A program made the translations under genes and the position numbers. A stretch of 64,000 bases of DNA from an uncultured Methylomirabilota bacterium (GTDB taxonomy: Bacteria > Methylomirabilota > Methylomirabilia > Methylomirabilales > 2-02-FULL-66-22): the NCBI GenBank assembly GCA_963705305.1, contig OY970067.1, positions 1,952,001 through 2,016,000 on the forward strand, read 5' to 3'. Numbering within the stretch: position 1 is the first letter of the stretch; every line of letters begins with the position of its first letter. A model generated the notes under the pieces. That model was not told the origin of the DNA, ran no database searches, and worked only from the letters and a program-made list of their open reading frames with translations. Positions 1-64,000 of the stretch are shown piece after piece.

Positions 1-839
1 TGCCGGCAGTAAAGGGCGAGCGGATCTGCTCGATCGCCATGACCGAGCCGGGCGCCGGGTCCGACGCCGCCGGGATCAGCACCCGTGCCAGGAAGAACGG
101 CGCGGGCTGGTCACTCACAGGGCAAAAGCACTTCGTCAGCGACGGGGAGTACTCCGACTTCTTCATCGTTTCCGCCGTGACGGACCCGGACAGCAAGCCA
201 CGAGGGATCTCCCTATTCCTGGTCGACAAATCTGCGCCGGGCCTCACCGTCGGCCGGAATCAGGCCATGATGGGGCTCACGGGGACCAGCCATGTCGAGC
301 TCTTCTTCGACGAGATGAAGCTCGGACCCGAGCACCTCCTGGGGGAGGAGGGACGGGGGATGCGGATCGTGCTGGAGACGCTGGGTCGCGTTCGCCTGGC
401 GCAGGTCGGCGCCCGGGCGGTCGGCAAGGCGACGCACGCCCTGAACCTGATGGTGGAGTATTCCCGCGAACGGAAGCAGTTCGGAAAGCCGATCGGAGAC
501 TTCCAGCTGGTTCAGCAGATGATCGCTGACAGCGTCATCGAGGTGAACGCCGCACGGCTGCTGCTGTACCGTGCGGCCTGGGAGATCGACCAGGGGCGCG
601 ATGCGCGCGACTGGATTTCGATGGTCAAGGTTCACGCCGCCGAGACCATGGGACGGGTGATCGATCGTGCCGTCCAAATCTATGGCGGGATGGGGTTCTG
701 CAAGGAGCTGCCGATCGAGCGCTATTACCGCGACTCGCGCGTGTACCGGATCTTCGACGGCACTTCCGAGATCCACCGCATCCTGGTGTCGCGCGCCGCG
801 TTGAAGCACGGCGACCTGCTCTACGACGTGCGCGTCTAG
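1..839 (+). CDS. Acyl-CoA dehydrogenase (5' end truncated by window edge)
   Basis: Frame open from base 3 (PAVKGERICSIA-MTEPGAGSD); ACAD motifs TEPGAGSD, GQKHFVS, RKQFGKPIGDFQ, YGGMG, IFDGTSEI. Confidence 0.93.
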   Translation, partial: PAVKGERICSIAMTEPGAGSDAAGISTRARKNGAGWSLTGQKHFVSDGEYSDFFIVSAVTDPDSKPRGISLFLVDKSAPGLTVGRNQAMMGLTGTSHVELFFDEMKLGPEHLLGEEGRGMRIVLETLGRVRLAQVGARAVGKATHALNLMVEYSRERKQFGKPIGDFQLVQQMIADSVIEVNAARLLLYRAAWEIDQGRDARDWISMVKVHAAETMGRVIDRAVQIYGGMGFCKELPIERYYRDSRVYRIFDGTSEIHRILVSRAALKHGDLLYDVRV

Positions 840-860
840 CCCGCAAGGCGGGAGACCGGC

Positions 861-1140
861 ATGATCCAGAATAGGCTTACGACCGCGCAGGCGGCGGTGG
901 AACTCATCCGGGACGGCGACACCGTCGGCCTCATCGGCGGCGGCGGGCTCCTTGAGGCGTCCTGCCTTTTTGCCGCCATCGAGCGGCGGTTCCTGAGCAC
1001 AGGGTCCCCCAGGGCACTCACCCTCGTCCACGCGCTCGGCATCGGCGATCGCAAGACGCAGTGTCCTTGGCCACACGGACGTCGGCCCGGCGATACCCTG
1101 CGAGCCGATCATCATGCCGTCGAGCCACTTCACCGCCTGA
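861..1140 (+). pseudogene. Internally deleted acyl-CoA:acetate CoA-transferase (YdiF/Pct family)
   Basis: N-terminus TAQAAVELIRDGDTVG..GGG..LTLVHALGIGD matches the intact paralog at 30621. After codon 67 another frame (1063-1140, VLGHTDVGPAIPCEPIIMPSSHFTA*) lines up with that paralog's C-terminus; its stop lies just before the next RBS. Confidence 0.7.
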
Positions 1141-1153
1141 ACGGAGGCACAGC

Positions 1154-2188
1154 GTGAATCCCACTCGCATCGCCGTCGCCGGCATCGGCAGCATGGGCCG
1201 CAAACATGTCGACCTTCTCCGTGCCGAGCCGCGTTGCGAGCTCGTCGCCGTTGCCGACCCGGCGCCGGAGGCGAAGGAATACGCGGCGCGGATCGGCGTG
1301 CCGTACTATGCGGACTATCGAGAGATGCTGGACCGCACGAAGCCGGAAGGGGCGATCATCGCCTCCCCCACCCCGTTCCACGCGGCGATGGGGATCGCCT
1401 GCGCCGAGCGGCGCATCCACATGCTGATGGAGAAGCCCATCGCCGAGTCGGTCCAGGCTGCACGACAGCTGTCGTCCGCGGCGGAGCGGGCAGGGGTCGC
1501 GCTACTCGTCGGCCACCACCGGCGCCACAACCCCATCATCGAGAAGGCGCGCGAGATCGTCCGGGGCGGATTGCTTGGGAGATTGACTGCGGTGACCGCC
1601 CTCTGGCTCGTGCGGAAGCCGGGCGCGTACTACGAGCTGGCGTGGCGCCGCGAGCCGGGCGGCGGTCCAATGCTCACGAATCTCATCCACGACCTGGACG
1701 ATCTCCGGTACGTCTGCGGGGAGATCGAGAGCGTCCAAGCCTACTGTTCGAGCAGTGTCCGGGGCTTCGCCGTCGAGGACACCGCGGCGCTGAGCTTGCG
1801 ATTCGCCGGGGGGGCGCTCGGCACGGTTATCACATCGGATGCGGTCGCGGCGCCCTGGAGCTGGGAACTGACCTCGGGAGAGAATGCGCTCTTCCCGCAG
1901 CAGCGGGAGAATTGCTACCTGTTCGCCGGGGTCGCCGCGTCGCTCACGGTGCCGAAGCTCGAGCTCTGGCGGTACCCGGGAGAGGAGGGATGGACTGCGC
2001 CGCTCTGCTGTGAGCGGATCGCCGTCGAGCCGGCCGACCCACTCGAGCGGCAGCTCCGTCATTTCTGCCGCGTGATTCGCGGGGAGGAGGCGCCCCGCAT
2101 CACCGGCGCCGACGCGACGCGTACCCTGAGCGTCGTCCTGGCAGCCAAGCGGGCCGCGGAGCTCGGGACCGCCGTGACCCCGGACTGA
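1154..2188 (+). CDS. Gfo/Idh/MocA family NAD(P)-dependent oxidoreductase
   Basis: GGAGG RBS then GTG at 1154; IAVAGIGSMG, MEKPIA, VGHHRRHNP, GGGPMLTNLIHDLD. Confidence 0.92.
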   Translation: MNPTRIAVAGIGSMGRKHVDLLRAEPRCELVAVADPAPEAKEYAARIGVPYYADYREMLDRTKPEGAIIASPTPFHAAMGIACAERRIHMLMEKPIAESVQAARQLSSAAERAGVALLVGHHRRHNPIIEKAREIVRGGLLGRLTAVTALWLVRKPGAYYELAWRREPGGGPMLTNLIHDLDDLRYVCGEIESVQAYCSSSVRGFAVEDTAALSLRFAGGALGTVITSDAVAAPWSWELTSGENALFPQQRENCYLFAGVAASLTVPKLELWRYPGEEGWTAPLCCERIAVEPADPLERQLRHFCRVIRGEEAPRITGADATRTLSVVLAAKRAAELGTAVTPD

Positions 2189-2229
2189 CCGATCGGCGGC
2201 GGATCTGCGGGGCCGAGAAAGAGGCCGAG

Positions 2230-3051
2230 ATGACGAGCCGGTACGTCGTGATCGGCAATCCGATCGCCCAGACCAAGTCCCCCTTTATTTACCGGGAGTT
2301 CGCCCGGCAAAGCGGGCAGGCCATGAGCTACGAGGCCATCCAGGCCCCCCTCGACGGATTCGCGGCGGTTCTGGCAGCGTTTCGTGCGGAAGGCGGGAAG
2401 GGCATCAACGTGGCCATGCCGTTCAAGATCGAGGCCTTCGCGCTGGCGACCGAGCTCACCGAACGGGCACAGCTCGCGGGCGCTGTCAACGTGATGCGAC
2501 TCGACGGCGAGCGAATCTTCGCGGACAACACCGACGGGGTCGGGCTGGTCCGCGACATCCGGGTCAATCTGAGGGGTGTGTTCCGCCGCGCACGCGTGCT
2601 TCTGCTGGGGGCAGGCGGCGCCGCCCACGGCGTAGCCCTGCCCATTCTCGAGGAGCGGCCCGCGCTCCTCGCCATCGCGAATCGCACCCCCGCCAAGGCC
2701 CGCGCGCTCGGCGCGCAGGTCTCGGGACGCGGCAACGTCGTGGCGGGAGGATACACCGAGGTCGCGGATGAGCCCTTCGATCTCGTCATCAACGCCACCC
2801 CGCCGAGCCCCAGCGGCGAGCCTCCCAGGGTCCCTGCCGCCGCGTTCAGGCGATGCGGCCTGGCCTACGACGTGGTGTACGGGAGAGGCCTCACTCCATT
2901 CCTGCGATTCGCCCGCGAGTCCGGTGCAGCCCGTGTGGCTGACGGCACCGGCATGCTGCTGGAGCAGGCCGCCGAGAATTTCTTCATCTGGCGGGGAATC
3001 CGCCCAGAGACGCAGGCACTGATCCGAAAGATTTCCGTGCCGCTCGTCTGA
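2230..3051 (+). CDS. aroE: Shikimate dehydrogenase family protein
   Basis: GNPIAQTKSP, GINVAMPFK, GAVNV, NTDG, GAGGAA, ANRT, YDVVY, DGTGMLLEQA. Confidence 0.85.
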   Translation: MTSRYVVIGNPIAQTKSPFIYREFARQSGQAMSYEAIQAPLDGFAAVLAAFRAEGGKGINVAMPFKIEAFALATELTERAQLAGAVNVMRLDGERIFADNTDGVGLVRDIRVNLRGVFRRARVLLLGAGGAAHGVALPILEERPALLAIANRTPAKARALGAQVSGRGNVVAGGYTEVADEPFDLVINATPPSPSGEPPRVPAAAFRRCGLAYDVVYGRGLTPFLRFARESGAARVADGTGMLLEQAAENFFIWRGIRPETQALIRKISVPLV

Positions 3052-3080
3052 ACCCTCTGGGAAGGAAAGGGGACTCGATC

Positions 3081-5138
3081 GTGGATCTCGGACAGGCAAC
3101 GCGGCCGATCATGTGGAACGTCCACGCCCCCTGGGTGATGTACGTCCTGTTCGGCGTGGCGCTGGCGATCTTCACCGCTGGCGTATACCGACGGGTCTCA
3201 GCGTGGCGGCGGGGGAAGGCGGATGAGGAGCGGCTCGGTGATTGGGGGAGGCGGCTCGCAATCTTGATCAAGGAGGTGCTTTTCCAGAGGCGGGTTCGCG
3301 ACGTGGCGCTGCCGGGCTGGTTCCACAGCCTCATCTTCTATTCCTTCCTCGTCCTCCTCGTCACCACATCGGTCGTGGCGCTGGACTACGACTTCGGGGC
3401 GCACTTCTTCAGGGGCTGGCTCTACGTGCTCCTCACCTTGGGCTGCGATGTCGGCGGGGCGCTGATCCTGGCCGGGGTGGTCATCGCCGGCCTGCGTCGG
3501 TATGTCCTCAAGCCGAAAACCATCGAGACGACGCTGGGGGACTCGTGGGCGCTGCTGCTCGTCGCGCTGCTGGTCCTGACGGGCTTCGCGGTCGCAGCGC
3601 TTCGCATCGCCGTGCTCGGCAGCCGCTGGGCGTACGTGTCCCCAGTTGCTTGGGCTCTGAGTGGGGCCTTCACCGGGATCTCACGCGAAACCCTCCGCCC
3701 CATTCACGCATGGATGTGGTGGTTGCACACCGCGCTGGCCATGACCTGGATTGCGACCATCCCGTTTACGAAGTTCTTTCACCTGCTGGCCCTGCCCACC
3801 AACGTGTTCTTCTCCAAGCTCGGGCCCCGCGGTGAACTGAAGCGCGTCGACATCGAAGCCCTCATGGCCGCCGATGATTTCGACGAGGCGGCTTTCAGTC
3901 TGGGCATTGCCAGGGCGGGCGACTTCACCTGGAAGCAGCGGCTGGACTTCGATGTGTGCATTTCGTGCGGGCGATGCGAGGAGGTGTGTCCGTCCTTCCA
4001 GGCGGGAGAGCCGTTCTCGCCCAAGCGGTTCGTCCAGGCGGGCCGCGAGCTGTCGGGCGACCGAGGCGGACGTGGAGGAGGCAGCGGCGAGGATCTACTG
4101 GTCGGGGGTCTGCTGGAGGAGCGGTTTATCTGGTTTTGCCGGACGTGCAGCGCGTGCGTGGAGGTGTGTCCCGCCGCAATCGACCACGTGGACACGATGG
4201 TGGAGGTGCGCCGGAACGAGCTGATGATGCAGGCCCGGCTGCCCGTCGAGGCTTCGCGCGCGTTGAAGCTGATGGAGTCGCAGGGCAACCCCTTCGGGAA
4301 CCGGAACCTCCGCAGCCAGTGGATCCAGCAGATGAAGGTGCCGGTAGTGCCATCCGGCGGAGATGTCGACGTGCTCTACTGGGTCGGCTGCCTCAGCACA
4401 TTCGACCAGTCGAAGCAGAAGATCGCGGCCGACGTGTTCAAGCTGCTGGAGCGATCGGGGCTCAGCTACGGCGTCCTGGGCGCCGACGAGACCTGCTGCG
4501 GGGATCCCGCCAGGGTGCTGGGCGACGAGCGACTGTTCCAGGAGAACGCCAAGGGGCAGGTCGCGGCCCTCCATGGCCGGACCTTCCGCACGCTGTTGGT
4601 GAGCTGCCCGCACTGCTTCAACGTCCTGGCGAACGAGTATCCGCAATTCGGAGCGAAGCTGAGGGTCGTCCACCACTCCCAGCTCCTCCAGGAGTTGGTG
4701 TCGCGCGGTGTGATCCGGCCCTCCCTGCCCAGCAGCGAGAAGATCGTCTACCACGACCCCTGTTACCTGGGCAGGTACCAGGGAATCTACGATGGCCCGA
4801 GGAAGCTGCTCGAGGCCATTCCGGGCGCCGCCGTGACTGAGATGGCCAGCTGCAAAGAGCGCAGCTTCTGCTGCGGCGGCGGTGGTGGACATTTCTGGAT
4901 GGACCTCAGAGCCGATGGTGCAGAGCGGGTCAACAATCTGCGCGTCGACCAGGCCCGCGAGGCTGGCGCAGCGGTCATCGCGACAGGTTGTCCCTACTGC
5001 CACCAGATGCTTGATGACTCGATAAAGCTTCGCGATCTGGACAAGCGGATGCGGGTGTTGGACATCGCCACGCTATTGCTTGACAGCGTTGAGGGGCGGA
5101 GGCCGACCGCCAGCCAGGACGGGGGTCTGCGACGCTGA
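3081..5138 (+). CDS. Membrane Fe-S oxidoreductase, FadF/HdrF-like (TM cytochrome b-like + 2x[4Fe-4S] + two CCG domains)
   Basis: N-terminal TM helices with His; CISCGRCEEVCP and CRTCSACVEVCP; CCG motifs ETCCG, SCPHC, YHDPCYLGR, FCCGGGGG, GCPYC. Confidence 0.9.
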   Translation: MDLGQATRPIMWNVHAPWVMYVLFGVALAIFTAGVYRRVSAWRRGKADEERLGDWGRRLAILIKEVLFQRRVRDVALPGWFHSLIFYSFLVLLVTTSVVALDYDFGAHFFRGWLYVLLTLGCDVGGALILAGVVIAGLRRYVLKPKTIETTLGDSWALLLVALLVLTGFAVAALRIAVLGSRWAYVSPVAWALSGAFTGISRETLRPIHAWMWWLHTALAMTWIATIPFTKFFHLLALPTNVFFSKLGPRGELKRVDIEALMAADDFDEAAFSLGIARAGDFTWKQRLDFDVCISCGRCEEVCPSFQAGEPFSPKRFVQAGRELSGDRGGRGGGSGEDLLVGGLLEERFIWFCRTCSACVEVCPAAIDHVDTMVEVRRNELMMQARLPVEASRALKLMESQGNPFGNRNLRSQWIQQMKVPVVPSGGDVDVLYWVGCLSTFDQSKQKIAADVFKLLERSGLSYGVLGADETCCGDPARVLGDERLFQENAKGQVAALHGRTFRTLLVSCPHCFNVLANEYPQFGAKLRVVHHSQLLQELVSRGVIRPSLPSSEKIVYHDPCYLGRYQGIYDGPRKLLEAIPGAAVTEMASCKERSFCCGGGGGHFWMDLRADGAERVNNLRVDQAREAGAAVIATGCPYCHQMLDDSIKLRDLDKRMRVLDIATLLLDSVEGRRPTASQDGGLRR

Positions 5139-5353
5139 CGATGCATCCTTACCCTCGCGTTGGGTGCCGGTTCGGTCTATAGCTCCTCCACTGCGCAAGG
5201 ATCCGAGCGGCCTCATGAACCGCCCATACGTTCGATGTCACGTGGCCGCGATGTATGCCGATACGACGAAGGCCTCGGACCAGACCGTGCGCAGAACGCG
5301 GGAATCCTCCCGCGCGATTGCTGCGCCTTGTCTTGCTGCGACTTACATTTCTC

Positions 5354-5403
5354 TTGACATTGGTTTTGTCAGGACTATTCTTTCTCTATAGAAGGAGTAT
5401 AAT
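5354..5403 (+). promoter_or_regulatory. Putative sigma70 promoter and operator of the GntR operon
   Basis: AT-rich patch: TTGACA 5354-5359, TATTCT 5376-5381, a further TATAAT 5398-5403; inverted repeat TGACA-N7-TGTCA 5355-5371 overlaps the -35. Confidence 0.55.
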
Positions 5404-5427
5404 GAAAATATAGTGAGGGGGGCGGCA

Positions 5428-6078
5428 ATGGCGATCGGGTCGAAAAGCAAGAAAGCCATCGTGTACGAAACACTGAAGAAGCGGATCGTTACCCACTCCT
5501 TGAAGCCCGGCGAGCCGATCAATGAGGTTCTCCTGGCCAGGGAACTGAAAACGAGCACGACGCCGTTGCGGGAGGCCCTGCAGCAACTGCAGAAGGAGGG
5601 CTTTGTCGAGAACTTCCCGGGACGAGGCTCATTCGTGTCCAGAATCTCCACGCAGGATGTCAGGGAGCTGTTCGAGATGCGGGAGATGCTGGAATGCGAG
5701 GTGATCAGGAGAGTGGTCTCCCAGGGCCTCGTGCGCGAGCAGAGGGCCCTGGCCATTCGCAAGGAGTTTGAATCGTCCGAGGGCAAGAGCCGCCCCACTT
5801 CGCGAAACTACTTCACGCCGGGCGACCAGATCCACCTGTTTGTTTTCGAATGTCTGGGGAACAGACGCCTGCTTGAGTACTACCGCAGCCTCCAGGAGCA
5901 CATCGAGCGCATGCGCCTCTATTTCTTCAGCAACTTCCACGAAGAACGGGCCGAGCACTCGTTCAAAGAGCACCTGGAGATCCTCGATGCGCTGCTCGCT
6001 CACGACGCCGATCGCGCCGAGCGCGCGGTGCGCACGCACCTGGAAAACGCCATGGACTACTTGAAGCGAATGACGTAG
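5428..6078 (+). CDS. GntR family transcriptional regulator (FCD domain)
   Basis: wHTH LKPGEPINE..LA..STTPLREAL..PGRGSFV; FCD tail EHLEILDAL..AVRTHLE. Confidence 0.93.
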   Translation: MAIGSKSKKAIVYETLKKRIVTHSLKPGEPINEVLLARELKTSTTPLREALQQLQKEGFVENFPGRGSFVSRISTQDVRELFEMREMLECEVIRRVVSQGLVREQRALAIRKEFESSEGKSRPTSRNYFTPGDQIHLFVFECLGNRRLLEYYRSLQEHIERMRLYFFSNFHEERAEHSFKEHLEILDALLAHDADRAERAVRTHLENAMDYLKRMT

Positions 6079-6099
6079 GGCGAGCCGGAGGAGTGAGAC

Positions 6100-6771
6100 A
6101 TGATCCATGTAATCAGCAAGATCGAACGACCGAAGAAATCCGTGATCGACCAGTTTCGAGAGGTCGGGGCCGCAACCGTCCACGAGGCATCCGGCCGGAA
6201 AGGGGCCGTCGATCCAGCCATCAAGCCCATTGCCAGAGGGGTCCGGCTCTGCGGCTCCGCCTTCACCGTCCAGTGCCACCCCGGGGACAACCTGATGCTA
6301 CACAAGGCTCTGGAGCGCGCCCAGCCGGGCGATGTCCTGGTGGCGACCGTCGGGGGCTGCTACGAAGGCGGATACTGGGGCGGACTGATGGGGACCTCGG
6401 GCCAGGCCAGGGGCCTGGGGGGGCTGGCCATCGACGGATGCGTCCGCGACTCCGCCGAGCTCATCCAGATGGGACTCCCGATCTTCTGCCGGGGGTTTTC
6501 CATCCGGGGCACGGTGAAGAGTGTTCTGGGCCTGATCAATCACCCGACGGTCTTCGGGGGGATCATGGTTCAGCCGGGGGACCTGATCCTGGGAGATGAC
6601 GACGGACTCGTCGTGGTCGAGCGGGCGGAGTGCGAGAGGGTCCTGGAGAAGTCGCTCGAGCGGAAGCGCGCCGAAGAGAAGAAAGCCGAGCAGTTGCGGG
6701 CGGGCATCTCGAGCGTCGAGCTGAACAAGCTCGGCAAGGTGTTCGAGACGCTCGGGCTTGTCGAGGAGTGA
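6100..6771 (+). CDS. 4-carboxy-4-hydroxy-2-oxoadipate / HMG aldolase (LigK/ProA-like, RraA family)
   Basis: AATVHEA, AFTVQCHPGDNLMLH, YWGGLM, IDGCVRD, PGDLILGDDDGLVVV, plus the C-terminal helix of the long LigK type. Confidence 0.85.
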   Translation: MIHVISKIERPKKSVIDQFREVGAATVHEASGRKGAVDPAIKPIARGVRLCGSAFTVQCHPGDNLMLHKALERAQPGDVLVATVGGCYEGGYWGGLMGTSGQARGLGGLAIDGCVRDSAELIQMGLPIFCRGFSIRGTVKSVLGLINHPTVFGGIMVQPGDLILGDDDGLVVVERAECERVLEKSLERKRAEEKKAEQLRAGISSVELNKLGKVFETLGLVEE

Positions 6772-6774
6772 GCC

Positions 6775-7812
6775 ATGCCTACTGTCACCGAGGCGCAACT
6801 GAAGGCAGCCGTCAGTCAGGTGCTCACGGGGTATGGCGCAGCCGAGGATGAGGCTCGGCTGGCCGCGGAGAGCATGGTGCAGGCCGAGATGCGGGGAACG
6901 GACACGCACGGGCTGCCCTACCTCAAGCTCTTGATCGAGCGCATCGAGGCCCGGATGGTGGCGGTCCCGACGCAGGTCACCATCGTCCGACAGGACCGAG
7001 CCACGGGCCTCCTCGACGGGGGCAACGGGATCGGGCAGGTGGCCGGATCGAAGGCCATGGAGCTGAGCGCCCAGAAGGCGCGGGAGTTCGGAATCGGCCT
7101 CACCCTCGTCCGCAACACCAACAACATCGGCTTCCTGGCGTTCTATACCCTCCGCGCGGCGGGGCAGGGGCTCGTGGGAGTGGCGATGGGCAACGCCAAC
7201 GCCGCCATCTCTCCCTGGGGGGGTGCCGAGCCGTTTTTCGGTACCAATCCCCTTTCCATCGCGGTGCCCGGCGACGACGAGCCGCTGGTCCTGGATATGT
7301 CCTCGAGCCTGGTGGCGCGGGGCAAGATCCGCAAGGCGCAGCGGCTGGGGGAGAAGATCCCACTGGGATGGGCGCATGACGAGTTCGGCGTGCCGACGGA
7401 GGACCCGGGGGCTGCGCTCAAGGGGACACTCGTGCCCATCGGCGGGCCGAAAGGGTACGGCCTGGCGCTGATGGTGGACGTCCTCGCCGGGATGCTGTCG
7501 GGGGCCGCGTTCGGGCCGGATATCAAGAGCTTCCATCAGCTCATGGGGCCGACCCGTGTCGGGGTGTTGATGCTGGCGATCGATGTGGAGCGGTTTATGC
7601 CCCTGGCCCAATTCCGGGGCCTCCTGAAGGGGTACGTCGGTTCGATCCGCAGCAGCCGGAAGGCGAAAGGTACGTCCCGCATCTATCTCCCCGGGGAGAT
7701 CGAGTCGGAGAAGGAGAAGACGAGCCGGGCGCATGGCATCCGGCTGAGCGACCCCTCCGTCGAGATGTTGAACCAGCTCCTGGAGAAGGCGAAGAGTTCC
7801 CTGCGCTTCTGA
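6775..7812 (+). CDS. Ldh_2 family (malate/L-lactate/ureidoglycolate-type) 2-hydroxyacid dehydrogenase
   Basis: RGTDTHG, DGGNGIGQ, GTNPLSIAVP, LDMSSS, GGPKGYGLA, YLPGE. Confidence 0.92.
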   Translation: MPTVTEAQLKAAVSQVLTGYGAAEDEARLAAESMVQAEMRGTDTHGLPYLKLLIERIEARMVAVPTQVTIVRQDRATGLLDGGNGIGQVAGSKAMELSAQKAREFGIGLTLVRNTNNIGFLAFYTLRAAGQGLVGVAMGNANAAISPWGGAEPFFGTNPLSIAVPGDDEPLVLDMSSSLVARGKIRKAQRLGEKIPLGWAHDEFGVPTEDPGAALKGTLVPIGGPKGYGLALMVDVLAGMLSGAAFGPDIKSFHQLMGPTRVGVLMLAIDVERFMPLAQFRGLLKGYVGSIRSSRKAKGTSRIYLPGEIESEKEKTSRAHGIRLSDPSVEMLNQLLEKAKSSLRF

Positions 7813-7873
7813 GCGAGGACTGTCGTCGGTGTTGAGGAAGATGGCCGCCGTGGGGAGGGCGAAGGAGGATAGC

Positions 7874-8620
7874 ATGAACGAGCTGAAGGATCAGGTCGTG
7901 GCCGTGACGGGTTCGGGGAAGGGGCTGGGAAAGGGGATCGCCGAGCGGTGTTATGCCGAAGGGGCCATGGTCGTCACCTGGGATCGGTCCGGCCTGGCGA
8001 AGGGCGTGGCGGATACGCTGGATCCCTCCGGCAAGCGAACGCTCTACGTCCGGGCGGATGTGCGAGAGGAGAACCAAGTGGCGCAGGCCTTCGCCGAGAT
8101 CATGAAGAAGTTCGGGCGGGTGGACGTGCTCGTCAACAACGCTGGCATCTCGCGCCACAAGCCCATCGAAGAGATGAGCGTGGATCTCTTCGAAGAGGTG
8201 ATGAACACGAACACGACGGGCGTCTTTATCTGCTGCAAGGCCGCGACCCCCATCATGAAGAAGCAGGGGCGGGGCAAGATCGTCAACATCGCGTCCCTGG
8301 GAGGGCGCACCGGCCGGCCCGGCGTAGGGGTGAATTACGCGGCCTCCAAGGCCGCCGTGATCGCCATCACACAGACCCTGGCCCGGGAGCTGGGGCCGTC
8401 GGGGATCTACATGAACGCCATCGCCCCCGGTCCGATCCTGACAGAGCAAACCCGCCAATACCCCCCGGAGGTGTTTGCCAAGTGGAATGCCGGCCGGGCA
8501 GTCCAGAAGGACGGCCTGCCCGAGGACGTGGCCGACGCGGTCCTCTTCCTCGCCTCGAATCGGTCGGACTGGGTGACGGGGGTGACGCTGGATCTCAACG
8601 GCGGGATCCTCATCCGGTAG
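7874..8620 (+). CDS. Short-chain dehydrogenase/reductase
   Basis: TGSGKGLG, NNAG, YAASK; AAGGAGG RBS. Confidence 0.93.
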   Translation: MNELKDQVVAVTGSGKGLGKGIAERCYAEGAMVVTWDRSGLAKGVADTLDPSGKRTLYVRADVREENQVAQAFAEIMKKFGRVDVLVNNAGISRHKPIEEMSVDLFEEVMNTNTTGVFICCKAATPIMKKQGRGKIVNIASLGGRTGRPGVGVNYAASKAAVIAITQTLARELGPSGIYMNAIAPGPILTEQTRQYPPEVFAKWNAGRAVQKDGLPEDVADAVLFLASNRSDWVTGVTLDLNGGILIR

Positions 8621-8695
8621 TCGTGAAATCGTGTGGGGCCGGCGCCGATCCTGTCGGCGGCGCCGGCGCGGCACCCTGCAAGAAAAGGAGGCGCG

Positions 8696-9055
8696 ATGTC
8701 CGAGCTGAAAGTCGTCAACATCAAGGATGTCCCTGGAGAGCGGCGGGATCCACCCCGGACGTCATGGATTCTCGTCTCGGAAAAGACCGTTGGCGCGCAA
8801 AATCTGGCGATGGGCGTCAACGAGACCGAGCCGGGGAGCATGGTGCCGGCGCACAAGCACGAGAAGGAAGAGGAGGTCATGTTCTTCCTGCAGGGGACCG
8901 GAAAGTTCGTCACCGAGGACCGGGAGATTCCGATCGGGCCGGGGATCGTGATCTATAACCCGCCGGGGAAGACGCACAAGATCCTGAACACGGGAAGCGA
9001 GGTCCTTCGGTTCGTCTGGATCTACGCGCCCCAGCTGGCAAGCCACCGCAAGTAA
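8696..9055 (+). CDS. Cupin domain protein
   Basis: PAHKHEKEEEVMFFLQG and PPGKTHKILNTG cupin motifs; AAGGAGG RBS. Confidence 0.9.
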   Translation: MSELKVVNIKDVPGERRDPPRTSWILVSEKTVGAQNLAMGVNETEPGSMVPAHKHEKEEEVMFFLQGTGKFVTEDREIPIGPGIVIYNPPGKTHKILNTGSEVLRFVWIYAPQLASHRK

Positions 9056-9079
9056 CGAGGGGCAAAACTCAACCCGAAG

Positions 9080-9130
9080 TTCGTCTGGATCTATGCGCCG
9101 CAGTTGCCGCGGCATCGAGTGCAGACATGA
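9080..9130 (+). repeat. Diverged duplicate of the cupin 3' end (remnant)
   Basis: FVWIYAPQLPRHRVQT* vs FVWIYAPQLASHRK* at 9011; offset 69 nt, same frame, synonymous changes. Confidence 0.75.
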
Positions 9131-9155
9131 CATCGAGAAGGAGGTAAGGGACGCC

Positions 9156-10121
9156 ATGAGCGACTGGAAATTCCCGCCGGCAGGCGGGCACATGGAAAAG
9201 CCCTCGAAGATCTATTACCAGACGATGACGAAGAAGGACATCGAGGAGCGCCTAAAGGTCAACGACATCCTGCTCATCCCGTTCGGCTCGACCGAGAACC
9301 ACGGCGACGCGCAGCCGTACGGCGAGGACGTGTTCATCGTGACGAGGATGTGCGAGATGATCGCGCAGAAGACCGGATGCACCGTGGCGGAGCCACTCTG
9401 GTACGCCTCGCATCCCTTCGCCCACCTGGGGCAGACGGGGACCGTTCCCATCCCCGACGATCTGACATCGGCGCTCGTGCGCTCGATCGTCTCAGGGTAC
9501 TGGAACGCAGGGTTCCGCAAGCAGATCCTGATGAGCAGCCACGGGCAAGAATACATCATCCCATCGGCCATCCAGGAGTGGGCCAAGAAGTACCAAGTTC
9601 CCGCCGTGATCATTTTCCTGGACGTGATGAAGATCATGGGCGACGCGCTGAAGGACAAGGCCCACGGCGGCCCCTTCGAGACCCCCTTCCGGCACGGTGA
9701 CGAGGCGGAGAACTCCATCTGCCTGGCGCTCTTCCCCGAGTTCGTGCAGATGGAGAACTGCGTCGACACCAAGACGTGGGGCTTCCTGCCCGAGGGGCAT
9801 ATCGACAAGGGCGGCGACATCTACAACTACCCCATTCCCGGCCAGAGCCACGTTGGCGGCAGCGGGGTGGAGTTCGCGGTCTATCCGGAAGGCGTGCTGG
9901 GCAAGCCGTCGCTCGCCAAGGCCGAGAAAGCCTACCAGGCCATCGAGAACTACATGAATTACGTTGTCAAGCTGCACAACGACATCCGGGCGAAATTCCC
10001 TCCGGGGGTGCTGCCGGAGGCAAAGTACATGACCCAGAGGAGCGCGGAGGAGATCGATCTTCTCCTCAAGGGGCCGGACAGGGGCGGCAGGCACCTCTAC
10101 ACGATCGCCTGGCCTGCGTGA
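9156..10121 (+). CDS. iolN: Creatininase-family beta-diketone ring hydrolase, 3-dehydro-scyllo-inosose hydrolase (IolN)-like
   Basis: WKFPPAGGHMEKP..IYYQTMT, GSTENHG..GED, WNAGFRKQIL..HGQE, GGPFETPF.H.DE.E, FLPEGHIDK, YPEGVLGK; resembles Thermotoga IolN as I recall it. Substrate may differ. Confidence 0.8.
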   Translation: MSDWKFPPAGGHMEKPSKIYYQTMTKKDIEERLKVNDILLIPFGSTENHGDAQPYGEDVFIVTRMCEMIAQKTGCTVAEPLWYASHPFAHLGQTGTVPIPDDLTSALVRSIVSGYWNAGFRKQILMSSHGQEYIIPSAIQEWAKKYQVPAVIIFLDVMKIMGDALKDKAHGGPFETPFRHGDEAENSICLALFPEFVQMENCVDTKTWGFLPEGHIDKGGDIYNYPIPGQSHVGGSGVEFAVYPEGVLGKPSLAKAEKAYQAIENYMNYVVKLHNDIRAKFPPGVLPEAKYMTQRSAEEIDLLLKGPDRGGRHLYTIAWPA

Positions 10122-10277
10122 TCGGGAGGATTGTGAAAAGGGCAGTCGTCAAGGCAAACCAGAGTCCGGGCTCCTAAGCCGCTCACCCAGCTTGGGAGAG
10201 CCCGTTCCTTGGTTCATCGGCCGCGGGGGAGGCGCCGCTCGACCCTCCCCCGCGGTCTCAACACGCGAGGTCTGGAC

Positions 10278-11309
10278 ATGAAAGCCATTGTGAAAGCGCG
10301 GGAAGATGCGGGGGCCATGGAGGTCCGAGAGCTTCCCGTCCCGGAGCCCGGACCCGGCGAAGTGCTGGTCAAGATGCGGGCCGCAGGGATCTGTTTCAGC
10401 GACGTGATGATCCTGAACAACAAGTACAAGGGACGGGTCCCCGTGCCGATCCCTATGATCATGGGCCACGAGGGCGCGGGAGAGGTGGCCGCGGTCGGCA
10501 AGGGCGTGGAGCATGTCAAGGCCGGTGACAAGGTCGGCCTCAACCCGCTGTGGGGCTGCGGGCAGTGCGTGGATTGTCTGAACGGGCAGCCAAACATGTG
10601 CTCGACGTGGCGCCATCTGGGGATCACCTGCGACGGAACGTTCGCGGAATACCGGGCTGTTCCGGCCTTCACCGCCTGCAAGCTGCCGAAAAGCATCTCG
10701 CCGGTCGATGCCGCCTTCATCGAACCGATCAGCCTGGCGGTCCGTACCTTCGAGCATGTGAAACCGGTGCTCGGCGACACGGTGGCCATCATCGGCCCGG
10801 GATCGATCGGGCTCTTCCATCTGCAAGCCTTCAAGTCGGCGGGTGCTGCCAAGATAATGGTGATCGGCCTGGACCAGGACGCTCAGCGGTTCGAGATCGC
10901 GAAGCAGTTGGGAGCCGACCACATCATCAACGGGAGTAAGGAAGACGTGGTGAAGCGGGTGCGGGAGCTGACCAACGGCCTGGGAGCCGACATTGTTGTC
11001 GAAACCGCGAACCATCCCGCCACCGTCCCGCTGGCCGTCAACCTGGCTGCGGCACGAGGCCGCGTGCATCTGTTCGGTCTCTATCCGGAAGCCGCCATGA
11101 GCCCGCTCACCCTCCTCCGGGCTGGTGTGACCATGTCCGGAGACGTGGCGACCCTTCCGCGGTACTTCCTGCGAGCCATGCGCTGGATCGAGTACAAGAA
11201 GGTCCTGGCCGCGCCCATGGTCACCCGGTCGTTCCGTCTCGATCAGGCGCAAGAGGCCTTCCAGGCCTTCAGCCGGGGGGACAGCGTAAAGGTTCTGTTC
11301 GAGATGTAG
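10278..11309 (+). CDS. Zn-dependent polyol/alcohol dehydrogenase (MDR; sorbitol/Tdh-like)
   Basis: GICFSD, GHEGAG, CGQCVDC..C, GPGSIG. Confidence 0.93.
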   Translation: MKAIVKAREDAGAMEVRELPVPEPGPGEVLVKMRAAGICFSDVMILNNKYKGRVPVPIPMIMGHEGAGEVAAVGKGVEHVKAGDKVGLNPLWGCGQCVDCLNGQPNMCSTWRHLGITCDGTFAEYRAVPAFTACKLPKSISPVDAAFIEPISLAVRTFEHVKPVLGDTVAIIGPGSIGLFHLQAFKSAGAAKIMVIGLDQDAQRFEIAKQLGADHIINGSKEDVVKRVRELTNGLGADIVVETANHPATVPLAVNLAAARGRVHLFGLYPEAAMSPLTLLRAGVTMSGDVATLPRYFLRAMRWIEYKKVLAAPMVTRSFRLDQAQEAFQAFSRGDSVKVLFEM

Positions 11310-11335
11310 GCAGCCCGTCACAAGGGGAGATGACC

Positions 11336-11782
11336 ATGAAGAAGATCCTGGTGCTGCATGGGGTCAACCTGAATATGTTCGGGAAGCGCGACCCCACCCA
11401 GTACGGGACAATCACCCTCGAGGAGATCAATCAGCAGCTCAGTGCCCTGGCCAGAGAGCTGGGGGTGGAGCTGGAGACCTTCCAGACGAACTTCGAAGGG
11501 GAGATCTGCGAGAAGATCCACACGGCGCACCTGGACAAGGTCGATGCGGTGATCGTCAACGCCGGCGCCTGGACGCATTACAGCATCGCTCTGCGCGACG
11601 CCCTGGCGATCCTGAAGGTCCCCATCATCGAATGTCACATGTCGAACATCCACGCGCGGGAGGAGTTCCGACACGTCTCCCACGTTTCTCCCCTGGCCAA
11701 GGGCATCATCGCCGGGTTCGGGGTTCAGAGTTATCTCCTGAGCCTTCGGGCCGCGGCAGCGCTGCTGTCAGGACAGGGATAG
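11336..11782 (+). CDS. aroQ: Type II 3-dehydroquinate dehydratase
   Basis: GVNLNMFGKRDPTQYG, NAGAWTHYSIALRDA, ECHMSNIHAREEFRH. Confidence 0.95.
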   Translation: MKKILVLHGVNLNMFGKRDPTQYGTITLEEINQQLSALARELGVELETFQTNFEGEICEKIHTAHLDKVDAVIVNAGAWTHYSIALRDALAILKVPIIECHMSNIHAREEFRHVSHVSPLAKGIIAGFGVQSYLLSLRAAAALLSGQG

Positions 11783-11829
11783 AAGGGGCGGGGCGCATCG
11801 GCGGACATCGTCAGCGGATGGAGTGCGGG

Positions 11830-12705
11830 ATGACGAAGACCCGATATGCATTTCTTCTGGGACAGCACATTTCCCATTCGCTTTCGCCGGCGATCCACAA
11901 TTCCGCCTATGCCGCGCTGGGGCTGGACTGCGAATTCCGGCTGCTCGACGTGCCCCCGGCCCAGCTCCGGGAGGCCCTGGCGCGCCTGCGACAACCCGAC
12001 TGTTTGGGGGCCATCGTCACCATGCCGTACAAACAGGAGATGCTCGCCGCCGCGGACGAGTGCTCGGATGCGGTCCGCCGCTGCGAGGCCGCCAATCTCA
12101 TAATCAACCGCGACGGGCGCTTTGCGCTCCACAACAACGATGTCGAGGCCATCGCCGCCTGCCTGGGTCGTCGCGCGGCCACGGTGGCCAGGGGGCAGGC
12201 GGTGATCCTGGGGGCGGGCGGCGCGGCGGCCGCCATGCTGGAGGCGCTGCGGCGCGTCCCGCCGACCCGGGTGCTCGTTCTGGCCCGGCGCGTGGAAGCC
12301 GCCACAGCGCTCGCCGGGCGGGCCCGCGACTGGCTCGGGGTGCCCGTCGAGGCGGGCCATCTGGCGGAGGGTGTGCCGGCGATGGCCACGGCGGCGGTCA
12401 TCTTCAATGCCACGCCTCTGGGGATGCGGCCGGGCGACCCCAGTCCCGTGCCGCGGGAAGCGCTGCGGCCCGGCCTGCTGGTCTATGACATCGTGTACCA
12501 GCGCGGGGGGCTCAGCGCGCTGCAGGCTGACGCCCTCGCCGCCGGGGCCCTGGTGTGCGATGGGTTGACCCATATCTTCGAGCAGACGCCCTTCTCCTTC
12601 CAGATGCTGACGGGCCGACCCGCCCCTCGCGAGGTGATGCTGAAAAGCCTCGTGGCGGCGGCGGGCCGAGAGCCGCTGGACTGGGGGGCGGATCGTCCAA
12701 CGTAA
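11830..12705 (+). CDS. Divergent shikimate/quinate dehydrogenase family protein
   Basis: SHSLSPAIHN, GAIVTMPYK, HNNDV, GAGGAA, NATPLG, YDIVY. Confidence 0.85.
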   Translation: MTKTRYAFLLGQHISHSLSPAIHNSAYAALGLDCEFRLLDVPPAQLREALARLRQPDCLGAIVTMPYKQEMLAAADECSDAVRRCEAANLIINRDGRFALHNNDVEAIAACLGRRAATVARGQAVILGAGGAAAAMLEALRRVPPTRVLVLARRVEAATALAGRARDWLGVPVEAGHLAEGVPAMATAAVIFNATPLGMRPGDPSPVPREALRPGLLVYDIVYQRGGLSALQADALAAGALVCDGLTHIFEQTPFSFQMLTGRPAPREVMLKSLVAAAGREPLDWGADRPT

Positions 12706-12744
12706 ACGCGGCGAAAAGCGAGGCCGCAAAAGGAGGTTCCCCCC

Positions 12745-13071
12745 ATGATATACGAGATGCGTACCTACACCGCGATGCCCGGACGCCTGGCGGATCTGCA
12801 CAAGCGCTTTGCGGAGATCACGCTGGGCTTCTTTCAGAAACACGCCATTCGTGCCGTGGGATTCTGGACCAACGAACTGGGGGGCTCCTCGGATCAGTTG
12901 ATCTACATGCTGGCCTACGACAGCCTGGCCGATCGGGAAAAGAAGTGGGGCGCTTTCCTGGCGGATCCAGAGCGGTCGGCCAAGTTTGCGGAGACGGAGA
13001 AGAACGGCCCGCTGGTCCGGTGCCTCACGGCCCAGATCCTGCGGCCCACTCCGTACTCACCCATGCAGTGA
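12745..13071 (+). CDS. NIPSNAP family protein
   Basis: MIYEMRTY..PG, LIYMLAYDSLADREKKW, ILRPTPYSP. Confidence 0.9.
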   Translation: MIYEMRTYTAMPGRLADLHKRFAEITLGFFQKHAIRAVGFWTNELGGSSDQLIYMLAYDSLADREKKWGAFLADPERSAKFAETEKNGPLVRCLTAQILRPTPYSPMQ

Positions 13072-13114
13072 CGGGCAAGGACACACTGGCGATTCCAGTT
13101 CGAGGAGGTCGGAC

Positions 13115-14845
13115 GTGCGCAACATCGTGAGGGTCAACACCCGGACAGGCGAGATTCGCATCACAGCCGGCTCGGAGGACGAGCTTCGGTGGGGAGGCCG
13201 CTCGTTGATCGCGCACCTGATGCTGCGCGACGTGCGCCCCAGCTGTGATGCGCTGGGGAGAGAGAACAGGCTCATCGTGGCCTCGGGATGGTTGGGTGAC
13301 ACCTCGGTGACCACGGCGGGGCGATGTTCCGTTGGGGGCAAAAGCCCGCTCACGGGCGGTGTCAAGGAGGCCAACGTCGGCGGCGAGCCCGGCAGGAAGC
13401 TGGCGCGGCTCGGTATGCGGGCGCTGATATTGGAGGACGCGCCCGAGACGGCCGAGGCGCGGGTGCTCTGGATCGGAAAAGACAGGTGTGAGCTGCTGCC
13501 CGCGCCGGAGCTGCGGAAGGCGGAAGTGGCGCGGACCTTTCAGCTTCTGCACGAGCGGTTCGGCGAGGATGTCGGTATCTTCTGCATTGGGCCGGCGGGA
13601 GAAATGCGGCTCGGCGGCGCGGCCATCGCCACCACGGACAAGACGGGTGTCCAGGCGCGGTTTGCCGCGCGCGGCGGCTTGGGCGCCGTGATGGGCGCCA
13701 AGGGCATCAAGGCGATCGTCATCGACGATGCGGGCGTGCGGCCGGAGCCGGCCCATGACCCCGCCGCCTTGAATGCGGCCGGCCGGGAGCTATGGCAGAT
13801 CCTGCGGGATGACCCGAAGACCCAGAACCGCCACGACTTCGGGACGCCGGCCGTTCTGTCCATCTGCGACTCCCTCGGCATTCTCCCGACCCGGAACTTC
13901 CGGACCGGCCACTTCGAGGGGTTCGAGGCCATCTCGGGCGAGCGGGTGGCCGACCTGATCGTGGGTCGGGGCGGCGAGGGTGAGCGGGGAGTCCTGTGCG
14001 TTCGCGGCTGCAACATCCAGTGCTCCAACAATTTCCCCGACCCCGGCGGGAAGACGCTGGTGGCCTCGCTGCAGTACGAGAATATCGGCCTGCTGGGCTC
14101 GAATTGCGGCATCGACGATGTGGATGAGGTGGCCAGGATCAACCACCTCTGCAATCAGGTGGGGGTTGATACGATTGAAACCGGGGCGGCCATCGGCGTG
14201 GCCATGGAAGCCGGCGTGATCCCCTTCGGCGACTCGACGGGGGCCAAGGATCTCGTCCAGCAGATCGGACGGGGCACACCGCTCGGCCGGGTGCTGGGAA
14301 GCGGCGTGGTCGTGACCGGGCGCGTGTTCGGGGTCGGCCGCATCCCCGCCGTCAAGGGGCAGGCCATCCCCGCGTACGACCCGCGGTCGCTGAAGGGGAT
14401 CGGGGTCTCGTATGTGACCTCCCCCATGGGGGCGGATCACACCGCGGGCAACGCCCTGGAGATGGCCAAGGCCCTTGACCAGAAGAAAAAGGAAGGGCAG
14501 GTCGAGGCGTCGTTGCGGCTGCAGGTTCGGGCCGCACTCCTCGACAGTCTGGGGGTCTGCCTCTTCATTCGGCCGGCCTTTGTGAAGAACCCCGACCTCC
14601 TTCCGCGGCTGCTCAACGCCCGGTACGGCTGGTCCCTCACCTTTGCCGAGGTGCGGCAGATGGGGATCGAGTGCCTGAAAATGGAGCGGGACTTCAACCG
14701 CCTCGCCGGCGTGCTGGACGAGCTGTGCGACGTACCCGAGTTCATGCGGACCGAGCCGCTGCCGCCCTTCAACACGGTTTTCGATGTGCCTCGCGAGGAG
14801 ATGCAGCGGATCTGGGACGTGCAACTCCCCGAGGGTGTCTTTTAG
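13115..14845 (+). CDS. Aldehyde ferredoxin oxidoreductase family (W/Mo-pterin)
   Basis: KSPLTGGVKEANVGG, IGPAGE, ARGGLGAVMGAKGIKAI, CVRGCNIQCS, DTIETG, AYDPR, GADH; GAGGAGG RBS then GTG. Confidence 0.92.
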   Translation: MRNIVRVNTRTGEIRITAGSEDELRWGGRSLIAHLMLRDVRPSCDALGRENRLIVASGWLGDTSVTTAGRCSVGGKSPLTGGVKEANVGGEPGRKLARLGMRALILEDAPETAEARVLWIGKDRCELLPAPELRKAEVARTFQLLHERFGEDVGIFCIGPAGEMRLGGAAIATTDKTGVQARFAARGGLGAVMGAKGIKAIVIDDAGVRPEPAHDPAALNAAGRELWQILRDDPKTQNRHDFGTPAVLSICDSLGILPTRNFRTGHFEGFEAISGERVADLIVGRGGEGERGVLCVRGCNIQCSNNFPDPGGKTLVASLQYENIGLLGSNCGIDDVDEVARINHLCNQVGVDTIETGAAIGVAMEAGVIPFGDSTGAKDLVQQIGRGTPLGRVLGSGVVVTGRVFGVGRIPAVKGQAIPAYDPRSLKGIGVSYVTSPMGADHTAGNALEMAKALDQKKKEGQVEASLRLQVRAALLDSLGVCLFIRPAFVKNPDLLPRLLNARYGWSLTFAEVRQMGIECLKMERDFNRLAGVLDELCDVPEFMRTEPLPPFNTVFDVPREEMQRIWDVQLPEGVF

Positions 14846-14957
14846 CCGGAGCCATCGGCCCGCGGCGGTCTTCGAAGTACGTGGTCCCGTATGCCTTGGA
14901 CCAGCCAGTCGTCGTGGTGGACGCGCTATTGAAGGAGACGTGAATAAGGAGACGTAG

Positions 14958-15782
14958 ATGGGCCAGAGTGATGGGGTGGAGAAACTTGCAGACCTGCAGG
15001 AGACCGCGGTGGAATTGCGGGAGCAGATCGCCGTGGTCCGCTTCAACCGGCCGCACGCACTGAACGCCACCACGCCTCGAACGCATGCCGAGCTCGTCCG
15101 CATCTTCACAACCATTCGAAATGATCCTGGCGTGCGGGTAACCATCCTGACCGGCACCGGGGACAAGTCCTTCTGCGTGGGCTCCGACATCAAGCGGTTC
15201 ACGACCATCGATTCCATCGCAGGAGGCCTGGCCGAACCGCAGGGACTGGAGCAGAACCGCTACCTGGAGATCGGCATCATCGAGGGGCTGGGGAAGCCGG
15301 TCATTGCGGCCGTGAACGGGCATTGCCTGGGCGGCGGGCTGGAGATCGCCATGGCGTGCGACTTCATGATCGCGTCGGATCGGGCCACCTTCGGCCTGCC
15401 GGAGCCCAAGCTGGGGCTGTTCTCGGCCAATGGGACGCAGCGTCTCGCCCGGCTGATCGGCCGAAATCGCGCCTTGGAACTGGCCCTGACCGCCGCCATC
15501 ATTCCGGCGGCCGAGGCGGAGCGCATCGGTCTCGTCAACCGGGTGGTTCCCCATGCCGACCTGCTGGTCGAGGCTGAACGGGTGGCCCGGACGATATCGG
15601 CCCTCGCCCCGGTTGCCCTTCGCGTGACTCGAGAATCCATCATACGAGGGTTGGAGATGCCGCTCCAGGACGCGCTTCGCGAGGATGAGTACCGCCATGC
15701 CGTCTTGTGCACAACAGAGGATCGCCTGGAGGGCGTCCAGGCCTTCAAGGAGAAGCGGCCTCCGCGATTCACAGGACGCTGA
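14958..15782 (+). CDS. Enoyl-CoA hydratase/isomerase
   Basis: NRPHALNA, FCVGSDI, AVNGHCLGGGLE, FGLPEPKLG, EKRPPRFTGR. Confidence 0.93.
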   Translation: MGQSDGVEKLADLQETAVELREQIAVVRFNRPHALNATTPRTHAELVRIFTTIRNDPGVRVTILTGTGDKSFCVGSDIKRFTTIDSIAGGLAEPQGLEQNRYLEIGIIEGLGKPVIAAVNGHCLGGGLEIAMACDFMIASDRATFGLPEPKLGLFSANGTQRLARLIGRNRALELALTAAIIPAAEAERIGLVNRVVPHADLLVEAERVARTISALAPVALRVTRESIIRGLEMPLQDALREDEYRHAVLCTTEDRLEGVQAFKEKRPPRFTGR

Positions 15783-15832
15783 GGCATTCCCAGCGGCGAC
15801 CGCTGCCCGTTGCATAACTTCAAGGAGGCGCG

Positions 15833-16861
15833 ATGAAAGCGGTAGTCCTTCATGCCTATGGTGGACCGGAAGAGCTGAAAGTAGAGGAGGTGCCGCAGCC
15901 GACGCCGACCCCCGAGGAGGCCTTGGTCCGTATCCGGGCATGCGGGGTGTGTCATCTGGACATGATCGTGCGCTCGGGGATGCGGTCCCGAGCAACGCTT
16001 CCGCGGATCATCGGACACGAGCTCGCGGGGGAAGTTGTCGAGGTGGGCCCTGCGGTCAAGGATCTCTCGCCGGGTGACCGGGTCGCCTCCTTCAACTTCC
16101 AGGCGTGCGGCGAGTGCGAATGGTGCCGCCGGGGGCGTCCCTCTCTCTGTGTGCATCTGAAGGGGGACATCGGCCAGGGGCGGGATGGGGGCTACGCAGA
16201 ATACGTCGCGCTTCCCAGCGCCAACCTCGTCCGGATTCCCGACGGGCTGCCGTTCGAGCACGCATGTCTGGCCGCCTGCTGTTTCGCGCCGCCGTACAAG
16301 GCGATCCGACGGGTTGGGCGGATCCGACCCGGGGACACCGTGCTGGTCACGGGCGCCAGCGGCGGTCTGGGGATGGCGGCCATCCAGATCGCGCGCAAGT
16401 GTGGCGCGAGAACCATCGCCATCACCGCATCGCTATCGAAGGCGGAACGGGTGAAGGCCGCAGGGGCGGACGAGGTCATCGTCAACGGCGATGGCACCTT
16501 TGGGGACGAAGTGCGCAGGCTGACGGACGGAGCGGGGACGGACCTCGTCGTGGAGACGGTGGGCGGCCCAGCCTTCGCTGGGTCGCTTCGCAGCCTGGCG
16601 CGGGGCGGACGCTACGTGATCGTCGGTGAGCTGCACGGGAAACCGGTGCAAATGAATCTCGCGCTGATCATCCTGAAGGAGTGGGAGATCTACGGCGTGC
16701 AGAGCGCCTCGCGGGACGATCTGCACGAGATCCTCCACTTCATGCACCGCACCGGGCTGACGCCGACCATCTGGAAGACGATGCCGCTCGCCCAAGCCGC
16801 GGAGGCCCATTGCCAGCTCGCGAACCGGGAGGCGGTGGGCCGGATCATCTTGACGCCGTGA
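15833..16861 (+). CDS. Zn-dependent alcohol dehydrogenase / quinone oxidoreductase (MDR)
   Basis: GVCHLD, GHELAG, CGECEWC..C, TGASGGLG. Confidence 0.92.
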   Translation: MKAVVLHAYGGPEELKVEEVPQPTPTPEEALVRIRACGVCHLDMIVRSGMRSRATLPRIIGHELAGEVVEVGPAVKDLSPGDRVASFNFQACGECEWCRRGRPSLCVHLKGDIGQGRDGGYAEYVALPSANLVRIPDGLPFEHACLAACCFAPPYKAIRRVGRIRPGDTVLVTGASGGLGMAAIQIARKCGARTIAITASLSKAERVKAAGADEVIVNGDGTFGDEVRRLTDGAGTDLVVETVGGPAFAGSLRSLARGGRYVIVGELHGKPVQMNLALIILKEWEIYGVQSASRDDLHEILHFMHRTGLTPTIWKTMPLAQAAEAHCQLANREAVGRIILTP

Positions 16862-17044
16862 CACCTCTGCTTGAAGGACGCGGACGGAGAGGAGGCGGGA
16901 CACTCAGGGCAGCGCCAGAAGTAACCAGGCTTCTTCATCGGGGGCCGTGGGCCCCAAGGAGGGCAGGAGATGGCAAGCATGGGAGGAGGCTCGAGGGTGT
17001 CCATGCGCACGGGGTGCGGCGGAGGCACATCGCGGGAAAAGGGC

Positions 17045-18241
17045 ATGTCCCTGCCGGGAGGATTCGCCCTGGGGCGACGTGGGGTCCTGCTGGTCCTTGG
17101 AGTGGCGCTTGTCGCCGCACTGGCGGCCGTACCGCCCGCGTTCGCCCAGACCGTCAAGCTCGCCACCCTGGCGGAGATCACGGGAGCCGGCGCGCCCGTT
17201 GGAAACATGTGGCGCGACGGAGTCAACCTGGCGGTTGAGGACATCAACAAGAAGGGCGGGATCCTGGGCCGGAAGGTGGAGAACATCACCATGGACACCC
17301 AGTCGGACCCGCCGACCGCCGTGTCCGTCATGCGTCGCGCGCTCAACGAGAAGCCGTTTGCCATCCTGGGGCCGGTGTACAGCAGCGGCACGCTGGCCAA
17401 CATGGACCTTGCGCGCCAGACCGGCATCCCCCAGATCACCGGGTCCGAAGCGGTGTTCCTGGTCGAAAAGGGGAATCCCAATATTTTTCTGACCTCCTTC
17501 ACTCAGCAGGTCAGCTTTGCGATTGCTGTCCGCTGGCTCGTCGACGATCTCAAGGCGCAGAAGATCGCGCTGATCTGGGTGAACGACGCCTTTGGCAAAG
17601 GCGGTCGGGACATGTTCCTCAAGTTTCTCAAGGAGAGAGGCAAGCCCCCCGTTGCGGATATTTCCACAGAGGTGGGGCAGGCCGATTTCACACCGGAGCT
17701 GACCCAGGTGCGGGCCTCCGGGGCTACCTACGTCATGATTTACCTCCACGAGGAGGAAAGCGCGCGCTTGATGATCCAACTCCGCAGCCTCGGGCTGAAC
17801 ATCCATGCGGTCGGTGAAACAACCCTCTGCACTCAGGACACCATCAATGCGGGCGGGGACGCCCTGAACGGTGCCATGTGCCATGTGCCGATGACGGCAG
17901 ATGCGCCCATTCCTGCCATGGTGGACGTGGCCAAGCGGTTTCGGGAGAAGTACGGGCACGGGCCAGACCACAACGCCTTCAAAGCATATATCGGAGTCCA
18001 CATGGTGAAGACAGTCGTGGACCGGGTAGGCGCCTTCGACCAGGCCAAGTTCCGCGACTGCTTGCATAACAACCTGTTCACCACGGCAGACGAACCCGGG
18101 TTGCTCATGGACATGTACATGGCCAACAACGGGGATGCCGATCGCCAAAGCTTTATCGTGGAGGTGCAGAACCGCCAGCAGAAGGTGATCGAGGCCGTGC
18201 CGATGTTGCACGGGCCCTACACCAAGCGGGCCTGTCGCTAA
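17045..18241 (+). CDS. LIV-type ABC transporter substrate-binding protein (1 of 3)
   Basis: Signal peptide ending AFA-Q; INKKGGILGRKV, DAFGKGG, ADFTPEL; start uncertain (16970-17045). Confidence 0.9.
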   Translation: MSLPGGFALGRRGVLLVLGVALVAALAAVPPAFAQTVKLATLAEITGAGAPVGNMWRDGVNLAVEDINKKGGILGRKVENITMDTQSDPPTAVSVMRRALNEKPFAILGPVYSSGTLANMDLARQTGIPQITGSEAVFLVEKGNPNIFLTSFTQQVSFAIAVRWLVDDLKAQKIALIWVNDAFGKGGRDMFLKFLKERGKPPVADISTEVGQADFTPELTQVRASGATYVMIYLHEEESARLMIQLRSLGLNIHAVGETTLCTQDTINAGGDALNGAMCHVPMTADAPIPAMVDVAKRFREKYGHGPDHNAFKAYIGVHMVKTVVDRVGAFDQAKFRDCLHNNLFTTADEPGLLMDMYMANNGDADRQSFIVEVQNRQQKVIEAVPMLHGPYTKRACR

Positions 18242-18254
18242 AGCGGCGACCGGG

Positions 18255-18274
18255 GGGGGAGCCCCGGCTCCCCC
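18255..18274 (+). terminator. GC-rich hairpin after the SBP gene (attenuator or mRNA stabiliser)
   Basis: GGGGGAGC-CCCG-GCTCCCCC; no U-tract. Confidence 0.4.
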
Positions 18275-18301
18275 TCTCTCGGGTAATCCTGGGGGACTGG
18301 C

Positions 18302-19177
18302 ATGACAGATGTTCTTCAGCTTTTCATCGCCGGGATCTCGATTGGCTCCATCTATGCCATGGTGGCGATCGGTTTTGTCCTCCTGTGGCAAACCTCCAAT
18401 ACGATCAACTTCGCGCAGGGGGAGTTCGTGACCCTCCCGGCGTTCCTGATGGTACTGTTCTGGAGCGTGCTCAAACTGCCGTTCGCCGTCGCGCTGGTAT
18501 GCACGATGCTCGTGTCCGCCCTGCTTCTGGGTGTTGTGGTCAAAAAGGCCATGGTGGACCCACTCATCCACTTGGGAGTCTTGCCCCTGGTGATTGCCAC
18601 CCTCGGCTTGAGCATGCTGGTTCGCTACTCGCTGCAACAATTCTGGACCCCGTTGGCCCTTCCGTTCCCGCCAATCTTCTCGCGGACGGGGATCAAGGTG
18701 GGGAGCGTGATTTTCTCCGTCGAGCAGATCGGAAACGTGGTGTTTGTGGCGGCGATTACCGGGGGGCTCGAACTATTCATCTCGCGGACCAAAATGGGCT
18801 GGGGCATGCAGGCTGTGGCGCAGAACCGCCACCTCGCCCGGACCCTGGGCATCGATGTCTCCCGCCTGGTGCTGCTCACCTTCGTTCTCAACGCGGCACT
18901 AACGGCGGCTGCGGCCGTGCTCATCGCGCCCGTCTACCTCGTGAAGTACGACATCGGCATCGGCCTGGGCTTGAAGGCGTTCTACGCCGCGATCATCGGT
19001 GGGTTCAACCAGATCCGGGGCGCGCTCCTAGGGGGACTGCTGGTGGGCGTGGTCGAGACGTATTCGGCGGCGTACATCTCCAGCCAGTATCGGGACGCCT
19101 TTGCCCTGGTCATTTTGATTGCGGTCCTGCTCTTCAAATCCGAGGGCATCTTGGGAGTCAAGGAAGAATGGTCGTAG
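18302..19177 (+). CDS. livH: Branched-chain amino acid ABC permease
   Basis: GSIYAMVAIG, INFAQGE, AAIIGG. Confidence 0.92.
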   Translation: MTDVLQLFIAGISIGSIYAMVAIGFVLLWQTSNTINFAQGEFVTLPAFLMVLFWSVLKLPFAVALVCTMLVSALLLGVVVKKAMVDPLIHLGVLPLVIATLGLSMLVRYSLQQFWTPLALPFPPIFSRTGIKVGSVIFSVEQIGNVVFVAAITGGLELFISRTKMGWGMQAVAQNRHLARTLGIDVSRLVLLTFVLNAALTAAAAVLIAPVYLVKYDIGIGLGLKAFYAAIIGGFNQIRGALLGGLLVGVVETYSAAYISSQYRDAFALVILIAVLLFKSEGILGVKEEWS

Positions 19178-19190
19178 GGAGGAGACACCC

Positions 19191-20186
19191 ATGACGCGCC
19201 GGCGGATTCTGGGATTGCTGATCGCCATTACGGTGCTCCTCCTGCTCCCCCTGGGGCTGGAACAATACAAGCTTTACCTGGCCAGCCTGACCTTGGTGTA
19301 TCTGATAGCGGTGATCGGCCTGAACCTCACCCTTGGGTACGCGGGGCAGATATCGCTGGCCACGGCTGCCATGATGTCCTTTGGCGCTTACGCCGTTGCC
19401 CTCCTGGTCCCCCGAGGAATCCCGTTCGAAGTTGCGCTTCTCGCCGGGGCGCTCTTCGCCTTTCTCTGGGGATTGGTCCTGGGGTTTCCCGCCCTCAAGG
19501 TGAAGCATCACTACCTGGCCATGGTGACGCTCGGGTTCAACGTCATTGTCTATCTGGTGATCCGCAACTGGGAATCATTCACGGGCGGCTCCTTCGGCAT
19601 CAATGCCATTCAGCGACCCGCCTGGGGACCGCTTCGCTTCGCGTCGGACCGCGCCTACTACTATTACATCCTGGGCTGGACCGCGCTGGTTGTGGCGTCG
19701 GCCTACTGGATTCTCCATTCCAGGTGGGGTCGGGCATTCCGGGCCATCCGGGAAAACGAGATGCGCGCCGAGGTGGTTGGAGTGAACCTGCGGAACTACA
19801 AGCTGATGGCCTTCGCCATTGGCTCGTTCTATGCCGGGATCGGCGGGGCCCTGTTCGCCCCCCTCCTGACGTATATCGACCCCAGCGCATTCACCCTGGA
19901 TCGTTCGTTCCAAGCTCTGATCATGGTGGTCCTGGGAGGTCTGGGCCGATTCGAGGGGCCGTTCATCGGGACGGCGGCGGTGACTCTCCTGCCCGAGGCG
20001 CTCCGTGGCTCCGAGGGGCTCTACCTCATTATCTATTCGCTCTCGGTCATCCTGATGATGGTTTTCATGCCCAAGGGCTTGGTGACGTTCTGGGACTGGG
20101 CGGTCGGGTGGGCCTCCGGTCAAAAGCCTGGAATGGCCCAGCCGCCCGGCGTGGAGAAATCGGCTGCCGTTTGGCATTCGAAATAA
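19191..20186 (+). CDS. livM: Branched-chain amino acid ABC permease
   Basis: GLNLTLGYAGQISL, YLAMVTLGF, GRAFRAIRENE, MVVLGG. Confidence 0.92.
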   Translation: MTRRRILGLLIAITVLLLLPLGLEQYKLYLASLTLVYLIAVIGLNLTLGYAGQISLATAAMMSFGAYAVALLVPRGIPFEVALLAGALFAFLWGLVLGFPALKVKHHYLAMVTLGFNVIVYLVIRNWESFTGGSFGINAIQRPAWGPLRFASDRAYYYYILGWTALVVASAYWILHSRWGRAFRAIRENEMRAEVVGVNLRNYKLMAFAIGSFYAGIGGALFAPLLTYIDPSAFTLDRSFQALIMVVLGGLGRFEGPFIGTAAVTLLPEALRGSEGLYLIIYSLSVILMMVFMPKGLVTFWDWAVGWASGQKPGMAQPPGVEKSAAVWHSK

Positions 20187-20207
20187 TCCCGGCAAGGGAG
20201 AGCCAGG

Positions 20208-20945
20208 ATGCCAATGCTCGAGATTCGCGGCCTCAGCAAGCACTTCTTCCGGTTGCGCGCCGTGCAGGATGTGAGTTTCGGCGTCGAATCCAAGGAACTG
20301 CTGGGCTTGATCGGGCCGAACGGTTCCGGGAAGACGACCGTGTTCAACTGTGTGACCGGGATCCTCCCGGTCACGGGGGGACAGGTGTTGTTCAAGGGCG
20401 AGGACATTACCGGCAGCAACCCCGATGCCATCTATCATCGTGGGGTCGCCCGAACCTTCCAGCTCATCCAGCTCTTTCCGCAAATGACTGTGCTGGACAA
20501 CATGCTCATGGCAGGACAAGAGCGGAAGGGCACGATGCTGCGCCGCCTGCTGAGCCTGGATGAGACGGACGAGCGGGAGCGCGCGCTGAAGCTCTTGGAG
20601 TACCTGGATCTCTTCGCGGCGAAAGACGGCCTGGCAGCCAACCTGTCGTATGGGGAGCAGAAGATCCTGGACTTCGGCATGGCGCTTATGTCCGACCCCG
20701 AGATCGTTCTCCTGGATGAACCCATGGCCGGCGTCAACCCGACTGTCGTTAAACGGCTGGTCGGCTATATCCGAGATCTCAATAAGCGGGGAAACACCTT
20801 CGTGGTCATCGAGCATAACATGCAGGTGGTGATGTCCCTGTGCCAGCGCATCGTAGTCCTGAGCCAGGGGGAGAAGATCGCGGAAGGGACCCCTGAGGAG
20901 ATCCAGAAGAACCCGCTGGTCATGGAAGCCTACTTTGGGAGTTAG
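20208..20945 (+). CDS. livG: ABC ATPase
   Basis: GPNGSGKT, ARTFQ, LSYGEQK, LLDEP, IEHNM. Confidence 0.93.
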   Translation: MPMLEIRGLSKHFFRLRAVQDVSFGVESKELLGLIGPNGSGKTTVFNCVTGILPVTGGQVLFKGEDITGSNPDAIYHRGVARTFQLIQLFPQMTVLDNMLMAGQERKGTMLRRLLSLDETDERERALKLLEYLDLFAAKDGLAANLSYGEQKILDFGMALMSDPEIVLLDEPMAGVNPTVVKRLVGYIRDLNKRGNTFVVIEHNMQVVMSLCQRIVVLSQGEKIAEGTPEEIQKNPLVMEAYFGS

Positions 20946-20947
20946 GC

Positions 20948-21658
20948 ATGGCCCTGCTGGAAGTCGAGAACATTTACGCCGGATATGGTAAGTCGGAAGT
21001 TCTCCACGGCGTCAGCCTGAAGGTGGAGGCAGGGCAGATCGTCTCCATCATCGGTCCCAATGGGGCCGGCAAGTCCACGTTGTTCCTGACCGTCTTCGGT
21101 CTCCTTCCGGTCCGGCAGGGCCGTGTGGTCTTCGCCGGGGAGGAGGTCACGAATCGGCCGCCCGAGCTGCTCCTCCGCCGAGGGATGGCCTTGGTTCCTC
21201 AGGGGCGTAACGTGTTTCCGTTGATGTCGGTGGAAGAGAATATCCTCCTGGGCGCCTACATCCATAAGCGCACGGCTGAACTGCTGAAAGAGCTGGATCG
21301 GGTGTACGAGGTCTTCCCAATCTTGCGCGAGAAGCGGAATGAGCGAGCGAGCGATCTGTCCGGCGGTCAGCAGCAGATGCTGGAAATCGGCCGCTCGCTC
21401 ATCCTCAAGCCCAAGCTGATGCTCCTCGACGAGCCGACGCTGGGACTGGCTCCGCTGGTGTTCAAGCAGATCTTCGAGATCATCGTCCGTTTCAAGCAGC
21501 AAGGCCAGACCATCCTCTTGGTGGAGCAGAACGCGGCCAAGGCGCTGGAGATCTCCGATCGCGCGTACGTGATCGAGGTGGGCATGATTCGGTACGAGGG
21601 GTCGGGCGAGGTCATCCGAAACGACGAACGGGTCAAACGCCTGTACCTCGGCGGCTGA
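20948..21658 (+). CDS. livF: ABC ATPase
   Basis: GPNGAGKS, VPQGR, LSGGQQQML, LDEPTLGLAP, VEQNA. Confidence 0.93.
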   Translation: MALLEVENIYAGYGKSEVLHGVSLKVEAGQIVSIIGPNGAGKSTLFLTVFGLLPVRQGRVVFAGEEVTNRPPELLLRRGMALVPQGRNVFPLMSVEENILLGAYIHKRTAELLKELDRVYEVFPILREKRNERASDLSGGQQQMLEIGRSLILKPKLMLLDEPTLGLAPLVFKQIFEIIVRFKQQGQTILLVEQNAAKALEISDRAYVIEVGMIRYEGSGEVIRNDERVKRLYLGG

Positions 21659-21775
21659 AAGGCCGAGCGCTGCGCCGTGGGGTTTCAGAGTCAAGGGCGG
21701 GTTGCACGAACAGGGAGGTCATGGACAGAAACAGGGGGTCGGTGGGCGACTGACCTGCTCGAACGGAGGAGCCAC

Positions 21776-22240
21776 ATGTCCGCTGTGCACTACTACGAGG
21801 ATGCGAAGGTGGGGGATGAGTGTGTGACTCCCGCGGTCACAATCACCGATGCGCATATTCTGGCGTATGCGGGCGTCTCTGGCGACCACTCGCCTCCCCA
21901 CGTGGACGATGAGTACGCCCGGACCAGCGCATTCGGCGCCCGGGTGGCCCACGGGCTGCTGGGCCTGGCGGTCACCGACGGGCTGAAGACCCAAGCCGAG
22001 TACCGCTTCCCCCCCGGCATGTCCCTGGGGTGGACGTGGGATTTCACCGCGCCCATCAAGATCGGGGATACGGTCCACGTGAAGTTTCGCGTGGCGAGCA
22101 TGCGCACGACCAAGAAGCCGGCCTGGGGGATTGTCTACCTGGCCACGGAATTGATCAACCAGCGGGGCGAGGTAGTTCAGCGGGGGGAGCACCGCCTGAT
22201 GATTCCCCGCCGGGCCGCCAGCCCCCAGGGCGGGGCATAA
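21776..22240 (+). CDS. MaoC family (hot-dog) dehydratase
   Basis: SGDHSPPHVD..FGARVAHGLL, PIKIGDTV, NQRGEVV. Confidence 0.9.
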   Translation: MSAVHYYEDAKVGDECVTPAVTITDAHILAYAGVSGDHSPPHVDDEYARTSAFGARVAHGLLGLAVTDGLKTQAEYRFPPGMSLGWTWDFTAPIKIGDTVHVKFRVASMRTTKKPAWGIVYLATELINQRGEVVQRGEHRLMIPRRAASPQGGA

Positions 22241-22302
22241 CTCAATTGGCGAGTGCGTCGGACACCGGTGAATCCGAATGCTCCGATAGGCTGCGAGGAT
22301 CG

Positions 22303-23535
22303 ATGATGCCAAGTCAGCCCCTTCCCCTGGAAGGCATTCGTGTAATCGACTTCACGCATTTCTTGGCCGGGCCGTACCTCACTCGATGCCTGGCGGCATT
22401 CGGCGCCGAGGTCATCAAGGTGGAACGTCCCACAGCCGGCGATGAGGCACGCACCCATCCCTACCTCATCGAGGGGCAGAGCGGCTACTACATCCAGCAG
22501 AACATGGGCAAGAAGGGGCTGTGCCTGAATCTCAAAGATCCCCGGGGTCTGCAGGTGCTCCATAAGCTTGCGCGGGCCTCGGACGTCTTCGTCGAGAACT
22601 ATCGACCGGGTGTCCTCGAGCGGCTACGTTTGGGATACGCGGAACTGTCTGCGCTTAATTCTGCTTTGATCTACTGCTCCGTCTCCGCCTACGGCCATAC
22701 CGGTCCTGACGCCGGTCGGCCGGGATACGGGCTCATCGGCGAGGCGAAGAGCGGGGTCATGGATCTCGTTGGGACGCCCGGGCAGGCGCCGCCGTTGCTG
22801 CGTGTGCCTGTCGCCGACATGTTCGCGGGCATCCATGGAGTAGCAGCGGTCTGCGCGGCGTTGGTGGGCCGGCAAACCACACAGCGGGGCCAGCACATCG
22901 ACATGGCGCTCTACGACTGCATGGTAGCGCTGCACGAGTTCGCGGTGCAGTGTTACACCTTGAGCGGCGGCAAGGAGATCCTGGAGCGCAGTGGGTCCGA
23001 TCTGCCGCAATCCACGCTCTATGGAGTTTTCGAAGCGCGCGACGGCTACCTGGGGATCGCTGCCCAGGTTGATGATGCATGGAAACGGCTGGCCCGACTC
23101 GTAGGAGGAGAGACGCTGGCAGCGGATCCCCGATTCCACAGCCTGGCAGGCCGGAACGCCCATCGGAAGGAATTGCTGGCGCGCGTGCAAGAGTGGGTGT
23201 CGGCTCAGCCAACCCGCAAAGAATGCGTGGCGGCCTTGGACTCGGCCGGCGTGCCATGTGCCCTAGTGCAACGCATCGACGAGGTGGTAGCCGATCCCCA
23301 GATCCGGGCGCGCGGCATGCTCTTTGAGCAGGAGCATCCCGTCCTGGGCCGCATCACCATGCCCAATGTGCCGTTCAAGTTCTCAGACGTGGATGTTACA
23401 CCGCGTCGGCCGGCGCCGCTGCTGGGTGAGCACAATCGGGAAATCCTCGCGACCACCCTGGGGTATTCGGGGGCCGAGGTAGAGGCCCTGGAGCGGGACG
23501 GCGTCCTGTACGCCGAAACCGCAGTGCACCGGTAG
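22303..23535 (+). CDS. Family III CoA transferase (CaiB/BaiF)
   Basis: PLEGIRVIDF, LAGP, GAEVIKVE, ENYRPG, catalytic D in PVADMFAG, APLLGEH. Confidence 0.93.
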   Translation: MMPSQPLPLEGIRVIDFTHFLAGPYLTRCLAAFGAEVIKVERPTAGDEARTHPYLIEGQSGYYIQQNMGKKGLCLNLKDPRGLQVLHKLARASDVFVENYRPGVLERLRLGYAELSALNSALIYCSVSAYGHTGPDAGRPGYGLIGEAKSGVMDLVGTPGQAPPLLRVPVADMFAGIHGVAAVCAALVGRQTTQRGQHIDMALYDCMVALHEFAVQCYTLSGGKEILERSGSDLPQSTLYGVFEARDGYLGIAAQVDDAWKRLARLVGGETLAADPRFHSLAGRNAHRKELLARVQEWVSAQPTRKECVAALDSAGVPCALVQRIDEVVADPQIRARGMLFEQEHPVLGRITMPNVPFKFSDVDVTPRRPAPLLGEHNREILATTLGYSGAEVEALERDGVLYAETAVHR

Positions 23536-23637
23536 CGCAGGGAGATCATCAACGCGGACACTTACCCCAGTCTCTTCTCGCTGTTCAGCGTGGGGGTCAT
23601 CCCTTTGCCCAATCGCATCGCTTCAGGGGTATTCTGC

Positions 23638-24726
23638 ATGAAGACTAGATTGACAGACTTACTCAACACGAAATTCCCGATTGTCCAATGCGGTATGGCC
23701 TCGGTCGCCTCTACAACTTTGGCCAGCGCTGTCTGTAAGGCGGGAGGCCTTGGCATTCTGGCTGCCGCCGGCCAGTCCGCCGAAGAATTGCGGACCGAGA
23801 TACGCCAAATGAAAGAAATGACTACCGGCAAGTTCGGAGTAAATCTGGTGCCGGTGGCACCCCGATTTCCCGTTCACTTCCGTGTTGCCTTAGAAGAAAG
23901 AGTGCCCGTCATGTGCTCCGGCCTGCGAAACCCATTCACCCTGATGAATACCAAAAAGCCGGAGGGGATGCTCTATGTTCCCACCGTGGGCAGTCTCAGA
24001 CAGGCGTTAAGCGTAGAGCGCGGGGGTGCCGATGCCGTTATCGTCCAAGGATGGGAAGCCGGCGGGCACGCGAGTGATGTGTCCTCGATGGTGCTCATAC
24101 CCGAGGTAGCCGAAAATGTTAAGATCCCGGTTATCGGAGCGGGTGGTTTTTGCGATGGCAAAGGCCTGGCGGCGGCACTTGCGCTCGGAGCTGAAGGGAT
24201 TGCGATGGGTACCCGCTTTGCCATTACTCAGGAGAGCCCGATTCCAGCCGTGCTGAAAGACGTGTATATAAAGTCAAATACGGCGGATGCCGTAGTGAGT
24301 GCCGTCTGGGATGGGTTCCCCATGAGGGTGCTGAGAGGCGAGAAAATGAAACATTATAAGGGGTGGTGGACACACCCCTGGGACTTGCCTTACTTCTTTT
24401 TTTCCGCCAAGAGAGCCTACCGTGCTAGTTGGCGGGAAATGATGGCGGCCGCAAGGGGCGCCAAACTGGTGCACGCCTCCCTTCCGCAATACCTGATCGG
24501 CATGGAGAAGAATCGCTTAACCATCGTTACAGGGGACATTCGGAAAGGGTTCTCCCCATCAGGACAGGTGGTCGGCCGCATTAAAGACATTCCGACCTGC
24601 GGTGAGCTGATGGAGCGCGTCGTCACCGAGGCTGATGCAATTTTAAGAAAGATCTCAGCCGATTATCAAATGACAAACCGTCTAGGTGTCCGACAAACCG
24701 CAGCGGCCCCGGAAATGCGAGGGTGA
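23638..24726 (+). CDS. FMN-dependent nitronate monooxygenase / FabK-like enoyl reductase
   Basis: PIVQCGM, AGGLGIL, QGWEAGGH, PVIGAGG, GIAMGTRF, GQVVGRI; visibly more AT-rich codons. Confidence 0.9.
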   Translation: MKTRLTDLLNTKFPIVQCGMASVASTTLASAVCKAGGLGILAAAGQSAEELRTEIRQMKEMTTGKFGVNLVPVAPRFPVHFRVALEERVPVMCSGLRNPFTLMNTKKPEGMLYVPTVGSLRQALSVERGGADAVIVQGWEAGGHASDVSSMVLIPEVAENVKIPVIGAGGFCDGKGLAAALALGAEGIAMGTRFAITQESPIPAVLKDVYIKSNTADAVVSAVWDGFPMRVLRGEKMKHYKGWWTHPWDLPYFFFSAKRAYRASWREMMAAARGAKLVHASLPQYLIGMEKNRLTIVTGDIRKGFSPSGQVVGRIKDIPTCGELMERVVTEADAILRKISADYQMTNRLGVRQTAAAPEMRG

Positions 24727-24785
24727 GGGCCCAGCGTCCTGTCCCGGTGGTTTGTGACACAAATTCTGCACGCGGAGTGGCGATT

Positions 24786-24822
24786 CGGCGTCCTGTACGC
24801 CGAAGCCACGGTGCGGCGGTAG
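24786..24822 (+). repeat. Diverged copy of the 3' end of the CaiB gene (direct repeat with 23499-23535)
   Basis: 19 nt identical CGGCGTCCTGTACGCCGAA; GVLYAEATVRR* vs GVLYAETAVHR*. Confidence 0.8.
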
Positions 24823-24998
24823 CGTGGGGGAGATGACGCCGCACTCCGGATCCGATGAGTCGCCCCGAGCCGTGGAAGCCCGGGAGGGACGATGCGAAGA
24901 GCGCTCGCCGCGAGCAGAGTCGATCTCGGCGTTGAGATCGATGCGCTGGTGACCAGTGCGGGCGCGCGATTTGAGACTTGTGAAACACCACGGGAGGT

Positions 24999-25868
24999 GT
25001 GAATGAGATGGTCGCTCAACTGCTGATTAAGGGTCTATCGCTTGGCGCTATCTATGCGGTAATCGCGATCGGCTTCTGCTTGCTGTGGCAGACCTCCCGA
25101 CTGGTAAACTTTGCGCAGGGAGAGTTCGTCACCGTCCCCGCCTTCCTCATGCTGCTCTTCTACACTGTCCTCAAGGTCCCCTTGCCGCTTGCCATCCTCT
25201 TCGGGATCCTTGGCGCGGTTCTCCTTTTGGGGCTGGTCGTCAAGAAAATCCTGGTCGATCCGCTCATTGTGAGAGGCCTCATGTTGTTTGTCGTCGCCAC
25301 CATTGCGTTCAGCTCTCTCATCAAGGATTCCCTCACCCTCTTTGTGACACCCGAGGCGCTGGCCTTCCCGGCCATGATTCCCCAGAAGCCTCTCCAGTAT
25401 GCGGGGGCGATGTTCTCCTCCCTTGATCTCTGGAACATCCTCGTGGCGGCTGTACTGATCATGAGCCTGCATCTGTTCATTCGAAGGACGAAATCGGGCA
25501 AGGCCTTACAATCTGTGGCCCAGAACCGCGAGGCGGCAGAGATCATGGGGATCGATGTCGAAAAGATGATTCTGCTCGCCTTTACCATCAATGCGGTGCT
25601 GGCCGCCTTTGCCGCAGCATTGGCAGCTCCGATCTACATGGTCAAGTACGACATGGGATATGAGCTTGGCCTCAAGGCCTTCTACTCGGCCATCATCGGT
25701 GGATTCAATCAGGTCAGGGGGGCCTTGTTGGGCGGGCTTCTGGTGGGGCTGATCGAGACGTTTACCGCCGCCTACATCTCGACACAGTACAAATCGGGAT
25801 TTGTCCTGATCGTGCTGATCGTCGTGATTCTCTTCAAGCCGGAGGGTTTGCTGGGTACCAAGGAATAG
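24999..25868 (+). CDS. livH: Branched-chain amino acid ABC permease (second set)
   Basis: GAIYAVIAIG, VNFAQGE, SAIIGG; paralog of 18302. Confidence 0.92.
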   Translation: MNEMVAQLLIKGLSLGAIYAVIAIGFCLLWQTSRLVNFAQGEFVTVPAFLMLLFYTVLKVPLPLAILFGILGAVLLLGLVVKKILVDPLIVRGLMLFVVATIAFSSLIKDSLTLFVTPEALAFPAMIPQKPLQYAGAMFSSLDLWNILVAAVLIMSLHLFIRRTKSGKALQSVAQNREAAEIMGIDVEKMILLAFTINAVLAAFAAALAAPIYMVKYDMGYELGLKAFYSAIIGGFNQVRGALLGGLLVGLIETFTAAYISTQYKSGFVLIVLIVVILFKPEGLLGTKE

Positions 25869-25906
25869 TCCGCACCCTAACAGAGCTGTCGGCGAAAGGG
25901 ATTCGT

Positions 25907-26887
25907 ATGGAAAATGTTCAACGCAGGATGGAAGCACGACATGTGCTCATTGGATGGCTCTGCACGCTCGCTGCTCTCCTGATCCCGGTGCTTTTTTTTA
26001 GATCGCAGTACCTCCTGTATATATGCAGCCTCACTTGCATTTATATGATCGGCGCCACCGGCCTGAACATTATCTTGGGCTACGCAGGCCAGATATCCCT
26101 GGCGCATGCCGCGTTCTATGGAATTGGAGCCTACGTCGTTGCCCTCGGAGCTCCTACCGTCTCGTTTTGGATTGCGCTTCCTTTGGCGGGGCTTGTGTGC
26201 TTTGTGATCGGATTGGCCCTCGGCTTTCCGGCGTTGCGGGTGAAGACGCATTTTCTGGCCATGGTGACCCTGGGGTTCAATATCATTGTGTACCTCATTC
26301 TCATCAACGAACAGAAGTGGACGGGAGGTCCATACGGGATATTTAATATTGAGCGGCCCAAAGTCGGTCTCCTGGCCTTCACTTCCGCTCGTGGATATCA
26401 GGTCCTCGTCGCCGTGGTGACGTGTGTGCTCCTGTTTCTCGCCTTTTGGCTCTTGAACTCGCAATGGGGGAGAGCCTTCAAGGCCATTCGGGAAAACGAG
26501 GCGCGAGGAGAAATGCTCGGCGTGAACGTACGCAATTATACCCTGATGGCGTTTGCCATCGGATCGAGTTTTGCCGGTCTTGGTGGAGCTTTGATCGCAC
26601 CACTCTTTGGCTATATTGATCCCACGATGTTTGCCCTGGGGTTCTCGTTCCAGTTTCTTCTCATGGTGGTCGTCGGAGGTGTCGGAAGATTCGAGGGTCC
26701 GCTGATCGGGGCGATGATCGTCGTGATCCTGCCCGAGTGTCTGCGGATTACGGACAAACTGTTCCCGATTCTCTATGCGCTGGCCGCTATGCTCATCTTG
26801 ATCTTCATGCCCAAAGGGATGGCAAGTGTGGTTGATTGGGGATACAAGAAATTGACGGGGAAGAATGAGTTGCTGCTGACGAAATAG
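25907..26887 (+). CDS. livM: Branched-chain amino acid ABC permease (second set)
   Basis: GLNIILGYAGQISLAH, GRAFKAIRENE. Confidence 0.92.
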   Translation: MENVQRRMEARHVLIGWLCTLAALLIPVLFFRSQYLLYICSLTCIYMIGATGLNIILGYAGQISLAHAAFYGIGAYVVALGAPTVSFWIALPLAGLVCFVIGLALGFPALRVKTHFLAMVTLGFNIIVYLILINEQKWTGGPYGIFNIERPKVGLLAFTSARGYQVLVAVVTCVLLFLAFWLLNSQWGRAFKAIRENEARGEMLGVNVRNYTLMAFAIGSSFAGLGGALIAPLFGYIDPTMFALGFSFQFLLMVVVGGVGRFEGPLIGAMIVVILPECLRITDKLFPILYALAAMLILIFMPKGMASVVDWGYKKLTGKNELLLTK

Positions 26888-26899
26888 ATAGGAGCCCCG

Positions 26900-27652
26900 A
26901 TGACTTCCAAGAGAGCACTCGAGGTTATGGGCTTGGAGAAACACTTTCAAGGGTTTGCGGCCTTAAAAGGGGTGGACTTGTACGTAAATGAAGGGGAGCT
27001 ATTTGGGCTCATAGGCCCGAATGGCTCGGGGAAAACGACCTTCTTCAACTGCGTGACAGGAGCTCTCAAATGCACGCGGGGGAAGGTGCTCTTCCAAGGA
27101 AAGGATGTCACAAATAAACCCCCGTATGCGCTTTACAGGATGGGGATTGGCAGGACATTTCAACTGATCGAGGCGTTTCCCCAGATGACGGTGCTGGACA
27201 ACATGCTCCTGGCGATTCAGGAGGGACAGGGCAGCATGTTCAGCCGCCTCTTTAAGTTCCGAGAGGATTCGAACGAAGCCAGGGCCGTCGAGTTGTTAGA
27301 GTTTCTGAGAATCGCGGTAGTCAAGGGCGAGTATGCAAGGGATCTCTCGTACGGCCAGCAGAAACTGCTGGATTTTGGCATGGTGCTGATGTCCCAGCCG
27401 AGGCTGATTCTCCTGGATGAGCCGACGTGCGGTGTAGAGATCGAGATGCGGGAACAGATGATGCACTATATCAGGGAGCTGAACAAGCGTGGCCATACGA
27501 TCGTTGTGATCGAGCATAATATGGATGTGGTGATGGGCCTGTGCGAGCGAATTGCCGTCCTGGATGCCGGAGAGAAGATCGCGGAAGGAAGCCCGGCAGA
27601 AATTCAGAACAACCAGAAGGTCATCAATTCGTACTTCGGGGCGGAGGAATGA
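26900..27652 (+). CDS. livG: ABC ATPase (second set)
   Basis: GPNGSGKT, LSYGQQK, LLDEP. Confidence 0.93.
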   Translation: MTSKRALEVMGLEKHFQGFAALKGVDLYVNEGELFGLIGPNGSGKTTFFNCVTGALKCTRGKVLFQGKDVTNKPPYALYRMGIGRTFQLIEAFPQMTVLDNMLLAIQEGQGSMFSRLFKFREDSNEARAVELLEFLRIAVVKGEYARDLSYGQQKLLDFGMVLMSQPRLILLDEPTCGVEIEMREQMMHYIRELNKRGHTIVVIEHNMDVVMGLCERIAVLDAGEKIAEGSPAEIQNNQKVINSYFGAEE

Positions 27653-28365
27653 TGCTACAGATCAAGGAGCTCGTTTCCGGTTACGGGAAGTCGGAAGTCC
27701 TCCGCGGCGTGAGTCTGGATGTCAAAAAGGGGCAGATCGTCACGATTATCGGGCCAAACGGAGCAGGCAAGACGACACTGTTCCGGACCATCTTTGGCCT
27801 CCTGCCGGCCAGAAAAGGGCAGCTCCTGTTCGAGGAGGAGGACCTATCGAAATTATCGCCCTTGGCACGGTTGAAGAAGGGCATCGCGCTCGTCCCGCAG
27901 GGAAGGATGGTCTTTCCATACTTGACCGTCCTGGAGAATATGGAGATGGGGGCGTATACGGTCAAGAACGAGAAGCAGATCCAGGAGAGAATGGAGGAGT
28001 GCTACAGGCTATTCCCGGTTCTGCAGGAGAGGAAGCACCAGCGGGCAGGGACTCTCAGCGGCGGGGAGCAGCAGATGCTCGTGATCGCCCGGGCCCTGAT
28101 GAGCAAGCCCCGGTTCCTGATGCTGGACGAACCCTCGCTCGGGATTTCGCCACGTCTCGTCAAGGACATCTTCAAAACCATCCATATCATCAATCAAAAC
28201 GGGGAAACGACGATTGCCCTGGTTGAACAGAATGCCAACATTGCCTTGAAGGCTGCCCACTACGGGTATGTCATTGAGGGGGGCCAGGTGAAAATGAGCG
28301 GGTCGGCCCAGGACCTGCTCAACGATGAACGGGTAAAACATACCTATCTTGGGAAAAAAACATGA
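27649..28365 (+). CDS. livF: ABC ATPase (second set)
   Basis: GPNGAGKT, LSGGEQQML, VEQNA; ATGA overlap with livG. Confidence 0.93.
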   Translation: MMLQIKELVSGYGKSEVLRGVSLDVKKGQIVTIIGPNGAGKTTLFRTIFGLLPARKGQLLFEEEDLSKLSPLARLKKGIALVPQGRMVFPYLTVLENMEMGAYTVKNEKQIQERMEECYRLFPVLQERKHQRAGTLSGGEQQMLVIARALMSKPRFLMLDEPSLGISPRLVKDIFKTIHIINQNGETTIALVEQNANIALKAAHYGYVIEGGQVKMSGSAQDLLNDERVKHTYLGKKT

Positions 28366-28599
28366 TCCCCTGAATACCCGAATATAGGGAAGGAATGCCG
28401 GTGCGGCCCCTGGAATGCGCACCTGACGAGCGATTGTTCACCGGGTGTGGAATCGAGGATGGACGCCTTGGAATGAGGGCGGCTTGATGACCTCTGGAGG
28501 AGGAGGTGGTGCGATTGGAGGGCGCAAGGTGAGGAATCGGATAAACGTCATGAACTGTGCATACAATCAGCCGGGGTGCATGCGGGAAAGGAGAGGGCA

Positions 28600-29769
28600 A
28601 TGACGCGAAGGATCTTTGGGATCGGTGCTGTAGCAGCCATGATCTCACTCGTGCTTGCGAGCTTGAGTGTCGCAGCCGAGCCCGTAAAAATCGGCATCGT
28701 GTGCGAGCTGACAGGCTCCGGCGCGACCGATGGCATTCGCTTTCAACGCGGCGTGGTCATGGCGATGGACGACATCAACGCGAAGGGGGGAATGCTCGGA
28801 CGGCAGGTCGAGCAATTCAGCCTCGACACCAGGACAGAGCCGGCGGTCTCGGTCGCCGCGATGATGAAAGCCGTGGAACAGAAGCCGTTTGTCGTCATGG
28901 GGACCGTGTACAGCGGCTCCACCATTGTCAACATGAAGGTGTTGGAGCGGGCAGGCATCCCGCAATTCACAGGGTCCTCCGCGCCCGCCATAACCGAGCA
29001 GGGGAATCTGAATATCTTCCGAATGGAGCTCAACAGCGCGCTCGAGATGAAGGAGACCGTCAAGTGGCTCACGGATGTCTTGAAGACCAAGAAGCTGGCG
29101 ATCCTTTACAGCAGTGACGCCTTTGGGAAAGGATTGCGAGACCCCCTCGTGGAGCTCCTCAAGCCCCAGGGTGTGCAGATTGTTGCGGATGTCGTCAGCG
29201 AATTGGGACAGAGCGATTTCACGGGAGAGCTGGCGCGGGTCAAGGCCTCGGGGGCCGACACCTTGTTCCTTGCCGTCCATGAGGAGGAAACCGGCCGGGT
29301 ATTTCGCCAAGCGCGGGAAATCGGCCTGAACAAGATGATGCGGTTTGTCGGATCCAGCACACTTTTGACCACCGACGTCCTGCGGCTGGCAGGCGATGCC
29401 GCGGACGGGGCGCTCGCGCATGTTGGCCTGACCAATACCTCCCCGGCGATCATGCCGGTAGCGGCGCGATACGAAAAGAAGTACCAGGAGCAGCCGGACC
29501 ACAACTTCATGAAAGGGTATATTGGGCTGCAGATCGCGAACGCCGTCGTCGAGGAGACGAAATCGTTTGACCAGCAGAAGTTCCGGGATTTCCTCCATAA
29601 CCGGACCCTGTGCGCCAAGAAGCACCCGGGCATTCTGCTGGACGTCCATTACGACGGGAAGGGGGATTTTGACCGGGACACGTTCATCATCACCGCCAAG
29701 AATGGCAAGCAGGTTCTGCAGGGGACTCTCCCCGCGCTGGAGCCGGCACTGCTCGCGGAATGCAAGTAG
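28600..29769 (+). CDS. LIV-type ABC substrate-binding protein (2 of 3)
   Basis: Signal peptide; INAKGGMLGRQV, DAFGKG, PDHNFMKGYIG. Confidence 0.9.
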   Translation: MTRRIFGIGAVAAMISLVLASLSVAAEPVKIGIVCELTGSGATDGIRFQRGVVMAMDDINAKGGMLGRQVEQFSLDTRTEPAVSVAAMMKAVEQKPFVVMGTVYSGSTIVNMKVLERAGIPQFTGSSAPAITEQGNLNIFRMELNSALEMKETVKWLTDVLKTKKLAILYSSDAFGKGLRDPLVELLKPQGVQIVADVVSELGQSDFTGELARVKASGADTLFLAVHEEETGRVFRQAREIGLNKMMRFVGSSTLLTTDVLRLAGDAADGALAHVGLTNTSPAIMPVAARYEKKYQEQPDHNFMKGYIGLQIANAVVEETKSFDQQKFRDFLHNRTLCAKKHPGILLDVHYDGKGDFDRDTFIITAKNGKQVLQGTLPALEPALLAECK

Positions 29770-29832
29770 GTCGCCGTACGCCGTTTGTGCTCGTGCAACC
29801 TTTCGGTTGCTGCTTCTACCCCTGATGATCGC

Positions 29833-29874
29833 GCGCTGGGCCCGCACCGCCGATTAGCGTTCCGGGCCCAGCGC
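29833..29874 (+). terminator. 12-bp inverted repeat downstream of the SBP gene
   Basis: GCGCTGGGCCCG...CGGGCCCAGCGC. Confidence 0.35.
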
Positions 29875-30135
29875 CGCAAAAACCAGTCGCACGGCAAAGA
29901 CTGTGCTGCATCAAGGGTGAATGACTGAAACCAGGAAACACCAGGAGCCGTATCGAAGCCTCGATTTGATGCCACTGTAGTGGGCGCGTGGCCAGTCGGA
30001 GGTGCCTGCGCCTACACTCTCGTCACGCGAGGACGCAGCGTCCCTTTCGTCGAACGCGGCGAGCGCCCCGGCGCCGATCGGGAACACACGGGATTCACGT
30101 GCGAGTGAGACAGCTGCTCTGAAGAAGGGAGCTCA

Positions 30136-30603
30136 ATGATAACCGGTAAGTATTTCGAGGATTTCGTTCTAGGAGAAACAACTACATCTCCAGACAGGAC
30201 CATTACCGATGACGGCATCCGTCTATATTGCGAGACCGCGCAAATTGATCAGCCCATTCATAAGGATCCGCAGGCTTGCCTCGCACACTTCGGGCGGGCC
30301 AATCTGCTGGCACCCGGCATCATGATCGTTGGCATTGCAGATGCCATATTCTCCCAGCTTGTCAGTCCGGCCGTGCCGTATTCCCCGCATTATGGTTACG
30401 ACAAGATCCGCTTCATCAAGCCGGTGTTTGGCGGGGACATCCTGCATTGTGAATTCAAGTTGGCGGAGAAGCGCACACGCGACGGTCAGTACGGGGTGTT
30501 GACCTTTGAAACGTATGTGAAAACGCAGGATGGCGACCCGGTCATCTTCATCGTAGATAAGCTCTTGGTTGCCTATCGTAACGCCCTTCCTTCGAACACA
30601 TAG
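30136..30603 (+). CDS. MaoC family dehydratase
   Basis: GKYFEDF, DQPIHKD, YGYDKIRFIKPVFGGD. Confidence 0.88.
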   Translation: MITGKYFEDFVLGETTTSPDRTITDDGIRLYCETAQIDQPIHKDPQACLAHFGRANLLAPGIMIVGIADAIFSQLVSPAVPYSPHYGYDKIRFIKPVFGGDILHCEFKLAEKRTRDGQYGVLTFETYVKTQDGDPVIFIVDKLLVAYRNALPSNT

Positions 30604-30620
30604 GGCAAAGGAGGAAGACA

Positions 30621-32213
30621 GTGCATGCGGGAGTTAGAGCGGGAAGCGGTGTGGTTCCGATAATAAGCGCCGAGGAGGCCGTTGGTATGATCCAGGACGG
30701 CGATATCGTCGCCTTTGGCGGGACGGGCGGCGGCATTGCCGAGCCCACGGTGCTCATTGATGCGCTGGCTAACCGGTACAAGACAACACAAACCCCCAAG
30801 AACTTGACTTTTTTCCATGCCACAGGCCTAGGCGACCGTGCCGATAAAGGGATGTCGCCGCTCGCGCAAAAGGGGCTGGTCAAACGCCTCATCGGCGGCC
30901 ACTACGCGCAATCCGCCCGACTTGCGGAGATGGCAAATCGCAACGAGGTCGAGGCGTATAATTTTCCAATGGGTCTTATGACTCAGATGTATCGGGCGGC
31001 GGCGGCGAAGCAACCCGGGATACTCACGCATGTTGGGCTGGGGACGTTTCTCGACCCAAGGCAGCGGGGGGGGAAGGTCAATGAAGTAACTACGGAGGAG
31101 TTGGTCGAATTGTATGTCATCAACGGAAAGGAGTATCTCTTCTACCATTCGATTTTTCCAACGGTCGGCTTGCTCAGGGGGACAACGGCTGACGCAGAGG
31201 GATATCTGTCGATGGAAGACGAGGTAATGTACCTCGATAATCTTGCGCTGGCAACGGCCGTGCGCAACAGCGGCGGCAAGGTCTTCGCGCAGGTACAGCG
31301 CGTCGTCAAGAATCGGAGCCTTCACCCCAAAACGATCGTCGTTCCCGGATATCTCATCGATGCGCTGGTCGTGGTTCCGGATCAGACGCAGCTGTATGGG
31401 GCTCCGGTCAACCGCTTCATGTCCGGCGACTATATTCTTGAGGACAGCGCGGCCACTCCCATGCCTCTGAATGAGCGAAAGGTCATCGTGCGGCGCGCGC
31501 TCATGGAAGTTAAGCCCGGCGACGTCGGGAACATCGGCGTCGGCATAGCCGATGGAATAGGAATCGTCGCAAGAGAGGAAGGCGTCGATGAGGAGTTCAC
31601 GCTGACGGTCGAGACAGGACCAATCGGGGGGATTAGCGCGCAGGGTATCTTCTTTGGCGCGAGCGTGAACGTGCATGGCGTGATTGATATGCCGTCGATG
31701 TTCGATTTCTATGATGGGGGCGGGCTTGATATCTGCTTCCTCAGCTTTGCCGAGGTAGATCGCCACGGCAACGTGAACGTGCATAAATTTAGCGGTCAGT
31801 TGGTTGGGACGGGCGGTTTTGTGAATATCTCACAAAATACCCGCAAGGTCGTCTTTTGTGGGACGCTTCGGGCGGGAGGGTTGAAGGTCGGCATTGACGA
31901 CGGCGGACTGAAAATCCTCCAGGAAGGAAGGGTAGTCAAATTTGTCGATCAGTGCGATGAAATTACGTTCAACGGGCGTGACGCAATTGCGCGGGGGCAG
32001 GAGGTGTTCTTCATCACCGAGCGAGCCGTGTTTCGCTTGACTGCCGAGGGTGTTGAGTTGGCCGAAGTGGCGCCGGGCGTTGACATTGACAAGGATATCC
32101 TTGCCCACATGGGTTTCAAGCCGAAAACCGCAAGAGATCTGCGGCCCATGGACAAGAGGCTGTTCCTTCCTGGTGCCATGGGAATCAAGCAGGAGCTATT
32201 CGAGGGAAGGTAA
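30621..32213 (+). CDS. Acyl-CoA:acetate/3-ketoacid CoA transferase (YdiF/Pct family)
   Basis: THVGLGTFLDPR, NIGVGIADG, catalytic E in LTVETG, DFYDGGGLD, GGFVNISQ, ITERAVF. Confidence 0.93.
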   Translation: MHAGVRAGSGVVPIISAEEAVGMIQDGDIVAFGGTGGGIAEPTVLIDALANRYKTTQTPKNLTFFHATGLGDRADKGMSPLAQKGLVKRLIGGHYAQSARLAEMANRNEVEAYNFPMGLMTQMYRAAAAKQPGILTHVGLGTFLDPRQRGGKVNEVTTEELVELYVINGKEYLFYHSIFPTVGLLRGTTADAEGYLSMEDEVMYLDNLALATAVRNSGGKVFAQVQRVVKNRSLHPKTIVVPGYLIDALVVVPDQTQLYGAPVNRFMSGDYILEDSAATPMPLNERKVIVRRALMEVKPGDVGNIGVGIADGIGIVAREEGVDEEFTLTVETGPIGGISAQGIFFGASVNVHGVIDMPSMFDFYDGGGLDICFLSFAEVDRHGNVNVHKFSGQLVGTGGFVNISQNTRKVVFCGTLRAGGLKVGIDDGGLKILQEGRVVKFVDQCDEITFNGRDAIARGQEVFFITERAVFRLTAEGVELAEVAPGVDIDKDILAHMGFKPKTARDLRPMDKRLFLPGAMGIKQELFEGR

Positions 32214-32355
32214 TTGGCTGCTGCCTCTCGCAGGAGAACGGCGGGGCTAGTTCAGAACCAGAGGTGTCCCGTCCGAGGGAGGATGCCCGGATGGGACGCG
32301 GTATTGCGCCGCGCGTGAGGAGGCGAAGCACGTGGGCAAAGGAGTGGGTGCGTCG

Positions 32356-33042
32356 ATGGAGCTCGGCGAGAGTATTCGGGAGCGACGGAGCATTCGGAAA
32401 TTCACGTCGGAGCCGGTTCCCCGGAAGATTCTCCGGGAGATTCTGTCAGCCGCCCTGTGGGCGCCGTCGTCGATCAACACCCAACCCTGGGAATGCTGGG
32501 TGGCAGGGGGGAAGAACTTGAAGGCGTTGGCCCAGGCCCTCTGTGACGAGGGCGCCAAGGGGACGCCCCCCCGTCCGGATTTCACGACTTTGGGGTTCCG
32601 GAGAGAGCCCTATCTGGGGCGGATGCGAGAAAACGGCAAGCAGCTGTGGGGATTGCTGGGCTACGACCGCGAGGACAAGACGCAACGGCCGGCCTTTTTC
32701 TTGTCCATGCTCAGATTTTTCGACGCACCCCAGGCGATCTTCGTCTGCCTCGACGGCCAATTGGGAGAGCTCTCGCTCTTTGATTGCGGCTGCTTTGTTC
32801 AAAACATATGTCTCCTTGCTACAGCAAGGGGCCTTGGGACATGCATCGAGCAGTCGCCAGCATACTATCCCAACACGGTTCGGAAATACGTGGCCATTCC
32901 CCCGGAAAAGAAGATCGTCGTCGCCATCGCGATCGGCCATCCCGATGAAAGAGCCGTTCTGAACCAGTTCCGCAGCACGCGCGGCCCTGTGGAAGAGTTT
33001 GTCCATTGGCCAGATGACGCCGAGGGCTTTATCGCCCAGTGA
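32356..33042 (+). CDS. Nitroreductase family protein
   Basis: RRSIRKF, APSSINTQPW, RGLGTC, IAIGHPD. Confidence 0.92.
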   Translation: MELGESIRERRSIRKFTSEPVPRKILREILSAALWAPSSINTQPWECWVAGGKNLKALAQALCDEGAKGTPPRPDFTTLGFRREPYLGRMRENGKQLWGLLGYDREDKTQRPAFFLSMLRFFDAPQAIFVCLDGQLGELSLFDCGCFVQNICLLATARGLGTCIEQSPAYYPNTVRKYVAIPPEKKIVVAIAIGHPDERAVLNQFRSTRGPVEEFVHWPDDAEGFIAQ

Positions 33043-33250
33043 GGTACGCAGAAGTGACACCGGCACAGGAATGATTGCCGCTGCAACGCTGTCGCGAGGC
33101 GCAGGCCGGGTGGACTCAGGCGGAAGACGTCCATGCTCCCTGCCCGAGACCGCGAGAGAGCCGCCGGAGACGACTGCTGCGCACCACGGTGTGACCAAGC
33201 GGGTCTTATTCTTGTTGACGGTCTTTGAGTCTTTCACAAGGAGGGCGACA

Positions 33251-34438
33251 ATGGCTCGGAAATGGCTTCCAGTCTACGTCACGGTGATCGCTGTCGGGGT
33301 CATGCTCCTGGCTCTGGGCGTCCCGGCCGACGCGCAGAAGGCGGACGAGGTCACGCTCGGGATCGTGGCGGAGATGACGGGGAGTGGGGCATCGACCGGT
33401 CACTTCTGGGAAAATGGGGTTTTGATGGCGGTGGAGGAAATCAACGCGGCGGGCGGGATCCTGGGGAGAAAGGTAACCACCTTCACCCTGGACACAAAGA
33501 CCGAGGCCGCCACGGGCATGGCCATGATGAGACGGGCGGTGGATAGAAAGCCCTTCGTGGTTATGGGGTCCTGCTACAGCGGTATCACCCTGGCGAATAT
33601 GCCCATCCTGCAAGCGGCAGGAATCCCCCAATTCACGGCGGCGGAAGCGCCGAGCATCACCGACCGGGGGAACCCCAATATCTTCAGAACCATGTACAGT
33701 TCGAGCCTCAGCATGCAAAAGGTGGCGTTGTGGGTAACGGATGTCCTCAAGGTCAAGCAGCTGGCGATTGTGTACGCGAACGACGAGTTTGGGCGAGGCG
33801 GGCGGGATGCCCTGGTGAAGCTCGTCCAAGCGAAAGGCGTCAAGATTGTAGCCGACCTCGGGACTGACCTTGGGCAGGCGGATTTCACCGGAGAGCTTGC
33901 GCGTGTGAAGGCATCGGGCGCAGACACGCTCTTTGCGTATATTCACGAGGAGGAAGGCGGCAGATTTTTGCGGCAGGCGAAGGAGATGGGCGTGGACCAA
34001 GCCATGCGGATCGTTGATCACGCGACGCTGGTCGGCCCGGAGACCGTAAAATTGGCCGGCAAGGCCGCCGAGGGGATTCAGGGATTCGTGGATATGAGTC
34101 AGGAGTCGAAAGCCTTCAAGCCAATCGCCCAGAAATATGAGAAGAAATACGGGCAAGTCCCTGACCACAACTTCTTCAAGGGGTACATCGGCACCTACGT
34201 TGTCAAGGCAACCGCTGAAATCGCCGGCTCTTTCGATCAGCAGAAATTCCGGGATACCCTTCATGGGCACACCCTGTGCGTCAGTAAGTATCCGGGAGTT
34301 TTGGCGAACATCCACTATGATCAGAATGGGGATCTCGACAGGGAAAGCTCCGTGGTCAAGATTCAGGATGGAAAGCAGGTCATCGTCGAGACGCTTCCCC
34401 CGCTCCATCCGGAGTGGTTTACTCAGTGCGCCAAGTGA
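33251..34438 (+). CDS. LIV-type ABC substrate-binding protein (3 of 3, orphan)
   Basis: Signal peptide; INAAGGILGRKV, PDHNFFKGYIG. Confidence 0.9.
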   Translation: MARKWLPVYVTVIAVGVMLLALGVPADAQKADEVTLGIVAEMTGSGASTGHFWENGVLMAVEEINAAGGILGRKVTTFTLDTKTEAATGMAMMRRAVDRKPFVVMGSCYSGITLANMPILQAAGIPQFTAAEAPSITDRGNPNIFRTMYSSSLSMQKVALWVTDVLKVKQLAIVYANDEFGRGGRDALVKLVQAKGVKIVADLGTDLGQADFTGELARVKASGADTLFAYIHEEEGGRFLRQAKEMGVDQAMRIVDHATLVGPETVKLAGKAAEGIQGFVDMSQESKAFKPIAQKYEKKYGQVPDHNFFKGYIGTYVVKATAEIAGSFDQQKFRDTLHGHTLCVSKYPGVLANIHYDQNGDLDRESSVVKIQDGKQVIVETLPPLHPEWFTQCAK

Positions 34439-34692
34439 GGAGTGGCGGGGCGGTATGGTACGGAGGAGGCGTCGCCGTCGGATGGTGCCTGACCTGCGGG
34501 GCCTAGCGAGCGCACCGTGCGCGCGGGACGCGCCGCCCAACGCGAGCTCTCGCAGCATGATGGAGAGGGGCCGAGGGTCCAGCAGACCTCCGGGTTGCGT
34601 GACGCCCTCCGTTGTTCTCGGGCCCTGTGAGATCGCGACGTGACGAGGGCGCGCGACCTTCCTTTGAAATTCTTGTGCAGGAGAATGGGACG

Positions 34693-35511
34693 ATGTCTGA
34701 AGGGATAATGCCCAGCGAGTACGACACGTCCAGCGCGAATCTCAAGGCGCTGGCGGACAAGCTCATCGATCTGCTCCGTATCCGCACGATCCCTGTCGGC
34801 GTGAAACTCTATGAGGATGTGGCTGAGATGGAGAACATCCCTGGCCTACGGAGGCCGACCGAGGGATACCGCTTTGCCATGTGCCAGCTGGTGACCCAGA
34901 GCCGGATGGCAGGGTTCACGCTCGGCATCACCCCCGATAACCTTCAGCAGGACAGCAACTGCGGGGGGGTCATCGGTTTCAACGCGCCGGCCGAGCAGTT
35001 GCTGACGGGGGAGTTGTTGACCGGGGTATGGTTCGCAAACCAGGACGCCGCGCGGGCGCACCAGGCGCAGATGATCCGCGTCGCGCCGGGACGCTATTCG
35101 GCCGTGGTGCTGTCGCCGCTTCGTGCCGCGCGGCTCAGCCCGCCCGATATTGTCCTCTTCTATGCGACCCCGGCGCAGACCATCCTCTTCGTCAACGGGC
35201 TGCAGTGGAAGCGCTACCGGCGCTACGACATGACCATTGTAGGGGAGAGCGCCTGTTCCGATTCGTGGGGACGGGCGCTGAAGACGCGGGAGACTTCCAT
35301 CTCGATCCCATGCTACGCGGAGCGACGCTACGGGGGAGTGGCGGAAGACGAACTGCTGGTCGCGCTGCCCCCCGAGGAGTTTGCCCGGGGGATCGAGGGG
35401 CTGGAGGGCCTGGGCAAGAGCGGCTTCCGGTATCCGATTCCGCCGTACGGGGCGCACACGGATCCCTCTATGGGCATGACACGGAGCTACACGATACGGA
35501 AGTCGTCCTGA
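34693..35511 (+). CDS. DUF169 family protein
   Basis: PVGVKL, MCQLV..SR, PDIVLFYATPAQ, ESACSD, SIPCYAERRYG. Confidence 0.8.
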   Translation: MSEGIMPSEYDTSSANLKALADKLIDLLRIRTIPVGVKLYEDVAEMENIPGLRRPTEGYRFAMCQLVTQSRMAGFTLGITPDNLQQDSNCGGVIGFNAPAEQLLTGELLTGVWFANQDAARAHQAQMIRVAPGRYSAVVLSPLRAARLSPPDIVLFYATPAQTILFVNGLQWKRYRRYDMTIVGESACSDSWGRALKTRETSISIPCYAERRYGGVAEDELLVALPPEEFARGIEGLEGLGKSGFRYPIPPYGAHTDPSMGMTRSYTIRKSS

Positions 35512-35752
35512 CGGCGAAAACGGGCTTCGGGCGGGGATTGGGCGCAGCGATATATTCCTGAATGGTGCGGATCGGGCCGGGACGCTCGCGGAGATCCTCC
35601 GGCGGATGCGACTGGTGGCGAGTACTCGGAGCCAACGCTCGACGAGGTTCAGCCGCGACGCGCCGGCGTGGATTGTGAGTGTAGATGTGAAGTGACAAGC
35701 GACAGGATGGTGACTAAGGCGTAAGCCTTACGGGTCTGCCTGAAACGTTTTG

Positions 35753-36323
35753 AGCTCTTCGTGTACTCGTGCGGGTGCGTTGTGTCCGTCTTACGGTCCC
35801 GGTAGCATGCCGGTCAGGATTTTGAGGCGCAGGTACTGTTCAGCGCGGAGGCCATACGCGCGCCGCTGGATGACGGGGATCTTGGTGTTCATCCCTTCCA
35901 CGAAGCCGAGCGAAACCTTCTCGGCCACGGTACAGCACGCGGCGATCCCGCCCCGGTTCTTCTCCATCTTGGCCGCGAACTGCCCGAAGGGGGCGAGGTT
36001 CTGCCCCTGCCGCGCGTCCTTCCGGCGATCGAAGAAGGGGCGGGTCCACCAGGCCCGGCGATATCCACACAGCTGGTCGAGCGACTCCTTGAGCAGCCAG
36101 GCGGTGTGGAGCCGCCAGTTGGCGGCCAGCAGCACCTGGAGCGGCATTTGTCCGTGCAGGGAGAGGTGCGCCCGGTGGGTGAGCCGGAGGACGCGGGCGT
36201 CGGGCCCCTCGAAGATCCTCCGGACTGTGGAGGCGGGCGAAACCCAGAGAAGCGATAGGCATCCTGAAGGCGTCGCTGATTTCGCAAGGAGCATCATGCC
36301 AGATTCTTCACCGGTGGAAAGCC
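35753..36323 (-). mobile_element. ISL3-family IS remnant (internally deleted, frameshifted transposase)
   Basis: C-terminal GFVEGMNTKIPVIQRRAYGLRAEQYLRLKIL is ISL3-like; N-terminal RRLQDAYRFSGFRP lies in another frame; degenerate ends near 35753 and 36323. Confidence 0.8.
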
Positions 36324-36425
36324 CCTAAGCATCCCTGTCTCTCGGGGAATTTCTGGCGCGACAGAGGAAAAACCACCCACACAATTCCGTGAAGAGTCTC
36401 CAATCATTCGAAAGGAGTTCAGAAG

Positions 36426-37616
36426 ATGGCTAAGGCCCTCGATGGGGTCAGGGTTCTGGATTTTACCCAGTATAATACCGGCCCTCATTGTTCTATGATG
36501 TTAAGAGAGCTCGGCGCTGAAGTGATCAAAGTGGAGATCCCGGGGAAAGGTGATGCAGAGAGAGTCAGCATGCCATTGACCAAAGCGCGGGAGGCACTGC
36601 AGTTCCTTTGCCGGAACCGTGGCAAAAAAAGCATCACCCTGAACCTCAAGAGTGCAAAGGGATTGGAGATGGCCCGGCTACTGGTGACGAAGGTGGACAT
36701 CCTTCTTGAGAATTTCGCGACTGGAACTATGGAGAGGCTCGGCCTTGGCTATCAGGAATTGAGCGAGATCAACCCGTCCCTCATCTATGCTTCAATCACC
36801 GGTTTCGGGCATACGGGTCCCCGGAGCACCGAGCCGGCCTTCGACGTGATTACCCAGGCGATGGGAGGGATGATGAGTGTAACCGGCTTCCCGGATGGGC
36901 CGCCTACCAAGGCCGGGCCAGCAATGGGAGATCTCTTAGGTGCGTATAATGCCGCCATCGCCATTCTTGCGGCCCTTCATTACCGGATGAAAACGGGAGA
37001 AGGGCAGGCGATCGACATTTCCATGCAGGATGGCATATGGGCGGTTGTTTTCCCGGAACGCGCGGATTATTTCGTGACTCACGAAATCCCCAAACGATAT
37101 GGCAACAGGGCTCCACACAGCGCGCCATTTGGAAGTTACGCCGCCAAAGAAGGCTATTTTGTGATGTGCATCATAACCGATAATCAGTGGGTCAACTTCC
37201 TTCGCGTCATTGGCAGGGAGGATTTGATCGGCGATACAAGATATGACACGCGCGAGCACAGGACCTACCTCCAAGACGAAGTGACCGCCCTGGTCGAAAG
37301 TTGGAGCCAGAAAAGGAACGTGGAAGAGATACTCAATGAGCTGAAGGCTGCCCGTATCCCTTACGCACCCGTCCCCGACTTTGATCAGGTTGCCAATGAC
37401 CCACAGCTTTTGAGCCGGGAGATGATTGTTGAGGTGGAACAACCCGTTTCCGGGAAGGTGAAGCTAACCGGCTCAGTGTTTAAGATGACCCGGACGCCGG
37501 GTGACAGGCGGTTCCCCGCCCCGTCACTCGGTGAATATAATGATGAAATCTACTCCACACTTTTGGGACTCAGTCGACAGGAAATAAAGCAGTTGAGAGG
37601 CGACGGCATAATCTGA
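36426..37616 (+). CDS. Family III CoA transferase (CaiB/BaiF, formyl-CoA transferase-like)
   Basis: ALDGVRVLDF, NRGKKSITLNLK, ENFATG, AMGDLLGA, APSLGE; AT-richer than its neighbours. Confidence 0.93.
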   Translation: MAKALDGVRVLDFTQYNTGPHCSMMLRELGAEVIKVEIPGKGDAERVSMPLTKAREALQFLCRNRGKKSITLNLKSAKGLEMARLLVTKVDILLENFATGTMERLGLGYQELSEINPSLIYASITGFGHTGPRSTEPAFDVITQAMGGMMSVTGFPDGPPTKAGPAMGDLLGAYNAAIAILAALHYRMKTGEGQAIDISMQDGIWAVVFPERADYFVTHEIPKRYGNRAPHSAPFGSYAAKEGYFVMCIITDNQWVNFLRVIGREDLIGDTRYDTREHRTYLQDEVTALVESWSQKRNVEEILNELKAARIPYAPVPDFDQVANDPQLLSREMIVEVEQPVSGKVKLTGSVFKMTRTPGDRRFPAPSLGEYNDEIYSTLLGLSRQEIKQLRGDGII

Positions 37617-38027
37617 GGGCCTTTGACGGTCGGAATAGGACCAATCGGCGGAATTATTCAGCAGGGTGGTTCCTGGCGATAGCCTGAATGCCGTGCCTTG
37701 ACGGATATGCTGTCGGTGTCCGATTTCGATGACGGGGAATATGGAGTGAGCAGCCGGGCATATTCTACCCCGATACGGGTTGAAGATACGTGGCCATTGG
37801 CCAGGAACAGAAAATCGGCATGGCCATGGAAGTCGACCATCCAGATTGAGGAAGCCATCCTGGACCGATTGCGGGGCAACCGCGGACCCTTGGAAGACTT
37901 GGTCCACCGGGAGGATGATGCCTCGGACTGTAACTCACGAGCCTGAACGTGAGGCGAGATGCACACTTCTATCGAGGGGGAGAGAGGAAGCGGCGGAGGC
38001 CGGCAGGCCGAGAAGGGGAGCGGGCGC

Positions 38028-39155
38028 ATGGTTCCATTCGACGCGGAGAAGCTCGGGCGCCTGATGGAGGAGGGGGGACTCGCCCTCCTCCTCGCCTCCA
38101 GCCGGCACAACGTCCGGTATCTCGCGGGAGGCTATGCCTACCACTTCCTCTCCCGGGCGCCGCGGTTTGGTCGGAGTCGGTACCTTCCGTTCGTCGGCCT
38201 GCCTCGGGGGCGCCTGGCAGATGCATTTTACATCGGCCGCGTGGACGAGCGCAGCCAGATCGAGGCGGAGGGGCTGTGGTTTCCCCACCGGTTTCACACC
38301 GTTCTGGGGACGGTCAGCGCAGCCGAAGGCGCAGCCTTGGCGGCGCGGCAGCTCGGCTGTGCCGAGGGAGCCATCGGTGTGGAGCTGCCCTTCCTGCCGG
38401 CAGACGCCCTGCTGGCCCTGCAGCGCGGTCTCCCGAACGCGACGTTCACCGACGCCACGCCCATCCTGGACGAGCTCCGGGCCGTCAAGACGCCTGCCGA
38501 GGTGGCCCACCTGCGGACGGTGTATGACCGGGTCGCCGAGGCGATCCGGGACGCCTTCGCCACCGGCAGGCCGGGCATGACGACCGCGGAGATCGCGCGA
38601 TCCGTGGCGCGGGAGATGGCCAGACGGGACGTCGCTTTCCTGTTTGCTTTCGCGTGCGCCGGTCCGGGGACCCTCCGGGTGCCCTCCTCTGCCCGCTGGG
38701 AGCAGGGACGCATCCTGCACATCGATGCGGGAGGAGAGGACGGGGATTACCTGGCCGACATCTGCCGGATGGGTTGCCTGGGAGAGCCTGCTCCTCTCGC
38801 CCGGGAATTGCACTCAGCCTGCATCGAGGTGCAGGGGCGGGCACGGCGGATCGTGCGCGCGGGCCTCCCGTGTCGGGAGCTGCAGGCCGAGGGAGAGCGG
38901 GCGGTCTGCGAGCAGCGATACGCGGACTACGGACGGTTCGTGGCGCACGGCATCGGCATGGTGTCCCACGAGCAGCCGGACCTCTCGGGCGGCAACCCTC
39001 GGCCGCTCGAGGCGGGCATGGTTCTTTCGATCGAGACGGATTTCATCCATCCCCAGGTCGGACACGTGAAGATTGAAGACGCCGTAGTCGTCACGAGAAC
39101 CGGATGCGAGGGGCTCGGAGACCTCGGCCGCGACTGGCACGTGATCCGAACGTGA
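38028..39155 (+). CDS. M24 family (Xaa-Pro) peptidase/hydrolase
   Basis: RAVKTPAE, HIDAG, YLADICR, HGIG..HEQP, SIET, KIED. Confidence 0.9.
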   Translation: MVPFDAEKLGRLMEEGGLALLLASSRHNVRYLAGGYAYHFLSRAPRFGRSRYLPFVGLPRGRLADAFYIGRVDERSQIEAEGLWFPHRFHTVLGTVSAAEGAALAARQLGCAEGAIGVELPFLPADALLALQRGLPNATFTDATPILDELRAVKTPAEVAHLRTVYDRVAEAIRDAFATGRPGMTTAEIARSVAREMARRDVAFLFAFACAGPGTLRVPSSARWEQGRILHIDAGGEDGDYLADICRMGCLGEPAPLARELHSACIEVQGRARRIVRAGLPCRELQAEGERAVCEQRYADYGRFVAHGIGMVSHEQPDLSGGNPRPLEAGMVLSIETDFIHPQVGHVKIEDAVVVTRTGCEGLGDLGRDWHVIRT

Positions 39156-39438
39156 CCGGCGCCATGACCCGGAGAGGCTCCTTCCTCGCTCGGCCGTCGG
39201 GCTCCGCCCGAGTCGCCGCCTGTAGCGCAGGGAAGCGCGCCCGCCCGGGCCTCTCCCCTCGTTCGCCGGATTGACACGCACCCGGGGCACAGCTCTCCGG
39301 GTGCTTGTGTCTTCATCGGGGTTCTGGTAAATATCTGGCGAACACCGGTGGCATCGGGCAGCCGGGGCCCGGAGAAGGGTCGCTCAGGCCGCCCCGGACC
39401 CGAGTCGGCCTTCACCCCTCTTCCGGAGGAGCAGCGCC

Positions 39439-40392
39439 ATGCATATTGTTTTCCCGGAGGGAAGCGGCTGTGTGCAGAAGCCGGAGGATCTCCTGCCCGT
39501 GAAGAAGTTGGGGACGGTCGACTACTACGACACGCCTCCCCAGAACAAGGCCGACCTCATCCGACGGCTCCGCGACGCGGAGGTCGTCTTCCTGGACTAC
39601 TCGGTCATGGACGCGGAGGTCATCGCGGCCTGCCCCAAGCTCAGGTTCATCTGCTTCTTCGGCATCGGCTACGGCAACTGCATCAACGTCGCGGCGGCCA
39701 CCCGGCACGGGGTGGCTGTCGCCTACACGCCGGGGTACGGCGCGACGGCCGTGGCGGAATACACGCTGGGACTCATGCTGGCCCTCACCCGGCACATCGC
39801 CGCATCCTACTACAGCCTCAGACACGGCGAGTGGCTGTCGGCTAAGTTCCAGGGAGTGGACCTCAAGGGAAAGACGCTCGGCATCGTCGGGCTGGGCCCC
39901 ATCGGCACCGACCTGGCGCGTCTCGGTGCGGGCATCGGCATGCGCCTCCTCGGCTGGACGCGGAGCGCCGCCCCGGATCGGGCCGTCCACGGGCTGACGC
40001 TGGTGTCCCTGGAGGCGCTCTTTTCCGCTGCGGACGTGGTGAGCATCCACCTGGCCTTGAATGCCCAGACGGAGCGGCTGGCCTCCCGGTCCCTGCTGGA
40101 ACGGATGAAGCCGACCGCCTACTTCGTCAACACGTCCCGGGCAAAGCTCGTGGACACCGGGGCGCTCGCCGAGCTGCTCCAGCAGGGGAAGATCGCCGGG
40201 GCGGCGCTGGACGTCCACGAGGAAGAGCCGGCACCCATGAATTACCTCTTTGCGGCCCTGCCCAACGTCCTGGTCACCCCGCACATCGCCTATAACTCCA
40301 AGGAGGCGGGGGAGAACATGCTGCGGATCGCCTATGCGACGCTCGAGGCGTTCTTGAGGGGAGAGAGGCTCCACGTGGTAAACTCCGTATGA
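39439..40392 (+). CDS. D-isomer-specific 2-hydroxyacid dehydrogenase
   Basis: GIVGLGPIG, VNTSRAK, ALDVHEEEP, TPHIAY. Confidence 0.92.
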   Translation: MHIVFPEGSGCVQKPEDLLPVKKLGTVDYYDTPPQNKADLIRRLRDAEVVFLDYSVMDAEVIAACPKLRFICFFGIGYGNCINVAAATRHGVAVAYTPGYGATAVAEYTLGLMLALTRHIAASYYSLRHGEWLSAKFQGVDLKGKTLGIVGLGPIGTDLARLGAGIGMRLLGWTRSAAPDRAVHGLTLVSLEALFSAADVVSIHLALNAQTERLASRSLLERMKPTAYFVNTSRAKLVDTGALAELLQQGKIAGAALDVHEEEPAPMNYLFAALPNVLVTPHIAYNSKEAGENMLRIAYATLEAFLRGERLHVVNSV

Positions 40393-40558
40393 TCTGGACG
40401 TGGGTCGCCGCCGCCGGCGCCCCATGCAGGGGGTACGCAGCGCAGCAGCGTCCGCCCCGCGCCGTCAGGCCCCCGTTCGCGCGGCGCCCAGAGCTGGAGG
40501 CACCTAGGCGACCGCGCACGAGCGATCCGGCGCCGGTCCCTCGACCAAGGAGAGGCCC

Positions 40559-41857
40559 ATGCGATCCGACCAGCTTTTCGAGTCAGCCCAGCGACACCTG
40601 ATCGGTGGAGGAGGCGCAGGCGGCCGGTACCATCCGCTGCTCAAGCGCCCCCTGTATCTCACCCGTGGGGAAGGCTCGCGCATCTGGGATGTGGACGGGA
40701 AAGCATACATCGACTTCTTCACGGGGAGCGGGGCGAACTTCCTCGGTCACGGTCATCCCGCCATCACCGCCGCGGTCCGGCAGGCCCTGGAGATCGGGGT
40801 CATCTGCAACGGCGAGACGGAGCACCAGTCGCGGCTGGCCGACCTGGTCGCCGAGGCGGTCCCCTGCGCCGAGAAGATCCGATTCGCCAACAGCGGCACC
40901 GAGGCCACCCTGGGGGCCATCCGCATCGCGCGCGCCTACACCGGAAGGCCGAAGATCCTGAAATTCGAGGGCCACTTCCACGGCATGCAGGATTTCCTCT
41001 GGTGGAACTGCGCGACGCCCCCAGGGGAGGTGCGTTCCGACGGGACCGTGGCGCCTCTGCCCGACACCCAGGGAATGCCTGCGGCCCTCGCGGACCTCGT
41101 CGTGGTCGTCCCCTTCAACGACCCCGCCGCGTTCGAACGGGCCGTCGCGGCTCATCACACCGAGCTGGCCGGCGTGATCATGGAGCCGATCGCCTACAAC
41201 CAGGGCTGCGTCCCGGCGGATCCTGCTTTCCTCCGGCTGGTGCGCCAGCGCTGCACGGATCTCGGGATCGTCCTCATCTTCGACGAGGTTCTCTCCGGTT
41301 TCCGCATGTGCCGGGGAGGAGCCCAGCAGCACTACGGGATCACCCCCGACCTCTGCACGCTGGCCAAGGCGCTGGGCGGCGGCGTGCCCATCGCGGCCGT
41401 GTGCGGAAAGCCCGAGGTGATGTCGGTCCTGAACCCGGTGGGCCGCACGGTCATGAGCGGCACTTACACCGGCCACCTCACCGCCGTGATGGGGGCCATC
41501 GCCTGCCAGCAGGAGCTGGCCAAGCCCGACTTCTACCCCCATATCTCCCGGCTGGCCGACCGGCTGTATGCCGGAATCCGCGAGGCCCTGCGGGCCGCGG
41601 GCGTTCCGGGGGTCGTCCAGGGGATCGGCGCCCGCTTTGGCATCTACCTGGGGATCACCGATCCGGTAACAGACTACCGGCAGGCAATCCGGGCCAACCG
41701 GGGCATGGAAACCAAATTCGTCCTGGGCTGCGTGACGCGAGGGTTGTACCTCCACGACTACGGTCACACCATGCACCACGGCTTCTCCTCGCAGCACAGC
41801 GAGGCGGATATCGACGAAGCCCTGAACATCATCGAGGACTCCCTGCGAGACCTGTAG
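40559..41857 (+). CDS. Class III PLP aminotransferase, GSA-aminomutase-like
   Basis: NSGTEAT, KFEGHFHG, FDEVLSGFR, AKALGGG, SGTY. Confidence 0.9.
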   Translation: MRSDQLFESAQRHLIGGGGAGGRYHPLLKRPLYLTRGEGSRIWDVDGKAYIDFFTGSGANFLGHGHPAITAAVRQALEIGVICNGETEHQSRLADLVAEAVPCAEKIRFANSGTEATLGAIRIARAYTGRPKILKFEGHFHGMQDFLWWNCATPPGEVRSDGTVAPLPDTQGMPAALADLVVVVPFNDPAAFERAVAAHHTELAGVIMEPIAYNQGCVPADPAFLRLVRQRCTDLGIVLIFDEVLSGFRMCRGGAQQHYGITPDLCTLAKALGGGVPIAAVCGKPEVMSVLNPVGRTVMSGTYTGHLTAVMGAIACQQELAKPDFYPHISRLADRLYAGIREALRAAGVPGVVQGIGARFGIYLGITDPVTDYRQAIRANRGMETKFVLGCVTRGLYLHDYGHTMHHGFSSQHSEADIDEALNIIEDSLRDL

Positions 41858-42043
41858 TTGATCGGCTTCCGGCGCCACCTTGTCGAGGGAGGGAGATCGT
41901 CCAGGCCCAAGCCGCTAATCCATGCCCCCGAGCGACCGGATTCGACGCTTCTTGCCCCCTGTCAACCATTATTTGCTCTCCTGCAGCCTGCTCACAAAAG
42001 CAGGCGATGGGGAACTTTATGATTTTATGGACGCTCCTCCTGG

Positions 42044-42116
42044 CCGTCCACGGATAATCCACAGGCGACCCACGGAAAAATCGAAGTTCTCCACATCGAA
42101 ACCAGCTCTATCCACA
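42044..42116 (+). promoter_or_regulatory. DnaA-box-like cluster, copy 1
   Basis: TAATCCACA 42055, TTCTCCACA 42087, CTATCCACA 42108. Confidence 0.55.
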
Positions 42117-42225
42117 AGTTGCCCCTTGTCCTGAAAGAGGAGATGATATACCATCGTGGTGCGCTTTCACCGGGTTCCTCGTTAGGATCACGGCTATTTT
42201 CTTCGGCTGCCAGCAGGCGGGATGG

Positions 42226-42300
42226 ATGCCGACGGATCCGAACTATTCGCCGGGATTCCTCTACAAGGGTGCCGTGCGGTTGTGCTCTCGCGGCACGGGC
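42226..42300 (+). pseudogene. Frameshifted copy of the small Cys-motif ORF at 43551
   Basis: MPTDPNYSPG vs MPTDPEYSPG; GGTGCC--GTGCGG vs TGTGCCTGGTGCGG destroys CAWC. Confidence 0.55.
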
Positions 42301-42486
42301 GACTGCCGGGGACGTGTGCGGAGATTCGCCGACGCTGCGGCGAACTCGGGTCGAGCGATCTGGGGCGAGGGACGGGACATGCGTGGGAACGATGGAGACG
42401 CCCTCGTGCGCGCTGAAGATCCGTCAAAACGGTAACGAAGTGGGCGTGACGCCGGGGTGCACCTCCGACATCAAAAGGGGAGATCG

Positions 42487-42954
42487 ATGACGACGGAGAG
42501 CGGGTTCGTTCTCGTGGCGAGAGGGGCGATCGTCGCGGTCGCGTTGGTCTGGGGGATGTTGCTGGTGCCATCCCCGGCCACGGCCGACGGGGCACTGGCG
42601 GTCGGCGTTCCCCCCGACGTTGGGAAGGACGGCTTCGCCTATGGCCGGAATATCAACTCACCCAGCGAGGAGACGGCGCGCCAGAAGGCGCTCGAACTCT
42701 GCAGCACCGCCAAGGAGTCGACCGACACGGCCCGCCGGCTGTGCACCGTGGTGATGAGCTTCCACCGTCAATGCGTCTCCGTCGCCATGGACCCCAAAGC
42801 CGGAACGCCCGGCGTCGGCTGGGCCGTCGCGCCCACCCGCGAGGCGGCAGAGCAGCAGGCCCTGAGCAACTGCATGGCCACGGCCGGTCCGGACCGGCGG
42901 CAGTTCTGCGTCAAGTCCGATTCGGCGTGCGACGAGGCGTCTCCAACCCCATGA
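42487..42954 (+). CDS. Secreted DUF4189-like protein
   Basis: Signal peptide (ATA-D); GALAVG, ARQKALELC, C.VV..F..QCVSVA, AEQQALSNC, SACD. Confidence 0.75.
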   Translation: MTTESGFVLVARGAIVAVALVWGMLLVPSPATADGALAVGVPPDVGKDGFAYGRNINSPSEETARQKALELCSTAKESTDTARRLCTVVMSFHRQCVSVAMDPKAGTPGVGWAVAPTREAAEQQALSNCMATAGPDRRQFCVKSDSACDEASPTP

Positions 42955-43366
42955 CCGCCAGGCCGCCCGCCAGCGGCGCCCTGCGCGTGCGATGGGGTGG
43001 GGGAAGCTGCGAGGCGCTTCCTGGCGGGCGGGGGAATTCGGACATCGAGAAGGCCCGCGAAGCGGAGTGCCCCCTTCGGCCAATCGGATAGATTTGTCGC
43101 TGTGAATGGGGACACTCGGGATCCAGATGAGATCCGCAATCCGTCGGTGTGGCCGGTGGCGACGGGACCCATGGCATACTGACAGACAACGACAGTGACG
43201 GGCGTGGCCCTGGCTCAACGTTCCAGGTCTCTTTCGCTCTTCTTGCGCCTCGAAGGCCAGTCTTGTTAGCGTCCACCTGCATGCCACACATGTGATTCCC
43301 TGCAGATGTCTTCCCAGGGGGCCCCCCGAACCGCCGCGGGCCGCCGCCGGGCGTGGGAGTCATCGG

Positions 43367-43439
43367 CCGTCCACGGATAATCCACAGGCGATTCACGAAA
43401 AAAATGAAGTTATCCACACAGAAACATCTCCCATCCACA
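43367..43439 (+). promoter_or_regulatory. DnaA-box-like cluster, copy 2
   Basis: TAATCCACA 43378, consensus TTATCCACA 43410, CCATCCACA 43431. Confidence 0.6.
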
Positions 43440-43550
43440 GGTTTCCCCCTTGTCCTAAACGGGGGAGCGACATAGCCTATTTACACGCGCTCGCCGCGAT
43501 TCACTCATACCATCCCCGTTCTTTGCAACAGCCGCAACGAGGCGGGACGG

Positions 43551-43769
43551 ATGCCGACAGATCCGGAATACTCGCCAGGATTGATCCAGACATGTGCCTG
43601 GTGCGGCTCGCGCGCGGACGGACCCGATGGGTTCGCCAGAAAGCCTGCCCGTTCGCTGCCGGTCAGTCACGGAATGTGTCCCGCTTGCCGCGAAGCGTTC
43701 CTCGCCACCTTGGCCGTCTGGCAGCTCTCCCTCCGCGTCGACGACCCCCTCGTTGACCACGAAGGCTGA
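43551..43769 (+). CDS. Small putative Zn-binding protein (CAWC...SHGMCPAC)
   Basis: 72 aa; paired CxxC motifs of the CAWC/SHGxCPxC type; GAGG upstream; paralogous start at 42226. Confidence 0.6.
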   Translation: MPTDPEYSPGLIQTCAWCGSRADGPDGFARKPARSLPVSHGMCPACREAFLATLAVWQLSLRVDDPLVDHEG

Positions 43770-43878
43770 GAAATCCTCTCCCGGGACGAATCCTTTTGGG
43801 CGGCCGCCCATTTCTGCCTCGTGGCAGTCCCCCTGCTTGCGGTGCCCCGCTCCTGCTTTCGCGGGGCGGACGGCTGAC

Positions 43879-43907
43879 TTGCGACACAGGCGTGTTTACG
43901 GTATGGT
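43879..43907 (+). promoter_or_regulatory. Putative sigma70 promoter
   Basis: TTGCGA-17-TATGGT upstream of 43989. Confidence 0.4.
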
Positions 43908-43988
43908 GAGGTCATTGGCTGCGACTCGGGAAAGTTTTGAAGCCGTGCAAGAGAAAGGCTCCGCGGCGACAGCGGTGAGGAGGACGCG

Positions 43989-44324
43989 ATGGGACTGCTC
44001 CAGCGATTGACCTCGCTCTTCTCATCCTCCGGGCCGGCAGCGACCGATGATGCCATCCACGTGTATGTGGAATGCGGTCGCTGCAAGGCCAAGGTGCACG
44101 TCCGGCTGGACAGACGCCACGATCTCAGCATGGGAGACGAAGGCGGCTACTACGCGCGGAAAGAGATCATGGACAGCACCTGCTTCCGCCTGATGGCCGC
44201 CGAGATCACCCTCGACTCCGGCTACCGCATCCAGCGCCAGGAGATTCAGGGCGGCCGCTTCATCTCCCGGGAGGAATTCGAGGCGGCGGCCGGTCCGCAT
44301 GCAGCCCCCCCGAACCCCTCCTAA
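43989..44324 (+). CDS. Hypothetical protein with CxxC
   Basis: GAGGAGG RBS; VYVECGRC..RKEIMDSTCF; GC3-biased codons. Confidence 0.75.
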   Translation: MGLLQRLTSLFSSSGPAATDDAIHVYVECGRCKAKVHVRLDRRHDLSMGDEGGYYARKEIMDSTCFRLMAAEITLDSGYRIQRQEIQGGRFISREEFEAAAGPHAAPPNPS

Positions 44325-44368
44325 CCCCATTGCAAAAATACCTCACCGCCAAGGCGCCCGCTCCCCCG

Positions 44369-45337
44369 TCATCTCCCCAGCGCTTCCGGGTTGAGCAGCG
44401 AGGCCGGGCGCTCTCCCTGGAGCGCCTGGGCGAGGATCTGCGCCGAGCGTCGTCGAAGCTCAGGTTCCGCCTGCTCGGAGAACCAGGCTGCGTGCGGCGT
44501 CAGGAGGACGCGAGGCAGCGTCCGGATCGGGTGATCCAGCGGGAGCGGCTCGACCTCCAGCACGTCCAGCGCGGCACCGGCAATGCAGCCCTCCTGGAGA
44601 GCCCGGACCAGATCGTCGGTCACCACCAGCCCCCCGCGCGAGGTGTTTACCAGGAGGGCCGTGGGCTTCATCTGGCGCAAGGTTTCCATGCGGATGATGC
44701 CCCGGGTTTCCGAGGACAGCGGGGAGTGGAGGGTGAGGATATCGGCGCTCCGGAACAGGACATCCAAGCTCACCGGCTCGACGCCGGCGGCGGCGAACGC
44801 CTCCTGCGACAGGTAGGGATCGTATCCACGCAGGGTGAGGCCGAATCCCTTCGCCCGCGCGGCCACCGCCCGCCCCATGCGCCCCAGGCCCAAGATTCCC
44901 AGCGTTCTCCCCGCGAGGCGGTACACCGGCTTCAAGGGCTGTCCCCAGCCCGCCCGGCGCACCTGGGCATCTAGCTCGCCGATCCGGCGCGACCAGCTCA
45001 GGATCAGGGCCAGGGTGTGGTCGGCCACTTCCTCGATGCAGTAGTCCGGAACATTGCATACCATGATCCGGTGCTCCGTGGCGGCGGAAAGATCTACGCA
45101 GTCGTAGCCCACGCCCGTCCGCACCACTGCCCGGCATCGCGACAGGTGGGGGAACGCTCGCCGCCCTACCGGACAGTACGTCACGAGGAGGCCGTCGGCG
45201 TCCCGGCAGGCCTCTGCCACCTCTTCCTCCGTTCGGCACTGCGCCACCTTGAGCTCCGCGCCGATCTTGGCAAGCTCCTCGCGCTCGATGCCGGCATCGC
45301 TGTGGACCAGATCCGTGTACATGACCAGGAGTCCCAT
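44369..45337 (-). CDS. CtBP-like D-2-hydroxyacid dehydrogenase
   Basis: RTGVGYD, VPDYCIEEVADH, GLGRMG, NTSRG, TPHAAW. Confidence 0.92.
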   Translation of the reverse strand: MGLLVMYTDLVHSDAGIEREELAKIGAELKVAQCRTEEEVAEACRDADGLLVTYCPVGRRAFPHLSRCRAVVRTGVGYDCVDLSAATEHRIMVCNVPDYCIEEVADHTLALILSWSRRIGELDAQVRRAGWGQPLKPVYRLAGRTLGILGLGRMGRAVAARAKGFGLTLRGYDPYLSQEAFAAAGVEPVSLDVLFRSADILTLHSPLSSETRGIIRMETLRQMKPTALLVNTSRGGLVVTDDLVRALQEGCIAGAALDVLEVEPLPLDHPIRTLPRVLLTPHAAWFSEQAEPELRRRSAQILAQALQGERPASLLNPEALGR

Positions 45338-45608
45338 GAGGCACCTCCACCAGCCGCGGTGTGGGAGCGGGCGAGCCTAACACCGCGCTCGCCCTCTCGA
45401 GTTATCGGAACGGGAGGGAAAGCGCGCCCGGTCCCATCCCGTGGGGATGAGCCGCCGCCCGCATCCCTCCAATTGCCGGCGAGAGTATCCTCGCTCCGAA
45501 CGCGTCATTGCAAGGCAAATTTGCGGCAAGCGGCGGCGACCCGGGGATTCCCCTTGTCAGCGGCGGGCTCTCCGAGGTAGAAAGACCCGTCCGCCGGCTC
45601 CGCAGTCC

Positions 45609-45640
45609 GGAGCATTCACGAAGAAGCTCGTGAATGCTCC
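45609..45640. repeat. Perfect 12-bp inverted repeat upstream of the methyltransferase
   Basis: GGAGCATTCACG-N8-CGTGAATGCTCC, followed by AATGACC heptamer repeats. Confidence 0.6.
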
Positions 45641-45731
45641 CGAGCGAATGACCAATGACCAATTTCGCAAATCCTCTCGGCGGGTGCCGATCGCATGAGC
45701 GTCCTCTCACATCACAGGAGGTGGGGCGGGC

Positions 45732-46647
45732 ATGGAATCGCGAGGCCAAGCGCTCCTCAAGCGGCTGCAGTCCGAGGTGCTGGTGTTGGACGGGGCCATG
45801 GGAACGATGCTCTTCGCAGCCGGCCTGGAGAGCGGGAGCTGCCCGGAGCTCTGGAATGACCAGCGGCCCGACGTGCTCCGCGATATTCATCGGGCGTACT
45901 TCGACGCGGGGAGCGATTCTCGTCGAGACCAACACCTTCGGCGGGAGCCGGCTGAAGCTCCAGGCCTTCGGGCTGGAGGAACGAGCGCAGGAGCTGAATG
46001 AAAAAGCGGCGCGGCTGGCCCGATCCGTCTGCCCTCCCGGCCGGTTCGTGGCCGGCTCCATCGGACCGACCGGTCATTTGCCGGATACCTTCGAGCCGCT
46101 GGGGGACACGCCGGCCGAGGCCTTTTACCGAAGCTTTCGCGAGCAGGCGCTGGCCCTGGCCGCGGGGGGAGTGGACCTCTTTGCCGTCGAGACCATGATG
46201 ATTCCGGACGAGGCCGTGATCGCCGTCCGGGCCATCAAAGAGGCCACCGATCTTCCGGTGCTGTGCAGTATGACGTTCCAGTGGGCTCGGGAGAAGAATG
46301 TGGACCGAACCATGTGGGGGACGGACCCCGCCTCGGCTGCCCGCCAGCTCCGCGAGGCGGGGGCCGATGTGGTGGGGTGCAACTGCGGCGACGGCGGACC
46401 GGGTCGCGTGCCGATCATCCTTCGTCAGATGCGCGAAGCCGCCCCCGGATTCCTGGTCGCCTATCCGAATGCGGGGATCCCGCGGGTTGTCGACGGCCAG
46501 ACGGTGTACGACCTCTCCCCGGAGGACATGGCCGCCGCCTACCCGGCCATCCTGGACGCCGGGGCCAGCATCGTGGGAGCGTGCTGTGGCAGCACCCCGC
46601 AACACATCCGGCGAATCGCCGAGGTGGTGCGGCGCCGGGGCAAGTAG
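45732..46647 (+). pseudogene. Homocysteine S-methyltransferase (MetH N-domain-like), one-base frameshift
   Basis: LDGAMGT..AYFDAGSD in one frame; LVETNTFG..GCNC..YPNAG..GACCG in the next; extra T at about 45917-45918. Confidence 0.85.
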
Positions 46648-46804
46648 CGGGGCGGACAGCCGGTCGTTCGACAAACGGGCCGCGGTGCCCTCACCCTTCC
46701 TCACCCTTGGTCATTGCCAATTGGCCATTCGATCCAGAAGAGAAGAGATGCTGCGGCGGCCTTCATCGACTATTCACGGTGACCTTGAACCGAAGGGAAT
46801 TTTC

Positions 46805-46890
46805 AACCGCCGTGACGCCAAGATGGCCCCTTTCAATTTCGATACTCGAACTTCGACAATCGGATTTTTCCTTGGCGCCTTGGCGGTGAG
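46805..46890. repeat. REP-like palindromic element
   Basis: AACCGCCGTGACGCCAAG...CTTGGCGCCTTGGCGGTGAG; 17-nt reverse-complement match to 44342-44358; both copies lie between convergent genes. Confidence 0.55.
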
Positions 46891-46907
46891 ATGCTTTCGG
46901 ATTGGGG

Positions 46908-47135
46908 TCAGGCAGGGGCGGGCTCGCTGCCGCCGATGGGGAAGTCCAGGATGACCCGACCGAGCTCGGGAATGGGGATTCGCCCCTTCATGCCGATGAT
47001 CTCGATGCCGAACAGGCGGCCGTGCTCATCCACATCGACCAGCAATCCTTCTTCCACCTTCCGCGTGCGACTGGCGCTTCCGTCCTGAAATTTGATGTAG
47101 AGGGCGTCGGCCTTGGGATCATAGCTGATTTTCAT
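46908..47135 (-). CDS. DUF2283 family protein (putative antitoxin)
   Basis: MKISYDPKADALYIKF..VDVDEHGRLFGIEI. Confidence 0.85.
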   Translation of the reverse strand: MKISYDPKADALYIKFQDGSASRTRKVEEGLLVDVDEHGRLFGIEIIGMKGRIPIPELGRVILDFPIGGSEPAPA

Positions 47136-47359
47136 GGAGATGGCTCCTGCCAGTAGGCCGTGATCACCTGGGTTTGCATCAGGTCCCGCAGGAAGACGAC
47201 CTCCAGGGTTCGCCGATCCATCTGCTTTCGGGCATGCCACCGTTTTTCGAAGCTGGGGCCGAGATGATCCGGGGCCTTCAGAACCGCCTGCACGTCCGCC
47301 TCCTCAATACCGCGGTCCAGCATGCGGCCTCGGGCATTCTTGGTGAACCTGACCTTCAT
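47132..47359 (-). CDS. DUF4258 family protein (putative RelE-fold toxin)
   Basis: RFTKNARGRMLDRGI..V..VL..PD..VITAY; 4-nt overlap with DUF2283. Confidence 0.8.
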   Translation of the reverse strand: MKVRFTKNARGRMLDRGIEEADVQAVLKAPDHLGPSFEKRWHARKQMDRRTLEVVFLRDLMQTQVITAYWQEPSP

Positions 47360-47489
47360 GCCTCCCCCCAGGGCGACCACGGCCACCTTCAGCCCCCCGT
47401 ATTCGGATGCAGTCTACCACGCCGGGGGGAGCAGGGGAAGAGCCCGGACACCTTTGCAGGCCCTGCTTGACGTGGTATAACTCTCTTGC

Positions 47490-48320
47490 CTACAGGGCCT
47501 TCAGAAAACGAGCCAGGGCGTCGAAGTAGGCGTCCCCCCCCACGACGTAGGTGTCGTTGTGGTGGGCACCCGGGATGAGGTAGAAGGTTTTGGGCTCGTT
47601 GGCAGCCGCGTAGAGGCGGCGGGCCTGCTCGAGGGGAACGACCTCATCTTGATCCCCGTGGACGACCAGGATCGGGGTCCGTATCCCGGGGAGCTTGCGC
47701 GCCGATTCGTACTTGGTCCGGAGGAAGAAGAGCGGCACGTAGGGGTAGACGACCCGGGCAATATCCTTCAGGGAGGTGAACGCCGTCTCGAGGATGATGC
47801 CGGCAGGCGAATGACGCTGGGCCATTTCGACGGCGACGGCGGCGCCCAGGGATCGGCCGAAGTAGACCACGCGGCTGCCTGCCAGGTCCGGGCATCCGCG
47901 CACCCAGGCCAATGCCCCCTCGGCATCGCGGTAGGTGGCCTGTTCCGAGAGGGCGAACAGACTCCCCCCGCTTCGGCCGTACCCGCGATAGTCGAAAATG
48001 AAGACGTTGACCCCCAGCAGGTGGTGAACGTAGCGGATGTTGTTGACCCGGTGGCTGATGTTGCCCGCGTTCCCATGGAACCAGACGAGCGTGGCCTCGG
48101 CTCCCGGAGCGGGGATCAGCCAGCCGTGCAGTCGCACGCCGTCGCTGGCCGGGAACCAGATGTCTTCGTAGGCAAGCCCTTCGCTCCGCGGGGTTGCCTC
48201 GAGTTTCCGCTCCGGAAAATAGAGCGCGAATTTTTCCACCCCCAGGATCATGGCAATTCCCAGGATGCCCGCCGCCATCAGGGGGTTGCGCCAGCGCATC
48301 GCGCGGACCGGGGAGTTCAT
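47490..48320 (-). CDS. Alpha/beta hydrolase (ABHD13/BEM46-like)
   Basis: FHGNAGN, DYRGYG, GRSLG, HGDQDEVVP, GAHHND; start uncertain. Confidence 0.9.
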   Translation of the reverse strand: MNSPVRAMRWRNPLMAAGILGIAMILGVEKFALYFPERKLEATPRSEGLAYEDIWFPASDGVRLHGWLIPAPGAEATLVWFHGNAGNISHRVNNIRYVHHLLGVNVFIFDYRGYGRSGGSLFALSEQATYRDAEGALAWVRGCPDLAGSRVVYFGRSLGAAVAVEMAQRHSPAGIILETAFTSLKDIARVVYPYVPLFFLRTKYESARKLPGIRTPILVVHGDQDEVVPLEQARRLYAAANEPKTFYLIPGAHHNDTYVVGGDAYFDALARFLKAL

Positions 48321-48406
48321 GCTCGTTCGGCACAGCATGCCAGAGCGGGCCGAGGACGGCAAGGGCTAAAGCGCCCCACGCAGATCGCATAGCATCAAAG
48401 GGGATC

Positions 48407-49261
48407 ATGTCGAAACAACCTGCCAAGACGCCGCCTCCGTGTCGGCTTGCCTTCGCCAGACTGGTGAATACCCCGGAAGGCGCCGTGGATCTGGCGGAAG
48501 CCGCGCTGCTGATTGCCAAAGAAGAGTACCCCGATCTGGACGTGCGCCGCCATCTGACGAGGCTGGACCAGATGGGGGCCGCCGTGCACAGCCACGCCGG
48601 TCCCACGCGCGATCCATACCGCCTGATCGCGGCCCTGAACGACTACCTGTTCCGGGAACAGGGGTTTCACGGGAACCGGGAAGATTACTACGATCCGCGG
48701 AACAGCTTTCTGAACGACGTGCTGGACCGGCGGACCGGGATTCCCATTACGCTCTCCGTGGTGTACATGGAGGTCGCGCGGCGGATCGGCCTGCGCCTGC
48801 AGGGGGTCGGCATGCCGCGCCATTTCCTGGTCAAATACACGGGGCCCGACGAAGAGATTCTCATCAACGTCTTCGACGCGGGAACCCTGCTGTCGCGGGG
48901 CGACTGCCAGCGCCTCATGGATCGGCTGAGCGACGGGAAGCTGGCGTTCGAGCCCCGCTTCCTGGCGGCCGTGGACGTTCGGAAGATCCTCTTCCGCATG
49001 CTGACGAATCTGAAGGTCATCTACTTCAACCGGCAGGATTACGAGCGGGCGCTATCGATCGTGGAGCGACTGCTGATCCTGGTTCCCGATTCCGCCACCG
49101 AGATTCGCGACCGGGGACTGCTCTCCTCGCAGCTCCGACGGTATGCGGAGGCCATCGCCGACTTGGAGCGATATCTCCGGCAGGCGCCGCAGGCTGAGGA
49201 CGGCGAGGTCATTCGGGAGCATCTTCGGTCGCTTCGGCAGCGGGTGGTCACCTTGAATTGA
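48407..49261 (+). CDS. SirB1/YchA-like transglutaminase-fold + TPR protein
   Basis: GFHGNREDYYDPRNSFLNDVLDRRTGIPITLS, GMPRHFLV, RMLTNLK, RDRGL. Confidence 0.9.
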   Translation: MSKQPAKTPPPCRLAFARLVNTPEGAVDLAEAALLIAKEEYPDLDVRRHLTRLDQMGAAVHSHAGPTRDPYRLIAALNDYLFREQGFHGNREDYYDPRNSFLNDVLDRRTGIPITLSVVYMEVARRIGLRLQGVGMPRHFLVKYTGPDEEILINVFDAGTLLSRGDCQRLMDRLSDGKLAFEPRFLAAVDVRKILFRMLTNLKVIYFNRQDYERALSIVERLLILVPDSATEIRDRGLLSSQLRRYAEAIADLERYLRQAPQAEDGEVIREHLRSLRQRVVTLN

Positions 49262-49296
49262 CGCCGGCCGGGGGCCGGGAGCGCGGGGGGCCGAGC

Positions 49297-49839
49297 GTGA
49301 AAATCTACACCAAGTCGGGTGACGCGGGGGAGACCGGCCTGCTGGGCGGAGGGCGAGTGCGGAAGAACGCCCCGCGGGTCGAGGCGTGCGGGGAGCTGGA
49401 CGAGCTGAACGCCAGTCTCGGGCATGCCGGCGCGGCGTTGACCGATCCCGAGCTGTCCTCCCTCCTCACCGGGATCCAGCGCACACTGTTCGCGCTGGGG
49501 ACGCAGCTGGCGGACGCGCGGACAGAGAGACCGGCCGCGCCCCCCAAAGTGGCGGTCTCCTTTGAGACGGTGGCGGCCCTCGAACGGGCCATCGATCGTG
49601 CGGAGGAGGCGCTGTCGCCGCTGCAGGCCTTCGTCCTCCCGGGCGGCAGCGAGGCGGGTGCGCGCCTGCACCTGGCCCGAGCCGTCTGCCGCCGCGCGGA
49701 GCGGCGCATCGCCGGTCTGGCGGAGCACGCGGACGTTCCGCCCGTCATCCTGGCATACATGAACCGGCTCTCCGATCTGCTCTTCGTCCTGGCTCGGCTG
49801 GCGAACGCGCAGGCCGGATGCGCCGAGGTTCCCTGGTAG
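49297..49839 (+). CDS. pduO: PduO-type ATP:cob(I)alamin adenosyltransferase
   Basis: KIYTKSGDAGETGL, GELDELN, FVLPGG, RAVCRRAER, YMNRLSDLLF. Confidence 0.92.
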   Translation: MKIYTKSGDAGETGLLGGGRVRKNAPRVEACGELDELNASLGHAGAALTDPELSSLLTGIQRTLFALGTQLADARTERPAAPPKVAVSFETVAALERAIDRAEEALSPLQAFVLPGGSEAGARLHLARAVCRRAERRIAGLAEHADVPPVILAYMNRLSDLLFVLARLANAQAGCAEVPW

Positions 49840-49844
49840 GGGGA

Positions 49845-51113
49845 ATGATGGGCGGGCGCCATCCTGGAGAATCGCCGATCCGCCTCCTCCTGCAGGTCGG
49901 ACTCGGCGCCGTCTGGGTGTATGACGGACTGGTGACCAAGCTCCTTGCGCCGATGCCACACGTTCCCGGCTTCCTGGCGTCCTGGACCCCTCCCGGCGGC
50001 CACGCCCTTGTCCTCCGAGGCATCGGGGTCCTCGAGCTGGTCCTAGGCCTGCTGCTGCTCCAGGGGTGGATTCTCCAGGGGGCGGTGCTGGCGCACTGCC
50101 TGCTCCTGGGTGCCCTGAGCGCCGCGCTGATCGTCCTTCGGCCGGAATCACTGCTGGATGCAACAGGGGCCATTCCCCAGAACATCCCCCTGATCGCCGG
50201 CGGCATCGGCCTCCTCCTCATGACGGGCAGGCGGGCCGCGCCCGAATCCGCTGTTCCGCTGCTGCTCCGGATCGGCCTGGGGGGCATGTGGGCCTGCGAG
50301 GGCTTCCTCCTTGCGTGGTGGTCCCGAAGCGCCGGGGCGACCGAGATGCTGGAGCACACCGGGTTGATCGGGGCCCCTCACGTTCCGGCGTTCCTTCGGT
50401 GCCTGGGCGGCGTGGAGATGGCGCTGGCACTGACCCTGCTGATCGGGCTCTGGGTCCGCGGAATGGCGGTCCTCCAGGTACTCCTGCTCACGGCCGTCTC
50501 TGCCGTTGTGGGCTGGACGTCGCCGGCCTACCTGCAGGGAGGTCTGGGCGGGCTGGCCAAGAATCTGGGCCTCATCGGTTGCGCCCTGGTGCTGTACTGG
50601 ACGGGGGCCGGGGGATTCTCGTGCGACGCCTGGGTGGCCGGGAACGCGGCGTGTCGCCGCTGGAGTCTCCGGGGTGTCCTCTGGTGGAATCTGATCAGGA
50701 CGCTGGGAATGGAAGAGATGTACCGGCTCCAGCACGACGCCGCCCACGATACGCGCGTCGAGGAGACGCTGCAGGCGCTCCGGTTGGAGAACCGCCGCCT
50801 GGAGGCGGACATGCGCACCCTGGCCCGCCGTCATGGTGGCCGTCCGCCGGCCGGACCGGGGCTGGCCCGCGCGGGATTCTGGCTGTTGGGAGCGATGACG
50901 GTCGTCCTGGGAGTGCGCGCATCCCTCATCCTGGACCTCTGGCTGAAGAGGCGGGGCCTGCACTGGTACACACGGGCGGTGGACCTGCTCCCGCCGGATG
51001 AGGGCATCACCTACCGCGTCCTCCAGTCCATGCAGGAGCGGGAGACGAGCCAGGTCCGGGCGCTGCGGGAGGCCCTGCGGGCCGGCCGTGGGTCACACCG
51101 GCGACGGCGATAA
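49845..51113 (+). CDS. DoxX-like membrane protein fused to a degenerate ferritin-like (COQ7-like) domain
   Basis: Two repeats LL.xGLGxxWxxxG..E..L..LL.GW..KN.GL; C-terminal helical domain with the COQ7-like pattern MY..Q, GGRP, LGAMT..LG, WY. Confidence 0.6.
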   Translation: MMGGRHPGESPIRLLLQVGLGAVWVYDGLVTKLLAPMPHVPGFLASWTPPGGHALVLRGIGVLELVLGLLLLQGWILQGAVLAHCLLLGALSAALIVLRPESLLDATGAIPQNIPLIAGGIGLLLMTGRRAAPESAVPLLLRIGLGGMWACEGFLLAWWSRSAGATEMLEHTGLIGAPHVPAFLRCLGGVEMALALTLLIGLWVRGMAVLQVLLLTAVSAVVGWTSPAYLQGGLGGLAKNLGLIGCALVLYWTGAGGFSCDAWVAGNAACRRWSLRGVLWWNLIRTLGMEEMYRLQHDAAHDTRVEETLQALRLENRRLEADMRTLARRHGGRPPAGPGLARAGFWLLGAMTVVLGVRASLILDLWLKRRGLHWYTRAVDLLPPDEGITYRVLQSMQERETSQVRALREALRAGRGSHRRRR

Positions 51114-51123
51114 GGAGGGACCG

Positions 51124-51903
51124 ATGGCCGCACTGCAGGATCGAGTCGCCCTGGTCACGGGGGCCAGCCGGGGAATCGGCATGGCCGTCGCCAAGGCCCT
51201 GGCATCCGCGGGGGCCGCGGTTGCCATCTGCGCCCGGGATGTCGAGGCGGCGCGCCGTGCGGCCGACGAGATCTCGCCGGGCGGCGGGCGGGTCCTGGCC
51301 TTCGCGGCGGACGTGCTGCAGGCCGCGGACGTCCGGAACATGGTCCAGGGGATCGTGGGGCACTGGGGGCAGATCCACATCCTGGTCAACAACGCCGGCA
51401 TGAATGCGCGCATCCCCATCGATGCCGAGGAGGACGACCGCTGGCTGCAGGTGCTGCATACCAACGTGCTGGGGACCTACCGCGTCACCCGGGAGACGCT
51501 GCGCTGGATGCCTGCGCACGGCGGCGGCCGCATCATCAACATCTCGTCGGTCCTGGGTCGATTCGGGGTCCCCGGCTACACCGCCTACTGCACGGCCAAG
51601 CACGGGATCATCGGGTTCACGCGCGCCCTGGCGCTGGAGGTGGTGGACCGCGGCATCACGGTCAACGCCGTCTGCCCGGGGTGGGTGGAAACCGAGATGG
51701 CGGCCCGCGGCATGGCCGAGACAGCCGTGGCCATGGGGATCACCGCGGAGGAATTCCGCCGGCAGGCGCTGGCCGCGGTGCCCATCCGGCGGATGCTAGA
51801 GCCGAAAGAGATCGCCGACCTGGTCGTCTATCTCGCCTCGGACGCGTCCGCCGGGATGACGGGCCAGGCTGTCAATCTTTGCGGTGGGCAGGTCATGTTC
51901 TGA
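51124..51903 (+). CDS. Short-chain dehydrogenase/reductase (ketoacyl reductase/BDH-like)
   Basis: TGASRGIG, NNAG, YCTAKHG, CPGWVET. Confidence 0.92.
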   Translation: MAALQDRVALVTGASRGIGMAVAKALASAGAAVAICARDVEAARRAADEISPGGGRVLAFAADVLQAADVRNMVQGIVGHWGQIHILVNNAGMNARIPIDAEEDDRWLQVLHTNVLGTYRVTRETLRWMPAHGGGRIINISSVLGRFGVPGYTAYCTAKHGIIGFTRALALEVVDRGITVNAVCPGWVETEMAARGMAETAVAMGITAEEFRRQALAAVPIRRMLEPKEIADLVVYLASDASAGMTGQAVNLCGGQVMF

Positions 51904-51942
51904 CCGCCCACCGTGGCTCTGCGGCGGACAGGTGATGTCGTG

Positions 51943-53082
51943 ATGGACGAGTCGCACGCCATGGATCGCGAAGGAAAGCCGGTAGCAGCGGCGAGCCCCT
52001 TTGCGCAAGCCGAGGGGGCTGCGGGGGCCACCTGGGGTGTCCGTTTTGGCATGCGCTTGCCCGAAGACTACGGCGACCCGGCCGGGGAGTATGGGGCGGT
52101 CCGGAGCGGCGTGGGCCTGGTGGACCTGTCCTTCCGCGGACTGTTGCAGGTGACGGGCAGCGAACGTCTCCGCTGGCTGAACGGCCAGGTCACCAACGAC
52201 GTGGCCAGGCTGCAAGCCGGTGAAGGCAAGCCGGCCGCCGTCCTGACCGCCAAGGGGCATATCCTGTCCGACCTGGCGGTGTATGGGCTGGCGGATTCGA
52301 TCTGGGTGGATCTGCCCAGGCAGCGTGAAGAGACCGTACGGGCCGCCTTCAATCGCCACATCATCGCCGACGACGTGACCGTCGAGGCGGCCGGCGCCCG
52401 CCTTGCCCACCTCATGCTGGCAGGCCCGGCCGCCGCCGGCCTCATGGCTCAGGCGGCGGGAGAGGCGGTGGCCGATCTTCCCGCCTGGCACCACCGAGAG
52501 GTCCGGCTGGGAGACGTCCCCGGCCGGGTCGCCGCCAGCCGGTGGCTGCAGCTCCCTACGTACGATGTGTGGATACCCGTCGACGCCGCCGGAACGGTCT
52601 GGGAGGCGCTGAGGCGTCTCGATATCGATGCCCGCCCGGTCGGGATGGCGGCCCTGGATGTCCTGCGCCTGGAGGCAGGCTGGCCGTGGTACGGGGTGGA
52701 TTTCGACGAGGGACATCTGCTGATGGAGGCCCTCACGCCGGCCCACGTGAGTTTCACCAAGGGCTGCTACGTCGGGCAAGAGGTCGTCATCCGCGTCGAG
52801 CATCAGGGCCACGTCAACCGGCGGCTGTGCGGCCTGGTCGTGGTGGGGGCGACTGCGCCGCCCTCCGGAGCGGACATCCTGGCGGACGATAAGAAGGTCG
52901 GCAGCGTGACCAGCGCCGGCCCGTCGCCCGCCCTGGGCCGGGTGATCGCCCTGGGGTTCATCCGGCGCGAATGCTCGGAGGCGGGGACGCGCCTCCGCAT
53001 CCGGGCCGGAGAGGAAGCTCTGGAGGCGGAGGTCGTTGCCCTGCCGTTCGTCCCCGCACCGGCCTGGCGGCCGGAGAGTTGA
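51943..53082 (+). CDS. ygfZ: Folate-binding YgfZ/GcvT-like protein
   Basis: DLSFRG, WLNGQVTNDV, RLEAG, SFTKGCYVGQEV (YgfZ signature). Confidence 0.85.
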   Translation: MDESHAMDREGKPVAAASPFAQAEGAAGATWGVRFGMRLPEDYGDPAGEYGAVRSGVGLVDLSFRGLLQVTGSERLRWLNGQVTNDVARLQAGEGKPAAVLTAKGHILSDLAVYGLADSIWVDLPRQREETVRAAFNRHIIADDVTVEAAGARLAHLMLAGPAAAGLMAQAAGEAVADLPAWHHREVRLGDVPGRVAASRWLQLPTYDVWIPVDAAGTVWEALRRLDIDARPVGMAALDVLRLEAGWPWYGVDFDEGHLLMEALTPAHVSFTKGCYVGQEVVIRVEHQGHVNRRLCGLVVVGATAPPSGADILADDKKVGSVTSAGPSPALGRVIALGFIRRECSEAGTRLRIRAGEEALEAEVVALPFVPAPAWRPES

Positions 53083-53208
53083 TCGCGCCATATCCCGCGG
53101 GTTTCCGATCGACAGACCGGACGGCTCGTCGTAAGCTAGGCAGGCAGATCTGCGGTCCGCCGACGATTGTCGTTGCGGCGGATCCGCCGTTGAGAGGCGA
53201 CGGCTGCA

Positions 53209-55065
53209 ATGTCGCGTGAACGACCGGTCAAGAATCGAACCGCCGGACCCACGGAGCGGAGCCTGGCGAGCCCGCCCCCGAACAAGATGACTCGGGCGAT
53301 CGTGGCGCGCCTGCGCGCGCACGGCGAGGCCGTGCGTCGGGCCTGGAAAGCCGAGATGGCTGCCCGCCGCCTGCTGCAGCGGCTCACTCCGGAGGAGGCC
53401 GAGGCGGAGTCCGCCGCGATCTATGACGTGCTGATGGAATGCCTGGAGACCGGCCGGTACCACAGCGCGCAGGCGTACGCCGAAGAAGTGGCCGAGCGGG
53501 ATGTCTTCCGCGGCATCGGGGCCAAGCAGGTTATCGGGCGGCTGCTGGTGTTGCGGGACGTGTGCAGCCGGTTCATCTGCCTGGACTGCGAGCGGCACGG
53601 CGCCGACCAGGCCTGTGCGCTGGATGTCTATGAACCGGTGGCCAACCGGATTCTGACCATCGTGGCCATGGCCTTCGTACAAGAGCGGGAGCGGGCCGTG
53701 GGTCGAGGCCGGGAGCAGCTCGGCGCCCTGGTGGAGGCCGGGCTGGTCCTGGCGGCGGAGCGTTCCCTCACGTCCGTCCTCCAGCGCATCGTCGAGCTGG
53801 CCTGCCGGCTCCTGCATGCCACCTACGGGGCGCTGGGCGTCCTGGACGCGAACGGCCTCCTGGAGCAGTTCGTCTCGACCGGCCTCGATGAGGCGACGCG
53901 GGCGCGCATCGGCCCGCTTCCCACCGGCCAGGGGATCCTGGGCATCGTCGTCCGCGAGGCGCGGCCGCTGCGCCTTCGTGACCTGACGGGGGATCCTCGC
54001 GCCACCGGGTTCCCCCCGCACCATCCTCCCATGCGCTCCTTCCTGGGCGTGCCCATCATGTCCAAAGGCCGGGTCTTCGGGAACCTGTACGTGACGGACA
54101 AGCAGGGCGCGGAAGAATTCACCAAGGAGGACGAGCAGCTGGCGGTGACCCTGGCGGCGCAGGCGGCCATCGCCATCGAGAACGCCAGCCTCTACGACAA
54201 GCTGCGTCGCTCGTACGAGGAGCTGAAACAATCGCAGGACCTCTTGGTGCGTCAGGAGAAGCTGGCGTCCCTGGGTCGGCTGGCGGCGGGCCTGGCCCAC
54301 GAGCTGAACAACCCGCTGTCGTCGGTGGCCGGATTCGCCGAGGCCTTGCAGCGGCGCATGTCCGAGGGCGGAGGGCTCGACGCGTCCGGGTCCGGGGAGT
54401 GCCGGGAATACCTGGACATGATTCAGTCCGAGGTCGCCCGCGCCGCGGGGATCGTCCGGCGGCTCCTCGATTTCGCTCGCCAGCGCGAGCCCAGCTTCGG
54501 CCCCGTGAACCTTCTCCAGGTGGTGCGAGAAGCCGTCTCGTTCGCAGAACGCCAGGCCAGCCTCGCCAACCGGCAGATCCAGGTGGAGTCGTTCCCGGAG
54601 ACCTACGAGGTCCTGGGGGACGACCAGATGCTCCAGCAGGTGGTCCTCAACCTTCTCACCAACGCTCTGGACGCCATCGAGGGCGGGGGAATGATTCAGG
54701 TCAGCGCCCGCCTGGCGCCGGCAGAGCACCCTGGCACCCAGGCAGCTCGGCATGCGGGCGAGAGGTCCTCTCAGGATGCCGGGCCATCGGATCTCCTGAT
54801 TACCGAACCCACAGCCTGGGTGGACTTGGTCGTGTCGGATACCGGCAGCGGGATCGCCCCGGAGAATCTCAACAAGGTCATGGACCCGTTTTTCACCACC
54901 AAGGAAGTTGGGAAAGGGACCGGTCTCGGTCTGGCCATCTGCCAGAGCATCGTGGAGCAACACGGCGGTCGCCTCTCCGTCTGGAGCAAGGGCCTGGGAG
55001 AAGGCACGGCGGTCACCGTCCGACTGCCGCTCGTGTTCTCCGCCGGCCACGGAGGGCAGATGTGA
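53209..55065 (+). CDS. Histidine kinase: RsbR-N/globin-like domain + DosS-like GAF + HisKA + HATPase
   Basis: GAF YGALGV..GFPPHHPPMRSFLGVP..GNLYVT; H-box LAHELNNPL; NLLTNA, DTGSGI, FFTTK, GTGLGL. Confidence 0.92.
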   Translation: MSRERPVKNRTAGPTERSLASPPPNKMTRAIVARLRAHGEAVRRAWKAEMAARRLLQRLTPEEAEAESAAIYDVLMECLETGRYHSAQAYAEEVAERDVFRGIGAKQVIGRLLVLRDVCSRFICLDCERHGADQACALDVYEPVANRILTIVAMAFVQERERAVGRGREQLGALVEAGLVLAAERSLTSVLQRIVELACRLLHATYGALGVLDANGLLEQFVSTGLDEATRARIGPLPTGQGILGIVVREARPLRLRDLTGDPRATGFPPHHPPMRSFLGVPIMSKGRVFGNLYVTDKQGAEEFTKEDEQLAVTLAAQAAIAIENASLYDKLRRSYEELKQSQDLLVRQEKLASLGRLAAGLAHELNNPLSSVAGFAEALQRRMSEGGGLDASGSGECREYLDMIQSEVARAAGIVRRLLDFARQREPSFGPVNLLQVVREAVSFAERQASLANRQIQVESFPETYEVLGDDQMLQQVVLNLLTNALDAIEGGGMIQVSARLAPAEHPGTQAARHAGERSSQDAGPSDLLITEPTAWVDLVVSDTGSGIAPENLNKVMDPFFTTKEVGKGTGLGLAICQSIVEQHGGRLSVWSKGLGEGTAVTVRLPLVFSAGHGGQM

Positions 55066-55066
55066 G

Positions 55067-56449
55067 ATGAATCAAGACCATCCGCAGGGAGAACCCATCC
55101 GGGTGCTGGTCGTGGACGACGAGCGCCCCATCCGCTTCCTTCTGGAGAAGGAGCTCCCGCGAGCCGGCTGCGCCGTCACGGTCGCCGAGAGCGGCGAGGG
55201 AGCTCTGGAGCAGCTCCGCGCCCAGGACTTCAACGTCGTCCTGCTGGATCTGAAGATGCCCGGAATCGGCGGCATGGAGGCGCTCCGCCGGGTGCGGGAG
55301 TCCGGGGTGTCGGCTGAGGTCGTGGTCCTCACCGGGCATCCGGACGTGTCCAGCGCCATCGAGGCGATGAAGCTGGGCGCGTATGACTACCTCACCAAGC
55401 CCTTCAAGCTGGCCGAGGTGGAGGTGGTGCTGCGCCGGGCGGCGGAGCGAAAGCGGCTGCAGAAAGAGAATGCGGCCCTGCGGCAGATGGTGGCCCAGCG
55501 AGAGATTTCGCCCCCCATCCAAGGACGGAGCCCGGCGATCGCCGCGATCCTCGAAATCGTGGAACGGGTTGCACCCACCGACGCCAGCATTCTCATCGAG
55601 GGGGAGAGCGGCACCGGGAAAGGACTGGTGGCGCAGGCCATCCACCGGGGAAGCGCCCGGGCCGGCGGACCGTTTCTCGCCATCAATTGCGGAGGCTTCC
55701 AGGACCCGTTGCTGGAGAGCGAGCTGTTCGGCCACGAAAAGGGCGCGTTCACGGGGGCTTCCAGCGCCAAAGAGGGACTGTTCGAGGTGGCCGATGGTGG
55801 GACGCTGTTCCTGGACGAGGTGGGGGAGATGAGCCCCGCGATGCAGGCCAAGCTGCTCCAGGTCCTGGACTCGCGGCAGCTGCGCCGGGTCGGGGGAACG
55901 CGGCTGCATCGCGTCGATGTTCGCATCGTGGCGGCGACGAACAAGACGCTGGCGGAGGAGGTCCGTGAAGGCCGCTTTCGGGAGGACCTGTATTATCGGT
56001 TGAACGTTGTCAACCTCGTCGTGCCGCCGTTGCGTGAGCGGAAAGAAGATATCCCCCTGCTGGCGGAGCACTTCCTGGCCGCCATGCAGGTCAGCGGTCG
56101 GAAAGCCAAGGGGGTCTCCCCCGAGGCCATGCGGTGCCTGGCGGATTACAGCTGGCCGGGAAACGTCCGCGAACTGGCGAACATGATCGAGCGGCTGATC
56201 ATCCTGACCCGCGGCCAGGTCATCGAGGTCAAGGACCTCCCGCCAACCCTGCGGGGAGGCGCGTCGGCGGCGCCGGCCGCCACCGCCATGCCGGTCTCGC
56301 TCTCGGATATGGAACGGCTGCACATCGCCAGGATCCTGGCGGAGACGGGCGGGAAGAAGATGCGGGCCGCTCGACTGCTCGGCATCGACCTCAAGACCCT
56401 CAATAAGAAGATCAAAGACTACGGGATCCCCCTTCCACCGGCCTCCTAA
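55067..56449 (+). CDS. NtrC-family sigma54-dependent response regulator
   Basis: VVDDE, LLDLKMP, TKP; GESGTGK, ESELFGHEKGAFTGA, FLDEVG, FREDLYYRLN, WPGNVREL; C-terminal HTH. Confidence 0.95.
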   Translation: MNQDHPQGEPIRVLVVDDERPIRFLLEKELPRAGCAVTVAESGEGALEQLRAQDFNVVLLDLKMPGIGGMEALRRVRESGVSAEVVVLTGHPDVSSAIEAMKLGAYDYLTKPFKLAEVEVVLRRAAERKRLQKENAALRQMVAQREISPPIQGRSPAIAAILEIVERVAPTDASILIEGESGTGKGLVAQAIHRGSARAGGPFLAINCGGFQDPLLESELFGHEKGAFTGASSAKEGLFEVADGGTLFLDEVGEMSPAMQAKLLQVLDSRQLRRVGGTRLHRVDVRIVAATNKTLAEEVREGRFREDLYYRLNVVNLVVPPLRERKEDIPLLAEHFLAAMQVSGRKAKGVSPEAMRCLADYSWPGNVRELANMIERLIILTRGQVIEVKDLPPTLRGGASAAPAATAMPVSLSDMERLHIARILAETGGKKMRAARLLGIDLKTLNKKIKDYGIPLPPAS

Positions 56450-56625
56450 CAGACTGCTGAAAAAGGCCCATCTGCCGGGTACCCATCTGATGGGTGCCCA
56501 GCCTTCGGACGGGTGCCCCCGCGCTCCCGCGGCGCTGCGACGTACGTGTAAGTACGTCTCGCGCGCCGCCTTGCATCCGGGCCTTTTTCAGCAGCCTGAG
56601 CGAAAACGAGTTTTTCAGCACCCTG
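56450..56625. mobile_element. MITE-like palindromic element with IS5-like ends
   Basis: Left CAGACTGCTGAAAAA 56450; right TTTTTCAGCAGCCTG 56584-56598 and TTTTTCAGCACCCTG 56611-56625; flanked by CTAA/CTAC; nested internal hairpins. Confidence 0.6.
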
Positions 56626-56663
56626 CTACGCTCTTTGATTCGTCAATTCGATCTGGATGGCTT

Positions 56664-56699
56664 CCCCGGAGAAACTCCCGCCCCCCCGGAGAAACTCCC
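56664..56699. promoter_or_regulatory. Tandem enhancer-like sites (putative UAS)
   Basis: CCCCGGAGAAACTCCC at 56664 and 56684; each contains the palindrome GGAG-N3-CTCC. Confidence 0.7.
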
Positions 56700-56760
56700 A
56701 CCGTTCTTGGATGCTCAAGATTGAATAATTTCTGTGGTTAAGTACTTACTACATAAATTA

Positions 56761-56773
56761 TTTCAATTAGTTA
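56761..56773 (+). promoter_or_regulatory. IHF-like site
   Basis: TTTCAA-TTAG-TTA, one mismatch to WATCAA-N4-TTR, inside an AT-rich tract between the UAS and the promoter. Confidence 0.5.
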
Positions 56774-56801
56774 TATACATTTGAGAGAATGACGATAGAA
56801 T

Positions 56802-56817
56802 TGGTACGGGTGTTGCT
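56802..56817 (+). promoter_or_regulatory. Sigma54 (-24/-12) promoter
   Basis: TGGTACG-GGTG-TTGCT, GG-N10-GC, one mismatch to TGGCACG-N4-TTGCW. Confidence 0.85.
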
Positions 56818-56854
56818 TCTCTCTAGAAATGGAAGCTAACCGCGCAGAGAGGAA

Positions 56855-57307
56855 ATGAAGGATATGCAGATCGTTGTCTGCTCCGGAAATCCGAGGGTCA
56901 TTGCGATCATCGAAGGACTGTTCGGAATCGAGGATCGGATCACGGTCTGTGAGTCCGGCCTGGAATTGCTGGGGACGGTCCGCGCAGTATCCTCCGACGT
57001 GGTGATCCTGGATCTGGAGACGCCGGGGCTGAACAGCCTCTTCTTGGTCTCCGCCATTCAGGAGTTGGCTCCACAGGTACCGATTGTGGCCGTCTCCATG
57101 CAGGCGCCGGCCGACCTTCGGGCCCTGACGCAAAAGGGGGTCACCTACGCCGCACTCGCCCCAGACGCCGACGATGGGGCGTCGGCGGCGCTGGCCGAGC
57201 TGGTGCGGGCCGCGTGCCCTACGCACGCCGTGGAGGCCGGATCAGGATCGAGCCGACGAATCCGACCGGTGCGGAGCGTCGTGGGCGCCGGGCGTCATAT
57301 CGACTGA
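56855..57307 (+). CDS. Atypical stand-alone receiver (REC) domain protein
   Basis: ESGLELL..DVVILDLETPGLN..VPIVAVS; acidic pair and conserved KP absent. Confidence 0.75.
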   Translation: MKDMQIVVCSGNPRVIAIIEGLFGIEDRITVCESGLELLGTVRAVSSDVVILDLETPGLNSLFLVSAIQELAPQVPIVAVSMQAPADLRALTQKGVTYAALAPDADDGASAALAELVRAACPTHAVEAGSGSSRRIRPVRSVVGAGRHID

Positions 57308-57325
57308 GCACGCAAGGGAGAGACT

Positions 57326-58783
<1,458 letters not shown>

Positions 58784-58817
58784 TCCTCTTCTGTGTTCGT
58801 CTGACGAAAGGTGAGCC

Positions 58818-59588
58818 ATGCTAGAGATCAAGAACCTGCACGCAAAGGTGAACGGCCGGGAGATCCTCAAAGGGGTGAGCCTTACGATCAAGGCCGGCGA
58901 GGTCCACTCCATCATGGGGCCGAACGGCTCGGGAAAGAGCACCCTGGCCCAGGTCCTGGCCGGACGCGAGATCTACGAGGTGACCGAAGGGGAGGTGCTC
59001 TACCAGGGGAGGAGCCTCTTGGACATGGCGCCGGAGGAGCGGGCCTGCGAGGGGCTCTTCATGGCCTTCCAGTATCCGGTGGAGATCCCGGGGGTCAACA
59101 ACACCTACTTCCTGAAGGCCGCGCTCAACGCCGCCCGGAAGTACCGCGGCCAGGACGAGCTGGACGCCATGGACTTCCTGGCGCTGGTCAAGGACAAGAT
59201 GAAGCTCTTGGAGATGGACGACCGGCTGCTGAACCGGGCGGTCAACGAAGGCTTCTCGGGCGGGGAGAAGAAGCGGAACGAGATCTTCCAGATGGCCGTC
59301 CTCCAGCCCAAGCTGGCCATCCTGGACGAGACCGACTCGGGACTGGATATCGACGCCTTGCGGATCGTGGCCAGCGGGGTCAATTTCCTGCGGGATCCTC
59401 AGCGGGCCATCCTGGTCGTGACCCACTACCAGCGGCTGCTCAACTACATCGTCCCGGACTTCGTGCATGTCCTGGTGGACGGGCGGATCGTCAAGTCCGG
59501 AGACAAGGGGCTGGCCCTGGAGCTGGAAGAGAAGGGCTACGCCTGGGTGGAGCAGGAGGCCCGGACCGCCGTGCTGGCCAACGCGTAA
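58818..59588 (+). CDS. sufC: Fe-S cluster assembly ATPase SufC
   Basis: GPNGSGKST, AFQYPVEIPGV, GFSGGEKKRNE, DETDSGLDIDAL. Confidence 0.97.
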   Translation: MLEIKNLHAKVNGREILKGVSLTIKAGEVHSIMGPNGSGKSTLAQVLAGREIYEVTEGEVLYQGRSLLDMAPEERACEGLFMAFQYPVEIPGVNNTYFLKAALNAARKYRGQDELDAMDFLALVKDKMKLLEMDDRLLNRAVNEGFSGGEKKRNEIFQMAVLQPKLAILDETDSGLDIDALRIVASGVNFLRDPQRAILVVTHYQRLLNYIVPDFVHVLVDGRIVKSGDKGLALELEEKGYAWVEQEARTAVLANA

Positions 59589-59607
59589 CCGAAAGGACAC
59601 AGGGGTC

Positions 59608-60969
59608 ATGGCAGCCACACTCGCCCGCAAAGGGCAGACTGATATCTCGCGGTATGTGGAGAGCTTCGCGCGGTTCGAGGAGCGCATGACGGGGGACAGC
59701 CAGGCATGGCTGAAGCCGCTGCGGCGCGCCGGACTGGACCGCTTCACCGTGCTGGGATTCCCCACGGCGCGGGACGAAGACTGGCGCTTCACCAATCTGA
59801 CGCCGCTCATCCAGACGGCCTTCCGGCCGGCCTGGGACCGGCGCAGCGTTCCCGCGGCGGAGGCCCTCGCCCGCTTCGCGATTCCCGGCCTCACCGGCTG
59901 CCGACTGGTCTTCGTGGACGGCCGGTATGCGCCGTCCCTCTCGTCCCTGGCCGCCATCCCCCCGGGAGTGCAGATCGGCAGCTTGGCGGACGCGCCGGCC
60001 GGAGACGTCCGGGAGGCGATCCGGTTCCATCTGGGGCAGTATGTGGACGCGCACGGCGACCCCTTCTCCGCCCTGAACTCCGCCTTTCTGGAAGACGGGG
60101 CGCTCGTGCTCGTTCCCCGCGGCGTGGTGGTGTCCGAGCCGATTCACCTGCTCTACGTCTCCACGGCGGGGCCCGAGCCCACGATCACCCATCCCCGCAC
60201 CCTGGTCGTGTCGGGCGAGAACTGCCAGGCCACCATCCTGGAGGACTTCGTCTCGCTGGGCGAGGGGGTACACTTCTCGAACGCGGTCTCCGAGGTGGTG
60301 GCAGGGGACCACAGCGTGCTGGCTCATTATTTCATCCAGCGGGAGAATCCCCGCGCGTTCCACATCTCCACCCTGCGGGTCCAGCAGGAGGGGAGCAGCA
60401 GCGTCACCACCCACTCGGTCCTGCTGGGCGGGGCCCTCACGCGGCGCAACGTGCATCCGGTCCTGGCCGGGGAGGGGGCGGAGTGCCTGATCAACGGCCT
60501 GTTCATGCCGACCGGGCGCCAGCACATGGACAACTACATGAAGGTGGAGCACACCAAGCCGCACTGCTCCAGCCGGCAGTTCTACAAGGGCATCCTGGAC
60601 GGTCAGGCCCGAGGGGTCTTCCACGGCCGGATTATCGTGCACAAGGACGCCCAGAAGACGGATGCCAAGCAGACCAACATGAATCTGCTCCTGTCGGAGG
60701 ATGCCCAGATCGATACCAAGCCCCAGCTGGAAATCTACGCCGACGACGTGAAGTGCACTCATGGCGCGACGATCGGCCAGATAGACGACGACGCAATCTT
60801 CTACCTGCGTTCCCGCGGTATCGGCGAGGCTGCGGCCCGCGCGCTGCTGCTGTTTGCCTTCGCCGGGGAGAGCCTCCAGCGCATGACGGTCGAGCCGATC
60901 CGCCGCCACCTGGAGATGCTGGTCAAGCAGTGGATGTCCCACGGCGATCTCGTGGAGGGAGTGCGATGA
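59608..60969 (+). CDS. sufD: Fe-S cluster assembly protein SufD
   Basis: EDWRFT, AQKTDA, KPQLEIYADDVKCTHGATIG, FYLRSRGI. Confidence 0.96.
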   Translation: MAATLARKGQTDISRYVESFARFEERMTGDSQAWLKPLRRAGLDRFTVLGFPTARDEDWRFTNLTPLIQTAFRPAWDRRSVPAAEALARFAIPGLTGCRLVFVDGRYAPSLSSLAAIPPGVQIGSLADAPAGDVREAIRFHLGQYVDAHGDPFSALNSAFLEDGALVLVPRGVVVSEPIHLLYVSTAGPEPTITHPRTLVVSGENCQATILEDFVSLGEGVHFSNAVSEVVAGDHSVLAHYFIQRENPRAFHISTLRVQQEGSSSVTTHSVLLGGALTRRNVHPVLAGEGAECLINGLFMPTGRQHMDNYMKVEHTKPHCSSRQFYKGILDGQARGVFHGRIIVHKDAQKTDAKQTNMNLLLSEDAQIDTKPQLEIYADDVKCTHGATIGQIDDDAIFYLRSRGIGEAAARALLLFAFAGESLQRMTVEPIRRHLEMLVKQWMSHGDLVEGVR

Positions 60970-62237
60970 GCAACGCGGCGCAGCGGGTGACCGAGGAGCC
61001 CTGCCAGGACTGCCTGGTGGGATTCGGCAACGACAAGATCCGTCAGGATTTCCCCACGCTCCAGGAACAGGTTCACGGGAAGCGGCTGGTCTATCTCGAC
61101 AACGCCGCCACCACCCACAAGCCGCAAGCGGTGATCGACCGGATTGTCCGCTACTACGTGGCGGAAAACTCCAACGTGCATCGCGGGGTCCACTTCCTGA
61201 GCCAGGTGGCCACCCAGGCCTACGAGAGTGCGCGCAGCCGTGTCCGGGAATTCCTGAATGCGGCCCACGACCGGGAGATCATCTACACGCGGGGCACCAC
61301 AGAGAGCATCAACCTGGTGGCCGCCACCTACGGCCGGAGCCGCGTCAAGGCGGGGGACGAGATCATCATCTCGGCCATGGAGCACCACTCCAACATCGTG
61401 CCCTGGCAGATGCTGTGCGAAGAGAAGGGGGCCAAGCTGCGGGTCATTCCCATGAACGATGCCGGGGAGCTCCTCCTGGAAGAGTACGAGCGGCTCCTGA
61501 ACGACCGGACCAGGCTGGTCGCGGTCGCCTATGTCTCCAACACCCTGGGCACGGTGAATCCCGTCCAGGAGATCATCGCCCTGGCGCACCATCGCGGCGT
61601 GCCGGTGCTGGTGGACGGGGCGCAGGCGACGCCCCACATGCCGGTGGACGTCCGGGACCTGGACTGCGATTTTTACGCCTTTTCCGCCCACAAGCTCTTC
61701 GGTCCCACCGGATTCGGGATCCTGTACGGCAAGGCGGAGCTCCTGGAGGCCATGCCCCCGTACCAGGGGGGCGGGGACATGATCAGCGCCGTCACCTTTG
61801 AGAAGACGCTGTTCAACTCCCTCCCGTACAAGTTTGAAGCCGGCACGCCCCACATCGAGGGGGCCATCGGATTGGGGGCGGCCATCGAGTACGTCCAGCG
61901 GATCGGCATGCATCAGATCGCGGCCTACGAGGCCGACCTGCTGGCCTACGGGACCGAGTTGCTATCCGCGATCCCCGGTCTGCGGATCATCGGCACCGCC
62001 GCGCGCAAGGCGGGGGTGCTCTCATTCGTGCTGGACGGCATCCACGCCCATGACGTGGGCACAATCCTGGATCTGGAGGGCGTGGCGGTCCGGGCCGGGC
62101 ACCACTGCGCCATGCCGGTCATGAAGCGCTTCGGGGTTCCCGCCACGGCCCGGGCGTCGCTGGCGTTCTACAACACCCGCGAGGATCTCGAGGCCCTGGC
62201 CAAGGCGATCCACAAGGCGCGCGAGGTATTCGCCTGA
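60966..62237 (+). CDS. sufS: Cysteine desulfurase SufS
   Basis: YLDNAATT, EHHSNIVPW, DGAQ, SAHK, RAGHHCA. Confidence 0.96.
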   Translation: MSNAAQRVTEEPCQDCLVGFGNDKIRQDFPTLQEQVHGKRLVYLDNAATTHKPQAVIDRIVRYYVAENSNVHRGVHFLSQVATQAYESARSRVREFLNAAHDREIIYTRGTTESINLVAATYGRSRVKAGDEIIISAMEHHSNIVPWQMLCEEKGAKLRVIPMNDAGELLLEEYERLLNDRTRLVAVAYVSNTLGTVNPVQEIIALAHHRGVPVLVDGAQATPHMPVDVRDLDCDFYAFSAHKLFGPTGFGILYGKAELLEAMPPYQGGGDMISAVTFEKTLFNSLPYKFEAGTPHIEGAIGLGAAIEYVQRIGMHQIAAYEADLLAYGTELLSAIPGLRIIGTAARKAGVLSFVLDGIHAHDVGTILDLEGVAVRAGHHCAMPVMKRFGVPATARASLAFYNTREDLEALAKAIHKAREVFA

Positions 62238-62686
62238 TGTCGGATCTGCGGGAGCTGTACCAGCAAGTCATCCTGGATCATTACAAGAAGCCGCGGAACT
62301 TCCAGAAGCTGGCGGATGCCAATCGGCACGCGGAGGGCCACAATCCCCTCTGCGGGGACGAGATCACCGTCTACCTCCACATGGACGGGGAGGTGATCAA
62401 GGACATCAGCTTCACGGGCGCCGGCTGCGCCATCTCCCAGTCCGCCGCCTCGCTGATGACCACGGTGCTGAAGGGCAAGACGCGGGCCGAGGCCGAGGCG
62501 CTGTTCAAGAAGTTCCACGATATGGTGACCGGGGAGGGGGGAGCCCCGGATCCAATGGAGCTGGGCAAGCTGGCGGTGTTCTGCGGGGTGAGCGAGTTCC
62601 CGGTGCGGGTCAAGTGCGCCAGCTTGCCCTGGCACACCCTGCACGCAGCCTTGGCAGGCGCGGAGGAGGCCGTTTCCACGGAGTGA
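62237..62686 (+). CDS. sufU: SUF system NifU-family protein
   Basis: LYQQVILDHYKKPRN, NPLCGDE, GCAISQS, RVKCASL. Confidence 0.95.
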   Translation: MSDLRELYQQVILDHYKKPRNFQKLADANRHAEGHNPLCGDEITVYLHMDGEVIKDISFTGAGCAISQSAASLMTTVLKGKTRAEAEALFKKFHDMVTGEGGAPDPMELGKLAVFCGVSEFPVRVKCASLPWHTLHAALAGAEEAVSTE

Positions 62687-62775
62687 GGGGGAGCGCGCCG
62701 CGACCACCGGAGGCGGCCGGCGCTCGGACGACGCGGTCAGGAAGGCTCATCCAGGTGGGGACGGACGAGAGAGGC

Positions 62776-63102
62776 ATGGGGAGCATCGCTGTGGACCCAC
62801 GAGCAATCGAGTCGCAGGTTGTCGATGCGTTGCGGACGTGCTACGACCCGGAGATCCCGGTGGACATCTACGAGCTGGGGCTCGTCTATGGCGTTACGGC
62901 GAGCCCGACGGGAGCGGTGGAGATCAGAATGACGCTCACATCGCCCGCCTGCCCGGTGGCGGGGGAGCTTCCCGTGGAAGTGGAGCGAAAGGTGCGGGCC
63001 ATTCCCGGCGTGACCGACGCCAAGGTCGAGATCGTCTTCGATCCCCCCTGGGACCCCTCCCGCATGTCCGAGGCTGCCCGCCTGCAGCTGGGAGTGCTAT
63101 GA
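62776..63102 (+). CDS. sufT: DUF59 / SufT Fe-S maturation protein
   Basis: YDPEIPVDIYELGLVY, MTLTSPACP, PPW..RMSEAARL. Confidence 0.92.
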   Translation: MGSIAVDPRAIESQVVDALRTCYDPEIPVDIYELGLVYGVTASPTGAVEIRMTLTSPACPVAGELPVEVERKVRAIPGVTDAKVEIVFDPPWDPSRMSEAARLQLGVL

Positions 63103-63374
63103 GGCGCGGTGCCGCAGGCGCGATGAAGCCGCACCCCAGGCTGTTGGCCGTCGTGAACACGTCCTGCACGGGGTGCGACGTCTGTCTGGATTTCTGTCCG
63201 GTTGACTGCATCGATCACGAGCCGCCGGCACAGGCCGCGGCGGCGCCGGCTCCTCCCGTCCACATCCGGGATGAGGAGTGCATCGGCTGCCAGGTGTGTG
63301 CCAAGGTGTGCGAGCACCTCGCCCTAAACGCTATCCGGATGGTGCCGGTCGCTGCCGGACAGCCAAACGGCTAG
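63099..63374 (+). CDS. 2x[4Fe-4S] ferredoxin
   Basis: CTGCDVCLDFCPVDCI and CIGCQVCAKVC; start 63099 or 63123. Confidence 0.88.
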   Translation: MRRGAAGAMKPHPRLLAVVNTSCTGCDVCLDFCPVDCIDHEPPAQAAAAPAPPVHIRDEECIGCQVCAKVCEHLALNAIRMVPVAAGQPNG

Positions 63375-63483
63375 GCAGTCGCGGCGGCTCGACGGGTCCC
63401 AGACCGTCGCGTACGACCGCACGCCCCGCCCCACAGACTCATCCTGTGCCCTGCGCTCCATGCTCTTTGCCCTCAGGTGCGCC

Positions 63484-63879
63484 ATGGATCCTGGCCTCGC
63501 CGACGCCTTGCAAACCGCCAAGTACATGTATCTCACGACGTATGGCCGGAGCGGCCGCTCCGGGACAGTCCCCGTCTGGCTGTGGTACCACGAGGGTGCG
63601 GTGTACTTCACGACCCAACGGGCCAGCCTCAAGGCCAGCCGTATCTCGAGTACCGGCCGGGTGACCGTGCACGTGGGTACGCCAGACGGCCCCGCCTTCG
63701 AGGGGTACGCCGAGTGGGTGGACGATCGTCCGGACCTGGAGCGGGCGCTCCTGGCGGCCCACCGGCGTAAGTATTGGCTGGCAGTTCCGCTGTGGATGGG
63801 CCGGTATATCCGCAAGGGCCTGGCTGCCAAGACCAGTGTGCTGATCCGGATCACACCGGAGGGCGAATTATCCGCGTGA
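63484..63879 (+). CDS. Pyridoxamine 5'-phosphate oxidase-like (split-barrel) protein
   Basis: YLTTYGRSG..VPVW..VYFTT..SLK..RI, FEGYA, RRKY, IRITP. Confidence 0.8.
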   Translation: MDPGLADALQTAKYMYLTTYGRSGRSGTVPVWLWYHEGAVYFTTQRASLKASRISSTGRVTVHVGTPDGPAFEGYAEWVDDRPDLERALLAAHRRKYWLAVPLWMGRYIRKGLAAKTSVLIRITPEGELSA

Positions 63880-64000
63880 TCGATCCCTGCTCCGCCTCCA
63901 TCCCGGCTGGACCGCCCGTGCCGGTCCCGCCGCCTCCTCGCTCCTCCCGTGCCTCGTCGGGCTGGCGGTTCATACCAATCACCTTGACAGCCACCGTCCA

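Follow-up and report, generated by a model that had tools for sequence, protein, structure and literature searches.

The locus raises the question of which compound is degraded by a run of genes in which a LigK-type aldolase is accompanied by an IolN-like hydrolase and by members of the dehydroquinase and shikimate dehydrogenase families. Results of our analysis indicate that the cluster probably serves to break down quinate and shikimate, hydroaromatic acids of plants, in an oxygen-independent and non-aromatising manner, by a route that is undescribed as far as our literature searches went. Such a hydrolytic degradation was the central idea of the first-pass annotation, and every computational test that we ran supported it. 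The window (the whole 64-kb stretch of DNA that was analysed) does contain the GntR-headed run of eleven genes proposed in that annotation, at the positions given there; according to the ORF list and profile matches, all eleven are intact ORFs on the + strand with short gaps between them. These genes and the features preceding them are:

1155-2188 (ORF 1061-2188), +: Gfo/Idh/MocA (IolG-like) NAD-dehydrogenase, candidate for the first oxidation of the hydroaromatic acid
2230-3051, +: canonical shikimate dehydrogenase AroE (NF001310, 317.7 bits, cut-off 221)
3081-5138, +: membrane iron-sulfur oxidoreductase (Pfam: NarI-like, 2x[4Fe-4S] and CCG domains), closing the etfBA-acd-gfo-aroE operon
5354-5412, +: promoter-like TTGACA/TATTCT, then three TATA boxes with a period of 11 bp; candidate operator for GntR
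5428-6078, +: GntR/FCD-family regulator (family match)
6100-6771, +: LigK-like class II aldolase of the RraA family (HMG/CHA aldolase family; NF006731); proposed to cleave CHA (4-carboxy-4-hydroxy-2-oxoadipate) to pyruvate and oxaloacetate
6775-7812, +: Ldh_2-family 2-hydroxyacid dehydrogenase (Pfam, 367 bits); proposed to convert the 2-hydroxy acid to the 2-oxo acid (CHA)
7829-8620, +: SDR with an uncertain start codon (family match); candidate dehydrogenase of quinate or of another ring hydroxyl
8696-9055, +: Cupin_2, small metal-binding protein; proposed isomerase of CO-CH2OH to CHOH-CHO
9156-10121, +: IolN-like creatininase-fold hydrolase (NF041098); putative C-C hydrolase of 3,5-didehydroquinate
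10278-11309, +: IolM-like Zn-dependent dehydrogenase; putative 3-dehydroquinate 5-dehydrogenase
11330-11782, +: AroQ, type II 3-dehydroquinate dehydratase (TIGR01088), linking dehydroshikimate and dehydroquinate
11830-12705, +: AroE-like protein, divergent member of the shikimate/quinate dehydrogenase family, under all AroE cut-offs
12745-13071, +: NIPSNAP-domain protein (domain match), outside the conserved set
13115-14845, +: tungsten-type AOR (AFOR_N and AFOR_C); proposed aldehyde-to-acid step

The AOR, which scores 216.7 bits against Pyrococcus AOR (1AOR), was given a start at GTG 13115 with a GAGGAGG ribosome site ahead of it, in favour of which a start at 12986 was rejected. For the Gfo gene, inspection of the sequence points to GTG 1155 as the probable start.

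The gene cluster is real and widely conserved among oxygen-avoiding bacteria. The same gene set in the same order recurs in several phyla, in all of the 85 related loci (of 86) that yielded an IolN gene, which is far more than chance would produce; the hosts are labelled as Spirochaetota, Syntrophales, Atribacterota, Chloroflexota, Bacillota, and Methylomirabilota, and the carriers include the cultured Fervidicola ferrireducens and Thermovorax subterraneus. Forty-six loci are well flanked, their sequence reaching 5.5 kb or more upstream of iolN and 9 kb or more downstream. All 46 encode the LigK-like aldolase, 44 encode Ldh_2, 43 the cupin, 41 the GntR regulator, and 39 the AOR, and a TRAP or TTT importer for carboxylates is encoded in 44. 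Copies of the SDR at 50% identity or more occur in 32 of these loci and copies of the Zn-dehydrogenase at 45% or more in 31, with more distant Zn-dehydrogenases in others; Gfo genes were found in 11, and AP_endonuc_2 genes other than the IolO-like one discussed below in 24. The NIPSNAP gene, which had been counted as a member of the cluster, is not conserved with it, being absent from all 85 related loci. In a peat metatranscriptome, a contig of 2006 nt spans the SDR, cupin, IolN, and Zn-dehydrogenase genes of a relative of about 90% identity, which is a weak hint of expression, since the library may hold DNA carry-over.

In the proposed route, uptake of the acid would fall to a TRAP importer whose genes lie immediately upstream of the window. 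Shikimate would be oxidised to 3-dehydroshikimate by an AroE-type enzyme and hydrated by AroQ to 3-dehydroquinate, and quinate may yield 3-dehydroquinate directly, by action of the AroE-like, SDR, or Gfo dehydrogenase. The IolM-like Zn-dehydrogenase would oxidise C5 to give the cyclic 2-hydroxy-1,3-diketone 3,5-didehydroquinate, and the IolN-like hydrolase would cleave a C-C bond of the latter with water to form HOOC-CH2-C(OH)(COOH)-CH2-CO-CH2OH. The hydroxyketone end may be isomerised by the cupin to a 2-hydroxyaldehyde, the aldehyde oxidised to the acid by the tungsten AOR with transfer of electrons to ferredoxin, and the 2-hydroxy acid converted by Ldh_2 to CHA, from which the LigK-like aldolase would release pyruvate and oxaloacetate. 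We infer each of these substrates, the order of the cupin, AOR, and Ldh_2 steps, and the roles of the cupin, the AOR or SDR, and Ldh_2. By our own count the chemistry balances: with two molecules of water, quinate (C7H12O6) would yield pyruvate, oxaloacetate, and 8 [H]. The four two-electron oxidations and two waters of this balance correspond to the oxidoreductase steps, four in number, and to the hydrolase and AOR. The route needs no dehydratase, and the core holds none. If it is true, quinate and shikimate, abundant ring acids of plants, are opened with water in place of oxygen.

The aldolase passes the NF006731 model (225.5 bits, cut-off 179) and can be aligned from end to end with the HMG/CHA aldolase of Pseudomonas putida (3NOJ, 181.9 bits). 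It retains all 11 residues named for the active site and phosphate site of the Pseudomonas enzyme (Arg-40, Asn-71, His-75, Gly-101, Arg-123, Asp-124, Gly-144, Thr-145, Lys-147, Arg-195, and Glu-199), the roles of which are taken from PMC5065237. In these features it resembles the aldolases LigK and GalC of the lower part of aerobic protocatechuate 4,5-cleavage and gallate degradation, and it would share with them the substrate CHA and the products pyruvate and oxaloacetate; it remains, however, under the cut-off of the TIGR02798 (ligK_PcmE) model (214.5 vs. 304.5 bits). While in those pathways CHA arises by oxygen-dependent cleavage of an aromatic ring, the hosts of the cluster are labelled as anaerobic lineages, and LigB-type and intradiol dioxygenases gave no match in the whole genome (98.9% complete), so the aldolase cannot serve the aerobic protocatechuate route here. 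As to the other lower-pathway proteins, the metal motif of the cupin (HxH...E and H) is invariant in 8 orthologues, and its fold matches are generic small cupins, including archaeal phosphomannose isomerases.

Classical aerobic catabolism of quinate and shikimate proceeds through quinate/shikimate dehydrogenase, dehydroquinase, and dehydroshikimate dehydratase to protocatechuate, on which a dioxygenase then acts. Entry by an enzyme of the quinate/shikimate dehydrogenase family and by a dehydroquinase would be common to that route and to the one proposed here, whereas ring opening would in our case precede aromatisation. No dehydroshikimate dehydratase was seen in the window or in the genome, and the scanned ORFs of the window include neither a ring-cleaving dioxygenase nor an AP_endonuc_2 protein (the dehydroshikimate-dehydratase fold), as the annotation had claimed. 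Strict anaerobes reportedly ferment quinate and shikimate without aromatic intermediates, as is said to have been found by Brune and Schink in 1992 and, for Ilyobacter insuetus, by Brune et al. in 2002; we know of no genes or enzymes assigned in these fermenters. If the proposed route is true, the cluster would explain such anaerobic use of hydroaromatic acids.

The link to dehydroquinate comes from the aro genes. AroQ passes TIGR01088 (188 bits, cut-off 169.85) and is one of two AroQ proteins encoded in the genome. The best score of the AroE-like protein with an AroE model is 182.9 bits (cut-off 252), and its SxS, catalytic Lys, and Asp motifs align with those of solved shikimate dehydrogenases; only two Shikimate_dh_N genes were found in the genome, this one and that at 2230-3051, the sole canonical aroE. 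A dehydroquinase is encoded in 20 of the 46 well-flanked loci, being type II AroQ in 17 and type I AroD, which is not homologous to it, in 3; in L008, AroD is encoded directly behind iolN. That two unrelated dehydroquinases were recruited suggests that dehydroquinate or dehydroshikimate is an intermediate. With AroE-like genes included, the count rises to 22 loci; no aro gene is within reach in the remaining 24, and therefore the dehydroquinate link depends on roughly half of the loci together with the chemical fit of LigK. The conservation of aro genes beside iolN and ligK, which the first-pass annotation had made a check of its reading, was thus found, with ligK in all 46 loci; the AroE-like gene is rare (6 of 46).

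The oxidative myo-inositol pathway of Thermotoga maritima, reportedly described by Rodionova et al. in 2013, is said to consist of IolG, IolM, IolN, and IolO. Two cyclitol dehydrogenations lead there to a cyclic 2-hydroxy-1,3-diketone, which IolN hydrolyses to a keto acid with a CO-CH2OH terminus. The hydrolase of the window passes the curated IolN model NF041098 (490 bits, cut-off 245), as does T. maritima alone among 14 control genomes. Despite this likeness, it belongs to a separate clade: in a tree of 159 IolN rows, 65 LigK-linked and 16 short-flank rows form one clade with local support of 100 and a stem of 0.35 changes per site, and all 26 LigK-free rows fall outside it. Firmicute members of the LigK-linked clade reach 545.6 bits with NF041098, and, at the level of sequence, the models fail to part the two putative specificities (inositol and dehydroquinate type). 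The clade is marked by eight diagnostic positions; of these, K26 alone adds a positive charge, two are changes of Asn to Asp, and none demonstrates binding of an extra carboxylate.

The two clades differ in genomic context. Members of the LigK-linked clade are always accompanied by the CHA-type aldolase, usually by Ldh_2, cupin, tungsten AOR, and a carboxylate importer, and often by a dehydroquinase, while 26 equally flanked sister-clade loci contain no LigK, no TRAP or TTT importer, and aro genes in one case; 10 of them encode a sugar-type binding protein and 14 an IolO-like AP_endonuc_2 (the two sets were collected for their similarity to two query proteins, with intermediate IolN lineages of 58-63% identity under-sampled, and their members are kin, so that Fisher tests of LigK-type against sister-clade loci overstate significance). 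With the genome's own Peripla_BP_4 sugar-type binding protein as a query, 0 of 86 LigK-type loci gave a match, compared with those 10 of 26, and the IolO-like AP_endonuc_2 of the genome's inositol-type triad was matched in 1 of 86. Importers of carboxylate type in 44 of 46 loci and the lack of a match to this sugar-type query in 86 argue that the substrate is an acid. Three IolN-family paralogues are encoded in the genome, in three contexts: this cluster, a Zn-ADH/IolN/AP_endonuc_2 triad, and a position beside a sugar-type ABC importer.

These data bear on the rival explanations. That the genes are neighbors without a common pathway is extremely improbable and already contradicted by the conservation counts (85 of 86 loci in several phyla), besides the short intergenic gaps and the single promoter-like site ahead of the cluster. 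A Thermotoga-type myo-inositol pathway with an unusual lower part would agree with the NF041098 score, twice the cut-off, and with the name 3-dehydro-scyllo-inosose hydrolase given to close relatives in NCBI and JGI records. We nevertheless regard it as very unlikely in view of the separate clade, the carboxylate-type importers, the near absence of IolO-like genes, the occurrence of other IolN paralogues in inositol-type contexts of the same genome, and the score of the Zn-dehydrogenase with the IolM model (201 bits, cut-off 450). Moreover, a ring-opened inositol product would require a dehydratase ahead of the aldol split, which the core lacks. In the quinate/shikimate route, the substrate would instead be a carboxylic acid, and its product would not enter uronate catabolism but be cleaved to pyruvate and oxaloacetate.

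The logic of two dehydrogenations, hydrolytic opening of a cyclic 1,3-diketone, tail oxidation, and aldol cleavage could also be applied to another carboxylated carbocycle or related acid, with the aro genes serving salvage or biosynthesis. The 24 loci with no aro gene nearby would fit this, and part of the aro linkage could indeed stem from salvage or biosynthesis, as AroA (L008), TyrA (L022), and AroK-AroB with the canonical AroE (this genome) are encoded near some clusters. However, besides quinate, we know of no common carbocycle that supplies a carboxyl on a carbinol carbon. The LigK-type aldolase of all 46 loci demands a 4-hydroxy-2-oxo acid, and the substrates of its solved relative, according to PMC5065237 and to family knowledge, have a carboxyl group at the carbinol carbon, as C1 of quinate would provide. 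Taken with the two non-homologous dehydroquinases and with aro genes in 22 of 46 loci vs. 1 of 26 control loci, this makes such a substrate unlikely. Slightly less probable is a different order of steps, in which the aldolase cuts the ring-opened hydroxyketone to oxaloacetate and hydroxyacetone, and the cupin, AOR, and Ldh_2 take hydroxyacetone via lactaldehyde and lactate to pyruvate. The enzymes and the overall balance would be identical, AORs oxidise many small aldehydes, and the solved structures closest to the Ldh_2 protein, an archaeal malate dehydrogenase and an L-sulfolactate dehydrogenase, are those of 2-hydroxyacid dehydrogenases; these relatives, however, use dicarboxylic or sulfonated 2-hydroxy acids, and the full pyruvate-enolate site of CHA aldolase, which the window's aldolase retains (Arg-123, Asp-124, and Glu-199 included), fits a 2-oxo acid and not a hydroxyketone.

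The preferred quinate/shikimate reading also touches the genes upstream of the cluster. The Gfo protein matches the IolG model weakly (140.6 bits, cut-off 355) and shares 42% identity, from end to end, with a Gfo protein encoded within a spirochaete cluster (L020), while the membrane iron-sulfur oxidoreductase is absent from the 86 related loci and so lies outside the conserved core. As the conserved importer, the downstream Liv-type ABC system gives way to the TRAP system just upstream of the window. There, GntR2 (60% identical to GntR of the cluster), an SDR, and DctP are orthologues of cluster-linked Syntrophales genes, with identities of up to 65, 74, and 62%, respectively. The TATA-N7-TATA-N7-TATA pattern occurs only twice in 5.65 Mb, before gntR and before etfB 7.7 kb away, and a third, similar operator precedes GntR2-SDR-TRAP. 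The two paralogous GntR proteins may act as repressors on these three promoters with their similar AT-rich operators; a like architecture, of AATATAT boxes, is found upstream of gntR in Syntrophales loci.

The gene run at 5428-14845 consists of eleven intact ORFs on one strand, separated by short gaps, and their Pfam and NCBIfam matches confirm the arrangement claimed in the first-pass annotation. The claimed lack of a dioxygenase also held, as no ring-cleaving one was found among the window ORFs. No AP_endonuc_2 gene (the fold of dehydroshikimate dehydratase) was found among these ORFs, and a search of the entire genome (5.65 Mb, 98.9% complete) did not find a LigB-type or intradiol dioxygenase.

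Genes of the run at 5428-14845
First gene, + strand: GntR/FCD regulator (Pfam/NCBIfam)
Second gene (6100-6771), + strand: RraA-family, LigK-like aldolase (NF006731 passed, TIGR02798 failed)
Genes 3-5, + strand: Ldh_2 dehydrogenase (6775-7812), SDR and Cupin_2 protein (Pfam/NCBIfam)
Gene 6 (9156-10121), + strand: creatininase-fold IolN-like protein (NF041098 passed by a large margin)
10278-11309, + strand: Zn-dehydrogenase (far under the IolM cut-off)
Gene after the Zn-dehydrogenase, + strand: true AroQ by TIGR01088 and NF003805
11830-12705, + strand: AroE-like, divergent member of the shikimate-dehydrogenase family (under all AroE cut-offs)
Between the AroE-like and AOR genes, + strand: NIPSNAP protein (Pfam/NCBIfam)
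Start placed at GTG 13115, + strand: predicted tungsten-type aldehyde:ferredoxin oxidoreductase (AOR), with a GAGGAGG site ahead of the start

The cluster probably serves the degradation of quinate or shikimate. In the proposed route, either compound would be converted to 3-dehydroquinate, which would be oxidised to 3,5-didehydroquinate. The ring of the latter would be opened hydrolytically, the hydroxyketone tail would be isomerised, and two oxidations would then yield CHA (4-carboxy-4-hydroxy-2-oxoadipate), to be split to pyruvate and oxaloacetate. Quinate C1 would be the source of the tertiary C(OH)(COOH) needed by a CHA-type aldolase. The balance, quinate + 2 H2O = pyruvate + oxaloacetate + 8 [H], requires exactly four two-electron oxidations, two waters and zero dehydratases, and the conserved core of the cluster matches this exactly. 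We are less confident of the order of the middle steps than of the route as a whole. A variant that puts the aldol split first and then runs via acetol, lactaldehyde and lactate to pyruvate appears improbable to us. In the preferred order, with CHA as the last intermediate, hydrolytic cleavage of a cyclic 1,3-diketone, a reaction of known kind, would be joined to the CHA aldolase step.

The aldolase scores 225.5 bits against NF006731 (CHA aldolase/oxaloacetate decarboxylase; cut-off 179) and 214.5 bits against TIGR02798, which is under the cut-off of 304.5, and it aligns gap-free (181.9 bits) to the HMG/CHA aldolase of P. putida, 3NOJ. Passages of PMC5065237 name residues of the P. putida enzyme for catalysis (Arg-123), metal binding (Asp-124, Glu-199) and phosphate activation, and 11 of the 11 residues named there are kept in the aldolase, as counted by hand from the 3NOJ alignment. 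AroQ passes both TIGR01088 (188 bits, cut-off 169.85) and NF003805 (206.6 bits, cut-off 146). The best AroE equivalog score of the protein encoded at 11830-12705 reaches 182.9 bits (cut-off 252), and TIGR00507 gives 144.5 against 200.2. These scores place the protein in the superfamily only; the gene for canonical AroE lies at 2230-3051. In an alignment with 2EGG and 1NVT, the Lys/Asp pair and the SxS motif are retained by the AroE-like protein, features that we take to be the catalytic pair and the substrate motif of the shikimate dehydrogenase family. The Zn-dehydrogenase reaches 201.1 bits with the IolM model NF041097 (cut-off 450); threonine dehydrogenase models score it higher, yet it also fails their cut-offs. 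Of solved structures, an archaeal malate dehydrogenase and an L-sulfolactate dehydrogenase are nearest to the Ldh_2 protein. The AOR protein matches AFOR_N (170 bits), AFOR_C (226 bits) and, over residues 4-551, Pyrococcus AOR 1AOR (216.7 bits), by which it qualifies as a predicted member of the tungsten-type AOR family. The cupin retains a His/His/Glu/His metal site, and searches of ESM Atlas, as well as AlphaFold with Foldseek, returned only generic cupin clusters and generic small cupins, respectively, and did not narrow its function. Many DctP structures in the PDB match the TRAP binding protein of the importer, none with a listed ligand bearing on quinate.

With the IolN-like protein as query, one-genome-per-species contigs were scanned twice; the motifs of the second scan matched relatives in 515 stretches, of which the best 80 were kept. 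Together the scans gave 86 distinct related loci, 63-98% identical to the protein of the window. Genes were counted in the 46 loci in which iolN has flanks of at least 5.5 kb upstream and 9 kb downstream. As a control, the nearest full-length representative outside the LigK-linked group (P0122, 54% identical) was taken from IolN representatives at 50% clustering, very few of which were full-length, and the best 80 sister-clade loci were kept, out of 260 IolN-bearing genomes; 26 of the 80 have the same flank lengths. The hosts of these sister-clade loci are labelled Bathyarchaeota, Thermoflexus, Anaerolineae, Asgard archaea, Diplocloster and Clostridium asparagiforme.

Gene counts in well-flanked LigK-type loci (46) and sister-clade loci (26), or in all 86 LigK-type loci where stated
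LigK: 46/46 LigK-type, 0/26 sister clade
Ldh_2: 44/46 LigK-type
Cupin: 43/46 LigK-type
GntR: 41/46 LigK-type
AOR: 39/46 LigK-type
SDR (at least 50% identity): 32/46 LigK-type
Zn-dehydrogenase (at least 45% identity): 31/46 LigK-type
Two or more Zn-dehydrogenases: 16/26 sister clade
TRAP or TTT importer: 44/46 LigK-type, 0/26 sister clade
AroQ: 17/46 LigK-type (12 with two tandem copies)
AroD: 3/46 LigK-type
AroQ, AroD or AroE-like: 22/46 LigK-type, 1/26 sister clade
NIPSNAP: 0/46 LigK-type
Sugar-type (Peripla_BP_4) binding protein, query this genome's own copy: 0/86 LigK-type, 10/26 sister clade
IolO-like AP_endonuc_2, query this genome's own copy: 1/86 LigK-type, 14/26 sister clade

The recurrent gene order is GntR-LigK-Ldh_2-AOR-SDR-cupin-IolN-[importer]-Zn-dehydrogenase, often with AroQ next, and between the mapped genes lie DctPQM or TctABC carboxylate importers, Gfo/Idh/MocA dehydrogenases and AroE-like genes. 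Cultured carriers of the cluster include Fervidicola ferrireducens Y170, Thermovorax subterraneus DSM 21563 and Thermovenabulum gondwanense. This comparative genomics supports the quinate/shikimate interpretation of the first-pass annotation. The expected company of iolN was constant for LigK and partial for the aro genes, while NIPSNAP did not belong to it. No aro gene is within reach in about half of the well-flanked loci, and biosynthetic aro genes are situated near some clusters. In a Syntrophaceae locus (L008), a type I dehydroquinase gene lies directly behind iolN. The occurrence of two unrelated kinds of dehydroquinase in one cluster points to a dehydroquinate or dehydroshikimate intermediate and is hard to explain otherwise. 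Conservation with the cluster does not extend to the downstream Liv-type ABC system (16970-21658), nor to the enoyl-CoA hydratase or the second Zn-dehydrogenase.

In the spirochaete loci L020 (13809-18120), L052, L064, L080 and L097, the cluster is accompanied by an extra module that encodes an M24 creatinase-like protein, a ThiS-like protein, AroQ in two tandem copies and a TIM-barrel protein of the AP_endonuc_2 family without an NCBIfam match. The last could be an isomerase or an unrecognised dehydroshikimate dehydratase. An M24 gene of the window (37959-39155) is 43% identical to that of the module.

The inositol-pathway company of the sister clade, namely the sugar-type importer and the IolO-like epimerase, is almost wholly missing from the LigK-type loci in searches with this genome's own copies, a comparison between two sets whose members are kin and which were collected by likeness to two queries. 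Other AP_endonuc_2 genes are present in 24 of the 46 well-flanked LigK-type loci. LigK was found in none of the best 80 sister-clade loci.

The IolN-like protein matches NF041098 over its full length (model positions 1-307) with 490 bits, the cut-off being 245. This curated model does not separate the LigK-linked clade from the sister clade. Its Glu/His/Asp and His/Glu motifs, which align with creatininase 1Q3K/3A6J, are presumably the metal ligands of the creatininase fold, and E47, H49, D58, H129, H180 and E185 are invariant across 159 IolN family members. Among solved structures, only creatininases matched (46-48 bits), with no true IolN structure among the matches. In a quick FastTree of the 159 proteins, one clade (local support 100, stem of 0.35 changes per site), to which the window's protein belongs, unites the 65 rows linked to LigK and a further 16 whose flanks are too short. 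Since all 26 LigK-free rows fall outside it, a single change on the tree suffices for the LigK label. The clade is set apart by eight diagnostic alignment positions (K26, Q93, F154, D156, G219, D221, G229 and G237); these residues do not by themselves indicate a carboxylate site. On balance, we lean slightly towards regarding the LigK-linked IolN clade as a 3,5-didehydroquinate C-C hydrolase and the cluster as the missing quinate/shikimate pathway of strict anaerobes, in which no aromatic ring would be formed.

The DNA of the iolN gene (9165-10114) is 84-92% identical to L001, L003, L009, L027 and other copies, from MAGs that carry the labels Spirochaetota and Syntrophaceae. The match stops sharply at the gene's edges, and the flanking genes of the same loci show about 67-75% DNA and 51-64% protein identity, which looks as if iolN had recently been replaced, with gene precision, by horizontal transfer across phyla. 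The GC content of iolN, examined for the direction of transfer, gave no contrast with its neighbours and no direction. A third kind of IolN locus (L169, L168, L177) occurs in Syntrophales genomes that also carry the LigK-type cluster (L009, L038, L006). Its IolN, 56-58% identical, falls outside the LigK clade and is followed by AOR (44-46%) in each of the three loci; a cupin is present in L169 and L177, and L169 also has an AroD and a 66% identical Zn-dehydrogenase. No LigK is within reach in these three loci.

Of the soluble plant acids that reach soils, peat, sediments and guts, some of the most abundant are quinate and shikimate, either free or esterified as chlorogenic acids. Their anaerobic fermentation has been known since the early 1990s, and to our knowledge no genes or enzymes for it are known. 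Our literature search, which covered few subscription journals, found no description of the proposed route or its intermediate; one paper proposes that quinate is salvaged to chorismate (PMC10054779). If the proposed pathway is correct, it would fill this gap, and strict anaerobes of peat, wetlands, sediments and digesters would mineralise quinate and shikimate without O2, converging at CHA with the aerobic meta-cleavage routes of protocatechuate and gallate. The hydrolytic diketone cleavage of inositol would have been reused on a carboxylated ring, and the tungsten AOR would gain a defined physiological job. Hundreds of database entries named inositol enzymes would be misnamed and the widespread automatic IolN annotation would be corrected, and the gene set would become a marker of quinate/shikimate carbon flow in anoxic habitats. 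The cluster enzymes could also make CHA-type building blocks from shikimate-pathway intermediates.

The only promoter-like site on the + strand within 5000-22500 precedes gntR and is followed by three TATA boxes with an 11-bp period. The pattern TATA-N7-TATA-N7-TATA has two occurrences genome-wide, here and 7.7 kb upstream before etfB, and AATATAT boxes of the same architecture precede gntR of Syntrophales relatives.

Features upstream of the cluster (L202, a locus of the same genome)
Genome 1949633 (L202 13633): second promoter and TATA-box copy, before the etfB operon
Upstream operon (1-5138 within the window), ending at the gntR promoter: etfB-etfA-acyl-CoA dehydrogenase-(98-aa ORF)-Gfo-AroE-membrane FeS oxidoreductase
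Genome 1943017-1949562 (L202 7017-13562), just upstream of the window: split-off module, with Zn-ADH on the - strand
L202 4830-6533: AroK-AroB fusion

The ETF, acyl-CoA dehydrogenase and membrane FeS genes of the etfB operon were not found in the 86 related loci. Its 98-aa ORF (window 861-1157) is without a Pfam match, overlaps a long form of the Gfo ORF and may be a gene remnant. The split-off module comprises genes for Zn-ADH, a second GntR, SDR, fused DctQM, DctP and a ThiS-like protein. DctP, the TRAP binding protein, is encoded at L202 11894-12958. The second GntR is 60% identical to that of the cluster and has a similar promoter and boxes ahead. The GntR, SDR and DctP of this module are the genome's best matches to cluster-linked Syntrophales copies (up to 65, 74 and 62% identity, respectively), which indicates that the conserved importer is present but split off.

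The genome encodes three IolN-family paralogues: the cluster copy, a sister-clade one in a Zn-ADH/IolN/AP_endonuc_2 triad (genome 786493-787434, L199), and one beside a sugar-type ABC importer. The last of these, at genome 5198214-5199177 (L200), is 52-53% identical to that of the window and lies in two overlapping frames, owing either to an error of assembly or to a frameshift in a pseudogene. The aro set of the genome includes two AroQ, the single canonical AroE and the AroE-like cluster gene, and AroD was not found in the genome. LigK-clade IolN occurs in 7 of 20 genomes of the same genus and in 0 of 20 from the order's other families; the cluster is an accessory catabolic island with patchy spread.

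Transcription of the cluster of a relative in peat is hinted at by a metatranscriptome contig (2006 nt, about 90% identical) that spans SDR-cupin-IolN-ZnDH and by shorter pieces covering AroQ/AroE-like and AOR; these are contigs and not reads, from a library that may contain DNA, and gaps in their cover are uninformative. Among the sequencing runs holding the stretch, X1 has a share of 0.34 and the remainder small shares of about 0.05.

Elsewhere in the window, two long ORFs (1084 and 436 aa) at 51796-56323 on the - strand gave no Pfam hit at an E-value threshold of 1e-8. The region at 22030-37616, of lower GC (0.54-0.62), encodes two family III CoA-transferases, a CoA_trans protein, MaoC dehydratases, an NMO-family protein, a nitroreductase, DUF169 and another ABC system of the Liv type, which belong to separate modules of CoA-dependent acid catabolism without conservation alongside the cluster. 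Genome-wide, seven RraA-like genes and at least 10 AOR-like tblastn matches suggest that the genome has many catabolic routes, as yet uncharacterised, that depend on aldolases and AORs.

Follow-up and report, generated by a model that had tools for sequence, protein, structure and literature searches.

A candidate two-component sigma-54 circuit at the suf operon of a Methylomirabilales bacterium

Gene content of the suf locus

The window, the whole 64-kb stretch of DNA analysed here, belongs to the 5.65-Mb genome of a member of Methylomirabilales, bacteria active in methane and nitrogen cycling. Genes for a sensor kinase and an NtrC-type activator are followed in it by two upstream sites, an AT-rich tract, a -24/-12 element and genes for a receiver, SufBCDSUT and a ferredoxin (Table 1). 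On rechecking gene calls and motif positions, we found every element of the original prediction where it had been placed.

Table 1. Features of the kinase-activator-suf locus in window coordinates
Feature	Coordinates	Strand	Basis
Sensor histidine kinase, 618 aa	53209..55065	+	Pfam GAF, HisKA, HATPase_c; PDB sequence search
N-terminal all-helical sensor domain, globin fold (RsbR/stressosome type)	53272..53700	+	AlphaFold, structure alignment
GAF, homologue of DosT/DevS GAF-A haem domain	53758..54180	+	PDB sequence search
NtrC-type bacterial enhancer-binding protein, 460 aa	55067..56449	+	Pfam Response_reg, Sigma54_activat, HTH_8; translation
Dispersed intergenic repeat copy, ~190 nt	56440..56630	.	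blastn vs genome
Tandem upstream activator sites, 2 x CCCCGGAGAAACTCCC	56664..56699	+	Motif count, conservation
AT-rich tract, 29% GC	56700..56800	+	GC profile
Sigma-54 -24/-12 promoter TGGTACGGGTGTTGCT (TGGTAC-N5-TTGCT)	56802..56817	+	Motif scan
Single-domain atypical receiver, 147 aa	56864..57307 (alternative start 56855)	+	Pfam, alignment, model
sufB	57326..58783	+	Pfam; starts 18 nt past receiver stop
sufC	58818..59588	+	Pfam
sufD	59608..60969	+	Pfam; start refined
sufS (cysteine desulfurase)	60966..62237	+	Pfam; start overlaps sufD stop (ATGA)
sufU (NifU_N)	62237..62686	+	Pfam; start overlaps sufS stop
SufT-like / SUF-associated DUF59 protein	62776..63102	+	Pfam FeS_assembly_P; start refined
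Small 2x[4Fe-4S] ferredoxin	63099..63374	+	Pfam Fer4 families; start overlaps sufT stop

The suf genes, with overlapping junctions at sufD/S, sufS/U and sufT/fdx, make up the one complete SUF operon for iron-sulfur assembly in this organism; a minimal SufC/SufB-like pair is encoded elsewhere in the genome. The SufT-like protein scores 142.5 bits with NCBIfam TIGR02945 (cut-off 143.4). A copy of a dispersed intergenic repeat, present 60-100 times genome-wide, has inserted past the ntrC stop and ahead of the upstream sites.

The receiver heading the operon, left uninterpreted in the original prediction, passes its Pfam cut-off (31.9 versus 30.2 bits) and is atypical. Relative to the NtrC receiver 1dc7 profile, its first acidic-pocket Asp is replaced by Ser and the conserved Lys is missing; strands 1 and 2 end in Cys, and strand 3 in the phospho-acceptor Asp, which is kept (strand ends at C6, C29, D50 and S78 in the model). 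Both Cys are conserved in the alignment. RitR is an atypical receiver with Cys-dependent redox sensing, and the suf-operon receiver resembles such pseudo-receivers in its fold, incomplete phosphorylation pocket, conserved cysteine(s) and iron-related context, but it is single-domain, has no DNA-binding output, retains the phospho-acceptor Asp and has its Cys where strands 1 and 2 end, on what the model predicts to be the active-site face. The closest homology found is to generic receivers.

Promoter elements and their conservation

Two identical sites 20 bp apart had been claimed upstream of the receiver gene, and the window indeed has exactly two copies of CCCCGGAGAAACTCCC (56664 and 56684), compared to 0.09 expected from shuffles. 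The cores, GGAGAAACTCC, lie at 56668-56678 and 56688-56698 with their centres 20 bp apart, 134 and 114 nt ahead of the -24 TGG. A genome-wide search for tandem pairs with at most two mismatches per site and a sigma-54 motif within 400 nt returned only this one in 5.65 Mb. The near-consensus -24/-12 element also proved to be in excess: TGGYAY-N5-TTGCW matches the window twice (0.16 expected), here and at 20415 on the minus strand, antisense within an ABC-ATPase ORF. The start of transcription is predicted near 56828. GC content drops to 29% at 56700-56799, compared to 55-77% in the flanks. This tract contains the IHF-like site that had been proposed with it (56761-56773, TTTCAATTAGTTA, one mismatch from WATCAANNNNTTR), but that element alone is not significant, since such matches are no commoner than chance (10 versus 9.5 expected in the window). 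Many relatives have an RGTTA core 35-45 nt ahead of -24, and the genome has four HU/IHF-family genes. The tandem sites, the -24/-12 element and the AT-rich tract are hence real and in excess of chance.

We compared 25 loci (the window and 24 relatives) and four more distant ones, including another order. TGGYAY-N5-TTGC preceded the receiver gene in all 25, with 26-104 nt to the beginning of the receiver match, and in 4/4 of the distant loci. A GGAGAAACTCC-like tandem pair, 19-21 bp apart, was found in 22/25, its promoter-proximal site at 118-125 nt from the -24 TGG in 18 of these and at 96-114 nt in the other four; two of the misses are loci cut by contig ends, with just 118 nt (L032) and 103 nt (L036) of sequence left, and in the third, L034, the second site is degenerate. 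Downstream, sufB follows on the same strand in 20/24 relatives' loci, the remaining four being cut by contig ends, and also in all four distant loci.

The position of the kinase-ntrC pair is more varied. It sits immediately before the operon in three families (f1, f4 and f5), and ntrC lies 0.25 to 6.1 kb from the receiver gene across 11 loci; in 8/24 relatives' loci ntrC is missing within at least 4.8 kb upstream. All five Ca. Methylomirabilis-like (f7) genomes searched carry the pair on another contig (kinase 56-61% and activator 71-77% identity), and their suf promoter keeps both tandem sites and the -24/-12 element. The upstream sites thus travel with the promoter, not with ntrC. Conservation of the whole kinase-ntrC-upstream site-sigma-54-receiver-sufB arrangement, which the original prediction had proposed checking, takes the form of an order-wide footprint that reads as a complete enhancer-dependent architecture before the receiver-suf operon, together with a putative cognate kinase-activator pair conserved either beside the operon or at another place in the genome.

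Sensor kinase and activator

The kinase, whose orthologues in relatives are 55-68% identical, consists of a globin-like sensor domain, a haem-type GAF, HisKA and HATPase_c, with ZraS (9jfj) as the best PDB match of its core. Its N-terminal domain, missed in the original prediction, has no Pfam family at E<=0.01, and was modelled by AlphaFold with a pLDDT of 93.5. In VIA-align the best match to the model was 3zta (Z 15.4, rmsd 1.9 A over 125 residues), followed by RsbR 2bnl (Z 14.5) and the DosC globin (Z 13.5), and Foldseek ranked 2bnl first (E 0.034). Since this RsbR-like domain is present besides the GAF, haem may not be the sole input of the kinase.

The GAF aligns without gaps to GAF-A of DosT (2vzw, E 2.9e-40) and that of DevS (E 1e-38). 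As had been claimed, the alignment preserves the HHPPM His and the GNLY Tyr, equivalent to the proximal His and distal Tyr, and Gly occupies the DosT Gly85 position. The His is invariant in 13/13 and the Tyr in 12/13 GAF-bearing orthologues. Seven of the 11 haem-contact residues listed are identical to those of DosT, with these residue roles and those of the His and Tyr taken from PMC4082495. The domain thus appears closely related to the haem GAF of DosT/DevS, and is a predicted haem binder.

The activator combines a canonical receiver with Walker motifs, an AAA+ sigma-54 interaction domain and a Fis-type HTH; the GAFTGA noted in the original prediction lies in the Sigma54_activat domain. Its best NCBIfam matches, AtoC, NtrC and ZraR, are each under the equivalog cut-off, as is nifA (362.7 versus 528.85). 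Adjacency and co-conservation point to the tandem sites as its probable binding sites.

In these respects the pair resembles NtrB-NtrC, AtoS-AtoC and ZraS-ZraR: a HisKA/HATPase kinase (NCBIfam best rows AtoS/ZraS) precedes a REC-AAA+(GAFTGA)-HTH_8 activator, and tandem sites lie ~100-150 bp from -24/-12 across an AT-rich spacer. It differs in its globin-fold and haem-type GAF sensors and its suf target, and has no orthologue among the named systems, because all its NCBIfam scores fall far under equivalog cut-offs. Likeness to DosS(DevS)/DosT-DosR lies in the GAF. The window's kinase has a single GAF rather than GAF-A plus GAF-B, an additional globin-fold domain and a HisKA (PF00512) phospho-acceptor domain, which in DosS is HisKA_3; its partner is a sigma-54 activator whereas DosR is of the LuxR/NarL type, and the output is Fe-S assembly instead of a dormancy regulon. 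NifA, a one-component activator of GAF-AAA+-HTH build that is dedicated to maturing nitrogenase, controls the nif-specific Fe-S assembly genes nifUS with sigma-54. The locus resembles this in coupling GAF-based sensing and a sigma-54 activator to Fe-S assembly genes, but has a two-component pair and the general SUF machinery.

Proposed circuit and alternatives

The genome encodes rpoN and 28 sigma-54 activators, and hence sigma-54 use is common in this organism. We consider it probable (about 70%) that a dedicated two-component sigma-54 circuit switches on its only full SUF operon. The soluble kinase would integrate signals through its DosT-like haem GAF (O2, NO, CO or redox) and RsbR-like globin-fold domain and phosphorylate the adjacent activator, which would oligomerise on the two GGAGAAACTCC sites, ~115-135 bp upstream of -24/-12, and drive open complex formation by sigma-54 RNA polymerase, aided by an AT-rich and possibly IHF-bent spacer. 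The predicted rpoN-dependent transcript, from ~56828, would span the receiver, sufBCDSU, sufT and ferredoxin genes, and the receiver, as its first product, probably feeds back on the kinase-activator pair. Those parts of the original reading, an O2/NO/redox-sensing two-component system acting through sigma-54 on Fe-S biogenesis, that are accessible to computation (architecture, conservation, rpoN and GAF homology) were all borne out, and the comparative evidence supports it. Regulation of suf usually relies on IscR, SufR, Fur, OxyR or NsrR at sigma-70 promoters. Here the target is likewise sufBCDSU with accessory genes, and a plausible logic is the same, with Fe-S assembly raised under oxidative, nitrosative or iron stress, but the locus has a -24/-12 promoter with an enhancer, two-component sensing and, as had been claimed, no Rrf2/IscR or SufR gene (Pfam). 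We found no description of sigma-54 or activator control of suf in the literature searched, nor of suf behind a sigma-54 on/off promoter with a neighbouring haem-type gas/redox sensor pair. Public RNA runs contained sufB of other organisms only and yielded no start site.

The large complement of sigma-54 activators, and the loci whose upstream DNA lacks the pair, could mean that another activator or a repressor binds the tandem sites while the kinase-NtrC pair controls something else. This is the least probable of the alternatives: the pair adjoins the operon in three families, the activator is conserved at 65-77% wherever the sites are, the genome holds no second tandem-site target, and in G058, from another order, the repeats (GGGGACRAAACG x2) and the activator HTH both differ, a weak sign of co-variation. 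The kinase might instead work without haem gas sensing, its globin-fold domain or cysteines responding, for instance, to thiol redox or Fe-S status and its GAF being structural. We think this unlikely, though well worth keeping in mind, given that the N-terminal domain resembles non-haem RsbR sensors, with one Cys but no His invariant across the orthologue alignment. The kinase of G009 lacks the GAF entirely, so the domain may be dispensable, or that assembly faulty. A C-x4-C-x2-C-x8-C motif is present in the window's kinase but in only 2-3/14 orthologues, whereas the near-invariance of the GAF His and Tyr and the high similarity to DosT GAF-A argue for a haem role.

The sigma-54 promoter could also serve the receiver gene only, with suf under its own promoter. 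In many relatives apbC, ndh, moaA and a 150-aa ORF separate receiver and sufB by 1.3-3.9 kb, which leaves room for internal promoters, and the 200 nt upstream of sufB contain a sigma-70-like site in 4/25 loci, by an E. coli-type consensus that may not fit this phylum. Against this, inserted genes are Fe-S related (Mrp/ApbC, MoaA) and on the same strand, receiver-suf linkage holds in all loci with enough sequence, sigma-54-like sites precede sufB in 0/25 regions, and the window's 18-nt gap has no promoter-like or convincing terminator-like site (terminator-like sites in general being at chance level, 5 versus 5.3 expected, with the same caveat as to consensus), making a separate promoter quite improbable. 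More credible, if still doubtful, is dual control, in which basal expression comes from a sigma-70 promoter within the AT-rich tract, either constitutive or under Rrf2/Fur regulation, with sigma-54 providing no more than a boost under stress. Fe-S assembly is needed constantly, and a promoter with no basal activity would be odd for a housekeeping pathway unless another system covers basal need. A basal sigma-70 promoter is possible because a site at 56774-56801 (TATACA-16-TAGAAT, 9/12) overlaps the AT-rich tract and four f7 loci have similarly placed ones. Sigma-70-like sites occur, however, in only 7/25 regions upstream of the receiver gene and at varying places (by that same E. coli-type consensus), many relatives' spacers are GC-rich and without one, and across the 25 loci no sigma-70-like promoter is conserved ahead of either the receiver gene or sufB, nor is any motif conserved ahead of sufB. 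The two Rrf2 genes of the genome adjoin a ThiS-ThiF gene and a radical-SAM gene, and in the loci examined Rrf2 genes are never linked to suf. Weak input to suf from sigma-70, or from Rrf2 acting in trans, may exist alongside the sigma-54 circuit. The minimal SufC/SufB-like pair is a candidate for basal Fe-S supply.

Architecture and conservation of the promoter region

Features of the locus (Table) lie in the stretch G000:C1:1952001-2016000 of a source genome that consists of a single 5.65-Mb contig with 66% GC. The best-supported reading, to which we give a probability of about 0.7, is that the histidine kinase, the NtrC-type activator and sigma-54 form a circuit dedicated to the operon that begins with the small receiver-only gene and continues with the suf genes.

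Table. Features of the kinase-activator-suf locus, numbered from the first base of the window
Feature	Position	Description	Basis
gcvT (glycine-cleavage T-protein)	51913-53082	precedes kinase gene	
Histidine kinase, 618 aa	53209-55065	GAF, HisKA, HATPase_c	Pfam and translation
C-x4-C-x2-C-x8-C	53563-53616	kinase residues ~119-136, inside the globin-fold domain	
NtrC-type activator, 460 aa	55067-56449	Response_reg, Sigma54_activat (GAFTGA), AAA_lid_14, HTH_8	Pfam and translation
Dispersed repeat, ~190 nt	56440-56630	first half of the ntrC-receiver intergenic region	
Upstream sites	56664 and 56684	CCCCGGAGAAACTCCC, two identical copies	
AT-rich tract	56700-56799	GC down to 29%	
IHF-like site	56761	one mismatch to consensus	
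-24/-12 element	56802-56817	TGGTACGGGTGTTGCT, spacing TGGCAC-N5-TTGCW kept	
Receiver-only gene	56864-57307	alternative start at 56855	orthologue alignment favours 56864
sufB	start 57326	18 nt past receiver stop	
sufC		followed by sufD	Pfam and translation
sufD	59608		Pfam and translation
sufS	60966		Pfam and translation
sufU	62237		Pfam and translation
SufT-like DUF59 gene	62776	SUF-associated DUF59	
Ferredoxin gene	63099-63374	small, 2x[4Fe-4S]	

The kinase and activator genes are two bases apart, and stop and start codons overlap at three junctions of the operon, whose products (PF01458 twice, ABC_tran, Aminotran_5 with E 4e-151, and NifU_N, by Pfam) are those that define a SUF operon. Within the 405-nt region between ntrC and the receiver gene, the enhancer-dependent architecture of the original prediction was confirmed and is above chance. 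The motif TGGYAY-N5-TTGCW has two matches in the window, against 0.16 expected, and CCCCGGAGAAACTCCC occurs in exactly two copies in 64 kb (0.09 expected from shuffles). These copies precede the -24 TGG by 134 and 114 nt, a placement that fits the ~80-150 bp expected of upstream activator sites. The other sigma-54 match (20415-20430, minus strand) is antisense within an ABC-transporter ATPase ORF (20208-20945, plus strand) and is probably due to chance. The predicted IHF-like site is present but, with 10 such matches in the window and 9.5 expected, is not significant by itself, and we retain it solely as a positional hint. The genome encodes RpoN (an open frame of 483 aa that matches PF04552 with 208 bits), four HU/IHF-family proteins, and an activator with a sigma-54 interaction domain (PF00158, E 1.2e-69) whose translation reads 'GHEKGAFTGA'.

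The promoter was then compared across relatives. A search of 40 of them for the receiver protein gave 24 orthologous loci, which were taken with flanks of up to 8 kb; this comparison excluded the unpublished genome G028. In all 25 loci, window included, TGGYAY-N5-TTGC precedes the start of the receiver match by 26-104 nt, with W as the last base of the -12 element in 13 and TTGCC or TTGCG in the others. Paired GGAGAAACTCC-like sites at a spacing of 19-21 bp (three mismatches allowed per site) were found in 22/25. In 18 of these 22 the promoter-proximal site precedes the -24 TGG by 118-125 nt, the remaining distances being 114 nt in the window and 96, 110 and 111 nt in the relatives' loci L024, L035 and L043, respectively. 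Of the three loci without a pair, two (L032 and L036) reach the contig end after just 118 and 103 nt, and the third (L034) has one good and one degenerate site. Conservation supports the prediction, and it extends to four more distant loci, from two f4 genomes, a complete 2.75-Mb genome of f7 (the family of Ca. Methylomirabilis-like genomes) and an f9 genome of another order: a -24/-12 motif precedes the receiver gene in 4/4, and both f4 genomes show the order kinase, activator, sites, promoter, divergent receiver gene, apbC, suf. In the f9 genome the tandem repeat differs, being GGGGACRAAACG twice, and the activator orthologue has an altered HTH, GIHLKTLNRKLK versus GIDLKTLNKKIK; compared as sequences, these paired changes weakly suggest co-variation. 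In this other-order locus, L072 (G058:C107, ~8479-8640), the -24/-12 element reads TGGCATGCTCATTGCT and the differing tandem repeat reads GGGGACAAAACG / GGGGACGAAACG.

Genome-wide, the 11-mer of the sites occurs 10 times without mismatch, and six tandem pairs (up to two mismatches per site) were found; a sigma-54 motif within 400 nt accompanies the suf pair alone. The five other pairs were rejected as targets since none has such a motif within that distance, and the four inspected look like coding sequence.

The repeat that fills the first half of the intergenic region is one of ~60-100 copies dispersed across the 5.65-Mb genome (167 HSPs). It accounts for the matches of RNA contigs at 56387-56647, and a known-family RNA gene there was discarded; Rfam and tRNA scans of 56200-57000 gave no match. 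No public RNA run contained more than 0.13 of the sampled words, and four soil metatranscriptome contig sets, searched at 80% likeness, yielded diverged sufB of other organisms and matches to the dispersed repeat, with no coverage of the promoter or the receiver gene.

The kinase-activator pair and its putative input

Of the 28 sigma-54 activator genes in the genome, the one considered here is linked to the receiver gene in many relatives: ntrC is on the same strand, 0.25-6.1 kb upstream, in 11/24 loci; eight loci lack it over at least 4.8 kb, and in five the upstream sequence is too short to judge linkage. Where DNA intervenes between ntrC and the receiver gene, the sites remain with the promoter. 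In all five f7 genomes searched, a full-length orthologue of the kinase (56-61% identity) is encoded on another contig with the activator (71-77%) next after it, and the f7 receiver-apbC-suf operon keeps both sites and the promoter. As a side observation, the neighbour preceding the kinase gene, gcvT, is the same in three relatives (L024, L031 and L043).

The kinase GAF (residues 184-324) aligns without gaps to GAF-A of DosT (2vzw, E 2.9e-40) and of DevS (E ~1e-38), and the claim that it keeps the haem-pocket His and Tyr of DosS/DosT holds. In the numbering of a review (PMC4082495), DosT His147 is the proximal ligand and Tyr169 the distal residue; these positions are occupied here by the second His of HHPPM and the Tyr of GNLY, respectively. 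Of the 11 haem contacts listed in that review, 7 are identical, and the kinase has Gly at the position of DosT Gly85 and DosS Glu87. Among the 14 kinase orthologues, 13 bear the GAF; the proximal His is invariant in these and the Tyr is swapped once, for Phe. The exception is the 402-aa kinase of G009 (L024, G009:C313, 5156-6364), in which the globin-fold domain is joined straight to HisKA, in a locus with activator, upstream sites, promoter, receiver gene and sufB intact.

DosS and DosT have tandem GAF-A and GAF-B domains, whereas the window kinase has one GAF with a globin-fold domain before it; a HisKA_3-type core and a NarL/LuxR-type partner, DosR, are features of the DosS/DosT family, in contrast to the HisKA core (PF00512, best PDB match ZraS) and NtrC-type partner found here. 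The first 184 residues match no Pfam family, but are modelled with confidence (pLDDT 93.5), with a globin-like fold. The best fold matches of the model are non-haem sensor domains of the RsbR type from stressosomes (3zta, Z 15.4, rmsd 1.9 A over 125 residues; 2bnl, Z 14.5), with haem globin-coupled sensors close behind (DosC, Z 13.5), Z scores to be read against the high background of helical folds; Foldseek E-values for the same model are weak (best 0.034). Across the 14 orthologues the domain has no invariant His and one invariant Cys, in ECLETG.

In the window kinase the domain also contains the motif C-x4-C-x2-C-x8-C, which is complete in L035, with three of its four Cys in L031 and absent from the other 11 orthologues. 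It was rejected as a general Fe-S sensing site because it is not conserved, and may possibly be a lineage-specific metal or cluster site. The likeliest input to the kinase, at roughly even odds in our judgement, is haem-based sensing of O2, NO, CO or redox state.

Were this so, O2/NO sensing would be tied to cofactor assembly in bacteria with NO- and O2-centred metabolism: the order includes the Ca. Methylomirabilis-like genomes, and such organisms reportedly make O2 from NO inside the cell. The order's only complete SUF operon stands behind a predicted enhancer-dependent promoter and a two-component sensor whose putative haem GAF is, by homology, DosT-like; if confirmed, the mycobacterial-type haem GAF would be a portable sensor module, here wired to sigma-54.

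The receiver protein

The product of the first gene of the operon scores 31.9 bits in Pfam, just over the 30.2-bit cut-off for a receiver, and its model has the (beta-alpha)5 fold (pLDDT 81) with likeness to ordinary receivers. C6, C29, D50 and S78, the last residues of strands 1 to 4, are invariant across 24 sequences. The acidic pair begins with Ser or Thr in 24/24, its second residue is variable, and the Lys after strand 5 is absent in all 24; the protein does not qualify as a canonical CheY-like phosphorylatable receiver. The sheet order of the receiver fold, 2-1-3-4-5, would place C29, C6 and D50 next to one another on the active-site face of the modelled protein.

The family is small, with 9 clusters at E<=1e-30 and 154 at E<=1e-10 among 1.84 billion representatives, followed by a sharp drop to generic receivers. 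Among 21 representatives inspected, all 18 that cover the second Cys have it, and 13/16 have the first. Matches at E<=1e-15 occur in 36 of 201 sampled genomes of the phylum, in 13/14 for f1, 15/18 for f7, 2/3 for f5 (one of them the unpublished G028), and in 2/15, 2/126 and 1/16 for f4, f9 and f10, respectively. A protein atlas search with the receiver returned generic receiver or unnamed clusters only.

We infer that the receiver most plausibly exerts feedback on the phosphorelay, either as a sink for phosphate or as a modulator acting through its Cys residues. Alternatively, it could itself be a sensor and not a phosphate acceptor, with C6, C29 and D50 as a metal, Fe-S-cluster or thiol-redox site on the face where receivers normally bear the phosphate, and would then report Fe-S supply or oxidative damage to the kinase-NtrC pair. 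We consider this unlikely, and know of no description of a cluster- or thiol-sensing receiver domain, but a sensing receiver would close a feedback loop on SUF expression.

In 20/24 relatives' loci sufB follows the receiver gene on the same strand, the other four ending at contig edges (one of them reads ndh-apbC-moaA up to the contig end), and also in 4/4 more distant loci. In many relatives Fe-S-related genes are inserted between the two: a Mrp/ApbC carrier (ParA, E 1.5e-99, plus FeS_assembly_P), an NDH-2-like gene and moaA. In f7, an extra Cys-rich ORF of ~150 aa stands between the receiver gene and apbC (L038, 5262-5738; L040, 8453-8893), with a four-Cys ribbon-like motif and no Pfam family beyond a weak RNHCP match (E 0.0036).

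Other promoters and regulators of suf

The known regulators of suf operons are one-component metalloregulators (IscR, SufR, Fur, OxyR and NsrR) that act at sigma-70 promoters. IscR/SufR-headed operons carry the regulator gene at the operon together with a sigma-70 promoter; here no such gene was detected and sigma-70-like sites are not conserved. As the original prediction had it, no Rrf2 or SufR gene was detected by Pfam in 49.8-64 kb of the window; in the relatives' loci the genes inserted before sufB proved to be apbC, ndh and moaA. Two Rrf2 regulators are encoded elsewhere in the genome, adjoining a ThiS-ThiF gene and a radical-SAM gene. By E. coli criteria, sigma-70-like sites occur upstream of the receiver gene in 7/25 regions, at varying positions (four f7 loci share one), and within 200 nt of sufB in 4/25, a distance at which sigma-54-like sites were found in 0/25. 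Between 53 and 64 kb, terminator-like sites are no more frequent than chance (5 against 5.3 expected). Basal transcription from a sigma-70 promoter, or input from Rrf2 in trans, may act alongside the sigma-54 circuit.

None of the papers listed by our literature search describes control of suf by sigma-54 or by an activator, and the nearest precedent known to us is the control of nifUS by NifA. If true, the circuit would represent a distinct regulatory solution for Fe-S homeostasis and offer a compact set (two 11-bp sites, the -24/-12 element, one kinase and one activator) for a heterologous reporter.

SufB and SufD are confined to this operon in the genome. Elsewhere (G000:C1 ~2204575-2206309; L069, 3075-4809), a divergent SufBD-like protein (312 aa; PF01458, E 2.4e-15) is paired with a 299-aa ABC ATPase, a minimal pair that may be a simple Fe-S scaffold able to supply basal needs. 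A further locus (G000:C1 ~1005771-1008029, minus strand; L071, 532-2790) joins NifU_N and a Mrp/NUBPL-type ATPase in one open frame; in many relatives a Mrp/ApbC gene is found instead between the receiver gene and sufB.
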